A stretch of DNA of 64,000 bases, from assembly GCA_002269645.1 (NCBI GenBank), contig NIVC01000215.1:1-64000 (forward strand), written 5' to 3'. Origin of the DNA: Macrostomum lignano. Its lineage: Eukaryota. The translations under genes were made by a program, and so were the position numbers. Positions 1-64,000 of this stretch are shown here, one piece after another. The notes below the pieces were generated by a model. The model was given only the letters and a program-made list of their open reading frames with translations. It was not told the DNA's origin and ran no database searches. Within the stretch, counting starts at the first letter, position 1, and the number at the start of each line of letters is the position of its first letter.

Positions 1-958
1 GAATGCACCCTTTTAAACAATGAACACTTCATTGATTAGACTAAAATTAACAAAATCTTTAGACAAAATATTGTGCCCCAATATTTCTGACAAAGTGTCC
101 TGGATGAAATGTCCTCAGACAAAATAACATAGATTCTGTGCGAGAACTATTTCCTAACAAATATGTTTATGTTTGTTTGCACTAAATGTTAGAACTATTT
201 TTTGTCAAACAACATAAGAAATATCTTAAGGCCTAATTTTTAGATTAATTTTATTTGTGTAGCTTAAGGTCCTTCACTAAAATATTTAAAGTGTTGCTAC
301 CAACTTATCAATATCAGTTTTTGTTTGGAAAAATACTAGTAAAACTTATTTAAATGTTTTATAAGAACTAGGCCTACAATAATGATATTGACATATTTTA
401 AGCCTAATTAAAAAAGCTATTCAATATGCTAGTAAATAAAAAGACCAATTTTTTGTCCTATATCAAATTGAGGTAAGGTAGCATGCTTTAGAAGGCAAAG
501 AAATATAAAAGAAATTCTGGATCCAAATTGAAAACAGGGTTTAGACTGCTAACACTGCTTTTACATTGCTATGCCTTTCTAAGTTACAAAAGTCTGCATA
601 TTTTTTTAGATTTTTAAAGTAAAGTATTAGAATTTTACTTCCATTTTACAAATATCAGTCTTGAAATCCAAGAATTTCAATATGATATATAATTATTAAT
701 ACCTGAAATAAAATATGAATTATAGAAAATATGGAAATTAAACTAAATGGTATCTAACTTTGAAGAAATACAAGGTGCCCATTTGGCATCCAAATTAGAG
801 TTCAGGATCAAGTTGATGTAAAGATGCATGCTATGGCAATAATTGTAGATAAAAAAATTTACATATTTACTAATCTGTAAATTTTTGCCTTTCTGATTAT
901 GTATTTATGATCTATTTAGGCAGCCACTAATTAGTTTTGGCATATCCAACTCGAGGAA

Positions 959-3900
959 ATGAGCTTCAGCAGTGATGAGGTCAACTTTCTCATCTATCGT
1001 TATCTGCAAGAGTCTGGTGAGAAAAGAATCTTATTCTCTGTTATTTATGGATTAATAAAGGCCATTTAATTACATATTCTGTCTCCAGTCCATACCAGAG
1101 GTTCCTATCACCCTCAGACTGGGTCTCCTATCCATACTAGAGGTCCCTATGGTCCTCAGGCTGGGTCTCCTATCCATGCCAGAGGTCCCTATGGTCCTCA
1201 GGCTGGGTCTCCTATCCATGCAGAGGTCCCTATGGTCCTCAGGCTGGGTCTCCTATACATGCCAGAGGTTCCTATGGTCCTCTCCTATACATGCCAGATT
1301 GCCAGAGGTCCCTAGTGTCCTCAAACTAGAATCCAAATGTCGTCAAGGACAACGCAGCCAGTCCCTTTGCCTCTGCTCTGTCCACCCAGGCTACCTGCAC
1401 TCGGCCTACATGTTCGGCATGGAGAGCCACATCTCCAGCACCAACATTAATGGGGCCATGGTGCCTCCAGCGGCCCTGCTGCAGATCATCCAGAAGGGCC
1501 TGCAGTACACCGAAGCTGAGATCAGCGTCGGCGAAGACGGCGGCGAACGGGCGGTGGAGTCTCTGTCGCTGATTGACTCGGTCATGCCAGAGGTGGTTGA
1601 GATGCGAAAGAAACAGCTGCTGGAGGCTGAAAAGAGCCGGCGTCTGAAGGTATGAGGCTCACTCTGCTGGGTGGGGACGAATACAGTCGGAGATAGTGAG
1701 ACACAGGGGATAGATTGAGAGACAGGGGTAGGGTGAGAGACACAGGGGTAGGGTGAGAGACACAGGGGTAGGGTGAGAGACACAGGGGTAGGGTGAGAGA
1801 CACAGGGGTAGGGTGAGAGACACAGGGGTAGGGTGAGAGACACAGGGGTAGGGTGAGAGACACAGGGGTAGGGTGAGAGACACAGGGGTAGGGTGAGAGA
1901 CACAGGGTAGGGTGAGAGACACAGGGGTAGGGTGAAAGACACGGGTAAGGTGAGAGACACAGGGGTAGGGTGAGAGACACAGGGGTAGGGTGAGACACAG
2001 GGGTAGGGTGAGACACAGGGGTAGGGTGAGACACAGGGGTAGGGTGAGACACAGGGGTAGGGTGAGAGACACAGGGGTAGGGTGAGAGACACAGGGGTAG
2101 GGTGAGACACAGGGGTAGGGTGAGACACAGGGGTAGGGTGAGAGACACAGGGGTAGGGTGAGAGACACAGGGTAGGGTGAGAGACACAGGAGACAGGGTG
2201 AGACAGGGGACAGTGAGACAGGGTGAGACAGGGACAGAGTGAGACAGGGGACAGTGAGACAGGGTGAGACAGGGGACAGAGTGAGACAGGAGACAGAGTG
2301 AGACAGGAGACAGAGTGAGACAGGGGACAGAGTGAGACAGGGGACAGAGTGAGACAGGGGACAGAGTGAGACAGGGGACAGAGTGAGACAGGGGACAGAG
2401 TGAGACAGAGGACAGAGTGAGACAGGGGACAGAGTGAGACAGGGGACAGAGTGAGACAGGGGACAGAGTGAGACAGGGGACAGAGTGAGACAGGGGACAA
2501 AGTGAGACAGGGGACAGAGTGATGACAAACCAGCCGCAACCCCTGTTCTCGCAGTCCGAGCCCCAGTCAGAGCAGCAGCAGCAGCCGCAAACGAATGGTG
2601 CAGCGGCCCATAGCAACAGCAACAGCGGTGGCAGCAATCATCATCACGGAGCTCACAGCGGCCACAATAGCGACAAGAACGGCGCCGAACTTGCTGGCGA
2701 CTTTCTTGACATCCCCGCTCAACGCGTCACGCTGCTTCGGGGCCACGAGTCTGAGGTGTTCATCTGCGCCTGGAATCCCCGCCAGGACCTGCTGGCGTCT
2801 GGCAGCGGCGACTCCACTGCCCGGCTGTGGGACGCCACTGATTTGGCCGCCGTGGCTGCCGGCGACTCGTCCAGGCGGATGGTGCTGCGGCACTGCATCA
2901 GCCGGGGCGCATGGACGTGCCCAGCAACAAGGACGTGACCTCGCTCGATTGGAATGTCAGTCTGGGCTTCTAATTTTTCTGTTAAATCTAGCGGCTTTGT
3001 GTCATTGGGATTTCTGCCATGGAATCCCCATCTAGTGGCTTGGGTCATGGGGATATCTCCCATGGAATCCCCATCTAGTGGCTTTGGGTCATGGGAATAT
3101 CTCCCATGGAATGCCCGTCTAGTGGCTTTGGTCATGAGGATATCTGCCATGGAATCCCCATCTAGTGGCTTGGGTTCATTGGGATTTCTGCCATGGAATC
3201 CCCATCTAGTGGCTTTGGGTCATGGGAATATCTCCCATGGAATCCCCATCTAGTGGCTTTGGGTCATGGGAATATCTCCCATGGAATCCCCATCTAGTGG
3301 CTTTGGGTCATGGGGATATCTCCCATGGAATCCCCATCTAGTGGCTTGGGGTCATGGGATATCTCCCATGGAATCCCCATCTAGTGGCTTTGGGTCATGG
3401 GAATATCTCCCATGGAATCCCCATCTAGTGGCTTGGGGTCATGGGAGTATCTCCCACGGAATCCCCATCTAGTGGCTTGGGGTCATGGGAATATCTCCCA
3501 TGGAATCCCCATCTAGTGGCTTTGGGTCATGGGGATATCTGCCATGGAATCCCCATCTAGTGGCTTTTGGTCATGGGAATATCTCCCATGGAATCCCCAT
3601 CTAGTGGCTTGGGGTCATGGGGATATCTCCCATGGAATCCCCATCTAGTGGCTTTGGGTCATGGGAATATCTCCCATGGAATCCCCATCTAGTGGCTTGG
3701 GGTTATGGGATATCTGCCATGGAATCCCCATCTAGTGGCTTGGGGTCATGGGAATATCTCCCATGGAATCCCCATCTAATGGCTTGGGATCATGGGGATA
3801 TCTGCCATGGAATCCCCATCTAGTGGCTTGGGTTCATGGGAATATCCTCCATGGAATCCCCATCTAGTGCCTGCACCTACGTAAATCGCAACACATTTCT

Positions 3901-6073
3901 CTGTTTGAAATTCGCGCCCTCCTAAACCGCAGTGCGATGGCAGTCGCCTAGCAACTGGATCGTACGACGGCTACGCCAGACTTTGGACCACTGACGGTGA
4001 GCTGCGCAGCCTTCTTACTTGGGGGGGGGGGGTTGATAGCATTTCCTGTTTGACCCTTTGTTATTAGCAGCTCTACTGCATTTGGCTGAACAGTCGCCCG
4101 CCAATCTGTTCACAGGTCAGCTGTCCCGCACTCTTGGCCAGCACAAGGGCCCGATATTTGCACTGAAGTGGAACAAGTCCGGCACTCTCATTCTGAGCGC
4201 TGGCGTTGACAAGGTGAGGCTAACCGATGATGCCATTTCTATTCTCTTTGCTCCACTGCAAACTTTGTTTTTAAGCGATAAGTTCCGTGTCAATTTTTTC
4301 AGACCACGATTATTTGGGATGCGAGCACTGGCCAGGCACAGAAGCAGTTCGCTTTTCACTCTGGTAATGAGATGTCTGATGAGTGTAGTAGGGGTGCTGG
4401 TGAGGTGCGAGACTTCGGAGAGAGGAATGCAAGAGTAAGGTGTGGGATTTCGTAGGAGTTGAGACTCAGGTGTGAAAAGTCAGAAGAGATGAGACTCAGG
4501 TGTAAGAATTCAGAGGAAATGAGACTCAGGTGTAAGAATTCAGAGGAAATGAGACTCAGGTGTAATAATTCAGAGGAAATGCAAGACTCAGGGTTGAGAA
4601 GTCAGTGAATGCAAGGGTACAGATGTGAAATTAATTACGCCGGTCGCCACTTCCAACAGCCCCGGCGCTTGACGTGGACTGGCAGAGCGACACAACCTTC
4701 GCCAGCTGCTCCACCGACCAGACCATCCAGGTGTGCCGCCTCGGTGAGGACCGGCCGATCAAGACCTTTCACGGCCACACCAACGAGGTCAATGCTATCA
4801 AGTGGGACCCGTTGGCCGCCTGCTGGCCTCCTGCTCAGACGACATGACCCTGAAACTGTGGTCCATGGACGGCAGGGCCAACCAGCCGGTGCACGACTTC
4901 AAGGCCCACCAGAAAGAGATTTATACAATCAAGTGGAGTCCAACAGGATACAGCACCTCGAATCCTAATGCTAATCTCTATCTGGCTAGGTATGTAGAAC
5001 CGCGGTTTAGCTTGCCAGTGACGAAAATAGCCGCTTCTTTCTCTGCTCGCTACTATTCAAGAATGCACAGTAGTGCAATTATCGCATCCACACGATTATT
5101 CCAGCGCCAGTTTCGACTCCACAGTCCGACTGTGGGACATCGAGGCCGGTCGCTGCTGCTACGTGTTCAGCAACCACCGGAGCCGGTGTACAGCGTGGCA
5201 TTCTCGCCCTGCGGCCGCTACCTGGCTTCCGGCAGTTTCGACAAATGCGTGCACATCTGGAGCGTCAGGGTTCGTGCTTTATTGAGACGAGTTTAGGGGT
5301 CCCTGATTCCCAGTATTGATCGCTTCCAGTCCAGGAGAGGTCCGAGGTCCCTGATTCCCAGTATTGGTCGCTTCCAGTCCAGGAGAGTTCCGAGGTCCCT
5401 GATTCCCAGTATTGATCGCTTCCAGTCCAGGAGAGGTCCGAGGTCCCTGATTCCCAGTATTGATCGCTTCCAGTCCAGGAGAGGTCCGAGGTCCCTGATT
5501 CCCAGTATTGATCGCTTCCAGTCCAGGAGAGGTCCGAGGTCCCTGATTCCCAGTATTGGTCGCTTCCAGTCCAGGAGAGTTCCGAGGTCCCTGATTCCCA
5601 GTATTGATCGCTTCCAGTCCAGGAGAGGTCCGAGGTCCCTGATTCCCAGTATTGGTCGCTTCCAGTCCAGGAGAGTTCCGAGGTCCCTGATTCCCAGTAT
5701 TGGTCGCTTCCAGTCCAGGAGAGGTCCGAGGTCCCTGATTCCCAGTATTGGTCGCTTCCAGTCCAGCTGAGCTCCAAGCTCCCTGATAAAACCATATAAA
5801 ACAAAAGCGGCATTTTCTCCGCAGACGGGCTCCCTAGTACACCGTTATCAGGGCACCGGCGGCATCTTTGAAGTCTGCTGGAATCACCGCGGCGACCGGG
5901 TGGGCGCCAGCGCTGCCGACGGGACGGTGAGGCTTTGGGTTTGAGATGCTTTTTACTGAGCTGAGACCGTCAAACTAAGTAGTAGGACTGTGGCTGAGAC
6001 CGATCCATATTTCATCCCGCCTTCCTTTTACCTGTTTCAGGTTGTCATTCTGGACTTGCGCAAGATGCAATAA
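959..6073 (+). CDS. TBL1XR1: TBL1/TBL1XR1 (ebi) LisH + WD40 nuclear co-repressor subunit; 10 exons: 959-1016, 1390-1649, 2555-2955, 3933-3996, 4116-4213, 4303-4363, 4660-4989, 5105-5269, 5825-5926, 6041-6073; three apparent -1 frameshifts (~2909, ~4811, ~5180)
   Basis: Translation begins [20 protein letters not shown]|YLHSAYMFG (LisH). It then contains [104 protein letters not shown] and GGIFEVCWN, and ends [10 protein letters not shown]. All introns are GT-AG with compatible phases; about 524 aa once three bases are restored. Confidence 0.95.
1085..1320. repeat. 42-bp minisatellite, TBL1 intron 1
   Basis: Unit CCATGCCAGAGGTCCCTATGGTCCTCAGGCTGGGTCTCCTAT, about 5 copies. Confidence 0.9.
1695..2520. 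repeat. Compound 20-bp then 17-bp minisatellite, TBL1 intron 2
   Basis: GAGAGACACAGGGGTAGGGT, then GAGACAGGGGACAGAGT. Confidence 0.95.
3000..3870. repeat. 44-bp minisatellite, TBL1 intron 3
   Basis: ATGGGAATATCTCCCATGGAATCCCCATCTAGTGGCTTTGGGTC, about 20 copies. Confidence 0.95.
4400..4605. repeat. 30-bp minisatellite, TBL1 intron 6
   Basis: GAGACTCAGGTGTAAGAATTCAGAGGAAAT and degenerate copies. Confidence 0.85.
5297..5770. repeat. 48-bp minisatellite, TBL1 intron 8
   Basis: GAGGTCCCTGATTCCCAGTATTGATCGCTTCCAGTCCAGGAGAGGTCC, about 10 near-perfect copies. Confidence 0.95.
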
Positions 6074-7992
6074 ATTAATTCAATGACAGTAATAATATTA
6101 ATAATCTGACTTGGTGTAATTCATTTTTGCAATTAAAATTTTATCGGTATATTTTGTCCGGCACTAATCTGCCCCACCAAATCCAATCAGATTAAATTGT
6201 ACAGGTGCCCGTAGGCACTCCTGTTGCACTATCTCCGTGTTTTATTGCCTATTTGTTGCTCTCATTGCTAACTTTGCTGTCGCTGTTGTTCTTTCACTTT
6301 CCAATCGATCTTGGTGGCATTGTGAAATCAAAACGTGCATTAATTATTTAATAATTGTATTCTATTTATGTACTCGTAATTGTGCATCTCTATCTACCTG
6401 AAACGTGAACGCCAATTGAAAGCGCAGATCATATAACTTATTTCTCTCCTGGGTTCGCTATCTCTATCCCCCAGCTTATTATCCCCAAGGGGCAAAGCTA
6501 GCTGCTAATGTGCATTGCTGCGCCTAACTAAAGGTTCATTGGATGAAAATTTCTCTTTACACTACGTTCGTTATTTCGTTCGCAACCTGTGCGCCCGCCG
6601 GTTGTAATTCCAATTTTATTATCCGATGTACATAGGCTTTCGCAAGCGCTTACTGAATGTACATGAACTGTTATCTTTGTACCTCACGCCGGCCAGCAAC
6701 CCCCCACCCCATTATGTACATTGGCGTCTGAGGCGCTAACTAAATGTACATTGATTTAGCTTCCCTTCCCCCCGGTTGGTTCGTTATCTCATTCACACCC
6801 TGTGACCCCCCGCGGTCCCCCTTATTACACAACTGTACATTGGCTGTTGCGGCTTTAACTAAATGTTCATTTCTTCGGCTGTTAATAAAAAGCTTAGTAT
6901 AGTGGATATATACTAGGCAATAGCAATAAATGCCGGTATGCTGGGAGAAACAGCGACTCTACAAAAAAATCCTGTTATTTATCTACGGTTGAAATTGAAA
7001 ACGAAACGTCGAAGCCGTTGCAAGCCGGTTGTGTTTTTAAGAGCTACGCCATTTTTAACTGCATACTTGACGTTGGTGCCAAAAGCTGTGCACGATTAGA
7101 CTATTGCTACTAATGATATTCGCTGCTTTTGCCCGCTAATTTTCCGCACCACTTTGTCTAGCTGTGGTTGCATAGTAACGGGTTTACCCAGTTGCCTTGC
7201 GGCTTTCTACAATATGTTATTTATTTTTGTCTTTTATGATTCCTTGCGCACTCGATTGGTTGATTATTATTTTGCGCATTACATAGCTAACTGACCCGAT
7301 GCAATTTTGCTTTCATATCTAACACTTCGTTTTTACTGCAAGATCATCGCGGCGAATACGCCAGCAATTAAACTCCTGTGAGTAGTTAAAGGCACATTTT
7401 AAACTCTTTTATAGGCGCAATGAACTCGCATCATTATTGTCAAATATATATATATATATATGTAAAAGTTCATTCATAACATTAATTGTGCGCATTATTG
7501 CAGTTTTAACCGCGGCGATTTCATTTGGAAGATTGAAATACAGAACACATTTTGCCTGTCCGTCTTATTCTATGGCTTTCGCACAAGTTATAAAGAAACG
7601 CACAATTTACACTCGTAAATTAAAGGCCAGAGCTGCATGCGATTGATTATATATTTAATTTAGCATAGACTGACTGTTAACAAAAATTACAGTAGAACAG
7701 TTACCGGGAATCAACAATAACATTAATTATTAGAAAAGTTTTGAAAATACGGCATCATATGAATAAGAATTTCAAGCCCGTTGTTAAATTTCAACATTTG
7801 ATGCAATAATTATCGGATAAGAGTAGTACAGTAGGACTATAAAGCATTGAGTTATTTAAAATTAGATGAGTAATAGCTAATAAAGCTTGTCAAGCACAAC
7901 AACTGTAGACATTGGATACGGAAAATTGACACGCAATAAGCAAACAGCATGCACGATTTGCAGTAAGATTGCAGCTTGGGGACAGTTTTCCC

Positions 7993-8205
7993 CAGCAGTA
8001 GAGTCCCAGGATTATTGGGATTATTTGTTGTTGAGTGGCACCTTAGCACTGGGCTCGTTTAAGTAGTTTGGGATCCTATAATTGGGATTTTAGCGTTAAA
8101 ACTAGCAGTAGAGTCCCAGGATTATTGGGATTTTTTGTTGCCGAGTGGCACCTTAGCACTGGGCTCGTTTAGGTAGTTTGGGATCCCATGATTGGGATTT
8201 TAGCA
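7993..8205. repeat. ~110-bp tandem duplication downstream of the ACTL6 stop
   Basis: AGCAGTAGAGTCCCAGGATTATTGGGA...GGGATTTTAGC occurs at ~7993 and ~8104. Confidence 0.85.
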
Positions 8206-8301
8206 TTGAGATTTCAGCTTCGCGATTCTGGTAGGAAAATGATCCCATGTAATGAAATGTACTTTAGCAAAGGAAATAAAAGTTCGTCAACAGACTAATC
8301 G

Positions 8302-10242
8302 TCAAGGACATTTCTTCTCAATGAAGGACTTGCCGGACTCCTCGTACTCCTGCTTGGAGAACCACATCTGCTGGAAGGTGCCAAGCGAGCCCAGTATGGA
8401 GCCGCCAATCCAGCTGGCGAAGCGGCGCTCGCCCGAACTGGTGGAAGCCAGCAGCTTCAGCCGGAGGGTTGCCGCGGCCCTGGCCGTCAGGTCGCGCTGA
8501 AGCCGGTCCGTGAAGCCCTTCAACAGACTGGTGCCGCCGACCACCACGATGCTGGAGTAAAGCGACTGTCGGATTTCAACGTCGCAGCGTTCGACGCTGG
8601 TGCGCAGGCAGTGCGGCACGCTGAGCATGGAGCTGCCCGGAGATTCGGGAAGGAAATTCGCAGGATCGAAAAGGGCTTCCGTCAGGCGGAATCTCTGATA
8701 GCCGAAGTCCATGTTGTAGCCGTGCGGGAACTCGTATGGCACAGTGGGCATGGTCTCGGCTGTGGCCTGCGGGCGGGTGGGGATGCGAGACTGCTGACCG
8801 GCTATGGGATCCCACCTGCGATTTAATTTAGCGATTGGGATCTCACACCTGAGATTTGATATAACGATTGGGATCTCACACCTGAGATTTGATATAGCTA
8901 TTGGGATCTCACACCTGAGATTTGATATAGCTATTGGGATCTCACACGTGATTTGATGTAGCTATTGGGTCTCACAACTGAGATTTGATATAGTTATTGG
9001 GATCTCACACCTGAGATTTGATATGGCTATTAGGATCTCACACGTGATTTGATGTAGCTATTGGGTCTCACAACTGAGATTTGATATGGCTATTGGGATC
9101 TCACACCGGAGATTTCATATGGCTATTAGGATCTCACACCTGAGATTTCACATGGCTATTGGGTCTCACAACTGAGATTTGATATGGCTATTGGGATCTC
9201 ACACCTAAGATTTGATATGGCTATTGGGATCTCACACCTGAGATTTGATATGGCTATTGGAATCTCACACCGGAGATTTGATATGGCTATTGGGATCTCA
9301 CACCTGAGATTTGATATGGCTATTGGAATCTCACACCATAGACACAGATAGGAAAAAGGGATTAGCAATACTTCGGTTAATACGCACCTGATCGTAGGGC
9401 TCGTCAATGCATTGCAGCACAGTGGAGGCCACATCCTGAAGCAGATTCTTAACCATCAGATTATGATAAGACTGCGTAATGCCCTGAGGCAGTTTCTTCG
9501 CCTCCCAGACCGGCAAGCCGCCTTCTTCAACTCGAGTTTTCGAAGCAACGCGATACACGGGCACGGGCTCCAGCTTGTGCTGCTGGCGCAGGTAGTTGTC
9601 CAGCTGGCGGACCAGGAAATCGCCGCCTAGGGGACTGCGCATGATGCCGTGCGAGACAACGTATCCATCAAAGACTGGCACGGCGTGCGTGCCGGAGGCG
9701 CCGCAGTCGAGCACCAGGCCGGTGGCTTTGCCATTAGCAAAACAGGCCAGCACGGCCTGCTTGCAGATGAAGAACGCCGGCACGCGGTACTTTTCAAATG
9801 CCAATTCGCACAGCTTCTCCCGTTTAGCCTTCGTATTCCAATTGGCCTCGGAGGCGATCAACGGATGCTCCTCCGAGGCGCACTGCAGCTCGTGCTTGTA
9901 CAGATAGTCCATTGTGCTCTCAAACAGGTCCCAATCCTCGATCATGCCGTCCTTGCACAGAGCCTGGATCTCCATGCCCGGCCTGGGCACGCTGATCTGA
10001 TTGGTGCCGTGGTACAGCCGCGGCGGCTGCTGCTGTTTAGCAGCGCCTGAGTCGGCACCGTCAACCGGCTGAGCAGATTCAACAGCCGCAGCCGAAATAG
10101 CTGGACAACTGCCAACATAGGCTGGCAGATCAGTTTTAGGCATGTCTTCGCCGGCGAATCCGGCTCGAATTGTGTGCGAGCCGACGTCTAGAACGATGGC
10201 GCCGACTTCGTCGCCGCCGTACATGTTACCGCCGGAGGTCAT
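8302..10242 (-). CDS. ACTL6A: Actin-like protein 6 (BAF53/Arp4); 2 exons: 10242-9388 and 8766-8302; 439 aa
   Basis: N-terminus MTSGGNMYGGDEVGAIVLDVGSHTIRAGFAGEDMPK and C-terminus ERRFASWIGGSILGSLGTFQQMWFSKQEYEESGKSFIEKKCP* are typical of ACTL6. The phase-0 junction EPYDQ|ATAETMPTVPYEFP (donor cag|gtgcgt, acceptor ccgcag|gcc) joins the two ORFs without a frameshift. Confidence 0.95.
8830..9335. repeat. 33-bp minisatellite, ACTL6 intron
   Basis: TTTGATATGGCTATTGGGATCTCACACCTGAGA, about 15 copies. Confidence 0.95.
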
Positions 10243-11189
10243 GCTAGGCTTATTAGCTGGAGCGATTGTTTTCAGTTTAGTGATTTTCCATAAAACTGAC
10301 AGTTCGTTCCTATCAATACTACTCAAACTAGGGTTCAGTAGTGTAGTAAAAACATGCGTTTTATATTGTTACAAGGAAATTTAAAAATCATTCATGCAAA
10401 GCAGGGGTCTGAACTTTGGCCCACAAAGCCTCTCTATCCGACCCTCTGCTCCAGCGAAACTTCTCAATAGCAATCCGGCCACCTTGGAGTTTGTCTTTTC
10501 TCTCCCCGTCTCTCCTTATTCTCCTCTCTCCTTTCCTCTTTCACCTGGCCCGCAGCCATCAGCTAGATTCTCTATCTACTAATCTACCCCCCCCCCCCCC
10601 GAGGTAAAGCTTTGAAAATTCAATTGGCTTGACAACTACTACGTCTGACCCTATCATTCACAAAAATCCGGTTAAAAAAATTATTTATCAAAGTTTTTTC
10701 ACTTGAAAAGCGTGCTATGAAAGTCAATTTACGCATTTTTTTATTAATTAATCAATCAAGTTAAAGGCCAACTGACACGCAAAATAGTAAAATTTAACAC
10801 TGCACTGGCTGAAGCGATTATAACAAATACATATTTTATCAGGTTTCTATAACTGGAACACAAAGACCAGACAACACAGAGCCACACACTCCGCGGAAAG
10901 CCCTAAGGCGTAGAAGCGGCGATTCATTTTTAAACAATATTTGCTGTACATAAACTCTATTTGTAGCCAACAGAATGATTAGCGGTGATAATAAGATGAT
11001 AATTTTACCAGTCAAGTTGGTTATACTAAGGCAATAGAGTTGAGAATCCCTTCATTCTTTATTTGACTATATTATAATTATTTATAATCATATAAGAGTT
11101 GCGAAAACTGCAAACTGCAGAATGATTAGAAGAGCTACTTTTGCATTCGATGGCTGAGACAAGCTTAAGTTCTGCTGAGTCTTTACTTG

Positions 11190-14100
11190 GCATAGCGATA
11201 GTCTATGGTCAGCCATGGCAGAGCGATAGTCTATGGTCAGCCATGGCATAGCGATAGTCTATGGTCAGCCATGGCATAGCGATAGTCTATGGTCAGCTAT
11301 GGCATAGCGATAGTCTATGGTCAGCCATGGCATAGCGATAGTCTATGGTCAGCTATGGCATAGCGATAGTCTATGGTCAGCTATGGCATAGCGATAGTCT
11401 ATGGTCAGCCATGGCATAGCGATAGTCTATGGTCAGCCATGGCATAGCGATAGTCTATGGTCAGCACAAAGGCATAGCGATAGTCTATGGTCAGCACAAA
11501 GGCATAGCGATAGTCTATGGTCAGCCATGGCATAGCGATAGTCTATGGTCAGCCATGGCATAGCGATAGTCTATGGTCAGCACAAAGGCATAGCGATAGT
11601 CTATGGTCAGCACAAAGGCATAGCGATATTCTATGGTCAGCCATGGCATAGCGATATTCTATGGTCAGCCATGGCATAGCGATAGTCTATGGTCAGCACA
11701 AAGGCATAGCGATAGTCTATGGTCAGCCATGGCATAGCGATAGTCTATGGTCAGCACAAAGGCATAGCGATAGTCTATGGTCAGCACAAAGGCATAGCGA
11801 TAGTCTATGGTCAGCACAAAGGCATAGCGATAGTCTATGGTCAGCTATGGCATAGCGATAGTCTATGGTCAGCCATGGCATAGCGATATTCTATGGTCAG
11901 CCATGGCATAGCGATATTCTATGGTCAGCTATGGCATAGCGATAGTCTATGGTCAGCACAAAGGCATAGCGATAGTCTATGGTCAGCTATGGCATAGCGA
12001 TAGTCTATGGTCAGCCATGGCATAGCGATAGTCTATGGTCAGCTATGGCATAGCGATAGTCTATGGTCAGCACAAAGGCATAGCGATAGTCTATGGTCAG
12101 CTATGGCATAGCGATAGTCTATGGTCAGCCATGGCATAGCGATATTCTATGGTCAGCTATGGCATAGCGATAGTCTATGGTCAGCACAAAGGCATAGCGA
12201 TAGTCTATGGTCAGCTATGGCATAGCGATAGTCTATGGTCAGCCATGGCATAGCGATAGTCTATGGTCAGCCATGGCATAGCGATAGTCTATGGTCAGCT
12301 ATGGCATAGCGATAGTCTATGGTCAGCCATGGCATAGCGATAGTCTATGGTCAGCTATGGCATAGCGATAGTCTATGGTCAGCCATGGCATAGCGATAGT
12401 CTATGGTCAGCCATGGCATAGCGATAGTCTATGGTCAGCACAAAGGCATAGCGATAGTCTATGGTCAGCTATGGCATAGCGATAGTCTATGGTCAGCCAT
12501 GGCATAGCGATAGTCTATGGTCAGCACAAAGGCATAGCGATAGTCTATGGTCAGCACAAAGGCATAGCGATATTCTATGGTCAGCCATGGCATAGCGATA
12601 GTCTATGGTCAGCCATGGCATAGCGATAGTCTATGGTCAGCACAAAGGCATAGCGATATTCTATGGTCAGCCATGGCATAGCGATAGTCTATGGTCAGCC
12701 ATGGCATAGCGATAGTCTATGGTCAGCACAAAGGCATAGCGATATTCTATGGTCAGCCATGGCATAGCGATATTCTATGGTCAGCCATGGCATAGCGATA
12801 GTCTATGGTCAGCACAAAGGCATAGCGATAGTCTATGGTCAGCCATGGCATAGCGATAGTCTATGGTCAGCACAAAGGCATAGCGATAGTCTATGGTCAG
12901 CACAAAGGCATAGCGATAGTCTATGGTCAGCTATGGCATAGCGATATTCTATGGTCAGCACAAAGGCATAGCGATATTCTATGGTCAGCCATGGCATAGC
13001 GATATTCTATGGTCAGCACAAAGGCATAGCGATAGTCTATGGTCAGCCATGGCATAGCGATATTCTATGGTCAGCCATGGCATAGCGATATTCTATGGTC
13101 AGCACAAAGGCATAGCGATAGTCTATGGTCAGCTATGGCATAGCGATAGTCTATGGTCAGCCATGGCAAAGCGATATTCTATGGTCAGCCATGGCATAGC
13201 GATATTCTATGGTCAGCCATGGCATAGCGATAGTCTATGGTCAGCACAAAGGCATAGCGATATTCTATGGTCAGCCATGGCATAGCGATAGTCTATGGTC
13301 AGCACAAAGGCATAGCGATAGTCTATGGTCAGCTATGGCATAGCGATAGTCTATGGTCAGCCATGGCATAGCGATATTCTATGGTCAGCCATGGCATAGC
13401 GATATTCTATGGTCAGCTATGGCATAGCGATAGTCTATGGTCAGCACAAAGGCATAGCGATAGTCTATGGTCAGCTATGGCATAGCGATAGTCTATGGTC
13501 AGCCATGGCATAGCGATAGTCTATGGTCAGCCATGGCATAGCGATAGTCTATGGTCAGCACAAAGGCATAGCGATAGTCTATGGTCAGCACAAAGGCATA
13601 GCGATAGTCTATGGTCAGCCATGGCATAGCGATAGTCTATGGTCAGCTATGGCATAGCGATAGTCTATGGTCAGCCATGGCATAGCGATAGTCTATGGTC
13701 AGCCATGGCATAGCGATAGTCTATGGTCAGCACAAAGGCATAGCGATATTCTATGGTCAGCCATGGCATAGCGATATTCTATGGTCAGCCATGGCATAGC
13801 GATAGTCTATGGTCAGCACAAAGGCATAGCGATAGTCTATGGTCAGCCATGGCATAGCGATAGTCTATGGTCAGCACAAAGGCATAGCGATAGTCTATGG
13901 TCAGCACAAAGGCATAGCGATAGTCTATGGTCAGCTATGGCATAGCGATATTCTATGGTCAGCACAAAGGCATAGCGATATTCTATGGTCAGCCATGGCA
14001 TAGCGATATTCTATGGTCAGCACAAAGGCATAGCGATAGTCTATGGTCAGCCATGGCATAGCGATATTCTATGGTCAGCCATGGCATAGCGATATTCTAT

Positions 14101-15350
14101 GGTCAGCACAAAGGCATAGCGATAGTCTATGGTCAGCTATGGCATAGCGATAGTCTATGGTCAGCCATGGCAAAGCGATATTCTATGGTCAGCCATGGCA
14201 TAGCGATATTCTATGGTCAGCCATGGCATAGCGATAGTCTATGGTCAGCACAAAGGCATAGCGATATTCTATGGTCAGCCATGGCATAGCGATAGTCTAT
14301 GGTCAGCACAAAGGCATAGCGATAGTCTATGGTCAGCTATGGCATAGCGATAGTCTATGGTCAGCCATGGCATAGCGATATTCTATGGTCAGCCATGGCA
14401 TAGCGATATTCTATGGTCAGCTATGGCATAGCGATAGTCTATGGTCAGCACAAAGGCATAGCGATAGTCTATGGTCAGCTATGGCATAGCGATAGTCTAT
14501 GGTCAGCCATGGCATAGCGATAGTCTATGGTCAGCCATGGCATAGCGATAGTCTATGGTCAGCACAAAGGCATAGCGATAGTCTATGGTCAGCACAAAGG
14601 CATAGCGATAGTCTATGGTCAGCCATGGCATAGCGATAGTCTATGGTCAGCTATGGCATAGCGATAGTCTATGGTCAGCCATGGCATAGCGATAGTCTAT
14701 GGTCAGCCATGGCATAGCGATAGTCTATGGTCAGCACAAAGGCATAGCGATAGTCTATGGTCAGCTATGGCATAGCGATAGTCTATGGTCAGCCATGGCA
14801 TAGCGATAGTCTATGGTCAGCACAAAGGCATAGCGATAGTCTATGGTCAGCCATGGCATAGCGATAGTCTATGGTCAGCTATGGCATAGCGATAGTCTAT
14901 GGTCAGCCATGGCATAGCGATAGTCTATGGTCAGCACAAAGGCATAGCGATATTCTATGGTCAGCCATGGCATAGCGATAGTCTATGGTCAGCACAAAGG
15001 CATAGCGATAGTCTATGGCCAGCACAAAGGCATAGCGATAGTCTATGGCCAGCACAAAGGCATAGCGATAGTCTATGGCCAGCACAAAGGCATAGCGATA
15101 GTCTATGGCCAGCACAAAGGCATAGCGATAGTCTATGGCCAGCACAAAGGCATAGCGATAGTCTATGGCCAGCACAAAGGCATAGCGATAGTCTATGGCC
15201 AGCACAAAGGCATAGCGATAGTCTATGGCCAGCACAAAAGCATAGCGATAGTCTATGGTCACCCATGGAATAGCGATAGTCTATGGTCACCCATGGAATA
15301 GCGATAGTCTATGGTCACCCATGGAATAGCGATAGTCTATGGCCAGCCCT
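11190..15350. repeat. ~4.15-kb intergenic satellite of 28/30-bp variant units with higher-order duplication
   Basis: CATAGCGATA(G/T)TCTATGGTCAG followed by CCATGG, CTATGG or CACAAAGG. Identical variant strings recur 1004 bp apart (13067 vs 14071). Confidence 0.97.
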
Positions 15351-15432
15351 GCTGAGCACGCCGGCAAGAACATATTTTTTCGTAATTGTCAACTCGAGCA
15401 AACAAAGGCAACACTAATACTACAAAGCCCTC

Positions 15433-18400
15433 CTAATCAATAGTTATTATATCTCTATTGATTCGAATCTTCTTTCGAGTCACTGTAGGCGGCGGCGGCG
15501 AAGGCGTCCGGGTCGGCGACACAGGCTCGCGCAGTCTGGCCGCCTCCTCCTCGGCCAGTGTCCGGTTCTTCCTATAATCCAGCAAGTCCAAGTCCGAGTC
15601 TTCGCTAACAAACTCTTCAACCTGAGGAGCTGCCCCGGCCAATTGTTTATCGACATCGTCCGACATCGACGTTGAGTCCGAGTAGTCTTCAGAATCGGAA
15701 TAATCCGACGAATACGATGACGAATGCCCGGAGCTCCGCCTCCGCCGGTGACGCCGGCGCCGCTTCTCTTTTTGAGCAGACCGACGATGACCGCGCTTAG
15801 AAGATTTTTTCTTCTTTTTCTTTTCCTTCTTCTTCTTCTCGGCCGATGATTTGGCTTTCTTTGATTTCTGCTCATGCTTGCGCTTTTTTGACAGTTTCTG
15901 CTGCTGTTGCTGCTCAGCGGGAGCATTCGGTGCGACCACCATTCGGCTGGCAGAAGCTTCCATAGGGATGAATTGTTGCTGCTGAGCAGGATGGGCAAGA
16001 AATTGCACCGCAGGCATGTACTGCACAGCGGACTGCCCAGCAACTGATACAGCAGCAGTAGTTGATAAGGACGCAACAGTCGGCTGCTGCTGAATGAACT
16101 GAGGCTGGCTTGGCATCACGTAGCAGTAAGGAGCGCCAGGCACTGGGGCGGCGTACATTGGCGCCGGAAATGCCGCCTGCGGCTGCTGGAATCCAACTGG
16201 CTGCTGCTGCGCCACTGACTGGCCGGCTAGCTGGGGATAGTAGGCTGCGACAGGGGCCGCCGGTTGCTATGGCAACGGGTGAGTATGAGAGATACAATAA
16301 TATTTTCGATACCAAACACTGAAAATTCAATACAACTTTAACCTTAAAGCTCATTGAACTGTTTTATTCGTTTGGCTCAGGGGATGTTTAACTGGATGCT
16401 CAGGGGATGTTCAGCTGGATTCTCAGGGGATGTTCAGCTGGATTCTCAGGGGATGTTCAGCTGGATTCTCAGGGGATGTTCAGCTGGATTTTCAGGGGAT
16501 GTTCAGCTGGATTCTCAGGGGATGTTTAACTGGATTCTCAGGGGATGTTCAGCTGGATTCTCAGGGGATGTTCAGCTGGATTCTCAGGGGATGTTCAGCT
16601 GGATTCTCAGGGGATGTTCAGCTGGATTTTCAGGGGATGTTCAGCTGGATTCTCAGGGGATGTTCAGCTGGATTCTCAGGGGATGTTCAGCTGGATTCTC
16701 AGGGGATGTTCAGCTGGATTCTCAGGGGATGTTCAGCTGGATTCTCAGGGGATGTTCAGCTGGATTCTCAGGGGATGTTCAGCTGGATTCTCAGGGGATG
16801 TTCAGCTGGATTTTCAGGGGATGTTCAGCTGGATTCTCAGGGGATGTTCAGCTGGATTTTCAGGGGATGTTCAGCTGGATTCTCAGGGGATGTTCAGACT
16901 GGATTCTCAAGGGATGTTCAGCTGGATTTTCAGGGGATGTTCAGCTGGATTCTCAAGGGATGTTTAGCTGGATTCTCAGGGGATGTTCAACTGGATTCTC
17001 AAGGGATGTTCAGCTGGATTCTCAAGGGATGTTCAGCTGGATTCTCAGGGAATGTTCAGACTGGATTTTCAAGGGATGTTCAGGCTGGATTTTCAAGGGA
17101 TGTTCAGCTGGATTCTCAGGATGTTTAGCTGGATTCTCAGGACGTACTTTTTCCATTGTGTTGCACAGAAAGTGCATTATATATAGTAACAGAGTCCAAG
17201 TAACGTGCTTACCAAATCCGGTAGGGAAGACTGGGGAAGCTGCGGCAACTGCATAGCAACACCTGTCTCATGCAGCGCCGGCCTAGCAATGCCAACAGGT
17301 CGGATCGCTGATGCCTCTTGTGACGCCGTCAACTGCTGCAGCTGCTGACGCCTGACAAGCGGCGCCTTTTGCACCACCGGAAATGCTGAACTGCTGCTAG
17401 ATTGAGCCGATTCAGGTTGAACCTGCGGCGCTTGAGTTTGAACCTGTGGTGCCTGAGGTCGAACCTGTGGTGCCTGGGGTCGAACCTGCGGTGCCTGAGT
17501 TTGAACCTGTGGTGCCTGAGGTCGAAGCTGTGGTGCCTGAGGTCGAACCTGTGGTGCCTGAGGTCGAACCTGTGGTGCCTGAGGTCGAACCTGTGGTGTC
17601 TGAGTTCGAACCTGTGCTGTCTGAGGTCGAACCTGTGGTGTCTGGGGTCGAACCTGTGGCACCTGAGTTCGAACCTGCGGCACCTGAGTTCGAACCTGCG
17701 GCACCTGAGTTCGAACCTGCGGCACCTGAGTTCGAACCTGCGGCACCTGAGTTCGAACCTGCGGCACCTGAGTTCGAACCTGCGGCACCTGAGTTCGAAC
17801 CTGCGGCACCTGAGTTCGAACCTGCGGCACCTGAGTTCGAACCTGCGGCACCTGAGTTTGGACCTGCGGCGCCTGGGAACCTACTTGAGATGCCCGAGGT
17901 CGAACCTGTGACACCTGGGGACGCACCTGCGGCACCGGAGGACGGGTTAAGGCATGGATAGTTATGTGACCTACGGAAATGATGGGTCAAGACAAAGCGC
18001 ATGCATTGCATAATAATGATAATATAATTGATTGAACCTGCCCTAATGGGAAGATGTGCAACCGACAGCTGCGTACGGCTGTTCAGTCCAAGGACTGGAG
18101 GTTGTCACACCCCTTAACTACCCCAGCAAACGCTGGCTCCCATTTCACAGATGGCTGAACTGAAGCAATGCAGAGTTAAGTGTCTTGCTCAAGGATACAA
18201 ATTGTTTCAGTGGGATCGGGAATCGAACCCCAGACCTTCAAGTCGTGAGTCCGACGCTCTAACCACTAGACTAAAACACTAACATTGCATGGATTGCATG
18301 AAGTGCGCAAGTGTGCAGTTTGGCGTACATTCATGCATTTATATAAGTACTTAAAAAGTACTTGACGGGTCGCTGGCTTCAGGTCTACTTTAAAATAAAC

Positions 18401-20534
18401 AAAAAGTAAACTGAAGACGCACCTGATTTTGAGGACGAACTGACTGCGAACTTTGCACTGCTTTAACCCGAACTTGAGCCGGCATCAGCGGCCGGACGTT
18501 AGCGGGCTGTGAGGCGACCCGCTTGATGCCAAATGGCAGCGGAGCGCCGATCTCTTGAGGCGCAGGCAATTCGGCGGTTGGCGAGCTAGCCGGAGGTGAA
18601 TCAGCCACGTCACCGGTTGACCAATTGGCGATAAGATCGCGCGCCCAATCGGGCATATGAACCGAGAGCACTTTTTCTTGAGCATGCGGCGGAGCTTGCT
18701 TTGGTGACGAATTTGCTTGCTGCTCTTCGTCTGACTCTGCTGAGCTGACTTCTTTTAGAAGGGATTTTAATAGCTGGTCTTTCTCGGCTTTGCTAAGCGG
18801 CTGTTTGCGCTTCTTTGCGGGAGGCTCCACCTCCTCCTGTTGCTGCTGCTGCTCTTGATCGGAAGGTGGCGCGCGGCGGACCCGACTAGGTGTAGGCGCC
18901 GCCGATGCAGGAATCTGGGACGGCTGCGGCTTCTGCTGCTGCGGTCTCTTGCGGACCGCAGTGCCCCGGCCTCGACTGCAAGAAGATTCGTCCTGCTGCT
19001 CCTGCTGCTTCTGCTGATTTTCGGACTCAGGTGTTGCCATCAATTCGTCAGGATTGCTAGCCTCATCTTGCTCAGCATGCAACTCAATAGCGTCATCGGA
19101 ATCGGCGCCACCATCGCCACCTGACGAGTTCATCGTATCGACAGCCGCGAGCAGGCGCTGTGTGATCGCCCGCTCCAGCTCCGGCGTCACTTCGTCATCT
19201 TCGGCTGCGGATCTTGCGGCCGCCGCCTCTTGCATTGCCCGCCTACGGTCGCGAGTTCGAGTCCTAGCCAAGCCTAAACTCATCTGCTGCTCAACCTTGG
19301 CTAACAGGTGCTGCATCACACCGGCCACCTGCTGCTCAATGTGCTCGTCATTCTCTACGGCATCGGCATCATCGCCAGACGTGGATGAGGAAGTGTCGGA
19401 CGACGAGTCACTGTCGTAGGCGTCGGAGTCGTCGCTGTCTGCCGTGGCTAATCGAGGCACGCCGGAGCCGGCCGCCGTAGTCGAGGCGGTGCAGTGAGCC
19501 AATTTGAGCATCTCGCCAAACGGATTAATGTAATAAAATACCCTCTTGCTGCCCTTAAATTCGTATTCGAAATGGCAGAATCCTTGGCGCTGCAATTCTC
19601 GCGACAGGGCTCCTTTGCGCTGGTCAAGCACAAGGATGAAAGCAAATTTAAGTCGCATTGTTTCCCAAAATTTCGGAGTGTGCACGGCAGCGTCAGTGTA
19701 AGACATAATAGCCACGTTGGCATTTGGCAGCTTGTCAATCGTTGCTTCCTCGACTCGTTCGTGCCAAAACTCTACACCGCTCGGACCGGCGGCTTCAACG
19801 CCGTTCATCGACACAACATAGGGACCCCAGCCAATGAACTGATCGATACCAATCAGCTTCACGTATTGCGTAATGCCGAAGCATTCGCGCAGCACAATAA
19901 GCATAGCGGCTACGCAGGGCCCCGGACCGCAGCCGATGCTAACTACTCTCTGTGTCCGGCCAAATATCTCAGTGAGCTGATCGGCGATGCCAGACTTTGG
20001 CGACATTAATTGTCTTAGCGACAGCCACACTGTCTGGATTCTACTGCGGAATAAGTTCAAAGTGTACACGGCTCTCCAGCCCGATAGTTTATACATAAAG
20101 CTGACGTCTAATTTGTCTGGCGCGTCCTTCCATGTGTTGAATAAGCGTCGCATATCTGTGCGCTGGGCTATTGGCATGTGCTTTAGATAGCGCTCGGCCA
20201 CGGCGTACACAGCTTTGCAATAGGATTCGCATTTCTTATCGATCTCTTTTATCATAGCAGCCGATGATGGCTCATTATTAGCTGATGATGAAGCACTCGA
20301 ACTAGCTGGCGCAGCCGGTTTGCGCTGCTCAAGCGACAGTTGCTGACAGGAATTTGAGCGAGCTAGAGGCGCCAGCAAGCCGCCGCCACCTCCGCTACTG
20401 CTGCTACTCCTCGGCAGCAGGTTGGCTGGTGGGCGCATAAATAGGCCGCCGCCAAAATTTGCCTGCTGCTGTTGCTGCTGCTGGCGCAACTGCAACTGCT
20501 GCTGCAGTATATATGAATGACCCGGTATTGGTAG
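15433..20534 (-). CDS. Uncharacterised ~1,220-aa low-complexity protein with a class I SAM-dependent methyltransferase-like domain; exons 20534-18423, 17926-17213, 16266-15433 (all phase 0); 5' end unresolved
   Basis: Three long GC-rich ORFs join in frame through canonical sites: cag|gtgcgt ... ccgcag|gtg, and ttg|gtaagc ... ccatag|caa. Exon lengths 2112, 714 and 834 are all multiples of 3. A globular segment carries VVSIGCGPG (motif I-like), IGID and IMSY; the rest is Q/S/D/K/R-rich. Confidence 0.7.
16375..17140. repeat. 23-bp minisatellite, last intron of the MTase-like gene
   Basis: GGGGATGTTCAGCTGGATTCTCA, about 33 copies. Confidence 0.95.
17420..17926 (-). repeat. Coding 21-bp repeat (QVRTQVP/QVRPQAP heptads)
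   Basis: CAGGTTCGAACTCAGGTGCCG and variants, inside an exon bounded by canonical splice sites. Confidence 0.85.
18011..18282 (-). mobile_element. tRNA-derived CORE-like SINE, copy 1 (intron of the MTase-like gene)
   Basis: Reverse complement of 63558-63868; box A/box B head, CORE-like middle and (ATT)n tail; flanked by a CATTGCA duplication (18004-18010, 18283-18289). Confidence 0.8.
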
Positions 20535-21734
20535 CTGAAATCATTAGCATTCAGATTATATAATAAGCCTATCTTGCTTGGTTAGGAGTGCTAGGATTTT
20601 ACAAAAACCCCAGATTGATAGAGCACAACCAGGAATAAAATTTTTGGGATTGGAGATATTCAGGGTAATTAATCTTTCTTGTCAACAATTATCATCAAAT
20701 ATGTGGATGCAAAACTTGACATAATAAGGTGAAGTATATGACTTTCAAATTTGTTTTAATGACGAAAAAAGCTTGCCAATTGGTTCAGCTACAATGTACA
20801 GTACATTAGCCATTGAAATCTACAAGGCAGATTTAGGCTAAAATAGCTAAGGAAGATAATAAAAATTGGGTGGCAGAGTAGGGGCAGAGGTTCTATATAG
20901 AGTTTGAAGGGTTTAAGCTAATGGCACGAGCCAATAATAAGCATTGTCTTTAATACTTAAATGTTACAGTTTAACTCAACACTAAACTAAAAATAGCTAG
21001 CACAGAAATGTGCTTAGTGTCTCATCTAGTTAATCTAGTATCTGTGAACAAAAGTCATGTTTTTATTGAATCTTTACATATGATAGGGACTTTGGTAAGG
21101 GTCCTATGACTTGTCAATATACATATAAGGCAAACTTTGAAAAGGAGTTTTTTTACAAATAAATAATTTTGCAATACAATTACATTGAATAAAAAGCAAC
21201 TAGGAATTAAAAAGAAGAGAAAAAATACTTTGTCATAAAGAAAAACCTTATTCAAAAAAAATTATCCGTTTTCCTTGGAATTTCATTGGGATGCTAATAA
21301 TCTCTTATAAAAAATAGCTTTTAAAAAACATTGAAGAAAAAAATAGATGCTTTTGTATTCTAAAAAATGAAAAAAATTACCAAGTTCTAGCATTTATAAT
21401 GAAGTCATTATAAAATACACAGACAAGATAATATACCTTTTATCTAACTAATCTTTTATTGTAAAACACAAAATATTTATGAAATTTTTAATGTTTTTAT
21501 TCTTTAATAGGTTAACTTTGTTGCTCCTTCGAGTTAGGAAATTAGTTAGTAGTTAGGAAAACTTCTAATATGATAAAATATTTCTATTACAAAGAAAAAG
21601 GAAATAATTATATACTATAAAAAATGGCAGTGTTTTTATTCCTATGGTTTTCCCATATATTTTATGAACAAAACAGACATTTAGGCTTTCTTGCAAAGGT
21701 TTTCACTATTTCAGCTATTCTATTCTTTTTACTA

Positions 21735-21910
21735 TATGACTTTTTACTAATTATTTTTTGTGTCCAGTATGCCATTTTTAGCTTTTTTATTTCTAAACTA
21801 TTAATAATACTTTAATAAATAATTAATAATAAATTAATAGTTTAAGAAATAAAAAAGCTAAAAATGGCATACTGGACACAAAAATAAGAAGTAAACAAGT
21901 CATATCAAAA
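21735..21910. repeat. AT-rich palindrome/hairpin MITE
   Basis: TTTTGTGTCCAGTATGCCATTTTTAGCTTTTTTATTTCT and its reverse complement flank an AT-rich spacer. Confidence 0.8.
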
Positions 21911-22564
21911 ATATTATTAAAAAACTATTACAGTTTTTAGATAAAATGATGATAGGCCTAGTTTGAGTTTTTTAAGGTTGGAAATCCAGTTGTCAGCTGG
22001 CCCTTGGGGCTCAAATCCAGTTGCCAATGTTTATTTTTGGTTGCCTATTATTGGCAACTAGCCAAATAACGTCAAGGATTTTTAAAGATAGAATGGATAG
22101 ATATTTCTAAAGCTATACTTAAAAAGCAAAAATTTATTCTCTTAACTCTAATATTGCTTTCTACACTACAAACAATAACAAACTAATAATTCCATCATAT
22201 TGATTTATAAGTACTTTTATTACATTACAAAATCATTTTTTAAAATTGCAACTAGCACGGGGAAAATGAAGTTGCCAGATTTGTCTTTGATGCCAAAAAT
22301 CCAGTTGCTATTAATATTTTCAAGGGGACAAAAAACCCCATATGGCCCAAAAACCCAGATGATAGTCTTAAAAAGTACATTAAAAAAAATTGATCAATAA
22401 TTTAAAGTAAAGTATATTTACATACACAAAAGAGATTTTTAAGATTAAGTGAAAATATAAAAAAATGATTTAAAAGTTTACTAGAATCATTTATGTAACA
22501 AACACTGACTTATATAGAATAAGAATAACTTATGCTTGTAACAAAACATGCTTGGGTGCAACCT

Positions 22565-22702
22565 AGGGATTCACCTAGCCATTTCTATTGGCAACACACA
22601 TATGTAAGTCACTATTGGACAGAATAATAGTCACATGACTGCTCTTGGCTAATAGCAACTTACATGTGTATGTTGCCAATAGAAATGGCTAAGTGATTCC
22701 CA
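22565..22702. repeat. Palindrome/hairpin MITE
   Basis: TAGCCATTTCTATTGGCAACA...ATGTAAGT and its inverse ACTTACAT...TGTTGCCAATAGAAATGGCTA. Confidence 0.8.
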
Positions 22703-22954
22703 AGATTATATATGTATGTAACAAAATTCTTTTTAGGCCTACTCAAGCAATTTAGGATAGGTCTATTTAAATTTAGCTATATGGATATTGTCATTCCCAG
22801 TCTAAATATATTAGTAGCACAAGTTCAATATAAAAAGGTATAAAAATAAATACTTTTGTACTTTTTATAAAAAAGTAACTGGTGATATGTATACTCACTT
22901 GTATTTTATATTATATTTTTTTATATAGCCAACAAATAGAAATAAAGCCCTATG

Positions 22955-23175
22955 GTCTAGCCCAGGCTCTGGTATACCAGTGACCTAGGCTTGATTCCAA
23001 GTGCAGTCATATTAATTTGGGGCTGAATTAGAATCTTGGCTTGTGTACAATTAACAGCCTTGAGAGCTAACCCCCCAAGGCACAATGAAGTGTATATGCC
23101 TAATAATAAAATAAAGTTAAGGCCACTGTACACTCCTGTATGGGTGTATGCCTGCGTACATATCTGCACACTTTT
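22955..23175 (+). mobile_element. Second SINE family, heavily C>T/G>A-eroded copy
   Basis: GGCTTGATTCC, ACAGCCTTGAGAGCTAACCCCCCAAGGCAC and AAGGCCACTGTACAC are colinear with the 63.3-kb copy. Confidence 0.55.
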
Positions 23176-23430
23176 ATGCCTGCTCAGGGGAGTTAGCGGA
23201 ATAGGCAAAATGGGCGGAATGTGCACATAACCCCCTGGCTCTAATAAAAAAATAGTTGGAAATAGGCCTAGAAAAAAATTCCATTGACAGGCCATTCTCT
23301 AATCTTATAATTATATATGCCAAAAAATTAAGGTGTATATATAGTATACTATAATGGATATGAAAAAATAGTTGGCATAAAGTATCTAGCATAAAGAACA
23401 ATCTGCTAGAAAATTGTGCCATAGAGCTGG

Positions 23431-24125
23431 TGTTGTGTATGCTGCTTATACGTCAGTTAGGGTTCTTGCATTCTGATTGGCTTGGGGGCTTGTCTGTCTG
23501 CCCAGACTGGCCTAGGCCGAGTGGAGGGTTTGATGTCTGCTGAATCATGCTGGTTAATAGTTTAACTATAATATAAGTGCGCACCAGCCTTTCAAGCCTT
23601 TGTGACTTTTCTACCCTGCAATCGCTTTTTGCATTGTATTCATTTGGCCACGCTGCCTCAAAGTACAACATGGCAACGAGTCTGAGCATTCCCGAGCCAC
23701 GCGTGTTTCTTGCCCACTTAGGATAGCCACACATGCCTTGGAACTATTGGATTGAAAGATTCAAGATTTATCTGGAGGCCTTGGACCTAAATGAAGCATT
23801 GGATGCACGCAAAAAGGGGATTTTTGTTCATCTACTAGGCAGGGAAGGCCAGAGAGTCTATGCGCTAAGGAATCTACCCACAATGAGCGTTGATACATTT
23901 GACAAGCTGGTGGCTATACTGAAAATGATCTTTGGTCAATCGCATAGCACAATCAGCAACCGCTACAAGTTCAAGTTGTGTGGTTTGATGTTTGCTGAAT
24001 CATACTGATTAGTATTTTAACTATAATATAAGTGTGCACCGGCCTTTTAAGCCTTTGTGACATTTCTACCCTGCAATTGCTTCTTGCATTGTATTCATTT
24101 GGCCACACTCCCTCAAAGTACAACA
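23431..24125 (+). mobile_element. Internally deleted Gypsy-type LTR retrotransposon (5' LTR 23431-23670, PBS and gag stub, partial 3' LTR ~23982-24125)
   Basis: TG...CA termini with 5-bp TSD GCTGG (23426-23430, 24126-24130). PBS-like TGGCAACGAG at 23671. Gag-like PWNYWIERFKIYLEAL...RKKGIFVHLLGREGQRVY...NRYKF, with an in-frame stop upstream. Confidence 0.85.
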
Positions 24126-24537
24126 GCTGGCATATAGATTATAGGCCTAATGTAGGTACATAGCTATTGGTATAAGCTATGTCAAAAGAATTAAGTGTTG
24201 TAATGTAAGAAAGGGTCCGATCTCATAGTCCTATATTGTCACATGTAAAAAGGTCATTTTTTTACTATATGTTGTTAAAAAAGTTCATTTATTAAGCCTA
24301 TTGCAATATTGTTTTGACAATGTTCTCCTAATAGTCCTATTTTTGTGAGATTGGTAAAATCTAGGAATTTTTTAAAATATATGAGCTATCACCTATTAGT
24401 TCTATTTATAATTATATTTTTGTTTCTAATTGTTAGAATAAAGCCTAGGTAGACAGGCCTAGCTTCATTTATTCATTATTAGTAGGCCCTAAGCTTAGTA
24501 TAGTATAGTATATGACATGACTTGTAAAAAAGTATAA

Positions 24538-26224
24538 GGGTAATTCCACGAGATGACGGTCATTGGGTTGGAGCAAATAATAATCAGTAATCATACAAAA
24601 GACAAACTAAATTGAGACTTTGTGAGTTCTATATTTATGGGCATGACCTCTAGATTGAGATAAGATACATTTTAAAGTCATTTGTCTTACTGTGTTGATT
24701 TAGCAGAGAGAAACTTTCGATGACGGTCGTTTTTGGTGAAAGTTTATGTATCCAACTTTATAACTTAAGTTTAAGATTCCTGCGAATCAGGCAAGTTTTT
24801 GTCTCAATTGATCATTAATTGTAGTAAACAATAGCTAGATGAATGGTTACAAACAATTATTACATTTTAGTAGATAACTTTAACTGTGTTGCACATTTTT
24901 TCTTAAATGACAGTCATTGACTGACGGTCGTTTGTTTCAAAAAAATGACCTTCAGTTTTAAAAAGTGTATTAGGATTATCTATTTTTAGATATGATTTCA
25001 GTTAAAAGATTGTTTATAATCCATAGTTGTTCATATAAAAACTATAACTTGCTTGTCTAACCATAAAATTTATTATACCTGTTTCACATTTCAGATCAAA
25101 TGTACTTATGCACCTTCAACAAAAACATCACTTCATGATTGCACAACTCAACATATGATCATAAAGATAGACAGTCCTAATCTATTCAAGAATTCAAAGA
25201 ATAGAATATAACAATTAACAAAACCAAAGGCAAATACAGATTATTTGTTAGGCAATAAGCAGTAGCACCAATGGATAGTAAAAACTTGAGTCTAGTTAGA
25301 CTACTTATGCTGAAGATTGGGGCATGTGTTAAGGTGCATTGCAAACTAAAGTAGAGAGTTCTAGGTGCATTGTTAGTAATTGGAACAACCTTTTTAATAG
25401 TGCAGGTTGAAAATGATTTTAAGGTATCAAACAAGTAATTGACAATATACTTTTTAATAAAAGACTTGAATTCCACTATATTTTTCTTTACAATCAAAAC
25501 TGTAAAAACTTTGAAAGAGAAATTGAATAAGTAATTCACATTTAAAAAAGGACATGATTTTAGAATATCAGTAAATTCAGTTTTTTGTATAAAATTTAGG
25601 AATAAATGATAGTAATTCAGGTTTTATGAAGATCAATAGATTTCAGAATTCCAGAAAATGATGGTCGTTAGGTAACTTTGCAGGGTTTTTTCAGCATGTT
25701 ACACTTATCATAAACTAACAAAAATGACTATAAACTTAAATATAGGCTCAGAAAATATTTTAGCAAAAAAATATCAACTTATAAACCTCTTGAAAATTAG
25801 TAGAACAACTTTTTGTAAAAAAAATGATGGTCATTTTTAACACTTAAAAAAGGGAAGTCAAACTTTTTAAAATAAAAAATTATGATAGATAGAACTATAT
25901 TAGATCATAAAACTTTATAATTTCAGTCTTTAGATATAAGAAAGAAAGATTTTTATTATTTATGCACTTGATGCATTATGTTTATTAAGTTTTTTTCTTA
26001 TTGAAAACTAGATTAAACTTTTTATAATGTCCCACGGGACATTTAAAATCTTGCAAGGGTACCATGATCAAAACAATATATATATACCTAGAGGTAGATA
26101 AATGCGTATGAAACTACATAAAAATGAAACTACATATAATTATATGCAAAATGAAACATTCACATTTGCAAATAATTTTTTAAAAAATTTCTATACCTTT
26201 GATGACCCTATCATGGAATAACCC
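24538..26224. mobile_element. Non-autonomous DNA transposon, copy 1 (~1.69 kb; Kolobok-like termini), ATAA target duplication
   Basis: Termini GGGTAATTCCA...TGGAATAACCC flanked by ATAA on both sides; highly similar along its length to 27777-29461; no credible ORF. Confidence 0.85.
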
Positions 26225-27776
26225 ATAATCTATATTATTGTCTTTGAATACAATGACTAGGAACTAGTGTTGGCCTATCACTTATTTTACAATTACAGGC
26301 CTGAGCAAATAGGCCTATTCAATATACTACACTGTATACAATACAAGGACTAATCAACTCAAGTAGAGTAGGCCTAGACTGAGTAGTCCTACCTAAGGGT
26401 GAACCATCCTAAGTCCTTGACTCGCTCAGTTGACTGTATAATTTTTATATGGCCTATGGGTCGCATGCATTCTTACAGTCTAGACAAATCGGTTTTCGTT
26501 TGCTTATTCAGTAGGGCTTTTCATATTTCATATTAGGCCCCCTACCAATTCCAGAATCAGAATCGGATCGGATCTTCCAAGAAAAACAGCAGTATAAATA
26601 TTTAATTCTGTTGAATGTTTGACTGCCTTGCCCTGGCCCGTTAACAACCTCTCTTAGCACAATTTTTCACTTTCTTCTTGGCGATTGTCATTCAATAATA
26701 AAAACTTTATAGCACGTATCTCCCTCTAGTTAGGCCTTTGGAGACAAAAAGTTATACTTCACAAATTGGTTCTGGTTCTGAAAATTGAAAAGGCCCAGTG
26801 TCATTGAATCAACATGATCAACTGCTTAAGTAATAAGACTGCCGAATGCAAAAAAGCATCTCTGCTCGCTCGCGCCGGGACGCGCACGCGAAAATAAATT
26901 CGATTAACAAGTTGATGCACACCGTCGTTTTAAGTCGTTTTACATGATTCAAGAGTTAAAATAAATGGTATATCTATAGCTACAAAATTTCTTTAAAAAA
27001 GTACTGTAAAGAGTGTAAGAAAAACCAATTGTAAATGTATATACATTTTTTGTGTTACTTTTATTCATATTTTTTATATGCATGGTCACAACTGATTGTC
27101 TATTTTAAAATTGAAATTATTTCTTTGTGTACACACTGTTAAACTTACAATAATTATTGGACCTGCTAGTTCATTCAAAATCTCTAAGTCTACAGAGTGA
27201 TTTAACTAGGAATAGCCGAATAAGCAATCGCATTTTCACCAGGTTAGCATGATTTTAGATTAGGCCCTATCAATATCATGACATGGTTTATCATTGTTAT
27301 TTGTATAGCCTATATAGCCATAGCCATAGGCCTAGGCCTAATTCTAATAATGGTATTGATATTGACTATTTTTACAAGTTACATACATGCCTTTTTTGCT
27401 TTGTCAGAAAAATAGGGTAGGCCCTAGCTTTTTATATTAACTTTATCTTCAGATACATATGCATACAAAACTCTAATGGCATTCTTTCGGATGACGATCA
27501 CCTGAAAAGTGACGATCACCAATGTAAAAGTTCTGGGTAATTGAAATTGAAAGTAAGAAAGCGAGTCAAACAAATTGTCCAGAAATTAAAAAACCCAACA
27601 TTGGGGCTATCAGTCATGAATCGTGTATTTCGTAGTAACCGCCACGTGTATTAAATCAATTTTGGATGGAATGATCGTCTTCCGAAACTATAGCTTGGAA
27701 ATTCTAGAAAAAAATTAGTGTCTCAAAGTTTAACATCTAGTGAATGTAAGTCAGTTTTGGAAGACAATCATTTTAA

Positions 27777-29461
27777 GGGTAATTCCACGAGATGACGGTC
27801 GTTGGGTTGGAGCAAATAATAATCAGTAATCATACAAAAGACAAACTAAATTGAGACTTTGTGAGTTCTATATTTATGGGCGTGACCTCTAGATTGAGAT
27901 GAGATACATTTTAAAGTCATTTGTCTTACTGTGTTGATTTAGCAGAGAGAAACTTTCGATGACGGTCGTTTTTGGTGAAAGTTTATATATCCAACTTTAT
28001 AACTTAAGTTTAAGATTCCTGCGAATCAGGCAAGTTTTTGTCTCAATTGATCATTAATTGTAGTAAACAATAGCTAGATGAATGGTTACAAACAATTATT
28101 ACATTTTAGTAGACAACTTTAACTGTGTTGCACATTTTTTCTTAAATGACGGTCGTTGACTGACGGTCGTTTGTTTCAAAAAACGACCTTCAGTTTTGAA
28201 AAGTGTATTAGGATGCTCTATTTTTAGATACAATCTTGGTTAAAAGATTGTTTATAATCCATAGTTGTTCATATAAAAACTATAACTTGCTTGTCTAACC
28301 ATAAAATTTATTATACCTATTTCACATTTCAGATCAAACATACTTATGCACCTTCAACAAAAACATCACTTCATGATTGCACAACTCAACATATGATCAT
28401 AAAGATGGACAGTCCTAATCTATTCAAGAATTCAAAGAATAGAATATAACAATTAACAAAACCAAAGGCAAATACAGATTATTTGTTAGGCAATAAGCAG
28501 TAGCACCAATGGATAGTAAAAACTTGAGTCTAGTTAGACTACTTATGTTGAAGATTAGGGCATGTGTTAAGGTGCATTGCAAACTAAAGTGGAGAGTTCT
28601 AGGTGCATGGTTAGTAATTGGAACAACCTTTTTAAAAGTTCAGGTTGAAAATGATTTTAAGGTATCAAACAAGTAATTGACAGTATACATTTTTAATAAA
28701 AGACTTGAATTCCACTATATTTTTCTTTACAATCAAAACTGTAAAAACTTTGAAAGAGAAATTGAATAAGTAATTCACATTAAAAAAGACATGATTTTAG
28801 AATATCAGTAAATTCAGTTTTTTGTATAAAATTTAGGAATAAATGATAGTAATTCAGGTTTTATAAAGATCAACAAATTTCAGAATACTAGAAAATGATG
28901 GTCGTTAGGTAACTTTGCAGGGTTTTTTTAGCATGATACACTTATCATAAACTAACAAAAATGACTATAAACTTAAATATAGGCTCAGAAAATATTTTAG
29001 CAAAAAATTATCAACTTATAAACCTCTTGAAAATTAGTACAACAACTTTTTGTAAAAAAAATGATGGTCGTTTTTAACACTTAAAAAAGGGAAGTCAAAC
29101 TTTTTAAAATAAAAAATTATGATAGATAGAACTATATTAGATCACAAAACTTTATAATTTCAGTCTTTAGATATAAGAAAGAAAGATTTTTATTATTTAT
29201 GCACTTGATACATTATGTTTATTAACTTTTTTTCTTATTGAAAACTAGATTAAACTTTTTATAATGTCCCGCGGGACATTTAAAATCTTGCAAGGGTACC
29301 ATGATCAAAACAAAATATATATACCTAGAGGTAGATAAATGTGTATGAAACTACATAAAAATGAAACTATACATAATTATATGCAAAATGAAATATTCAC
29401 ATTTGCAAAAAATTTTTAAAAAAATTTCTATACCTTTGATGACCCTATCATGGAATAACCC
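27777..29461. mobile_element. Non-autonomous DNA transposon, copy 2, inserted in the Merlin element; TTAA target duplication
   Basis: TTAA-GGGTAATTCCA...TGGAATAACCC-TTAA. A TTAA TSD with purine-starting TIRs fits Kolobok rather than piggyBac, which starts CCC. Family label is inference. Confidence 0.85.
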
Positions 29462-29537
29462 TTAATATGAAGGTAGCCCTGAAATGATCGCGTTCCAAAA
29501 GTACAGAGTTTTTATTGTCTTAGGAGCAGTAATCATT

Positions 29538-30726
29538 TCATTCAACAGACAGAAGTTCAAAGTTGAGGCCAAAGAGGCACTCATCCAAAACCCGTGGAGC
29601 ACCATCCAAGGGGTAGACGTGCTTTAAGTCCTGGAAGAACTCATGGATGAACTGTTTCATTTCTTTGTTACGGTGGGAGCGGTACATTAGCTCGACTAGG
29701 TATGAAGCGAAGTGTAGTGCGCTAGTTCCACGCATGTTCTTAAATTTGGCTTTTGCAGTACCCCAAAAGCCCTTAAAATGCGATTTGTGTGTACATCTTT
29801 CTTCTCGCCGTTTCGTTCAATAGTCGTCTTAAAGTGCTCTTTGTGGCAGACAACCCAGTGACTGTAACCCATGTGTTCCAAGTCAAGGTAAGCAGACCAG
29901 CCGTCGCTGAATACAGTCATTCCGGGGAGAATGAACTTCTCAATTAAAGGTAGAAGAGTTTCTTTTGATCTGTTTTCAATAGGCCAAATGACAGTACGGC
30001 CATCGTGTCTGTCTGTCATGCCGAAAATCCAAATTTGTTGGCCCAGTTTCGCACCTTGGTTATATTTCATCTTTCGGCCAAAGAGGGACTCATCTATTTC
30101 AACGATATGTCCAACACCACCAAGAGAGATCGTATCTCGACGTGTCTTGAACCATTCACACATTACATCTCGAATGAAGTGGCCCCGTTGCATGGCTGCC
30201 TCCGCTTCAATGCCGTACATGGCGCGCAGTGAACTGTGGGTTATAATATGGATGCACCCCCCTCAGTTTCGGAAGGCAATCATTCTTAATGTAATTTGTA
30301 CATTGTAATGATCGTCAACCGAAAGTACATGGCTTACCTTTGCGGAGTGTTCAGAAGATAACCAATGCAGTACCCAATGATGTCCATTGGATTCAGTTTA
30401 GAATTCTCGAAAAAAGTTCCCCTTCTAATGGAGACTCTTTTTTCATGTGCTCCAAATGGCAAACCAGCTCCCTTCTTGCACCGGAACACGACGCCGTCTG
30501 TCGAATTATGGGCCTTGACAATGTTCATTGACGATGCACAAATAGGGCAGGGCATGGTTTCCGGAAGCAGTCCTTCTCTTTGAAGAAGGCCAATCCAGTT
30601 TTCAGCTGTAATAAAGCGCCATGACATGGGACACACCAGTTCCTCGATATGCTCCAGTGGCTTCAAATCAACAAACGAGCCGGCACCTTCAATTTTCTGT
30701 TCTTTGGCAGGTTTTGAGCATGCCAT
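29538..30726 (-). pseudogene. Merlin transposase; exons 30726-30338 and 30233-29538, with one frameshift near 29775
   Basis: N-terminal zinc-ribbon-like CPIC...FRC, then GHIVEIDES, VFSDGWSAY and HTNRI|(E)GFWG, typical of IS1595/Merlin transposases. 104-bp phase-2 intron (ag|gtaagc ... cacag|t). Confidence 0.88.
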
Positions 30727-31609
30727 AGTGAGTGCTACTGAAATATGAGAAAGAAAAGCTATAGTTTTGGATCACGATCATTTGAATTCAAAAGTATCAT
30801 TGAAATGATCGCATTCCGAAACTGATTATATACACGTCCATGACAGAAATAATGCTATTGATGTTGCTGGTTTTAAATTGGAAAGTTTCTCTGTTTTTCT
30901 GTAGTTTCGGATCGCGATCCTTTCTATTCAAAACTTATATTGAAATGATTGCCTTCCGAAACTAATTATATAGTTGCCATTTTTCCATGATTTCTACAGC
31001 ATAGTATACCATTTTCATAGGTGATCGTCAACCGAAACTTGTAAGAAACGGAATGATCATCATCCGAAAGAATGCCACTCTAATTTAGTTTAATGCACAC
31101 TAGAGTTCCACAGAAGGGATCTACACTTTTTGGTAGGCCTACCTTGCTTTTTAGGACTTCTAGTCAATCCAGATGAACATAGGCCCTAACTTTCACTGAT
31201 CAGTTTTTACCAATGTTAAAACCAATTTTAAAATGGACATAGACATGTGCATCATTCTAAATGATGACTCACTCACCCATTCACTCCTTGCCTTAGCCCT
31301 TAGTCAGCCACCCCATTGAAAAAAATTGTCATCTAGTAATACTACATCTTTTTACAAAAAAACACTCTTTCAAATACCTTAATAATTTTACAAATATCGT
31401 AACTCGCTTCTTGCCTGAGCCAACTTACTACTACTACTTACTAACTCGTGAAAAAATTTAACCTTTTGAACTTAATCATAATTAAACAACTAATGCTAAA
31501 ATATCTTAAATACACAGAAATATACTGGCCAAACAGGCTTCTTGCCTGAGCCAACTTACTACTACTACTACTACTACTAGTATATAGCCACCCCATTCCC
31601 AGGTCTATG

Positions 31610-32262
31610 AAATTTGCTTGCAAGAAGTTTGCTTGCCAAAGTTTGCTTGCAGGACTTTTGCTTACAGAAATTTGCTTGCCAAACTTTGCTTGCCAAACTT
31701 TGCTTGCAGAAATTTTGTTTGCCAAGGTTTGCTATTTTTGAGCTCTTGTGTATTTCTAATTTTCATTTTCTAAGATTCATGGAAGTTGCCTATAGTGTTA
31801 TCTTATGATTTTATATAAGGAAATGGCAGATTTAAAAAGCCCTAATGCTGAAATGAAATAATTTAGTTTTTTATTAAGAGTATATTTTTAACAAAAAATT
31901 GGACAGAATTTCAAATAATACACAAATCAAATGATTTAGGTAGCCAATTATATAGGATAGATTTTTTGCAAATGAATGTGTTACCAATCTGTGAATTGCT
32001 ACATATTATGACTCATAAAGATACCCAACACTCGGATACCCAAAGTTTGGCAAGCAAAGTTCAATAGGCAAAGTTCTTGCAAGCAAAGTTTAGCAAGAAA
32101 AATTCTATAACTACAAGCAAAGCTTGGCAAAAAAATTCCTGCAAGCAAAGTTCAACAAGCAAAGTTTGGATGCAAAGTTCAGCAACCAATGTTTGGCAAG
32201 CGAAGTTTGGCAAGCAAACTTCAACTAGCAAAATTCCGCAAGCAAAGCTTGGCAAGCAAACT
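31610..32262. repeat. Foldback-like structure with tandem-repeat arms
   Basis: (TTTGCTTGCCAAA)n-like units at 31610-31735 and inverted (CAAGCAAAGTTT)n-like units at 32045-32262. Confidence 0.65.
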
Positions 32263-32399
32263 TCCCACAAGAAAACATTGTACTCTCCCATTCCCATGCC
32301 ATGTCCGATTATGTACATTTTAACATCACTTTTAATGTCAATAAAAACTGATTGGCCAAAGTTATATATATCTATCTAGTGACAAGACAATCTGGCAAC

Positions 32400-32584
32400 C
32401 AGTGGCATAGGCAGGGATATAGGGATGTATCCCCCTGTGGGCCTGGTTGGTAGGTATAAGAAATTGATTTATGGTGCTTAATTTTTTGTGAACTGCCCAT
32501 TAGACCAGCAAGTACAGGTAGCAATAGCTACTCATATCTTTGCATGCCCCCCCCCCTTGTGAGAAATTCCTGACTATGCCCATG
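32400..32584. mobile_element. hAT-like MITE
   Basis: Imperfect TIRs CAGTGGCATAGGCAGG / CCTGACTATGCCCATG. Flanks CTGGCAAC and CCAGCAAT could be one 8-bp TSD (CCGGCAAC) after cytosine decay. Confidence 0.5.
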
Positions 32585-33054
32585 CCAGCAATAGACAATC
32601 TGGCAATAGACAATCTATTGTAATGACAAGTTTTGTATTATAGGCCCCAAGTATAGATTTTATAGATTTTAGATCTTATAAACAAAACTTTAAGGGCCTA
32701 TATAAACATAGTTTTAATCTTATATATAAAGAACTCACTTTAAGATAGCTAGTATCTTTTTTGAATGTACATTATAAAAATACAAAAAATTGTACATTAT
32801 GTCTATACTTCTAACATAATTTAAGGTAGGCCTATCACTTCAAATGTTTTATTATAATAATGGATCTGATTTAGTGTTCTGCCATAGCTATAGCTACAGC
32901 TATAGGACTAGCAATCTTCGCCCCCCGTTGGGGGGACATCTGTATAGAATCTCTGTTCTCTACAAGTAACAGAAAGATAGCCAAATAAAGCCTTCACGAA
33001 GAAAACAGACAAAATACTCAAATGAAGTGCAATGCGAAAAGAAATCATCCCAAG

Positions 33055-33215
33055 ACAGCAAGCATCCCCCAGATAGCAAGCATCCCCCAGATAGCAAGCA
33101 TCCCCAAAATAGCAAGCATCCCCCAGATAGCAAGCATCCCCTAGATTGCAAGCATCCTCCAGATAGCAAGCATCCCCCAGATAGATAGCATTCCCAAATA
33201 GCAAGCATCCACCAA
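33055..33215. repeat. 18-bp minisatellite
   Basis: GATAGCAAGCATCCCCCA units; a degenerate relative lies at ~61320-61445. Confidence 0.85.
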
Positions 33216-33299
33216 ACAATAAGTTGCTAGTGCGACAATTTCCTTAGCATTATAGTGGCTCCTTTAAAATTCGCTTACTTTTACGTTTGAAACTGTGTA

Positions 33300-36200
33300 T
33301 CTTTTATGATGACATGGTGGCTTTTTTATGTTCTACATGGTAACTCTTTTATGTTTGATACGGTGGCTTTTCAATGTCTGACATGGTGGCTCTTAAATGT
33401 TTGACATGATGGCTCTTTTATGTTTGACATGGTGGCTCTTTAATGTTCGAAATGGTGGTTCTTTAATGTTCGAAATAGTGGCTCTTTAATGTTCGAAATG
33501 GTGGCTCTTTAATGTTTTACATGGTGGCTCTTTTATGATCGACATGGTGGCTCTTTTATGTTCGACATGGTGGCTCTTTAATGTTTGACATGGTGGCTGT
33601 TTATTGTTCGACATGGTGGCTCTTAAATATTTGACATGGTGGCTTTTTAATTTTTCACATGGTGGCTCTTTAATGTAAGACATGGTGGCTCTTTAATGTT
33701 TGACATAATGGCTCTTTAATGTTTGACAATGTGGCTCTTTAATGTTTTACATGGTGGCTCTTTTATGATCGACATGGTGGCTCTTTTATGTTTGACATGG
33801 TGGCTCTTTAATGTTCGAAATGGTGGCTCTTTAATGTTTGACATAAAGTCACATATATGTTTGACATGGTGGCTCTTGAATGTTTAACATAGTGGCTCTT
33901 TTATGTTCGACATGGTGGCGCTTCTATGTTTGACATGGTGGCTCTTTATTGTTTGACATGGTGGCTCTTTAATGTTCGAAATGGTGGCTCTTTAATGTTT
34001 GACATGCTGGCTCTTTATTGTTCGACATGGTGGCTCTTTAATGTTCAAAATGGTGGCTCTTTTATGTTTGACATGGTTGCTCTTTAATGTTCGACATGGT
34101 GGCTCTATAATGTTAGACATGGTGGCTTTTTAATGTTCGACATGGTGCCTCTTTAATGTTCGACATGGTGGTCCTTTTATGTTTGACATGGTGCCTCTTT
34201 AATGTTTGACATTGAGTCACGTATATGTTTGACATGGTGGCTCTTTAATGTTCGACATTGTGGCTCTTTAATGTTAGACATGGTGGTTCTTTAATGTTCG
34301 ACATGGTGGTCCTTTTATGTTTGACATGGTGGCTCTTTAATGTTTGACATGGTAGCTCTTTTATGTTCGACATGGTGGCTCTTTTATGTTTGACATAGTG
34401 GCTCTTAAATGTTTGACATGGTGGCTCTTTAATGTTCGAAATGGTGGCTCTTTAATGTTTTACATGGTGGCTCTTTTATGATCGACATGGTGGCTCTTTT
34501 ATGTTCAAAATGGTGTCTGTTTTATGTTTGACATGGTTGCTCTTTAATGTTCGACATGGTGGCTCTATAATGTTAGACATGGTGGCTTTTTAATGTTCGA
34601 CATGGTGCCTCTTTAATGTTCGACATGGTGGTCCTTTTATGTTTGACATGGTGGCTCTTTAATGTTTGACATTGAGTCACGTATATGTTTGACATGGTGG
34701 CTCTTTAATGTTCGACATGGTGGCTCTTTAATGTTAGACATGGTGGTTCTTTAATGTTCGACATGGTGGCTCTTAAATATTTGACATGGTGGCTTTTTAA
34801 TGTTTGACATGGTGGCTCTTTTATGTTCGACATTGTGGTTCTTTTATGTTCGACATGGTGGCTCTTTTATGTTTGACATGGAGTCACGAATATACTTGAC
34901 ATGGTGACTCGATAATGTTAGACATGGTGGCTCTTTAATGTTTGACCTGGTGGCAGCTTAACGTAATGGTGGCTCTTTTATGTTTGACATGGTGGCTCTT
35001 TAATATTTGACATGGTGGCTCTTTAATGTTCGACATGGTGGCTCTTTAATGTTAGACATGGTCGCTCTTTAATATTTGACATGGTGGCTCTTTAATGTTC
35101 GACATAGTGGTCCTTTTATGCTTGACATGGTGGCTCTTTAATATTTGACATGGTGGCTCTTTAATGTTCTACATGGTGGTTCTATAATGTTTGGCATGAT
35201 GGCCCTTTGATGTTTGATATGGAGTCACGAATATACTTGACATGGTGACTCGATAATGTTAGACATGGTGGCTCTTTAATGTTTGACCTGGTGGCAGCTT
35301 AACGTAATGATGGCTCTTTAATGTTTGACATGGTGGCTCTTTAATATTTGACATGGTGGCTCTTTAATGTTCGACATGGTGGCTCTTTAATGTTAGACAA
35401 GGTGGCTCTTTAATGTTTGAGATGGTGGCTCTTTAATGTTCAACATGGTGGCTCTTCAATGTTTGACATGGTGGCTCTTTAATTTTCGAAATGGTGGCTC
35501 TGTTTTATGTTTGACATGGTGGCTCTTTAATGTTCGACATAGTGGCTGTTTTATGTTTGACATGGTGGCTCTTTAATGTTGGACATGGTGGCTCTTTAAT
35601 GTTTGACATGGTGGCTCTTTAATTTTCGAAATGTTGGCTGTTTTATGTTTGACATGGTGGCTCTTTAATGTTCGACATGGTGGCTCTTTAATGTTTGACA
35701 TGGTAGTTCTTTTATGTTTGATATGGTGGCTCTTTTAGGTTTGAAATGGTGGCTCTTTAATGTTCAACATTGTGGCTCTTTAATGTTTGACATGGTGGCT
35801 TTTTAATGTTCGACATGGTGGCTCTTTTAGGTTTGAAATGGTGGCTCTTTAATGTTTGACATGGTGGCTTTTTAATGTTCGACATGGTGGCTCTTTAATG
35901 TTCGACATGGTGGCTCTTTTAGGTTTGAAATGGTGGCTCTTTAATGTTTGACATGGTGGCTTTTTAATGTTCGACATGGTGGCTCTTTAATGTTCGACAT
36001 GGTGGCTCTTTTAGGTTTGAAATGGTGGCTCTTTAATGTTCGACATTGTGGCTCTTTAATGTTTGACATGGTGGCTTTTTAATGTTCGACATGGTGGCTC
36101 TTTTAGGTTTGAAATGGTGGCTCTTTAATGTTTGACATTGTGGCTTTTTAATGTTCGACATGGTGGCTCTTTAATGTTCGACATGGTGGCTCTTTAATGT

Positions 36201-36470
36201 TTGACATTGTGGCTCTTTAATGTTTGACATGGTGGCTTTTTAATGTTCGACATGGTGGCTCTTTAATGTTCGACATGGTGGCTCTTTTAGGTTTGAAATG
36301 GTGGCTCTTTAATGTTTGACATTGTGGCTCTTTAATGTTTGACATGGTAGCTTTTTAATGTTCGACATGGTGGCTCTTTTAGGTTTGAAATGGTGGCTCT
36401 TTAATGTTTGACATGGTGGCTTTTTTAATGTTCGACATGGTGGCTCTTTAATGTTTGACATTGCGCTTCT
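33300..36470. repeat. ~3.2-kb satellite of 23-bp units
   Basis: GACATGGTGGCTCTTTAATGTT(C/T), degenerate at the left end and more homogeneous at the right. Confidence 0.97.
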
Positions 36471-36509
36471 TTTATGTTTAGCAGTTTTTTGTTTTTAAGG
36501 TATTTTAAT

Positions 36510-36590
36510 AAAAAAATCTTTTTGCGCTACCAAGATTCGAACCCAGGTCGCTACATTAGCAGTCCAGTCTGTTCGCATCTAGGCTATCTT
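36510..36590 (-). other. tRNA-like (Ser-GCT-like) Pol III box A/B relic adjoining the 23-bp satellite; not a functional tRNA
   Basis: TAGCCTAGATG...GGACTGCTAATG...GGGTTCGAATC on the minus strand; the acceptor stem does not pair. Confidence 0.45.
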
Positions 36591-37959
36591 TTTTCAATTG
36601 GAGCACATGAATTGTGGCCCTTATAATTCAATTCTTACAGCAAGTCAATTGGAGTAAAAAGTTATGACATAATCAATTTCTCAGTCAGCCAGAATCAGTC
36701 TCAATTCAAGTTAGCAATATGGTTACGCAATTTAAATCAAGTCGTGTGTGCATTTCTTCGGCACTGTTTTCAACTTGTTGTGATGCAATCTTTATCACAA
36801 TCGGAATTCAGCCAGTCAGTTTTTTCTCTAGCATTCTTACAATGAATTTTAGGTCGAAAGAGCTGCTTGACCTTTGCAAAAAAGCAGGTTTTTCGAATAT
36901 TTAATCGCTTTAACATGGAGCAATTTCTTAGCCAAGATGCATGTACCGTCCCAGGAAAATTTCTGATCGAACAGTGCAAGTTCGAAGAAAATCGGTCCAG
37001 CCATTTTTTCTCTAATCGATTGCGTACAAACAAACAACTCATTTTTAGTATATAGGATTAGAGATTTAGTATATTTAGAAGATATTATAGCAAATATGGT
37101 AAAATAGGTGCCTACAGCAATTATGGATATGCCTATAGTAGATAGCTGCTCTTATAGCTATGGCTATAGAAATATGGTAGTTGCTATCATATTCTGTAGT
37201 ATTCTTATAGGCCTAGCCATAGTTAATAACTAAAAAATATTAGAAACAAGTAGAGTAAAACAAAGATAGGCCTACTTTATTAAACTATATTATAGACTTA
37301 GAAACTTATAGATTAGGCCTATGTTTAATAAAGTACAATGAAACACTAGCAAATTCTAACTTTTAACAATGTAAAAAAGTTTAGCATTAGTACTTTCAAT
37401 AGTGATTAAGTATTGTTACTCTTTGTAAAAGGATTAAATATATTCTTTCAAAGGCAATCAAGTGTTTGTTTTATTTTCTACTTTAAATTGTAGTTTTTTA
37501 AGCATTAGGTTATCTTATTGATTAAAAATATTTTGTTTCCTAGACTTTTTGTTAAAACTATGGCTATGGCTATATGAGCCACAGGAATATGGCAATATTA
37601 AAGTCGCTACAGCTACAGAATATGGAAAATTGGAATAAGCCATAGTTTTGTTTATGGCTATGGCTATGGCATATGGACCCCCTTTATGGTGGAACATATT
37701 TTGAACATACTAAGTTGGCCAATCCTGGGAACTATGTTTGTATAGGCTTATCCCCTTACATTCTATTGAATATAAAAAATAATAATTAATAACAATACTA
37801 ACAATTATAATAATTAAAACAATCAAAGCTCTCTAATCTGTTAAAATGCCAATAGCCAACTTTTTTATGTAATAGCTTTTTGCAATTGTCAAGTTTCATT
37901 CGTTAAATTATTTTGACTTCAGAAAAGTAATCTACAAACTATTTTAAGTTCAAATAAAT

Positions 37960-38495
37960 ACTTTTAAGAGACTTAAGCCTGATTAAGCACTAATTTGATG
38001 CTTCAAAACTTGTTATAATGTATCTGACCCCAGAAAGCTGCAATAGTCTATGGCCAAAAAGTTTGAACATTTTTTGACTTAAAAAAGGTCTATAGTAAGT
38101 CTAAATATCAATGATCTTTAGCAAGTTGACAAATAACAAAAGACTTAGAGTAAAGTTCTAAATTTAGCAAGGCTATACTGCGCACCATGCATGGGACTTT
38201 ACAAGCCCTATTTAAAACATACTTAGAGGAATTGTGGCATCAACTAAACCTAGTGAAGCCATTTGGGAATATCCGATTATGGATTTCCCACTACTATAGT
38301 GTATAAAGCTTTTGTTGTTTGTTCATTGGCAGTTTGACCATAGACAATAGTACTTTTTATTTGTTTCTGTTAAGACTTGTTTATTTGTTAACACTTTGAC
38401 CATAGACTATTGTAGCTTTTCAGTGTCAGATACATTATAACAAGTTTTGAAGCATAAAATTAGTTCTTGATTAAGCTTAAGTCTCTTAAGAATAG
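37960..38495. mobile_element. MITE/foldback with ~105-bp inverted arms
   Basis: TTAAGAGACTTAAGC...GCTTCAAAACTTGTTATAATGTATCTGAC...AATAGTCTATGG at 37960-38060 is inverted at 38395-38495. Confidence 0.75.
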
Positions 38496-40049
38496 CTATT
38501 TGTACTTTTTAATATTTAATAAAAAGAAATAATATTTAATAATAAGAAATAATATTTTATAATAATGTAAAAGCTTTCTAATCTATTTAAATGTCAAATA
38601 GCCTATTTATAGCTTTATACCTTGTTGCCATTTTGAATATTGCCAGATCCTTTGTTGCCAGATCATCTTGTTGCCAGATTGACTAGATACCCTATGGCAC
38701 AAAGCACTTTGTGGTAGGGCCTACAAGCTACACTTGCAGCTATAGAGATATTAAGGTAGCCTCATTGAAAAGCAAGCCTAGCAAAATATAAAATTGTAGC
38801 TTGCCTTATCTAGCCTTGCTATTCAAATGCCTATAGTAGCTTTTTATATCATTTTATCTAGATAAAACTTTCTTATAGAACAGCCAAAGATATTGATGTT
38901 TTCTATAGTACACATGACGCTTGCTAGCCAAGGGTTTCATACATAAATATACAATTATATACAAATATACAAATGAACAACCTAAAACAAAATATTTATA
39001 GACCTAATACATATTGTGAGTTTAAATATTTTTTATTGCTTATATTGCTAGCCTTCAAATTGTTGAAGACTAGAATTATCTTTGCAATAGGCAAGTAGTG
39101 TAAGGCCATTAGCCTCAAACAAAAGCTATGTTATTTCATTCTAATTGTAAGACTCTTGGAAACCCAAGGGTCTAGATTTTTCTAAATATAGACTATGTCC
39201 AATGAAAGCTACATCAATTGATATTCCGATTTTGGGGAAACACTTGATGGCAACTTTTATGTTGTGCAGCTTTGTAATCCATAACAAAGTTAAAATGGCT
39301 TTGCCTTAGGTAGGATGCCTCAAAAGGCTCATAAGACTTATAATCTTTTGACATTTAACCAGATATAAAGACAAATGTCAGTGGCACTTGTATAAGCAAA
39401 ATATATATGTAAATGGCATATTTTAAGGTGTATGCAACCAAAAAATGTGCTATCCATATACCATGTTGTGGCCTTCTTCAAAAGCTAAATTTGGCACTCT
39501 TTGGCTAAGAAAAGGTGGTGCTTCCCATGCTTTCTAATATCTGCTCTATAGATAAATGTGAATAGCTATATACAATCATTGTAACATTCATGTAGGTACA
39601 ATATAGCATGTAATGCATATAAACAATAAAATATTAATTTGGCATCTTATTCAAATTTATAATATATATACCAAAATGCCAGGCACCATTGCACCAAAAA
39701 GCATAGGCACTAAAAAGCATAGAAACCCTATAGAAATAAGTGGCCTGTATACTTTAAAGGCTTGTATGTTTGAATCCCATATATATGTCTAGTCAATTTA
39801 TACTGTCTAGACTATGTAGATAAAGATAAGATTGAGGTTAAAACTATTTAATGATCTGTACTATCAAGAAATTAAGCAAATAATTCAATTCACTTTAAAT
39901 AAGCAACATAGTCTACTATGGTCTAAACAACTATAATAGTATTCATTAGAATATTGGGTCACAATGCATTTTATATAAAAGCATTTTTTTCATATACTAA
40001 AGATGGTTGTCTTACAGAAAAGCTCAATCGATTTTTTAAACTTTCACCT

Positions 40050-40800
40050 TTTGATTAGAAATCTTTCCATCATAGTATGTGTCTTGGCTAAGAAATTTCT
40101 CAGGAAAGCTTGCCATGGGAAACCCTTGGCAGGAAAATTTAAAATTTATACTGATGGATTCAGCTGATCTATTCACTTGCAAGCACCCCTTCAGTTCTGC
40201 TTTGCTTGCTCAAGCTAGGTTTTGAATGTGCAACAATGGCCCCCAGAAATTGATGACTTGAGCTTTTGGAACTCCAAAAGTTGCAGGATGTGAGGTCTGG
40301 CAAGTAGGGTGGATGGGGTCATAGCAGCCAGGCACTATGTCAAGCATAAAGTGTAATACTTGGCAGTCACAGTGCCACTCTCAAGAATTTCACCATCAAA
40401 ACATCTGGGAGCTAAAGAAAATGGTGTATATCCTTTTCTTCCTTCTAAAACCTGTGATTTATCTTCACGACCCCAGGCCTAGGCTCATCTTAAGTCCATA
40501 AGACCACATTACACTGCTTGCTTGTCCTCCTTCGTCATGAAAAAGGAAGTCCAACATTTATTGCCTGTCAAAATATCTGACTCTGACAGCCTTAGGTTGA
40601 ACTCATGAGCCTTAGGTTGAGTCATGCATGATGTCATGCTCAGATAATGCTATGATGATCTGAAGGGGCCACACAGACCCCTTGATGATCACTGATGTAT
40701 GAAGTCGCCCAGACCAGCTCTCTTCTTGGACTATTGGCAAATTGGCAGCACACCCAGCGTGTATCAAATGTGATTGTCCACAGAGAATATTGATTGTCTC
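40050..40800 (-). mobile_element. Highly decayed mariner-like transposase relic
   Basis: Minus-strand motifs in the expected order: ITFDTRWV (~ITGDETWV, ~40750-40780), MLDFLFHDEG (~MLTVFFDSEG) and HPPYLPDLTSCNFW (~HPPYSPDLAPCDFW, ~40274-40318). Confidence 0.55.
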
Positions 40801-41034
40801 TTAATGGTTCCATGCAAGCTAAAAAAAAACAGGAAAAATGGAAAACAATTAATAAACTCAAACAAAAACTGTAGACACAAGTAAATAGCAAACAGAATTT
40901 TTGTGCTTAATCACCACTCATTGCTACTTGTTAATGCAGCTGAGTGATGAAGCTCTTTGATTGATTAATTACATGTAAATAACCAACGCAGACGGCACTT
41001 TCATGCCAAGGCTAGCAGCCCACACGCCAAGCCA

Positions 41035-41613
41035 ATGGCTGCCAAGGTGAAACGCTATCGCGGCTTCTACGAGGCGGCTGTGCACCCCATCTACTACAAG
41101 ACCAACATCCCGGCCCAGCAGGCCAAGCCCGCCCCGCCACTTGGCCCGCAGCTGGGCAAGCGCGGCATCAACATACCCAGCTTTTGTAAAGATTTCAACG
41201 AGCGAACTAAACATATTAGGCCGGGCGTTCCCATACCAACGGTGGTGTTTATTAATCCCGATCGGAGCTTTGTACTTCAGCTGTACCATCCGCCAACGTC
41301 CTTTTTAATTAAGCAGGCAGCCGGTATTAGCAAAGGCGCCACAGATCCCATGAAAGAGGTGGCCGGTATGGTTACTAGGCAGCATATCTACGAGATTGCC
41401 CAGCTAAAGCAGCAGGATCCGCCGTTGCAGACGATGCCGCTGCGCTCTATTGTTGAAATGGTGATCCAATCGGCAAGGAGGATGGGCGTGCTGGTGGTGG
41501 ACAGCATTGACCCGGCTGAGTACGCGGTCTTCTTGGAGAAACGAGCGGAGGAGCTGCGCCAGATGCGCGAGGAGCTGGCGGCATTGAAGAAGGCTAAGAT
41601 GGCTAAAATTTGA
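41035..41613 (+). CDS. MRPL11: Mitochondrial ribosomal protein L11 (uL11m), intronless, 192 aa
   Basis: IPAQQAKPAPPLGPQLGKRGINIPSFCKDFNERTKHIRPGVPIPT and PPTSFLIKQAAGISKGA are L11 family signatures with a eukaryotic mitochondrial-type length. Confidence 0.95.
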   Translation: MAAKVKRYRGFYEAAVHPIYYKTNIPAQQAKPAPPLGPQLGKRGINIPSFCKDFNERTKHIRPGVPIPTVVFINPDRSFVLQLYHPPTSFLIKQAAGISKGATDPMKEVAGMVTRQHIYEIAQLKQQDPPLQTMPLRSIVEMVIQSARRMGVLVVDSIDPAEYAVFLEKRAEELRQMREELAALKKAKMAKI

Positions 41614-41834
41614 CCTTACTTGTTGAATGCCTCGCTTTTTTTCCGAGTTTAGAAGAACAGCGCAATGATAGATGAACTAGTTAAGCATTTTTGTCTGCTT
41701 CCTACTACTAATAATCAATATTTATAATTTGAAATATAGTGTTTTGCATCTGATTGCGTTTGTAGCTTTATGAATGCCAACCTATTGGCTGAGATTGAAG
41801 TGTTCTATTATTATATAAGCAAATGTAGTCACAG

Positions 41835-42845
41835 CCTCCTTCCCAAATAGAATCGCCTCCTTCCCAAATAGAATCGCCTCCTTCCTGAATAGAATCGCCT
41901 CATTCCCAAATAGAATCGCCTCCTTCCTGAATAGAATCGCCTCATTCCCAAATAGAATCGCCTCCTTCCTGAATAGAATCGCCTCATTCCCAAATAGAAT
42001 CGCCTCCTTCCTGAATAGAATCGCCTCCTTCCCAAATAGAATCGCCTCCTTCCTGAATAGAATCGCCTCATTCCCAAATAGAATCGCCTCCTTCCTGAAT
42101 AGAATCGCCTCATTCCCAAATAGAATCGCCTCCTTCCTGAATAGAATCGCCTCATTCCCAAATAGAATCGCCTCCTTCCTGAATAGAATCGCCTCATTCC
42201 CAAATAGAATCGCCTCCTTCCTGAATAGAATCGCCTCATTCCCAAATAGAATCGCCTCATTCACAAATAGAATCGCCTCATTCCCAAATAGAATCGCCTC
42301 CTTCCCGAATAGAATCGCCTCATTCCCAAATAGAATCGCCTCCTTCCCAAATAGAATCGCCTCATTCCCAAATAGAATCGCCTCCTTCCCAAATAGAATC
42401 GCCTCCTTCCCAAATAGAATCGCCTCATTCCCGAATAGAATCGCCTCATTCCCAAATAGAATCGCCTCATTCACAAATAGAATCGCCTCATTCACAAATA
42501 GAATCGCCTCATTCACAAATAGAATCGCCTCATTCCTGAATAGAATCGCCTCCTTCCTGAATAGAATCGCCTCCTTCCTGAATAGAATCGCCTCCTTCCT
42601 GAATAGAATCGCCTCCTTCCTGAATAGAATCGCCTCCTTCCTGAATAGAATCGCCTCCTTCCTGAATAGAATCGCCTCCTTCCTGAATAGAATCGCCTCC
42701 TTCCTGAATAGAATCGCCTCCTTCCTGAATAGAATCGCCTCCTTCCTGAATAGAATCGCCTCCTTCCTGAATAGAATCGCCTCCTTCCTGAATAGAATCG
42801 CCTCCTTCCTGAATAGAATCGCCTCCTTCCTGAATAGAATCGCCT
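41835..42845. repeat. 21-bp minisatellite between MRPL11 and ADAM10
   Basis: AATAGAATCGCCTCCTTCCTG and variants, about 48 copies. Confidence 0.97.
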
Positions 42846-42940
42846 TTTCAATTTCGTCCACAATAGAGCCAAGCCATCCCACACTTGCTCTCCAGCGCAG
42901 TTGCCCTGGCGCGGAGTTGCAGTGAGCCGCAGCAGCCGCA

Positions 42941-45900
42941 ATGACTGCCCAGCGCCGCAGCCTCAGCCGCCTGTTGCTAACCGCTGCCCTACTAGCTGGC
43001 GCCGCCGCGTCTTTGTTTAACTGCGTCTCCGGGCGAGCCTACGGCCCCCTAGCAACCACGGAGACGGTCACAGATCACGACCGGCTGCGCTATCCGCCGC
43101 TGGACCTGCCGCCTGGCCGGCTGCACCGGGCCAGGCGAAGTCTCGGCCACTCGGCCGATCCAGTCTGGTTGGAGTTCTCCGCCCACGGCCGGCATTTTGT
43201 GCTCAAATTTTCTCATAACGACGGCTTAGTTGAACCCGGCGCCACCTTTCAATTGGGCGCCTCGGGCAGTCCGGAACCCTTAGATTTTCCCGAAGCTGTT
43301 GTCGGCGAGTTGGCCGACGATCCGGGCAGCCACGCGTTCGGCAGCATCATAGACGGCGTGTTCAGCGGCGCCGTGTACACCTCAGACGGGTCCGGCTGGT
43401 TTGTTGAACCGGCTGGTAGGTACTTTCTCGGCCGGCTCGACTTTCATTCGATTATTTACAATGACTCGCACGTGATGTGGCCGAAACGGCACCGGCGGTG
43501 AGTGCAAGCTTGCGTGGCTTAATCATAAAATATAATAATAATTGTTGGTTGTGGGGCAACCTTGGCAGAACCTTGACAGAACTTCGTCCTGCCTGCTGCT
43601 TCTGAGCGCATTCCTGAGCGCATTCAAGCGCGCCAATACTGCGCTCAGACACGCACTTATGCACGCGCATACAAAACACAGTACACTTTCTTGCACGGGA
43701 AGGGGAGTCAGACTGGTTTACCGCTGAGCTGCTCCGCCACTGGGACAGAGGCTTCTCTTGTTGGACAATTCACACAGAATCCCATCTGGTGGCTCTGCTC
43801 CCAGTGAACGACACTGACCTGTGATCACCTACCCCACTCATTTCACACCCGTGATCACCCATTGCACTCAATTCACACCCGTGATCACCCACCCCACTCA
43901 ACTCACACCCGTGATCACCCACCCCACTCAATTCACACCCGTGATCACGCACCCCGCTCAATTGACACCCGTGATCACCTACCTGACTCAATTCACACCC
44001 ATAATCACCCACCCCACTCAATTCACACCCGTGATCACCTACCTGACTCAATTCACACCCATAATCACCCACCCCACTCAATTCACACCCGTGATCACCT
44101 ACCTTACTCAATTCACACCCGTGATCACGCACCCCGCTCTATTCACCTGTGATCACCCACCCCACTAAATTCACAATCACACCCGTGATCACCCACACCT
44201 CTCAATTCACACCCGTGATCACCCACCCCACTCAATTCACCCGTGATCACCCACCCCACTCAATTCATCCGTGATCACCCACCCCACTCAATTCACCCGT
44301 GATCACCCACCCCACTCATTTCACACCTGTGATCACCCACCTCATCCCCAATTCAGCTCGGTGATCAGGCATCCGCCTGCCGTGCACCCGCCGCTGCCGC
44401 CCCCATTCACCGCTGACAAATCGCTGTTGCCGGACAGTGGCGAGGTCGGCCAACTAGGCGACACGAAGGTGTGCTCGCTCTACTTGCAGTCTGACGCCGC
44501 TCTGTGGGAGGCCACCCTCCGCCTGCCGTCGGTGAACGGCAATCACCAGCGGGCGCGCACGGAGATCAAAGCCCTGTTCCAGCATCACGTTAGCGCGGCG
44601 ACTCATATCTACACGTCTACTAGGTTTATCACTCGAGACAAAAAGTTCGAACAGCGGGGCGTACAGTTTCGGGTTAATCGAATACGGGTTAACACTACGG
44701 CGGATTGCGGCCCGGGCAAGAATAATCCGTTCTGTGCCGAGGGTATCGACGTTACCAGCTTCTTGAATTTGCACGCCTATAGCAACCATTCGGAGCACTG
44801 CTTGGCCTACCTGTTCACTTATCGGGACTTCAGCGGCGGCACGCTGGGCTTGGCCTGGGTTGGCACCAAGGATCAGAATGGCGGCATCTGCGAGAAATAT
44901 CGGGAATACGAGTGAGTGGCTGTTTGTGTCTGCTGTTCTGGGGCTCTGGTTGAGGCTTCAGGTTGAGGCTTCATGTTTAGTTCAGGTTGAGGCTTCATGT
45001 TTAGTTCAGGTTGAGGCTTCATGTTTAGTTCAGGTTGAGGCTTCATGTTTAGTTCAGGTTGAGGCTTCATGTTTAGTTCAGGTTGAGGCTTCATGTTTAG
45101 TTCAGGTTGAGGCTTCATGTTTAGTTCAGGTTGAGGCTTCATGTTTAGTTCAGGTTGAGGCTTCATGTTTAGTTCAGGTTGAGGCTTCATGTTTAGTTCA
45201 GGTTGAGGCTTCATGTTTAGTTCAGGTTGAGGCTTCATGTTTAGTTCAGGTTGAGGCTTCATGTTTAGTTCAGGTTGAGGCTTCATGTTTAGTTCAGGTT
45301 GAGGCTTCATGTTTAGTTCAGGTTGAGGCTTCATGTTTAGTTCAGGTTGAGGCTTCATGTTTAGTTCAGGTTGAGGCTTCATGTTTAGTTCAGGTTGAGG
45401 CTTCATGTTTAGTTCAGGTTGAGGCTTCATGTTTAGTTCAGGTTGAGGCTTCATGTTTAGTTCAGGTTGAGGCTTCATGTTTAGTTCAGGTGTGGCTTTA
45501 GGTTAAGTTTAGGTGTGGCTTCAGGTTAAGTTCAGGTCAGGCTGTAGGTTAGGTTCACGTGTGGCTTCAGCTTAAATTTAGGTGTCTTCAGGTTAAGTTC
45601 GGGTCAGGCCTCAAGTTAAGTTCAGGTGAGGCTTCAGCTTAAATTTAGGTGTCTTCAGGTTAAGTTCAGGTCAGGCCTCAAATTAAGTTCAGGTGAGGCT
45701 TCAGCTTAAATTTAGGTGTCTTCAGGTTAAGTTCAGGTCAGGCCTCAAATTAAGTTCAGGTGAGGCTTCAGCTTAAATTTAGGTGTCTTCAGTCAGGTTA
45801 AGTTCAGGTCAGGCCTCAAGTTTAGTTCAGGTGAGGCTTCAGCTTAAATTTAGGTGTCTTCAGGTTACGTTCGGGTCAGGCCTCAAGTTTAGTTCAGGTG

Positions 45901-48900
45901 AGGCTTCAGCTTAAATTTAGGTGTCTTCAGTCAGGTTAAGTTCAGGTCAGGCCTCAAATTAAGTTCAGGTGAGGCTTCAGCTTAAATTTAGGTGTCTTCA
46001 GTCAGGTTAAGTTCAGGTCAGGCCTCAAGTTTAGTTCAGGTGAGGCTTCAGCTTAAATTTAGGTGTCTTCAGGTTACGTTCGGGTCAGGCCTCAAGTTTA
46101 GTTCAGGTGAGGCTTCAGCTTAAATTTAGGTGTCTTCAGGTTACGTTCGGGTCAGGCCTCAAGTTTAGTTCAGGTGAGGCTTCAGCTTAAATTTAGGTGT
46201 CTTCAGTCAGGTTAAGTTCAGGTCAGGCCTCAAATTAAGTTCAGGTGAGGCTTCAGCTTAAATTTAGGTGTCTTCAGTCAGGTTAAGTTCAGGTCAGGCC
46301 TCAAGTTAAGTTCAGTTGAGGCTTCAGCTTAAATTTAGGTGTCTTCAGGTTAAGTTCAGGTCAGGCCTCAAGTTAAGTTCAGGTGAGGCTTTAGTATAAA
46401 GGGATGTACGGAAGGTTCGCCAAGCTATAATTGTGTATGCATATATTACGAATATGAGATGCGGCTTTACATCGTATATTGTTTTTTACCTGCTTGATTT
46501 TTCCCTAGTTTTATTTTCACTCGTGAATGTCAAAGGTGAAGGCAGCTGTTTACCCAGTTAAGGCCAGTGGGTTTGGCCTAATTCGATCCCCTTCTTGACT
46601 TCTGCAGTTGGTAACTATAGTCAGTCAGTCCGCTAACTAGGGACATCCCAGATCGCAGCTGGTTGACCTTTTTTGTTTCTCGGATGTGCCCGGGTTTCTG
46701 CGTCACACTGGCTGCGTATTCAATCTGTTTTTAGAATTCTAAAATAATCTAGCCTACACCAGTAATGTTATTATTGTGCACCCAGCCTGCGAGTGCAGTT
46801 TCAGCTGTGTCAAATGCAATGCAGCCTGTGTTGTTAGATTTCTTCAGTCATAAAAATTTTCCACGCACAGGAAGGAGGCGTATTAGTTCAAGGAACTGCA
46901 GTCCTTAAACAAGTCCTTAAAACGTCCTTGTAATTTTTCTTTCTACAATAAAAAAATCGCTAGAGAACGCTCCTATTCTTAGTATTGAAAAATGCTCAAA
47001 CTTAACTTTTTTGTTGGAGTTTGTGGAAAAAATCAAGGAATTGGCACCCAGAAAATACATTGATAGTAAAAATTTACTTGTATATTAGATAGAAGGCCGA
47101 GTGAAAAACTTCACGCCATTCTCCAGTGCAAAGTCATAAATTCCAGTGTGCCCCAGTCACAGAGTGGCCTTCCGTTGGTTTTTTATTTCCCAGACTCGCC
47201 CTTCCCTGAGTTTTGTGATCCCAGACTCGCCCTTCCCTGAGTTTTGTGATCCCAGACTCGCCCCTTCCCTGAGTTTTGTGATCCCAGACTCGCCCCTTCC
47301 CTGAGTTTTGTGATCCCAGAATCGCCCCTTCCCTGAGTTTTGTGATCCTAGACTCGCCCCTTCCCTGAGTTTTGTGATCCCAGACTCGCCCCTTCCCTGA
47401 GTTTTGTGATCCCAGACTCGCCCCTTCCCTGAGTTTTGTGATCCCAGACTCGCCCCTTCCCTGGGTTTTGTGATCCCAGACTCGCCCCTTCCCTGAGTTT
47501 TTATGATCCCAGTCTCTTGTCATCTGAGTTGAGTTTTGGAACTAGTGAAATGTCTTTCCTTTCTAAAACCAGACCTTTTGCTTTCATTGCTATTCTGCTC
47601 TTCAAACCAATCCAAGCCATTCCATTCCGCAACCCTCCAACACATCTAGCGATCAGATCCCAGGCCGCAGGTCCTGGAAGTCCTTGAACACGGGCATTGT
47701 GACGCTAATTAACTACGGCCGCCGCATTGTTGAGAAAGTGTCCTACCTGACCTTTGCTCACGAGATGGGCCACAACTTCGGGGCCAATCACGATGACGGC
47801 CTGACCCCGGCTATGCCAGACTGCCAGCCCACCGGGGACCAGGGCAACTACATCATGTTCTCCTCGGCCACCACTGGCGACCTGCCTAATAATAACAGGT
47901 ATAAATGTTTGTTTACTTCACAACCCACAACTTTCACAACCCCCAAAACTTCACAACCCACAAACTTCACAACTCACCAACTTCACAACTCACCAACTTC
48001 ACAACTCACCAACTTAACAACTCACAAACTTCACAACTCACAAACTTCACAACTCACCAACTTCACAACTCGCTAACTTCACAACCCACAACTTTCACAA
48101 CCCCAAAAACTTCACAATCTCAAAACTTCACAACCCACAACTTTCACAACCCCCAAAACTTCACAACCCACAAACTCCACAACCCACAACTTTCACAACC
48201 CCCAAAACTTCACAACCCACAAACTTCACAACTCACCAACTTCACAACTCACCAACTTCACAACTCACCAACTTCACAACTCACAAACTTCACAACTCAC
48301 CAACTTCACAACTCGCTAACTTCACAACCCACAACTTTCACAACCCCCAAACTTCACAACCCACAACTTTCACAACCCCCAAAACTTCACAACCCACAAC
48401 TTTCACAACCCCCAAAACTTCACAATCTCAAAACTTCACAACCCACAAACTTCACAACCCAAAACCTTTCAAACACTCAAACTTCACTTTGCCAAATTTT
48501 CCAAATAAAAATCATTAGGCAAAGGCAGGATGCCACCATGTTTTCCGTTTTCTCTGATAAAAATCAGACGCGTGCATAAAAAATTTCAAGTAAAATTCTT
48601 ATTTTCCTACTGAATTAGTAGCCTGTAGCAGAATTGAATTATCGACACAAAAACTTCTTCTCGGCCAGGTTCAGTCCGTGCTCGCGCGACAGCATGGCCT
48701 CCCTGCTAGATCAGGTGCTCAACGCGCGCAGCGGCAAGGCCAATTGTCTCAGACGGAGCACAGAAGCGGCCGCCTTCTGCGGCAACAGCCTGCTAGAGCC
48801 TGGCGAACAGTGCGACTGCGGCTACGCCGACGAGTGCACCGACGCCTGCTGCCATCCGCGCGGCGGCCCCTCCGGCCAGCCGGCCTGCCGGGTGCGGCCG

Positions 48901-50903
48901 CACGCCCGCTGCTCTCCGTCTGGCAATCTGTGCTGCACAGCCGGCTGCGACTTCACCCCGGCTGGCACTGTCTGCCAGGCCGAGACCGACTGCGCCCTGC
49001 CCGCGGTGTGCACCGGATTCGCCAGCTCCTGTCAGGAGGCCCGGCACAAGCCCGACAACTCTACTTGCCGCGCCGGCACTCGGCTCTGCCGCCAGGGCAG
49101 CTGCGGGCCGTCCGTCTGCGCCCTGATTGGCTGGCTGGATTGTCAGAGTCCGCCCTGCTACCTGGGCTGCCGGCCCAGCAATACAAGCCGGTGCATCAGC
49201 ACTAAAGAGGTGGCCGGACTGCGCGATTATAATTCGCCCGTTTATAAACTGCTGCAGAGGGTTAATGCTACCGCGTTTGGCTTGAAGCTGCAGGTAATCT
49301 ATTGCTCACTTATGCGTTCTCACTCACCAGTTCTTAGATGAGATCCCCGACTATCCTCATTTGAGATCCCAGACTATCCTCATTTGAGATCCCAGACTAT
49401 CCTCATTTGAGATCCCAGACTATCCTTATTTGAGATCCCAGACTATCCTTATTTGAGATCCCAGACTATCCTTATTTGAGCTCCCAGTCTTTATTGAGAT
49501 CCCAGACTATCCTTATTTGAGATCCCAGACTATCCTTATTTGAGCTCCCAGTCTTTATTGAGATCCCAGACTATCCTCATTTGAGATCCCAGTCTATCTA
49601 CTGAGATCCCAGACTATCCTTATTTGAGATCCCAGACTATCCTTATTTGAGCTCCCAGTCTTTACTGAGATCCCAGACTATCCTCATTTGAGATCCCAGT
49701 CTATCTACTGAGATCCCAGACTATCAACTGAAATCCGAAACTATCCTCATTTGAGATTCCAGACTATCCTCATTTGAGATCCCAGACTATCCTCATTTGA
49801 GTTCCCAGACTGTCAACTGAAATCCCAAACTATCCTCATTTGAGATCCCAAACTTTCCTCATTTTAGATCCCAGACTATCAACTGAAATCCGAAACTATC
49901 CTCATTTGAGATTCCAGACTATCCTCATTTGAGTTCCCAGACTGTCAACTGAAATCCCAAACTATCCTTATTTGAGATCCCAAACTTTCCTCATTTTAGA
50001 TCCCAGACTATCAACTGAAATCCGAAACTATCCTCATTTGAGATTCCAGACTATCCTCATTTGAGATTCCAGACTATCCTCATTTGAGATTCCAGACTAT
50101 CCTCATTTGAGATTCCAGACTACCCTCATTTGAGATTCAGACTATCCTCATTTGAGATCCCAGTCTATCTATTGAGATCCCAGACTATCCTCATTTGAGA
50201 TCCCAGACTATCCTCATTTGAGTTCCCAGACTATCCTTATTTGAGATCCCAGACTATCCTCATTTGAGATCCCAGACTATCCTCATTTGAGTTCCCAGAC
50301 TGTCAACTGAAATCCCAAACTATCCTCATTTGAGATCCCAAACTTTCCTCATTTTAGATCCCAGACTGTCAACTGAAATCCCAAACAATCCTCATTTGAG
50401 ATCCCAGACTGCCAACTGAAATCCCAAACTATCTACTGATTTTCTATTGGGATTTCGAGCCCCATCTGATTCCTGTTCCCTTCTCCCCCTATTTGCAGGT
50501 TGGCTCCCCGTGCGAGAACTACAAAGGCTATTGCAACGCGGACCATGAGTGCCGCCTCATAGACACTAAGGGCCCGTTGGGCCGCCTTCAAGATCTGCTA
50601 TTCAGTCCGGAGTCCTTGGAGCAGGTCCGCAATTGGATAGTTGCCAACTGGTACTTTGTTATCATTATCTGTCTGGCTGTGCTTATCGCTCTGGGCGCTT
50701 CAGTCCGACTGTGCTCCGTTAGGCGCTCAGCCGCCAATGCCGCCAGGGAGGCCGCCGCGGCTGTGGCCGCCGTCAACGCAGTCTCCGCCAACGGATCCTC
50801 GAACGTCGGCGGGTTGGCCGCCTCGCTGCCGCCACCTCCGCCAGTTTACTGTGTCAGGGCCGACCGTTCGATGGATTCGAGTGAACTGGCCTACTGCCGG
50901 TGA
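42941..50903 (+). CDS. ADAM10: ADAM10/kuzbanian-like metalloprotease-disintegrin; exons 42941-43497, 44357-44911, 47650-47898, 48669-49293, 50499-50903 (~796 aa)
   Basis: Signal peptide, prodomain ending in furin-like RHRR, YLFTYRDFSGGTLGLAWVG, zinc motif HEMGHNFGANHD, Met-turn YIMF, disintegrin CGNSLLEPGEQCDCG, and GPLGRLQDLLFSPE followed by a TM helix. Intron phases (2,2,2,0) are mutually consistent. Confidence 0.93.
43820..44350. repeat. 30-bp minisatellite, ADAM10 intron 1
   Basis: GTGATCACCCACCCCACTCAATTCACACCC; runs up to the acceptor at 44356. Confidence 0.93.
44950..46390. repeat. 24-bp perfect array followed by a derived ~62-66-bp array, ADAM10 intron 2
   Basis: TTCAGGTTGAGGCTTCATGTTTAG x~22 (44950-45490), then a longer unit built from TTCAGGT/GAGGCTTCA pieces. 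Confidence 0.95.
47170..47515. repeat. 32-bp minisatellite, ADAM10 intron 2 (distal)
   Basis: CCCAGACTCGCCCCTTCCCTGAGTTTTGTGAT, about 10 copies. Confidence 0.93.
47915..48480. repeat. ~16-bp CA-rich minisatellite, ADAM10 intron 3
   Basis: CACAACTCACCAACTT and variants. Confidence 0.92.
49335..50430. repeat. 23-bp minisatellite, ADAM10 intron 4
   Basis: GAGATCCCAGACTATCCTCATTT and variants. Confidence 0.93.
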
Positions 50904-50929
50904 GGCTTGGGTTCTTAGCTTATCTGTGG

Positions 50930-51520
50930 TGCGAGTTCTCCGAATCTTCCCTCTCTTGAGTCTTTGTGCTTCCCGAACTCCCCCCCCCTATCGTCTTTGT
51001 CCTCCCAGTATCTTCTCCCGTTGAATCTTTGTGCTCCCCAAATCTTCTCCCATTGAGATTTTGTCTCTAATTGAGTTTTTTCTCCCCAAATCTTCCCTCA
51101 TTGAGTCTTTGTTCTCCCTAAATCTTCTCCCCGAGTCTTCCCTCATTGAGTCTTTGTTCTCCCCAAATCTTCTCCCCGAGTCTTCCCTCATTGAGTCTTT
51201 GTTCTCCCCGATTATTCTCCCATTGAGTCTTTGTTCTCCCCGAATCTTCTCCCATTGAGCCTTTGTGCTTCCCAAACTCCCCCCTATCGAGTCTTTATCC
51301 TCCCAGAATCTTCTCCCGTTGAATCTTTGTGCCCCCCAAATCTTCTCCCATTGAGAGTTTGTCCCTAATTGAGTTTTTTCTCCCCGAATCTTCCCTCATT
51401 GAGTTTTGTTCTCCCCGAATCTTCCCTCATTGAGTCTGTTCTCCCCGAATATTCTCCCATTGAGTCTTTGTTCTCCCCGAATCTTCTCCCATTGAGTCTT
51501 TGTTCTCCCCGAATCTTCCA
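50930..51520. repeat. Degenerate pyrimidine-rich minisatellite after ADAM10 exon 5
   Basis: TTCTCCCCGAATCTTCTCCCATTGAGTCTTTG-type units. Confidence 0.88.
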
Positions 51521-51571
51521 TTCCCCTGGGTTCCTGAGCTCCCAGACTAATTATACCATAATAAAACGCAG

Positions 51572-51719
51572 TACCTGCGCCTTCGCATTCGCAGCGAGCT
51601 GCATCTGGCTTACGCCCAGCCATCTGCCGGCCACGGCAAGGGCAGGCGAATCGGCCACCGGCGGGCCATGGAGACGCAGGCAGCCAAGTACACCACGGCT
51701 CACGCATATCAATGATTAG
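51572..51719 (+). CDS. Possible extra terminal (cytoplasmic-tail) exon of the ADAM10-like gene
   Basis: The stop at 50901 overlaps a good donor (cg|gtgagg). A GC-rich block follows the acceptor aaacgcag| after an intervening minisatellite, and phase 2 gives an open frame to the TAG at 51717-51719. No homology support. Confidence 0.3.
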
Positions 51720-52529
51720 CAAGCTAATTGCAATTTGCTGTGGCATCCTTCCTCCTATTTTCCTAGATAATCGTGGACTCACAATATTCCCTGTACACCT
51801 TGCCGGATGCCGCCGGGATCCCAGGAGTTGACCATAATTAAGTTACTAAGTGCCGCTCCGTGACGAATGGAAAACATAATCTTTCAATTGGAATTCAATT
51901 TCTGCATGAGCCTTTCCTACTGAGTATCTAATTATCGGCGTAAATCCTTTGCAATTACATTTTCTGTCGGCCTGTAAAATTTATCATTGCTGATGGTTTT
52001 CTTACTGTTTTATCTAATTTAGTAATTTATAACTACTGTTAGTAGGTGTACGGATTTTAGCGGGCTTTGTTTGACTAAACAAAAAACTATATGATAATTT
52101 TTGCCTTACAAAACTGGAGCAACAAAAAACTGTTTAACAGTAACAATGAGATCCAGCTCCTCAAGTCTCAGGCCGTATTGTTGAATGTGTTTCAATTTGC
52201 TATTTCCGCGTTTGTTTTCTATTCTATTATTATCTGTTTACGAAATAATGAATTTCAATCCTGCTTCATCTTGTACACAGTTGCCGGCGAGAGCTATATG
52301 CGCACAGCTACTGGCTAAGAAGTAACAAAAATATTAGCGATTTATATCTGTTCATTGTTTTTATTTGAAAGCTTAACAAAAGTTTATTCGATAGCCAATT
52401 TAAATGCCATTTAGAATATAATGCGCTTTTGTGCAATTCTTTCAAACAATATGTCCATTTCTCAATTACCCCATTTTCTGTGTTTTCTGCCTGCTCTATT
52501 AAAAATAAACGTTCGTTTAACACTTATGC

Positions 52530-52790
52530 TGAGCTTTGGCCATAGACATATGCGTATTGGCTGTGGTTGGGCGATAGACATTTCGTTGTGGTTGGGCCAT
52601 AGACGTGTGTTGGCTGTTGTTGGGCCATAGACATTTGTTTATTGGCTGTGGTTGGGCGATAGATGTTTGTGTATTGGCTGTGGTTGAGCCATAGACGTTT
52701 GTGTGTTGGCTGTGGTTGGGCCATAGACATTTGTTTTGACTGTTGTTAGACCATAGACATTTGTGTGTTGGCTGTGTTGGCCATAAATAT
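52530..52790. repeat. Short degenerate tandem repeat containing GGCCATAGAC
   Basis: TTGGCTGTGGTTGGGCCATAGAC...-type units. Confidence 0.8.
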
Positions 52791-53389
52791 TTTCTTTCTT
52801 ATGATTCAAGTTCTAGGCATCTCACTTTGAGACCTGTATTTACTTCTTTATAATTAAACCAAATTCTGTTAAGTTTAATCATTGTATTCACGAGTGCAAT
52901 TTCTAGCGTGTTATGACTTATGTTAGCAGCAAATACTTATATTGGTAATCTACCTTTTTATAAATATGTAATCTTTATTTCACTTTCTTTCTATTTTTAC
53001 GATTTTTGCGAACTGGCGCAAGTTTTACACGATCAAAATATATTGTTCACTGCGTGCTACACACAACTTCTTTCTGCATTGACTTTTTGTATATAATACT
53101 ACTGAAAATCATATAAGCAATAAAATACTGCTTTCTTATATTTAGTGCGCGATTTCACACACGTAGGCATGTCTTTAACTTGTCCGAACATCTATAATAT
53201 ATTACATTTTCTTTTACTGCATATCTCTTATATCAGTTTATTTATTTCTCAATTAAATTATACAATTTGACTGAACTCATGTTATTTATTTATGTTTACA
53301 TGCCAGAAATGGACTGCGAGGTCTTTGTCGCCTTCCTTTTGTTCCAGATTTGAACCTGTAGACTAGGGATCAGTTGGGGGATCTGCAGA

Positions 53390-54730
53390 TTGGGTATCTG
53401 TAGGCTGGAGACCAGTTTGGGGATCATTTTGTTAATCTATAGATTGGGATCAGTTTGAGGATGTTTAGATTGGGGATCAGTTTGGGGATGTTTAGATTGG
53501 GATCAGTTTGAGGATGTTTAGATTGGGGATCAGTTTGAGGATGTTTAGATTGGGGATCAGTTCGGGGATGTTTAGATTAGGGATCAGTTCGGGGATGTTT
53601 AGATTGGGGATCAGTTTGGGGATGTTTAGATTGGGGATCAGTTTGAGGATGTTTAGATTGGGGATCAGTTTGGGGATGTTTAGATTGGGGATCAGTTTGA
53701 GGATGTTTGGATTGGGGATCAGTTCGGGGATGTTTAGATTGGGGATCAGTTTGAGGATGTTTAGATTGGGGATCAGTTTGAGGATGTGTACATGGGGGAT
53801 CAGTTTAGGGATGTTTAGATTGGGGATCAGTTTGGGGATGTTTAGATTGGGGATCAGTTTGAGGATGTTTAGATTGGGGATCAGTTTGAGGATGTTTAGA
53901 TTGGGGATCAGTTTGGGGATGTTTAGATTGGGGATCAGTTTGAGGATGTTTGGATTGGGGATCAGTTCGGGGATGTTTAGATTGGGGATCAGTTTGAGGA
54001 TGTTTAGATTGGGGATCAGTTTGAGGATGTGTACATGGGGGATCAGTTTAGGGATGTTTAGATTGGGGATCAGTTTGGGGATGTTTAGATTGGGGATCAG
54101 TTTGAGGATGTTTAGATTGGGGATCAGTTTGAGGATGTTTAGATTGGGGATCAGTTTGAGGATGTGTACATGGGGGATCAGTTTGGGGATGTTTAGATTG
54201 GGGATCAGTTTGGGGATGTTTAGATTGGGGATCAGTTTGAGGATGTTTAGATTGGGGATCAGTTTGAGGATGTTTAGATTAGGGATCAGTTTGAGGATGT
54301 TTAGATTGGGGATCAGTTTGGAGATGTTTAGATTGGGGATCAGTTTGAGGATGTTTAGATTGGGGATCAGTTTGGGGATGTGTAGATTGGGGATCAGTTT
54401 GGGGATGTTTAGATTGGGGATCAGTTTGGGGATGTGTACATGGGGGATCAGTTTGGGGATGTTTAGATTGGGGATCAGTTTGGGGATGTGTACATGGGGG
54501 ATCAGTTTGGGGATGTTTAGATTGGGGATCAGTTTGGGGATGTTTAGATTGGGGATCAGTTTGAGGATGTTTAGATTAGGGATCAGTTCGGGGATGTTTA
54601 GATTAGGGATCAGTTCGGGGATGTTTAGATTGGGATCAGTTAAATGATGTATGTTTAGATTAGGGATCAGTTTGGGGATGTGTAGATTGGGGATCAGTTT
54701 TGGGATGTGTAGATTGGGGATTAGTTTGGG
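53390..54730. repeat. 27-bp minisatellite
   Basis: GGGGATGTTTAGATTGGGGATCAGTTT, about 48 copies. Confidence 0.95.
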
Positions 54731-56071
54731 GATCTGTAGAATATTGATCTACAGATCTACAATTTGAAGATTTTTTTACAAATATAGTAACTCGTTTTCT
54801 TAATCTTTAATACGCATAAGAAATCATCGTTTTAATGGGCTCTACAGGTGATATCGACCGTTGCAGAAATTTCGGCATCATTTCTCTTACAGGTGTATTT
54901 ATTGTAACAATAGTAATTAAAGCAATAGGTCTCCATTCTTCTGGATCTTATTTGTCCGTCCTGAACTGGCCTTGCCGCACTTAAAGCTGCTCCTGAAATG
55001 ATTGGGTTGGTGCAGTCTGGTTAATACAGTTTTTAATAGCGTGCATGATCATGCTAATACCCTTGGCAGCCCCCTTTGTGATGTCTGTCTATGGTCCAAA
55101 GGGCTTTTGATTCAGTGCGAAGTCAGCTGTTGGGCATGAAACCCGATGAGGCTGTCCGCGGTTGTGTAATCCTCGCTTTATTGCTATTGCTAACTGCAGC
55201 AGCACGTGTATTTTATGCTGAGAGTGTACTGTCGCTTTTGACGATCTAAAAAACGGGACGCCATAGACATTCAAGCCAGGCCACAGATCACACCCTAGTC
55301 ATGGACTTAAGCCTTTTCGCGCCGGAGCTTAGAAATGCAAAAGCTCCGTTCCTGCGGACATGGTCAGCAGGGCTGGCCATAGACTATAGCTAGAATCTTA
55401 ATGCGCCCCTGTGCAAAGCCTTTCCAGCCGAGAAGGGAGCATTTTATACTTGGCTTGGAAAATCTAGGGTCGAAAAAAGCAGTTCAAAGTGCATTTCACT
55501 TAATGCTCTCTGAATAGATAACGCAGTGTGTAGACTCGATATCTAGCAATAGACACTACAGTTCACTTTAAAATCTGCAAACAGGCCTTTTTGAAAGAGA
55601 AAGCACTGCACCTCCTTAATACGAGTAGTGCATCATTTTATTGAAAAGTAAATCAGCTACAACCATGGATATTTTGCATACATCGGATTCTGAGACTGAT
55701 GATGTCATCACAGAGAATGCTGAAACCGAGTCGCTGCATTCCATTGCAGATAAGTAGGACTTTTTTCACCCATTTTTCGTATGATCAGCGCTGCTGACCA
55801 TGCTTGGCAGGAACGGCTAATGTGCAGCTCATAACTTTTCTTTTACCATAGACTCCAAAAAATTACCAGCAGTAAAGGCTGTTGGCCCATGGTCAGCTCT
55901 GCTGAACATCCGGCAGCTTAAAGTTAAGCAGTTAAGCAAAGTCTACTGAGGGAGGCTTGGCCATAGACTATAACTTTAGACATTCAATATGGGAATCGGA
56001 CTGAGATTTTATAGCTCTCTGTCCCTCTCCCTCCTGTTTGCTCGTCTTTGGCCTGAAAGCGACCCCATTGA

Positions 56072-56340
56072 ATGGCGCCACCAATTCCTGTAGCAGATCG
56101 CCAGCGGCTGACTGATGCGATTGAACAAGAGTCAGCCATCGCAGGAGCTGCAAGAATCTTGCAAATCAAAAGAACAACCGCATTCCAAATCGCTGCCAAC
56201 TTTCGACTCGATTGCAGAGTGTGGAATCCTTTCCTCGCGGTGGTCGGAAAATGGATTTTGCAAGAGCCGATCAGGAAATGAGAGAATTATTGGTTGAGAA
56301 ACTCGATGAAAATCCTTTCCTGACGCTCAAGGAGTTCTGA
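56072..56340 (+). mobile_element. Tc1/IS630-like transposase N-terminal (HTH) fragment
   Basis: AGAARILQIKRTTAFQI, then after a frameshift PRGGRK...LVEKLDENPFLTLKE, resembling the paired-like HTH plus GRPR-like linker of Tc1-type transposases. Lies between 38-bp direct repeats (55250, 56490). Confidence 0.5.
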
Positions 56341-56710
56341 GTTACTTTTGTTTTGCCTCCGGTAACGGACACTTTGTTCACTTTTAAATATTCCAGTAGC
56401 ACCGAGATATAAAAATACCATGGTTCTTCCAAACAGTTTCGAGGTCGCAAATCGCTAATTTGACGATCTAAATGGGAATTTGGACAATCAAAACGGGACG
56501 CCATAGACATTCAAGCCAGGCCACAGACTCGGGTTGCTTGGGAATGCATAACCATAGAATGTGGAATGGACAATCAAAACGGGAATTCACCCAATTTAAC
56601 AACTCTTTGTATGTCTCGTGTTAAAGTGCTTGTGTTTTCCTTAAATTGGTTTGTACGCTCGTATACAGAGCCAAAACCAGTTCTTACCTTTCCGTTTTTT
56701 TGTTAATTTT

Positions 56711-57441
56711 TCAGCAACTAGGCGCAGATTTGACGTACTGCTTGCAATAAAACGGTTTGTTTGCCGTTGCCTCATTGTTCAACACTTCGTCGTGGCCCAA
56801 ATTCATGACGGGAAAGGTCAGATTGAATGGCTTGCACTCGATAAGCCTGCAGGATGTGCGGACAGTGTTAATGCGTAGTATGTACATGTATAGCACAGTA
56901 TTTATGTACATGTACAACCTGTACGCAGACACATGCTCACACAGGGTGTACAGTAGCCCCGACTTTCTCATCCTTAGGTGTTCACATGATCTGAGCACTT
57001 TCTGAGTCTTGGGCATTGTGTCTCACTATCTTGAATCGCACTATAGAGGCCCCCCTAATCTAATATCTGTGCACGCGAGCACCATAATGCATAAAATGCA
57101 TGGAATCGAACTCAGGCACTTAAGTTAATAAAATTTGCTCACCACGGCTTCTTAGAGACGCACTCAATCTCGTCCACAAGCACCTGAGGCGATCGGTTAG
57201 GTTTCCATGTGAACTTCATCCTGGCGATGCACTCGCTGACCGACTTGGCCTGACGTATTGAGCGCATGACGCTTCTGGCAATCCGAAAGTCCTCGGCGAC
57301 AGTCCATGCAGACCGCCAGGGCTGGGCAATGCAGTTGGCCGAGGCCTGGCCGGGGCACGTGCAGAACTGCAGCAAGATGGCGACCGTCAGCATCACCGGG
57401 AGGCATGCGGAACCCTTGCTGCTGCTGCTGCTGCTTGCCAT
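56711..57441 (-). CDS. Small secreted six-cysteine protein (144 aa), divergent IL-17/cystine-knot-like; exons 57441-57143 and 56846-56711
   Basis: MASSSSSSKGSACLPVMLTVAILLQFCTCPGQASA is signal-peptide-like. The phase-2 donor tg|gtgagc and acceptor ctgcag|g join in frame (299+136 = 435 nt). TWKPNRSPQVLVDEIEC resembles IL-17F TWDPNRYPSEVVQAQC (recalled sequence). Confidence 0.65.
56925..57120 (-). mobile_element. Second SINE family, copy in the intron of the secreted-protein gene
   Basis: Reverse complement reads GAGTTCGATTCC...GTGCACAGATATT...GAGAAAGTCGGGGCTACTGTACACCCTGTGTGAGC, colinear with 63363-63525. Confidence 0.6.
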
Positions 57442-57702
57442 GCTGAGAGGGCCTGATTTAAACTGCTGGATTAAATCAAATGGGGAGAAGCAATTCTCAA
57501 TCCCACTTACTGTTACTGTTTTATATGAGCTGTTATCAGCTGCATTGGCTGAGTACAAGCAAGCTTGAACAGATATTTATAAAGTTAAACATCCTGGATG
57601 TCTTATCAATTTACTTTAATAGTTTATTGGTTAAGCAAGCTATTTCCTTGTAATAACTATCTTAAGTCGCTCATCTAACGCGTTTGACGTCACGTGTCAT
57701 GC

Positions 57703-58090
57703 GGCATCGTTACCTCCAGGAGAAAATCCGCAGTGAGGAATGCCCTTTCTGCCTCTCCGGTGTCGAGAATGCGGAGCACTTCATCTGTGAATGCCCCGTT
57801 TTTACTCAGGAGAGGCTCACCTACCTCGGCCCAAACCCGGACCTCTCCGACGTTTTCAGGCCCGAGAATCTCCGCCAGCTTGTCCGCTACCTAAGGGCTA
57901 CCGGGCGAGCGACAATCCACCTCCTGGACTCTCCGGAGGGGGACCGCGCTGCGGACGCCGGCGCCACCGGAACTCCCTGCGCGACACCGCAGCACCAGCT
58001 GCCCGTGGTCGCCAGGGATTAGCGAAATGGGCGGCAACGCCTCCTCGCTGTTTCCGGACGCACGGAGCCCCCTGCAGCTAAGTCAAGTAA
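57703..58090 (+). mobile_element. 5'-truncated non-LTR retrotransposon 3' end (CCHC zinc-knuckle C-terminus)
   Basis: [19 protein letters not shown]...[10 protein letters not shown] motif; 14-bp TSD GTCACGTGTCATGC (57689-57702, 58091-58104); short AAGTC-like tail. Confidence 0.85.
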
Positions 58091-58849
58091 GTCACGTGTC
58101 ATGCAGTGTCCAAAACATGCATGTATACAATTTGTCTCGCAGTGTGTTTTTAACAATTTCCAGTGCATTTAGCATGGTAAAATTAGATCCAGAGCGGGCA
58201 TAAATTTAGAATATTTCCAAATAAGTCGGCAGAATATATAATTCAGGCAACAAATTCAAGACTGATTTTCGTTTGCCGATATCGATTAATCAAATCGCGT
58301 GTAGCCACTGAAGTGATTTATAGACAATTTGCTATACATGAGTGTAAAGCATCATATGTTTCCTTTTACATGTACGTAAGTGTAAAAAAAGATAGCTGAC
58401 ACTGCACACTCGTGTTCTTTAAACGGATTTCGCAAAGATATTTGCTTGAAGTGCCTTCTACGATTGGCATAGATAAAACTCGGGCAAAAATCGGTATTGA
58501 AAAATACTTGTAAACATGAGAGAACTGCAAGACATTCCTGAAAAACAACTTGGAATAAATGTGAATCGAGCTCGGACCAATTGAAGGGGGCAGAGTAATC
58601 GCAGTGTGCACGAAAATTTGCCGAGGCTGCGACAACACACAACAATTAAGCACACCGCCGCCGGGGAACAGAGTACAGTTCACAAGAGGCCAGGCGGTGT
58701 CAGATCTGTTTCTCAGTACGCGAGCTCTCTGAAGGCGGCAACAGAGTGCGACTTGCCGATCACCCCAGCATCCATCCATGCAGCAGCAGGCAATCCATCA
58801 AGTAGCGGCGCATATGGCCGTAGCCCCGGCGCCAGGGGCCCTGCATCGT

Positions 58850-59460
58850 GAGCAGCAGGACGTCCTGCACCGGTTCGAGGGCAGTGTATTATAAGCTTCC
58901 CCGCGCTCGGATGGTGTGTCCCGCCAGTTGAAGTCTTAACGCCTGCGGAGGGTCTCGCTATATAGGTGGTCGCAGTCCTGAGCTCTGGTAGAGGGCTGCG
59001 TTTGGAGACTGCGTCCGGGTAGCTATAAAGTTGAAGGCGGCTCGCAGCAGGGCCGAGTGTCGCTTCTCCAGAGCCTCTGGGTCAGCGTCCACGTCTCTCA
59101 GCGTTTGTAAGGATCTCTCAGGACGGTTGTAACCGCGCGTCTCTCAGGACGGCTTCGACTGCCGCCTGAAACAGCCCACCCTTTCAAGCGGTCTGCTGGC
59201 AGCGTGGCGTTCTGCAGTATAACCCGGATAGAGCAAAAGGCCACCCAGGCCAGGCCCCTGCATCGCGCCAAGTCCTCCTGGACATGGCGCGAGACCTCCC
59301 CCCCCCCGAGGTACGTGAAGCGCGTGCAGCGAGGTAGAATTTGTTGCATGACCGTAGATCGACACCGCGGGCAGTTCCTAAGGTACAGCTAGTCATCACC
59401 TCTGTCTTCTGGATGTTCGCCGCTAGCCCGACCGATGCTGCAGATGCCACCATGGGCTGT
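58850..59460 (-). mobile_element. Degenerate RTE-like LINE reverse-transcriptase C-terminal fragment
   Basis: Frameshifted pieces read GLAANIQKTEVM, FTYLGG, ETWTLTQR and RLQLAGHTIR, matching the RTE order GL.IN..KT / F.YLGS / ETW / RL.W.GH..R. Confidence 0.7.
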
Positions 59461-61681
59461 CAAGCAATGCGCTGGGCTCTAGCTCGCCGCAAATCGAGGC
59501 ACTTTCAGCGCCATGGATCGTCAGCAGCGTATCCCAGGAGTGACAGCGCTGCGCTTTTCCGGATGGCGGCTGCTTGAATTTCTCAAAGGACAGCAGGAAG
59601 CCGTCCTCATCTGATGGATTATCTCCTTCACGGCTGTCAGCAGCTGTCCCTGACTGTAGGCCTCTGCGAGAGCAGCCCGGCTTCATTTAGCCTCATACAG
59701 TACAGCGATCTCTTTCCTGCCACACGCACCGGGCCTCGAGTCTGATTCGAGCGCTGAACTTCCGGCTCAGTCTCCTGCAGACCGGCTGACCTTTCGTCGA
59801 CGCGCCTTGCGCGGTCATAGTCCATGGGCACACCCTCTGCGGTTTCGCTCTCGGCGTCCGAAGAATGCGGCAATCGAGCAGCGCTCCGGTGGCCGGTGGC
59901 TAATTCTGGTCATGCCTCGCCGCAGTTTGAGGCCGATAGCCGCTTGATGCGATCAAGTAGGTCCAGCACTTATACGCACACAGGCCGTATAAATAAGATT
60001 GAATCGTAAAACAAGATGGCTCACAAATATAAGATGGCTCACAAATCTAAGATGGCTCACAAAAGATGCACAGTATAGAACATCTTGTCGTTTTTCCTGT
60101 ATCTTGAGTGAGAAGCATTCGAAAGTGAATAATAGTTTATCATCTCTTCTTATACGGACGATTTTTGCTTTTACTGCTGCAATATTTCAAGACACTAGTT
60201 TAAATGCGATCACCATGAATTTGATTTTTGTTTTTCAACTTTCAACTTTTCTAAGAAGCCTTCGATTTAGGCCTATCGATTTCGATTTCGATTTTTACGT
60301 ATGGCACCAACACCACTTATAATATGATTGATATTCGATGTAAATGAAACTGAAGCCGACTGTAACTGGAGACTGGAGTTAGTTTTAAAAAAATTATAAG
60401 TGAAATTGAAAATCAGTTTCGACGTATATTCTTTTAGGGGTGGTTCAATTCCATGGTACAATGAGTTTGTGGTATGCGAGGCAGGCAGCGAGTGCGGTCT
60501 GGGTCTGCGATGCACTTTTTGCCATGTCTGCTAGATTCATTGATAGGATTATTTAACTTTTAGTCAGAATTTTCAGACAGTAGCAAGTATTTTATTAATT
60601 CCTTGTCTTATGTTTGCTGTGCATGTATACAGCTCATGCAAAAGCATTGCAATAAAGCTACAAATTGTAGGCCCTATTCAATTTTTGTCTCTAGACAAAA
60701 GAATTAATTAACAGGTGGAAGTATCAGCTTCATTTTCAAAGTGTCTTTCACTCTATTTTATTTTTATCTGCTGTTATTAATATTGATATATCATAAAAGT
60801 CAAAAGATATAATATTCTTTATTCATCATTTAATTTGTCAAAAGTTAAAAATTATTGTTTTAAAATTGCAAAGAATGTAATATCATAAAACTCAAAAGCA
60901 GTTTAACTTTAGTTATCTAAAATAATACTTTTATAAATAGGACTTTTATTAGTAATATAATGGAAAGTATATTAGCTAAAGGGCAATCTTAATCCTCTAG
61001 GGCCCTAGTTTGTTTTATAATATTATTTTAAAGTTTGATTTGGTCTTACAACATAATCATAGTGCCACAGTAGAAAATGATGTTTGTTGCCAAAAGAGAT
61101 GGCATAGGAAATCGTATCAGAAAACACTTTAGCTCTATCTATTCCTCTATAAATCACTTAAGTAAAATTTTTAACAGCAATGATGTTTACTTATAAATCT
61201 CTTTCTTTAAAATAACAAATAAATGCAACAAAATTAAGCTTTTACAATAAAAAGATAGCAAGAAGCTCAAATTCCCCCTAACTAGAAGGTACCCCCCAGG
61301 TAATAGGCATTCTTGACCCTAAATAGCAAGTATCTCTAGATGGCAAAAGTCCATAGATAACAAGTATCCCCAAAGAACAAGCAACCCGAGACAAAAAGTA
61401 TCCTCCACTCTAGATAGCAAGCATCCTTAAATGGCAAGCATCTCCTAATTATTAAAGCTCTGTCTTATCTTTCATTAATTTATTTTAGGTAACAAAGTTT
61501 TAATAATTATTTATAACAAGTTAAATAGATTTATATTTTTTTCAAGGCTCCTACCTTGACAGGTAAGATATATAAATTATTTGTCTTTCTAGGCAAAAAC
61601 AAATATTTTTACTTCCACTTTTTCAGACTTTTTTATTTTATTTTTTTACTAAATTTTCATTCATTTTCTTTTAGCTTCAGA

Positions 61682-62847
61682 ATGTCCAACAATCCAAATG
61701 CATGTCCTCAGATGAAAGAAAATCAAGATTTGGCATGCTTTCATGTTACAAAGTTATCATGGAAAGGAAAGTAAGTAAAAATGATATATTTTGCTTTTTA
61801 TAATGTAATACTATTGGCCTAATGTATATATTGTTTTATAATATGAAAATGTTTATTTGATACCAAAGTAGCTAAAGTACTAAAGTATAATTTTTTTATA
61901 AATATATAGTTTCTTTTTAGAAAGGCATGTATCTGATCTTTTAAAATTAAAAAAATTGTCTTTCATATAAGAAAATGCTAGAACATCAGCATTTAAGAGC
62001 TGTCATGATGATCATTACCAATAGGTTATCTGCTTAGAGTTATAGTGGGTTACAAAGGATAGAGATCTATTATAACATCTTATGCTATTTAATAACACCT
62101 CCATTTTAATATTTAAGTGCAAATATCACTTGGAATTCTAAGAATTATAATAAAAGATTTGTTCTTGTTCTGCAGGCACTCATTTTAGTGCCGAAGGCAC
62201 TCATTTTAGCGCCCTGAAACAAATTCTTGCTTTCCACAATGTGTCACGTGGGGTTGGAGGACAAAGCATTGTCATGTCCTCCCCATAGCTTTTACTTGGG
62301 GGGGGGGGCATGTCCCCCAGTCCCCCCCCCCGCACCCAGCGGCGACGTTCCGGTGCTCTGCCCCCTTCAGTTGAAGTGCTTTTTGCAATATGTTGATCCG
62401 CAACTGCCTGTCCCTCAGGTACAAGCGCATATTCAGCATAGGCACGCAGGGCATCACTACGTACAATCCCCAGACTCTGGAAATCACCAACCAATGGCTC
62501 TACAGCGATTTCTTCAACATCCTGCCCAATCCGAAGGGCGGCCCTCAGGAGCTCATTATTCAGATGAAGAAAGTCGGCGGCAACAAGAAGGATCAGATGA
62601 AGTTCGCCTCAGACCATCGGGCCGACATCCTGACTGAGGCGCTGCGATTTCAGCACCAGTTCGCTGAGACGCCAAGAACGCCGGCCAGGTTCAACACATT
62701 CAAGCAGCACTGGTCAGACACGCGAAAGAATGTCGTGCTGGCCGTCAACTCTGCCGGCCTGTGCCAGTTCGATCCTGTCAGCAACTCGCTGCTGTGCACC
62801 TACGATTATAAGGACATCGAATGCCTGCTGCTGGTCAGTGTAGTAGT

Positions 62848-62892
<45 letters not shown>

Positions 62893-62897
62893 ATAGC

Positions 62898-62937
<40 letters not shown>

Positions 62938-63270
62938 GCAGCAGTAGTAGTAGTAGTAGCAGTAGTAGTAGCAGCAGTATTAGTAGCAGCAGTAGTAGTA
63001 GTACTTGTGTAGTAGTAGCAGATGTGATAATACTCGGCAGAATAAATAATAATTTGTGTTTTTGCAATTATCAGTAGTAATCAAACCAGAAGCACAAGAA
63101 ACTAATATTACAATTCAGAAGAAGATTTTGCATGTGCTGAAAAGCCTGCACTGGCTGTATAGTTTAAAATGGATCCCGATAACAGCTCTCGCCTAATCCA
63201 ATCCCTGTCTTTCAAGATTCCCGACCTACCCGGCGGAATTTCCGTCGTTTGCGGCGGCTTCGGACGCAAT
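61682..63270 (+). CDS. DNAJC13: DNAJC13/RME-8, first three coding exons (61682-61770, 62419-62833, 63217-63270); continues beyond the window
   Basis: MKENQDLACFHVTKLSWKGK|YKRIFSIGTQGITTYNPQTLEITNQW ... LTEALRF ... KQHWSDTRK ... CTYDYKDIE ... GGFGR matches the RME-8 N-terminus. GT-AG sites are in phase, and the window ends on an acceptor-like tttgcag. Confidence 0.93.
62840..63020. repeat. (AGT)n/(AGC)n microsatellite, RME-8 intron 2
   Basis: Begins immediately after the donor at 62834. Confidence 0.95.
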
Positions 63271-63299
63271 GTGAGTTTTTATGCGCTTTTCTACATAAA

Positions 63300-63545
63300 A
63301 TAGTCAAGTTGGTTCGCGGGGGGCGGGCAAATCAGCTCAGCGTAAAACGCGCCATGATCCCTGGTTCGATTCCCACATTTATTTGGGGCTTGTGTGCACG
63401 GATATTGGGCTGGGGAGGGGGTTTGTCGTGCGGTTCACAGCCATGAGGGCCAGCCCCCAAGGCACAGAGTGCACATGCCTGACGATTAGAAAGTCAGGGC
63501 CGCTGTACACCCCGTGTGAGCGGTGTATGAGTGCATGCCCGCGTC
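63300..63545 (+). mobile_element. Second tRNA-headed SINE family, copy in RME-8 intron
   Basis: Box A/B-like head (TAGTCAAGTTGG ... GGTTCGATTCC). Its body CCCCCAAGGCAC...AGAAAGTCAGGGCCGCTGTACACC is shared with 22955-23175 and the reverse complement of 56925-57120. Confidence 0.65.
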
Positions 63546-63557
63546 CTTATTTAATTT

Positions 63558-63868
63558 CTAGGGTTGCAGCCTAGTGGTTAGAGAGTCGGACTCCCGACTG
63601 GAAGGTCGGGGGTTCGATTCTCGACCCACTCGGAACAGTTTGTGTCCTTGAGCAAGACACTTAACTCTGCATTGCTTCAGTTCACCCAGCTGTAAAATGA
63701 GTGCCAGCATCAGCTGGGGTAATTGAGGCTGTGTGTGGCGATCCCCCAGTCCTTGGACTGAACAGCCGTACGCAGCCTTCAGATGCGCCGCGCCATAGCT
63801 GCGGCTGAGCTGTCGGTTGCACATCTCGGGCCATTAGGGCAGGTGAAATCAATTATTATTATTATTAT
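63558..63868 (+). mobile_element. tRNA-derived CORE-like SINE, copy 2 (RME-8 intron)
   Basis: TAGTGGTTAGAG (box A) and GGTTCGATTC (box B). TGTGTCCTTGAGCAAGACACTTAAC...CTGTAAAATGAG aligns with the MIR CORE consensus as recalled. (ATT)n tail. Confidence 0.8.
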
Positions 63869-64000
63869 GCCTGCGTACAGCATTTCTCATAATATAGTGG
63901 CTGTACCATTACGCTCTGTCCTATCGTCGGGGACGCACACTCCGTTGAACACCAGGCACTTTCGCACTGTAACTTCGTCTATAAAACCCCCAATTTGCAG

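Follow-up and report, generated by a model that had tools for sequence, protein, structure and literature searches.

Class I SAM-dependent methyltransferases share a fold in which a seven-stranded sheet of strand order 3-2-1-4-5-7-6, with β7 antiparallel in a β6-β7 hairpin, is flanked by helices. In animals, the m3U of 28S rRNA is reportedly made by SPOUT1/Ptch, which is unrelated to Bmt6. Bmt6 (yeast YLR063W) is a 25S rRNA (uracil2843-N3)-methyltransferase that makes m3U2843, an rRNA-modifying function known from yeast only; the enzyme resides mainly in the cytoplasm, and its reported occurrence is in "lower eukaryotes" (PMC3950682). The Pfam family PF11312 (Methyltransf_34) corresponds to EC 2.1.1.312, the Bmt6 activity (PMC5307852). 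Here we followed up a prediction made on a window of 64,000 nucleotides from the flatworm Macrostomum lignano (contig NIVC01000215.1, positions 1 to 64,000). We found that the minus strand of this window holds a genuine nuclear gene of M. lignano (Table 1), which, taken as a whole, is probably best explained as a divergent class I methyltransferase gene that belongs to a flatworm family, encodes a disordered nuclear-type tail and arose by vertical descent. Its product is, like Bmt6 and PF11312, predicted to be a class I Rossmann-type SAM methyltransferase, but it differs from Bmt6 in coming from an animal and in possessing a disordered tail of 870 residues that carries nuclear-type signals.

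The gene consists of three coding exons that together make up 1,219 codons, the third ending at 15436 ahead of its stop codon. This three-exon structure, which the original prediction had proposed, agrees with UniProt A0A1I8IXL6 from M. lignano (P0001), a protein that is 98% identical over the domain and that tblastn placed on 20342-18447, 17929-17213 and 16266-15436, i.e., on all three exons, with its residues 818-1094 matching exon 3 at 100% identity. The paralogue PAA74335.1 has the same layout and architecture and the same conserved islands as the window protein. Exon 1 encodes an N-terminal Q/S/G tract, then the methyltransferase domain and then the opening ~355 residues of the disordered part; exon 2, whose acceptor position is approximate as it lies among repeated CAGs, encodes a repeat followed by unique Q/A-rich sequence; and exon 3 encodes a P/Q-rich tract, a basic tract, an acidic/Ser tract and a C-terminal island. 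Within intron 2, TRF detected a 23-bp minisatellite (16376-17141) with a period that is not a multiple of 3. No RNA genes were found in the window by ARAGORN or by Rfam at the gathering threshold; a tRNA-like stretch inside intron 1 (18208-18280) reached 23.4 bits with the Rfam tRNA model, which is under the gathering score.

Table 1. Features of the methyltransferase gene and its product, with positions in the window.
Feature	Position	Strand	Basis or remark
TTTCAG acceptor, candidate spliced-leader trans-splice site	20535..20540	(-)	sequence; directly upstream of exon 1
Coding exon 1	18423..20534	(-)	single open frame, 704 codons; donor CAG/GTGCGT at 18423/18422
Intron 1	17927..18422	(-)	splice sites
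Coding exon 2	17213..17926	(-)	238 codons; acceptor CCGCAG/GTG, donor TTG/GTAAGC; frame joins exons 1 and 3
Intron 2	16267..17212	(-)	junction LPDL/QPAAP used by P0001
Coding exon 3	15433..16266	(-)	277 codons plus TAG stop at 15433-15435
N-terminal polyQ/polyS/polyG tract, residues 1-93	20256..20534	(-)	translation
Methyltransferase domain, residues 94-348	19491..20255	(-)	AF2, Foldseek, paralogue identity, homologues
Motif I VVSIGCGPGP, glycine-rich SAM loop after β1	19917..19946	(-)	alignment A1; β1 = domain residues 103-107
Motif II KLIGIDQF, β2	19836..19859	(-)	alignments A1/A2; β2 = domain residues 133-137
Motif IV region NVAIMSY, β4	19698..19718	(-)	alignments; β4 = domain residues 181-185
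ILVLD, β5	19623..19637	(-)	alignment A1; β5 = domain residues 206-210
Conserved island 1 PPAKKRKQPLSKAEKDQLLKSLLKEV	18747..18824	(-)	kept in P0002 and P0003; NLS-like KKRK and short helix-like motif
Conserved island 2 EKVLSVHMPDWARDLIANW	18621..18677	(-)	aligns with ERVLSVKMPEWAQSLIHSW of P0002
Basic tract KLSKKRKHEQKSKKAKSSAEKKKKEKKKKKKSSKRGHRRSAQKEKRRRRHRRRRSS	15730..15897	(-)	sequence; net charge +22 per 40 residues
Conserved island 3 EEFVSEDSDLDLLDY	15574..15618	(-)	matches LEFVSEDSDLEQLNY of P0002

The TTTCAG that precedes exon 1 agrees with the spliced-leader (SL) acceptor motif of M. lignano, [T/C]TNCAG, and the SL ends in ATG (PMC8629364), which would here be in frame with 20534. In the same frame, a TGA stands two codons upstream, and no ATG occurs in any frame before 20438. 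We propose that translation probably starts at an AUG donated by the trans-spliced leader. The exact products of ORFs in the window (mRpL11 and the ORF from ATG 20438) returned no database record, and a search of the literature for the gene and protein identifiers found no paper.

An ordered segment of about 240 residues had been predicted at roughly 19530-20240, and we recovered it as a slightly wider domain, residues 94-348, with VVSIGCGPG, KLIGIDQF, VAIMSY and ILVLD all in the minus-strand sequence and in class I order. This domain is predicted to fold as a Rossmann-type methyltransferase of the SAM-dependent class I, extended by helices at its N-terminus. When supplied with a 73-sequence alignment dominated by diatom sequences, AF2 returned a model (pLDDT 76.5, pTM 0.76) in which seven strands, β1-β7 in class I order, alternate with helices and end in a β6-β7 hairpin (domain residues 227-233 and 236-242), the seven-stranded Rossmann-type core being preceded by an N-terminal helical region (domain residues 2-99); from the single sequence, AF2 gave an unusable model with a pLDDT of 40. 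Foldseek against the PDB found 140 matches at E≤1e-3, and the best 50 of the 140 were all class I SAM-methyltransferase-fold proteins, in line with the Rossmann methyltransferase that had been anticipated. The matches listed include RmtC/RmtB, TrmN, MnmC2, TrmK, METTL16, METTL17 and METTL21C. Since the TM-scores are only 0.4-0.5, with no specifically close structure among the matches listed, the structure indicates no particular substrate class. RmtB/RmtC (16S m7G1405), METTL17/Rsm22, METTL16 and TrmN resemble the domain in predicted fold and in their N-terminal helical domains (Foldseek E 1e-5 to 1e-4), but at TM 0.4-0.5 and 10-15% identity they have no sequence-level relationship with it.

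The predicted cofactor-binding signatures, a GCGPG loop after β1 and an invariant Asp ending β2, are intact. Within motif I, G201, G203 and P204 are invariant in the family and G205 is kept in at least 90% of members, while the acidic D231 at the end of β2 is invariant across flatworm and diatom sequences and is followed by an invariant W236. In the β4 region, S278 is nearly invariant, and the window copy has N273 where most members, the paralogue included, carry D. Further along, D304 is invariant in the flatworm-type family, with an invariant W290 on its N-terminal side. Expressed in domain numbering, G108, G110, P111, D138, W143 and W197 are invariant in both alignments and D211 within the flatworm-type family. 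The domain is under strong constraint while the tail evolves fast: 211 of 254 domain residues (83%) are identical to the paralogue, compared to only 28% in the tail (215/755, with 269 gap columns). The domain had not been recognised as any conserved animal methyltransferase, and this assessment held, as the exon, the whole spliced protein and residues 94-348 matched no Pfam family even at E≤10, PF11312 and the generic methyltransferase models among them, and sequence searches of the PDB found no relative, whether the query was the single protein, P0036 on its own, the family profile or the diatom profile.

A full HMMER search of 1.84 billion representative proteins returned 17 homologues at E≤1e-3, and the domain is therefore more than chance. 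With the domain alone as query, a word-seeded search of 5.8 billion proteins gave no match; relatives emerged only from the index-free HMMER search. All of the named relatives are proteins of free-living or parasitic flatworms, from Macrostomum, Hymenolepis, Heterobilharzia, Trichobilharzia and Protopolystoma; since four ENA/Logan members have no taxon, the label "flatworm-only" is provisional. The family appears lineage-restricted, which upholds that part of the original prediction, but the domain is not the orphan that had been described: it belongs to a family that occurs in several flatworm classes, with paralogues and a remote relative in Bmt6/PF11312. Family members span four flatworm classes with deep internal divergence (22-25% identity), and M. 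lignano itself has at least three paralogous lineages. They occur in two forms: a short one of ~250-390 aa that stands alone, and a long one that comprises the window gene, its M. lignano paralogue and one further relative. The short forms (M. lignano PAA88952.1 and PAA48315.1, the former two encoded in the same genome as the window gene; Hymenolepis diminuta VDL19351.1; and proteins of Heterobilharzia, Trichobilharzia and Protopolystoma) have the same domain from N-terminal helices to β7 and the same invariant residues, but they are only 22-25% identical to the window protein, lack the tail, read IGVGPG in motif I and LPDADM.VFSF at β4, and group apart as their own clade when a rough NJ tree is drawn. 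P0006 (1300 aa, 15 matched stretches) was rejected as a relative, being a translated tandem repeat, and the UniRef names "FERM domain-containing" (P0001) and "N2227 domain-containing" (P0005) have no Pfam support at E≤10. These results provide a first classification for a set of flatworm "hypothetical proteins" as a class I SAM methyltransferase family that has no Pfam model. Since the family is present in parasitic flatworms and undetected in vertebrates at the sensitivity used, there is a modest practical angle.

Beyond the flatworms, the nearest detectable outgroup is a family of ~360-450-aa hypothetical proteins from diatoms (Skeletonema, Thalassiosira, Nitzschia and Seminavis; P0035-P0154). 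The flatworm family profile reached diatom proteins at E 7e-6 and 2e-5 in a search of 5.8 billion proteins, and hhalign of the family against 70 diatom proteins gave 98.7% with E 2.7e-16 over 134 columns that include the helix before motif I. The diatom proteins share the SIGCGPG of motif I with the flatworm family, but they are only ~20% identical to the window protein, lack the long disordered tail and possess their own N-terminal coiled K/R-rich region and C-terminal WLDSS...GR.GP module, both of which are absent from the flatworm family. PF11312, the sole Pfam family touched repeatedly by family members, was matched by 22 of the 70 diatom proteins; the five that we checked scored 24.3-27.9 bits, two of them exceeding the cut-off of 26. 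M. lignano short-form paralogues matched PF11312 weakly (E 0.018-0.07; 12.8-14.7 bits, gathering cut-off 26). By way of the diatom hhalign alignment, the likeness to Bmt6/PF11312 extends to a Y..(F)R..Y....F..RA helix before motif I, a GCGPG-type loop, an Asp that closes β2 and a D....SY β4; on the other hand, the window protein itself has no PF11312 match and its alignment with the diatom family fails behind β4. We regard the family as a putative remote relative of Bmt6/Methyltransf_34, reached indirectly, from the flatworm proteins through the large diatom family to a borderline PF11312 match.

The domain had also been described as fused to low-complexity regions, and we found long tracts of this type on both sides of it, with NLS-like basic tracts among them. 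The polyQ/S and acidic tracts, 21-bp repeat and K/R-rich tail that had been assigned to 18423-20534 all exist, but the repeat and the K/R tail lie in downstream exons; the tail KKRKHEQKSKK...RRRRHRRRRSS is at 15730-15897, outside that interval. In the N-terminal tract, 13 of 55 aligned residues are common to the paralogue. The acidic tract occupies residues ~361-400 and has a net charge of -13 per 40 residues. The 21-bp minisatellite in exon 2 (17419-17875; 21.8 copies, 93% match by TRF) encodes a PQVRTQV repeat. In all, the tail of ~870 residues is disordered and combines basic blocks of NLS-like or nucleolar-like type, acidic tracts, Ser tracts and three short islands of conservation, the first of which was left out of the public model P0001. 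A K/R/H tract comparable to the basic tract of exon 3 is carried by P0002, and the exon 3 tract is a candidate nuclear or nucleolar targeting signal. The gene thus places a compact enzyme domain within a protein that is 70% fast-evolving disorder, a young coding minisatellite included.

We hypothesize that the basic blocks carry the protein into the nucleus, possibly the nucleolus, that the conserved islands bind partners and that the domain moves a methyl group from SAM onto nuclear RNA. The proposed nuclear or nucleolar location is suggested by the basic blocks of the tail, and we lean toward a domain that is catalytically active as a methyltransferase. A pseudo-enzyme or SAM sensor, in which the fold and perhaps SAM binding are kept without methylation and the disordered tail lets the protein serve as a scaffold or as a sensor of metabolites, is an unlikely reading. 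SAMTOR, with its Bmt2-type fold, is a precedent for such a sensor, and the Asn that the window copy carries in place of the family's usual Asp at the start of β4, the lack at β4 of any readable catalytic motif, e.g., (D/N)PP(Y/F), that would typify a known class of substrate, and a long tail whose short conserved islands suggest interaction functions would all fit it. Against this, neither the glycine loop nor the Asp that binds the ribose varies, the domain is far better conserved than the tail between paralogues, and the residue at the start of β4 is not known to be catalytic throughout the class I enzymes. RNA as the substrate is a tentative assignment that falls somewhat short of an even chance. 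Activity on a protein (e.g., Lys, Arg or His of a nuclear protein) or on a small molecule is a less probable alternative, with perhaps one chance in a few: the Foldseek matches listed include, with similar scores, methyltransferases that act on RNA, on protein (METTL21C) and on small molecules, and at ~20% identity to Bmt6-like proteins the substrate is not conserved by rule, but the sole family to which sequence comparison leads is one of rRNA methyltransferases, several top structural matches (RmtC/RmtB, TrmN, MnmC2, TrmK, METTL16 and METTL17) are rRNA or tRNA enzymes, and the K/R blocks may fit nucleic-acid binding. More specifically, an rRNA m3U-type activity is doubtful. It is also a rather slim prospect that the family is a private, Bmt6-derived flatworm lineage, absent in other animals, that marks rRNA or nuclear RNA and that in the Macrostomum branch was fused to a nucleolar-type tail concentrating the enzyme at its substrate. 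Under this reading the family would extend to schistosomatid flukes, tapeworms and monogeneans, and the short form of these parasites, provided that it is active and essential, would be an enzyme to which the host has no counterpart.

As for the identity and origin of the gene, divergent orthology to a known methyltransferase conserved in animals (METTL17/Rsm22 or METTL16, for example) is highly improbable. METTL17 (8csr_7) has the highest query TM-score, 0.49, and METTL16 is among the Foldseek matches listed, but the METTL17 match is no better than those to unrelated methyltransferases and has an RMSD of 10.9 Å over 303 columns, there are no Rsm22 or METTL Pfam matches at E≤10, and no non-flatworm animal proteins occur among the named phmmer matches; the "Rsm22-like" label therefore survives at the level of the generic fold and not as a specific relationship. 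Horizontal acquisition of the domain, which the original prediction had raised as a possibility, is very unlikely, whether the donor was a bacterium or, long ago, a protist of a diatom-like or similar lineage, even though the domain is intron-free in a single 2.1-kb exon, the short-form paralogue P0034 is a single-exon gene and the closest outgroup that could be detected comes from diatoms and not from animals. No prokaryotic proteins are among the 17 matches in 1.84 billion representatives, and 185,579 bacterial and archaeal genomes, queried with the single domain, gave 137 pattern matches of which none was confirmed. In addition, the family extends over four flatworm classes and is deeply diverged internally, its identity to the diatom proteins is low, and its composition is native, with GC3 at 0.58 (0.61-0.77 in neighbouring genes) and a codon-use correlation of 0.67, inside the neighbours' range of 0.58-0.85. 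Vertical descent within flatworms, and not recent horizontal transfer, is the probable origin. Since no bacterial relative was found, the gene is native in composition and the domain lacks any signature of a DNA methyltransferase, the family is best read as lineage-restricted, probably vertical and probably a nuclear RNA methyltransferase, with the substrate graded as above. It is otherwise a routine divergent lineage-restricted methyltransferase, with no evidence for gene transfer or for a link to cytosine decay. The cytosine decay that had been noted next to the gene is real as composition, since the adjoining region 20535-40900 has 34% GC, a CpG o/e of 0.42 and a (TpG+CpA) o/e of 1.21, compared to an exon CpG o/e of 1.07. 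That a DNA cytosine methyltransferase encoded here lies behind the CpG depletion of this 20-kb block is, however, the most improbable reading of all; the domain sequence lacks the PCQ and ENV catalytic motifs and has no PF00145 match, and no DNMT is among the best 50 of the 140 Foldseek matches. Many other non-coding stretches of the window are equally CpG-poor (e.g., 1-4000 at 0.29-0.36), and the CpG-poor block itself consists of AT-rich repeat and transposon DNA.

The window gene encodes a predicted class I methyltransferase of a new sub-family and a new architecture. Its first coding exon is a single open stretch that joins in frame to two further exons, giving 1,219 codons with a TAG stop at 15433-15435, and the four methyltransferase motifs of the original prediction are all found in it, in class I order. 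Of the low-complexity flanks that the prediction described, this exon holds the acidic tract and the N-terminus of polyQ/S/G; the 21-bp repeat and the K/R/S-rich tail lie in the two downstream exons. Intron 1 contains a tRNA-like stretch (18208-18280, minus strand; Rfam RF00005, 23.4 bits with a gathering score of 29, E 0.016) that is present once in the window, receives no tRNA call from ARAGORN and probably represents the head of a SINE derived from a tRNA.

Features of the window gene and minisatellites of the window
Feature	Position	Strand	Remark
Coding exon 1	18423-20534	minus	single open exon, 704 codons
Exon 1 donor CAG/GTGCGT	18423/18422	minus	strong donor
Exon 2 acceptor CCGCAG/GTG	17926	minus	keeps frame
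Exon 2 donor TTG/GTAAGC	17213	minus	keeps frame
Exon 3 acceptor CCATAG/CAA	16266	minus	keeps frame
Motif VVSIGCGPGP	19917-19946	minus	
Motif KLIGIDQF	19836-19859	minus	
Motif NVAIMSY	19698-19718	minus	
Motif ILVLD	19623-19637	minus	
TTTCAG	20535-20540	minus	directly upstream of exon 1
21-bp repeat	17419-17875	minus	21.8 copies, 93% matches
K/R/S tail	15730-15897	minus	
Minisatellite	16376-17141		intron 2; 23-bp x 33
Minisatellite	15000-15347		just 3' of gene; 30-bp x 11.8
Further minisatellites	1406-2637, 5265-5813, 41782-42882, 44860-45501, 47905-48579, 53508-54647		

A word-seeded search with the domain against 5.8 billion proteins gave zero matches, while searching 1.84 billion representative proteins by index-free HMMER returned 17. 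Since tblastn places the top match, UniProt A0A1I8IXL6 from Macrostomum lignano (98% identity), at 20342-18447, 17929-17213 and 16266-15436, the last segment being 100% identical, the three-exon join already exists in a public model, which also shares the exon 2/3 junction LPDL/QPAAP. This model reads VHRLRSGPC at motif I, where the window has VVSIGCGPGPC, hops frame within the 21-bp repeat and leaves out a conserved tail island (PPAKKRKQPLSKAEKDQLLKSLLKEV, 18747-18824); these discrepancies probably stem from mistakes of assembly or annotation in an older assembly. Its name, "FERM domain-containing", finds no support in Pfam. The second match, PAA74335.1, is an M. lignano paralogue of 1217 aa with the same layout as the window gene.

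We found no Pfam family for the domain (residues 94-348), even at E<=10, and a PDB sequence search gave no relative. AlphaFold2 reached a pLDDT of only 40 from the single sequence, and a 73-sequence homologue alignment was used instead (pLDDT 76.5, pTM 0.76). In the resulting model, an N-terminal helical region (domain residues 2-99) is followed by seven strands alternating with helices, with a b6-b7 hairpin last. Foldseek gave 140 matches in the PDB at E<=1e-3, the best 50 of which are all proteins of the class I SAM-methyltransferase fold; the matches listed include precorrin-6Y methyltransferase, RmtC/RmtB, TrmN, MnmC2, METTL16, METTL17 and O-methyltransferases, at TM-scores of only 0.4-0.5 and identities of 8-16%. 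Model and matches together therefore bear out the Rossmann methyltransferase fold that the motifs had suggested.

A profile of 15 flatworm-type members, containing flatworm-type sequences only, matched two diatom-type proteins in the 5.8-billion-protein database (E 7e-6 and 2e-5). Adding both retrieved 223 proteins, and those with names are nearly all diatom. When aligned by hhalign with 70 diatom-family proteins, the flatworm profile gave 98.7% probability (E 2.7e-16, 134 columns) from the helix before motif I through b4. PF11312 (Methyltransf_34) is matched by 22 of these 70 proteins and Methyltransf_23 by seven; five diatom members checked against PF11312 score 24-28 bits around its cut-off of 26, and short-form M. 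lignano paralogues match the same profile region weakly (E 0.018-0.07). PF11312, formerly DUF3115, is tied to EC 2.1.1.312, 25S rRNA (uracil2843-N3)-methyltransferase (PMC5307852); yeast Bmt6 is the EC 2.1.1.312 enzyme, Rossmann-type and reported from "lower eukaryotes" (PMC3950682). Judged by these profile matches, the flatworm family is thus remotely related to the Bmt6 family, although not a member by Pfam's own criterion. The diatom family itself is large and unnamed (~360-450 aa), with a K/R-rich coiled N-terminus, a motif I reading SIGCGPGCDA and, at the C-terminus, a WLDSS...GR.GP module. Because this family lies right at the threshold of PF11312, the majority of its members lack a Pfam annotation.

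All named members of the flatworm-type family are flatworms: M. lignano (several loci), Hymenolepis diminuta, H. weldensis, Heterobilharzia americana, Trichobilharzia regenti and Protopolystoma xenopodis; further members from ENA, Logan or JGI assemblies carry no taxon. A rough NJ tree, drawn without support values, has three groups: the long form (the window gene, PAA74335.1 and one further relative, P0003), ENA/Logan members lacking names, and a short stand-alone form (~250-390 aa) that includes M. lignano and the parasites; one M. lignano gene of this short form, P0034, has a single exon. The original prediction had raised horizontal acquisition, and a recent event finds no support. None of the 17 HMMER matches is prokaryotic, scanning 185,579 bacterial and archaeal genomes by sequence pattern gave no confirmed relative, and the family is deeply diverged and spread over four flatworm classes. 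Codon use resembles that of the neighbours (frequency correlation 0.67, against 0.58-0.85 among the neighbours themselves; GC3 0.58 vs 0.61-0.77). An exchange in the distant past with some protist lineage is conceivable, but nothing speaks in its favour.

Compared with PAA74335.1, the domain is 83% identical (211/254) and the region after it 28% (215/755, with 269 gap columns). Q, A, P and S are abundant in this tail, where acidic segments with net charges of -13, -11 and -9 per 40 residues alternate with basic ones (+8 and +22, the latter at KKKKEKKKKKKSSKRGHRR...RRRRHRRRR). Three short islands are conserved in the paralogue: PPAKKRKQPLSKAEKDQLLKSLLKEV, kept also in P0003, EKVLSVHMPDWARDLIANW and EEFVSEDSDLDLLDY. 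The paralogue lacks the PQVRTQV minisatellite and has non-repetitive P/Q/R-rich sequence at that place; on this comparison the array probably expanded recently, within a disordered region that tolerates it. Minisatellites are unusually abundant in the window. Several of them give rise to lengthy but spurious repeat ORFs on either strand, and the 21-bp array is one that grew within coding sequence.

Fold and homology of the domain are supported, and the product is most likely a SAM-dependent methyltransferase from a family that is related to Bmt6 and restricted to flatworms. Invariant across the 15 aligned members are G108, G110, P111, D138, W143, W197 and D211 (domain numbering; +93 for the protein), which comprise the glycine loop that follows b1, the acidic residue closing b2 and family-specific residues. 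We lean towards a catalytically active domain; its main rival is a non-catalytic SAM-binding or scaffold role. The predicted structure singles out no single enzyme class, and RNA is our tentative choice of substrate, with methylation of a protein as the main rival; m3U formation on rRNA is unlikely. In the most likely mechanism, the basic blocks would carry the protein into the nucleus, perhaps the nucleolus, the domain would act on an RNA, and the conserved islands would bind partners.

The prediction had also remarked on cytosine decay next to the gene. The neighbouring block (20535-40900) has 34% GC and a CpG o/e of 0.42, vs 1.07 in exon 1, falling to 0.09 at 38001-40000. Remnants of transposons occur in it, among them an IS1595/ISXO2-like DDE transposase ORF (29696-30220, minus; PF12762, E 2e-17) adjoined by an ORF without a Pfam match (30334-30726, minus). 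Neither Pfam nor the best 50 of 140 Foldseek matches give the domain a DNA-methyltransferase signature, and other non-coding stretches in the window are equally CpG-poor; no tie between gene and block is indicated. The genes neighbouring the methyltransferase-like gene are ordinary animal genes (TBL1-like WD40 protein, actin-related protein, mRpL11, ADAM, RME-8). The exact mRpL11 product has no record in the gene-position collection; this mitochondrial ribosomal protein L11 gene (41035-41613, plus; 192 aa; Ribosomal_L11_N and Ribosomal_L11, E ~1e-24) is apparently intronless.

About 30% of M. lignano genes are trans-spliced to a 35-nt leader with a terminal ATG, with [T/C]TNCAG as the enriched acceptor motif (PMC8629364). 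The TTTCAG before exon 1 matches this motif, with an in-frame TGA two codons above it, and a leader-derived ATG would read in frame with CTA CCA ATA at 20534, exactly where the ORF opens. The first internal ATG lies at 20438, with none in any frame before it; we found no upstream coding exon within the 20 kb of AT-rich DNA lying to the right of exon 1, and PAA74335.1, labelled "5'-partial", likewise starts with LP. Because these observations fit together, we propose that the spliced leader may supply the gene's start codon.

Follow-up and report, generated by a model that had tools for sequence, protein, structure and literature searches.

The window analyzed here, a 64,000-nucleotide stretch of Macrostomum lignano DNA (contig NIVC01000215.1), contains a two-exon gene that lies antisense in the ~10-kb gap between an ADAM10-like gene and a homologue of RME-8/DNAJC13. 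The neighboring genes and the principal repeat arrays of the window are as follows:

~46711-51715, plus strand: ADAM10-like metalloprotease gene with Reprolysin, Disintegrin and ADAM10 Cys-rich domains, its last exons interleaved with minisatellites
~61682-64000, running past the window end, plus strand: RME-8/DNAJC13 homologue (RME-8_N, E 1e-48 for 62390-62851)
11188-15348 (28-nt unit, 145 copies) and 33310-36479 (23-nt unit, 138 copies): minisatellite arrays
53417-54740, 44957-46391, 41834-42845, 49339-50410, 2986-3869 and 1698-2527: further minisatellite arrays, among others

The window is unusually dense in such long minisatellite arrays, with units of 16-48 nt in up to 145 copies, several of which translate into long spurious ORFs that draw weak protein matches. 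Next to the minisatellites at 1698-2527, whose units measure 17-20 nt, a plus-strand ORF (2519-2938) resembles a WD40-repeat exon, which we take to be TBL1-like, and a (GTA)n microsatellite at 62840-63018 lies inside the RME-8/DNAJC13 homologue. Just downstream of the 3' end of the two-exon gene, an exact 38-bp direct repeat occurs at 55250-55287 and 56490-56527, 1.2 kb apart, and may represent the ends of an inserted element. The preliminary description had set the gene among transposable-element relics, and a weak zf-RVT tail nearby agrees with this: the plus-strand ORF 57684-58022, ~160 bp upstream of the TATA box of the gene and on the opposite strand, encodes the motif C-x2-C...H-x3-C, matches Pfam zf-RVT weakly (E 0.033, short of the family cut-off) and, judging from its sequence, resembles the 3' tail region of ORF2 from a non-LTR retrotransposon. 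The two-exon gene comprises the following elements:

57544..57548, minus strand: CCAAT-box-like element upstream of the gene, a putative promoter element
57519..57525, minus strand: TATAAAA box 78 nt upstream of the ATG, likewise a putative element
57441, minus strand: ATG start codon in the context AGCATGG (A-3/G+4), graded as a strong start context
57143..57441, minus strand: coding exon 1, 299 nt, spanning Met1 through the second base of codon Trp100 and encoding the signal peptide, Cys37, Cys71, the PNRSP block and Cys94
57337..57441, minus strand: part coding for the predicted signal peptide, residues 1-33 or 1-35, from the n/h/c layout and the -3/-1 rule
57187..57201, minus strand: codons of P81-N82-R83-S84-P85, resembling IL-17 motif 1 D-P-N-R-[IYF]-P, in register with Cys71 and containing the N82-R83-S84 sequon
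56847..57142, minus strand: sole intron, 296 nt, GT..AG, phase 2, splitting the W100 codon as TG|G
56804..56836, minus strand: codons of C104-KPFNLTFPV-M114, resembling the invertebrate IL-17 motif 3 C-x-P-[IV]-x3-[IV]-x-V-L and containing an N-L-T sequon
56711..56846, minus strand: coding exon 2, 136 nt including the TGA, from the last base of Trp100 to Cys144, encoding Cys104, Cys134 and Cys144
56713-56711, minus strand: TGA stop codon at the end of exon 2

Direct translation of the spliced minus-strand CDS (435 nt) yields a peptide of 144 aa, identical to the one quoted in the preliminary description; the gene is real, and the model that had been drawn by eye is correct. The intron opens at the donor G|GTGAGC at 57142 and closes with the acceptor tcctgcag|G ending at 56847, and the junction 57143/56846 is reproduced in both public copies of the protein, PAA87812.1 and A0A1I8HYF8. 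The former, annotated in GenBank as 'hypothetical protein BOX15_Mlig015405g1, partial', comprises 154 aa, i.e., the 144-aa protein preceded by a 10-residue in-frame 5' leader, and was called on NIVC01000215.1 (Mlig_3_7) over the 761-bp span 57471..56711 with an identical splice junction; this contig of assembly GCA_002269645.1 matches positions 46711-64000 of the window with 100% identity. The Mlig_3_7 GenBank annotation derives from RNA-seq transcript assemblies (StringTie, TACO and de novo assembly) processed with TransDecoder, with transcripts overlapping repeats dropped beforehand (PMC5730564), and the 57143/56846 junction therefore has transcript support. In addition, the CDS start at 57471 in this transcript-derived annotation would fit a start site ~30 nt downstream of the TATAAAA box. 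The gene is thus already known publicly, as a hypothetical protein with the exact junction and with a paralogue in UniProt, and the expectation that annotation would easily miss it was mistaken.

The paralogue, A0A1I8HYF8 (M. lignano, 'Secreted protein'), is also 144 aa long, shares 97% identity with the protein described here and falls in the same 90% cluster as PAA87812.1. The two proteins differ by four substitutions, S7I, A35D, A65T and S143N, which leave the mature cysteines and both motif blocks untouched, and the junction peptide KKPW|LIEC is conserved together with all the cysteines. The intron had also been described as occupied by a SINE, a call that rests on the B-box-like sequence GAGTTCGATTCC; no SINE or tRNA-like element was detected in 56847..57142 by ARAGORN or Rfam, and self-BLAST disclosed no second copy of the intron in the 64-kb window, so that this part of the description is not confirmed.

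The encoded protein displays the signal-peptide-like N-terminus and the six mature cysteines that had been noted before. As read from the translation, the N-terminus comprises (i) a polar n-region, MASSSSSSKGSA, (ii) a hydrophobic core, CLPVMLTVAILLQFCTC, and (iii) the segment PGQASA, with small residues at positions -3 and -1 of two adjacent candidate cleavage sites, GQA|SA (after residue 33) and ASA|NC (after residue 35). The n/h/c regions, the small residues at -3/-1 and the lack of any further hydrophobic span correspond, on this rule-based reading, to a classical signal peptide, and both the peptide and its cleavage sites are predicted in this way. Residue 35, which would occupy position -1 of ASA|NC, is Ala here and Asp in the paralogue A0A1I8HYF8, and cleavage after GQA33 is therefore favored in both copies. 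The predicted mature part of 109-111 aa contains six cysteines (C37, C71, C94, C104, C134 and C144) and two N-glycosylation sequons, N82-R-S and N108-L-T. According to the mechanism that we propose, the 144-aa product would enter the ER via its cleavable N-terminal signal peptide, and the three cysteines within the signal peptide would leave together with it; the mature protein could then form three disulfides from its six cysteines, would present its two sequons for N-glycosylation and be exported, and would function extracellularly, either as a soluble ligand or as an effector.

The search for relatives highlights the narrow distribution of this protein. A phmmer search over 1.84 billion representative proteins returned M. 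lignano copies only, besides one spurious tandem-repeat ORF, in agreement with the lineage restriction anticipated in the preliminary description. The spurious match, a 553-aa unnamed ENA ORF (E 6e-6), is a chance resemblance: the frame crosses a 59-aa tandem repeat that finishes in (HT)n, and a 42-aa match of ~40% to the signal-peptide region, occurring seven times over, inflates the score. A further UniProt entry, A0A1I8IC87 (1280 aa, 'Inositol-pentakisphosphate 2-kinase'), which might be taken for a domain fusion, is a chimeric gene model from an older M. lignano assembly that embeds residues 41-143 amid low-complexity, frame-wandering sequence, and its kinase name is not trustworthy for the embedded segment. 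Within the 64-kb window, tblastn and self-comparison disclosed no paralogue elsewhere; a tblastn match at 1940-2038 (E 0.22) is a 17-20-nt minisatellite translated in frame. The family therefore comprises two or three near-identical copies in the recently duplicated M. lignano genome and is taxonomically restricted, a so-called 'orphan'. Absence from other Macrostomum species weighs little, because the collection lacks the RNA-seq-derived copy even from M. lignano, and the 'orphan' status may reflect Macrostomum orthologues missing from the searched databases.

The preliminary description had likened the protein to a highly divergent IL-17 or cystine-knot cytokine. Three motifs characterize the IL-17 family, (i) motif 1, D-P-N-R-[IYF]-P, (ii) motif 2, YExxxEx[VI][APT]V[GA]CTC[VA], and (iii) motif 3, LN[SC]VP[IV]YQxILVLR[RK] (PMC4517768). 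An IL-17 HMM was built from 55 aligned and trimmed domains out of the 61 sequences of the S1 dataset of that study, which spans nematodes, an annelid, molluscs, Daphnia, sea urchin, Ciona, amphioxus and vertebrates, and recovers all 61. This published set was chosen because a search with human IL-17A/F gave only mammalian sequences among the best 120 matches; a PDB profile search for IL-17 relatives likewise gave IL-17A, IL-17F and IL-25 only.

Both the HMM and hhalign pick the same ordered correspondence between the candidate and the family, aligning PNRSP with D-P-N-R-x-P, I-E-C with E-A-x-C, and CKPFNLTFPVM with C-x-P-[IV]-x3-[IV]-x-V-L, a pattern exemplified by Lottia CQPIVYRIPVL. At motif 1, FTWKPNRSPQVLVDEIEC shares the residues P, N, R, P and L, which keep register with Cys71, whereas the aromatic Y and the E-A are missing and the closing Cys is shifted by one residue; Cys71 itself occupies the position of knot Cys1, where the vertebrate S-P-W has Ser, with N82, R83 and P85 at +11, +12 and +14, exactly the IL-17 distances. 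The match between TWDPNRYP and TWKPNRSP that had been spotted by eye is real and in register. At motif 3, CKPFNLTFPVM fits the invertebrate pattern C-x-P-hydrophobic-x3-hydrophobic-P-V-L/M, and the LVLRR strand that should follow is replaced by NLGHDE. Motif 2 has no counterpart, the C-terminus ...KQYVKSAPSC containing neither V-G-C nor C-x-C, and this region is reached only by the global mode of hhalign (P 0.05).

In the global alignment, the knot positions give the pattern 1-1-0-1-1-0, which is shared by 9 of the 55 known IL-17 domains; they come from amphioxus, nematodes (among them C. elegans ILC-17.1), Lottia (among them two genes) and oysters (again two genes). The pattern corresponds to the T1C type, in which disulfide 3/6 is lost, described for IL-17 by Chen et al. 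(PMC11087794). The earlier suggestion that the terminal CxC has been lost thus matches a documented type. The cysteine spacing is mixed: C1-C2 (22, known 21-22) and C4-C5 (39, known 25-43) lie within the known ranges, whereas C2-C4 (9, known 11-24) and the number of residues after Cys5 (zero, known at least 4) lie outside them, and once the spacing is relaxed to admit the candidate it is fitted by ~4% of random six-Cys placements. The intron maps, in the IL-17 alignment, to the Cys94-Cys104 loop.

With all HMMER filters off and in one comparison, the mature protein scores 6.3 bits against the IL-17 HMM (nominal P 7.6e-4). Genuine IL-17s reach at least 32 bits against models built without their own clade, even when all protostomes are left out, whereas the candidate obtains 5.0-6.8 bits on those models; recognized IL-17s score five- to ten-fold above it. 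Composition-preserving shuffles reach the HMM score of the candidate in 56 of 5000 cases, and in 32 of 5000 when the cysteines are held fixed. The hhalign comparison gives a probability of 8.5% in local mode (P 0.004, equalled by 3 of 600 shuffles) and of 0.6% in global mode. Furthermore, hmmscan against Pfam-A returned zero families at E ≤ 10 for the 144-aa protein, with IL17, Spaetzle and Noggin among the families covered, and a sequence search of the PDB gave no match at E ≤ 10. The similarity represents the 0.5-1% tail for a single pre-specified comparison, and the 5% tail in global mode, and is too weak for membership: tested by the profile evidence that defines the family, the protein shows neither the curated Pfam match nor the member-like HMM score. 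Requiring the HMM score and the relaxed cysteine spacing jointly leaves 1 of 5000 shuffles, a figure that comes from a post hoc criterion and disregards the un-IL-17-like C-terminal third.

Structure prediction adds little to this picture. The AlphaFold2 models, made from the single sequence without an alignment, have pLDDT values of 35.9 (precursor) and 44.4 (mature part); from residue 71 onward the latter consists entirely of beta structure, but it is unreliable and of low confidence. Foldseek searches of the PDB with these models returned generic FN3-like sandwiches at best (E ~1), with no IL-17 or cystine knot among the matches, and are uninformative, because both AlphaFold models are of low confidence. 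The fold comparison that had been put forward as a check on the cystine knot was carried out with models whose confidence is too low to use, and it returned no such fold.

Taken together, these data make it rather probable that the product of BOX15_Mlig015405g1 is a taxonomically restricted, signal-peptide-bearing, disulfide-bonded extracellular protein to which no family can be assigned from sequence or models. It is unlikely, by comparison, that the protein belongs to the IL-17 superfamily as a genuine, extremely derived member of the invertebrate T1C type, with knot disulfides 1/4 and 2/5 kept and 3/6 lost. Such a member would have Cys71 as Cys1 (the C of C-P-W), Cys94 as Cys2, Cys104-x-Pro as Cys4 and Cys144 as Cys5, with Cys37 and Cys134 as an extra pair and PNRSP as the D-P-N-R-x-P turn between strands 1 and 2, and it would dimerize and signal through a flatworm IL-17 receptor. 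The concordant alignments, the exact distances from Cys71, the two spacings in range and the coherent paired loss of Cys3 and Cys6 all argue for this assignment, as do the shuffle counts and the strand-turn-strand CIARMKFT / WKPNRSP / QVLVDEIEC that the single-sequence AlphaFold model draws, at low confidence, as in IL-17 strands 1-2. Flatworm proteins, moreover, are notoriously divergent. Many IL-17s are too divergent for standard detection, and members below that level are documented (Chen et al. 2024, PMC11087794). Against it, besides the profile scores and the Foldseek result, stand the absence of the near-invariant P-W after Cys1, of the E-A before Cys2 and of the VLRR and V-x-V-G-C-T-C strands, together with a C2-C4 loop that is too short and a protein that stops at its putative Cys5. 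No flatworm IL-17 or IL-17R is described in the literature searched, and the text of the IL-17 surveys consulted does not mention flatworms. The hypothesis was, in addition, drawn from the same sequence on which it is judged, and a P of ~0.01 fails correction for the dozens of cysteine-rich ligand families that could have been proposed instead. The likeness to IL-17 is stronger in motif and cysteine register than the preliminary description had seen, but the profile and Foldseek comparisons do not support the family assignment itself. The more general lesson is that an in-register match of motif and cysteines may seem convincing and yet sit only in the 1% tail of composition-matched noise.

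It is far less probable still that the locus encodes no functional protein, in which case the ORF would have arisen by chance in TE-rich, transcribed intergenic DNA or would belong to a gene, very young or in decay, whose product lacks a selected function. The setting among minisatellites and a LINE tail, the lack of homologues outside the species and the low AlphaFold confidence would suit this possibility; the gene ID BOX15_Mlig015405g1 is also absent from the supplements of the M. lignano expression papers, which hold no expression record for it, and from the literature search. On the other hand, the architecture is coherent, comprising a TATA box, a strong start context, a signal peptide and a canonical GT..AG intron, the second copy, 3% diverged, keeps frame, length and all cysteines, and the gene is included in the transcript-based, repeat-filtered 'coregenes' annotation, all of which argues against this possibility.

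As it stands, the result is an ordinary one: M. lignano, a transgenic and RNAi-tractable regeneration model, has many secreted proteins restricted to its lineage, and this is one of them. Should the doubtful IL-17 assignment nevertheless hold, the protein would be the first recognized flatworm ligand of the IL-17 superfamily, with a minimal T1C-type knot, a shortened 2-4 loop and an end at Cys5, and would illustrate the extent to which IL-17 ligands of the fast-evolving Platyhelminthes can drift out of reach of profile detection. A real link of this kind would be of modest importance, and would provide a useful test case for 'hidden' cystine-knot cytokines.

Comparison with known systems highlights both the resemblance and its limits. 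The T1C invertebrate IL-17 ligands (PF06083), including C. elegans F25D1.3/ILC-17.1, Lottia gigantea 169526 and 159302, and Crassostrea gigas EKC33705, are secreted proteins of 110-190 aa and share with the candidate (i) a P-N-R-x-P turn 10-14 residues after a Cys, with the next Cys ~22 residues after the first, (ii) a C-x-P...P-V-[LM] strand, and (iii) a single C-terminal Cys instead of C-x-C, in the pattern 110110. Unlike them, the candidate has no C-P-W, E-A-x-C, VLRR or V-G-C and no significant profile score, its C2-C4 loop is two residues shorter than any known, nothing follows its last Cys, and its C-terminal third, instead of forming a long beta-hairpin, is hydrophilic. The vertebrate IL-17A and IL-17F (PDB codes 4HR9 and 1JPY) belong to type T2, in which Ser occupies knot positions 1 and 4 and the C-x4-C...C-x-C pairs are present; the cysteine set of the candidate is the opposite of this T2 set, and neither the PDB sequence search (E ≤ 10) nor Foldseek links the two.

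In the wider group of cystine-knot ligands, such as NGF, Spaetzle, Trunk/PTTH, Noggin, TGF-beta, PDGF and the glycoprotein hormones, the candidate finds proteins that are likewise small and secreted, with six cysteines and a predicted beta structure; in contrast to the canonical cystine-knot growth factors, it contains no C-x-G-x-C or C-x-C anywhere in its 144 aa and has no Pfam match at E ≤ 10. Finally, the restricted secreted proteins of Macrostomum, comprising fast-evolving reproduction-related and gland transcripts (PMC7336406, PMC5977470), resemble the product of BOX15_Mlig015405g1 in being short, in bearing a signal peptide, in occurring as duplicated copies in a hidden-polyploid genome and in having no detectable homologues outside the genus, and the protein may, purely by analogy, be placed in this class of reproduction and gland transcripts.
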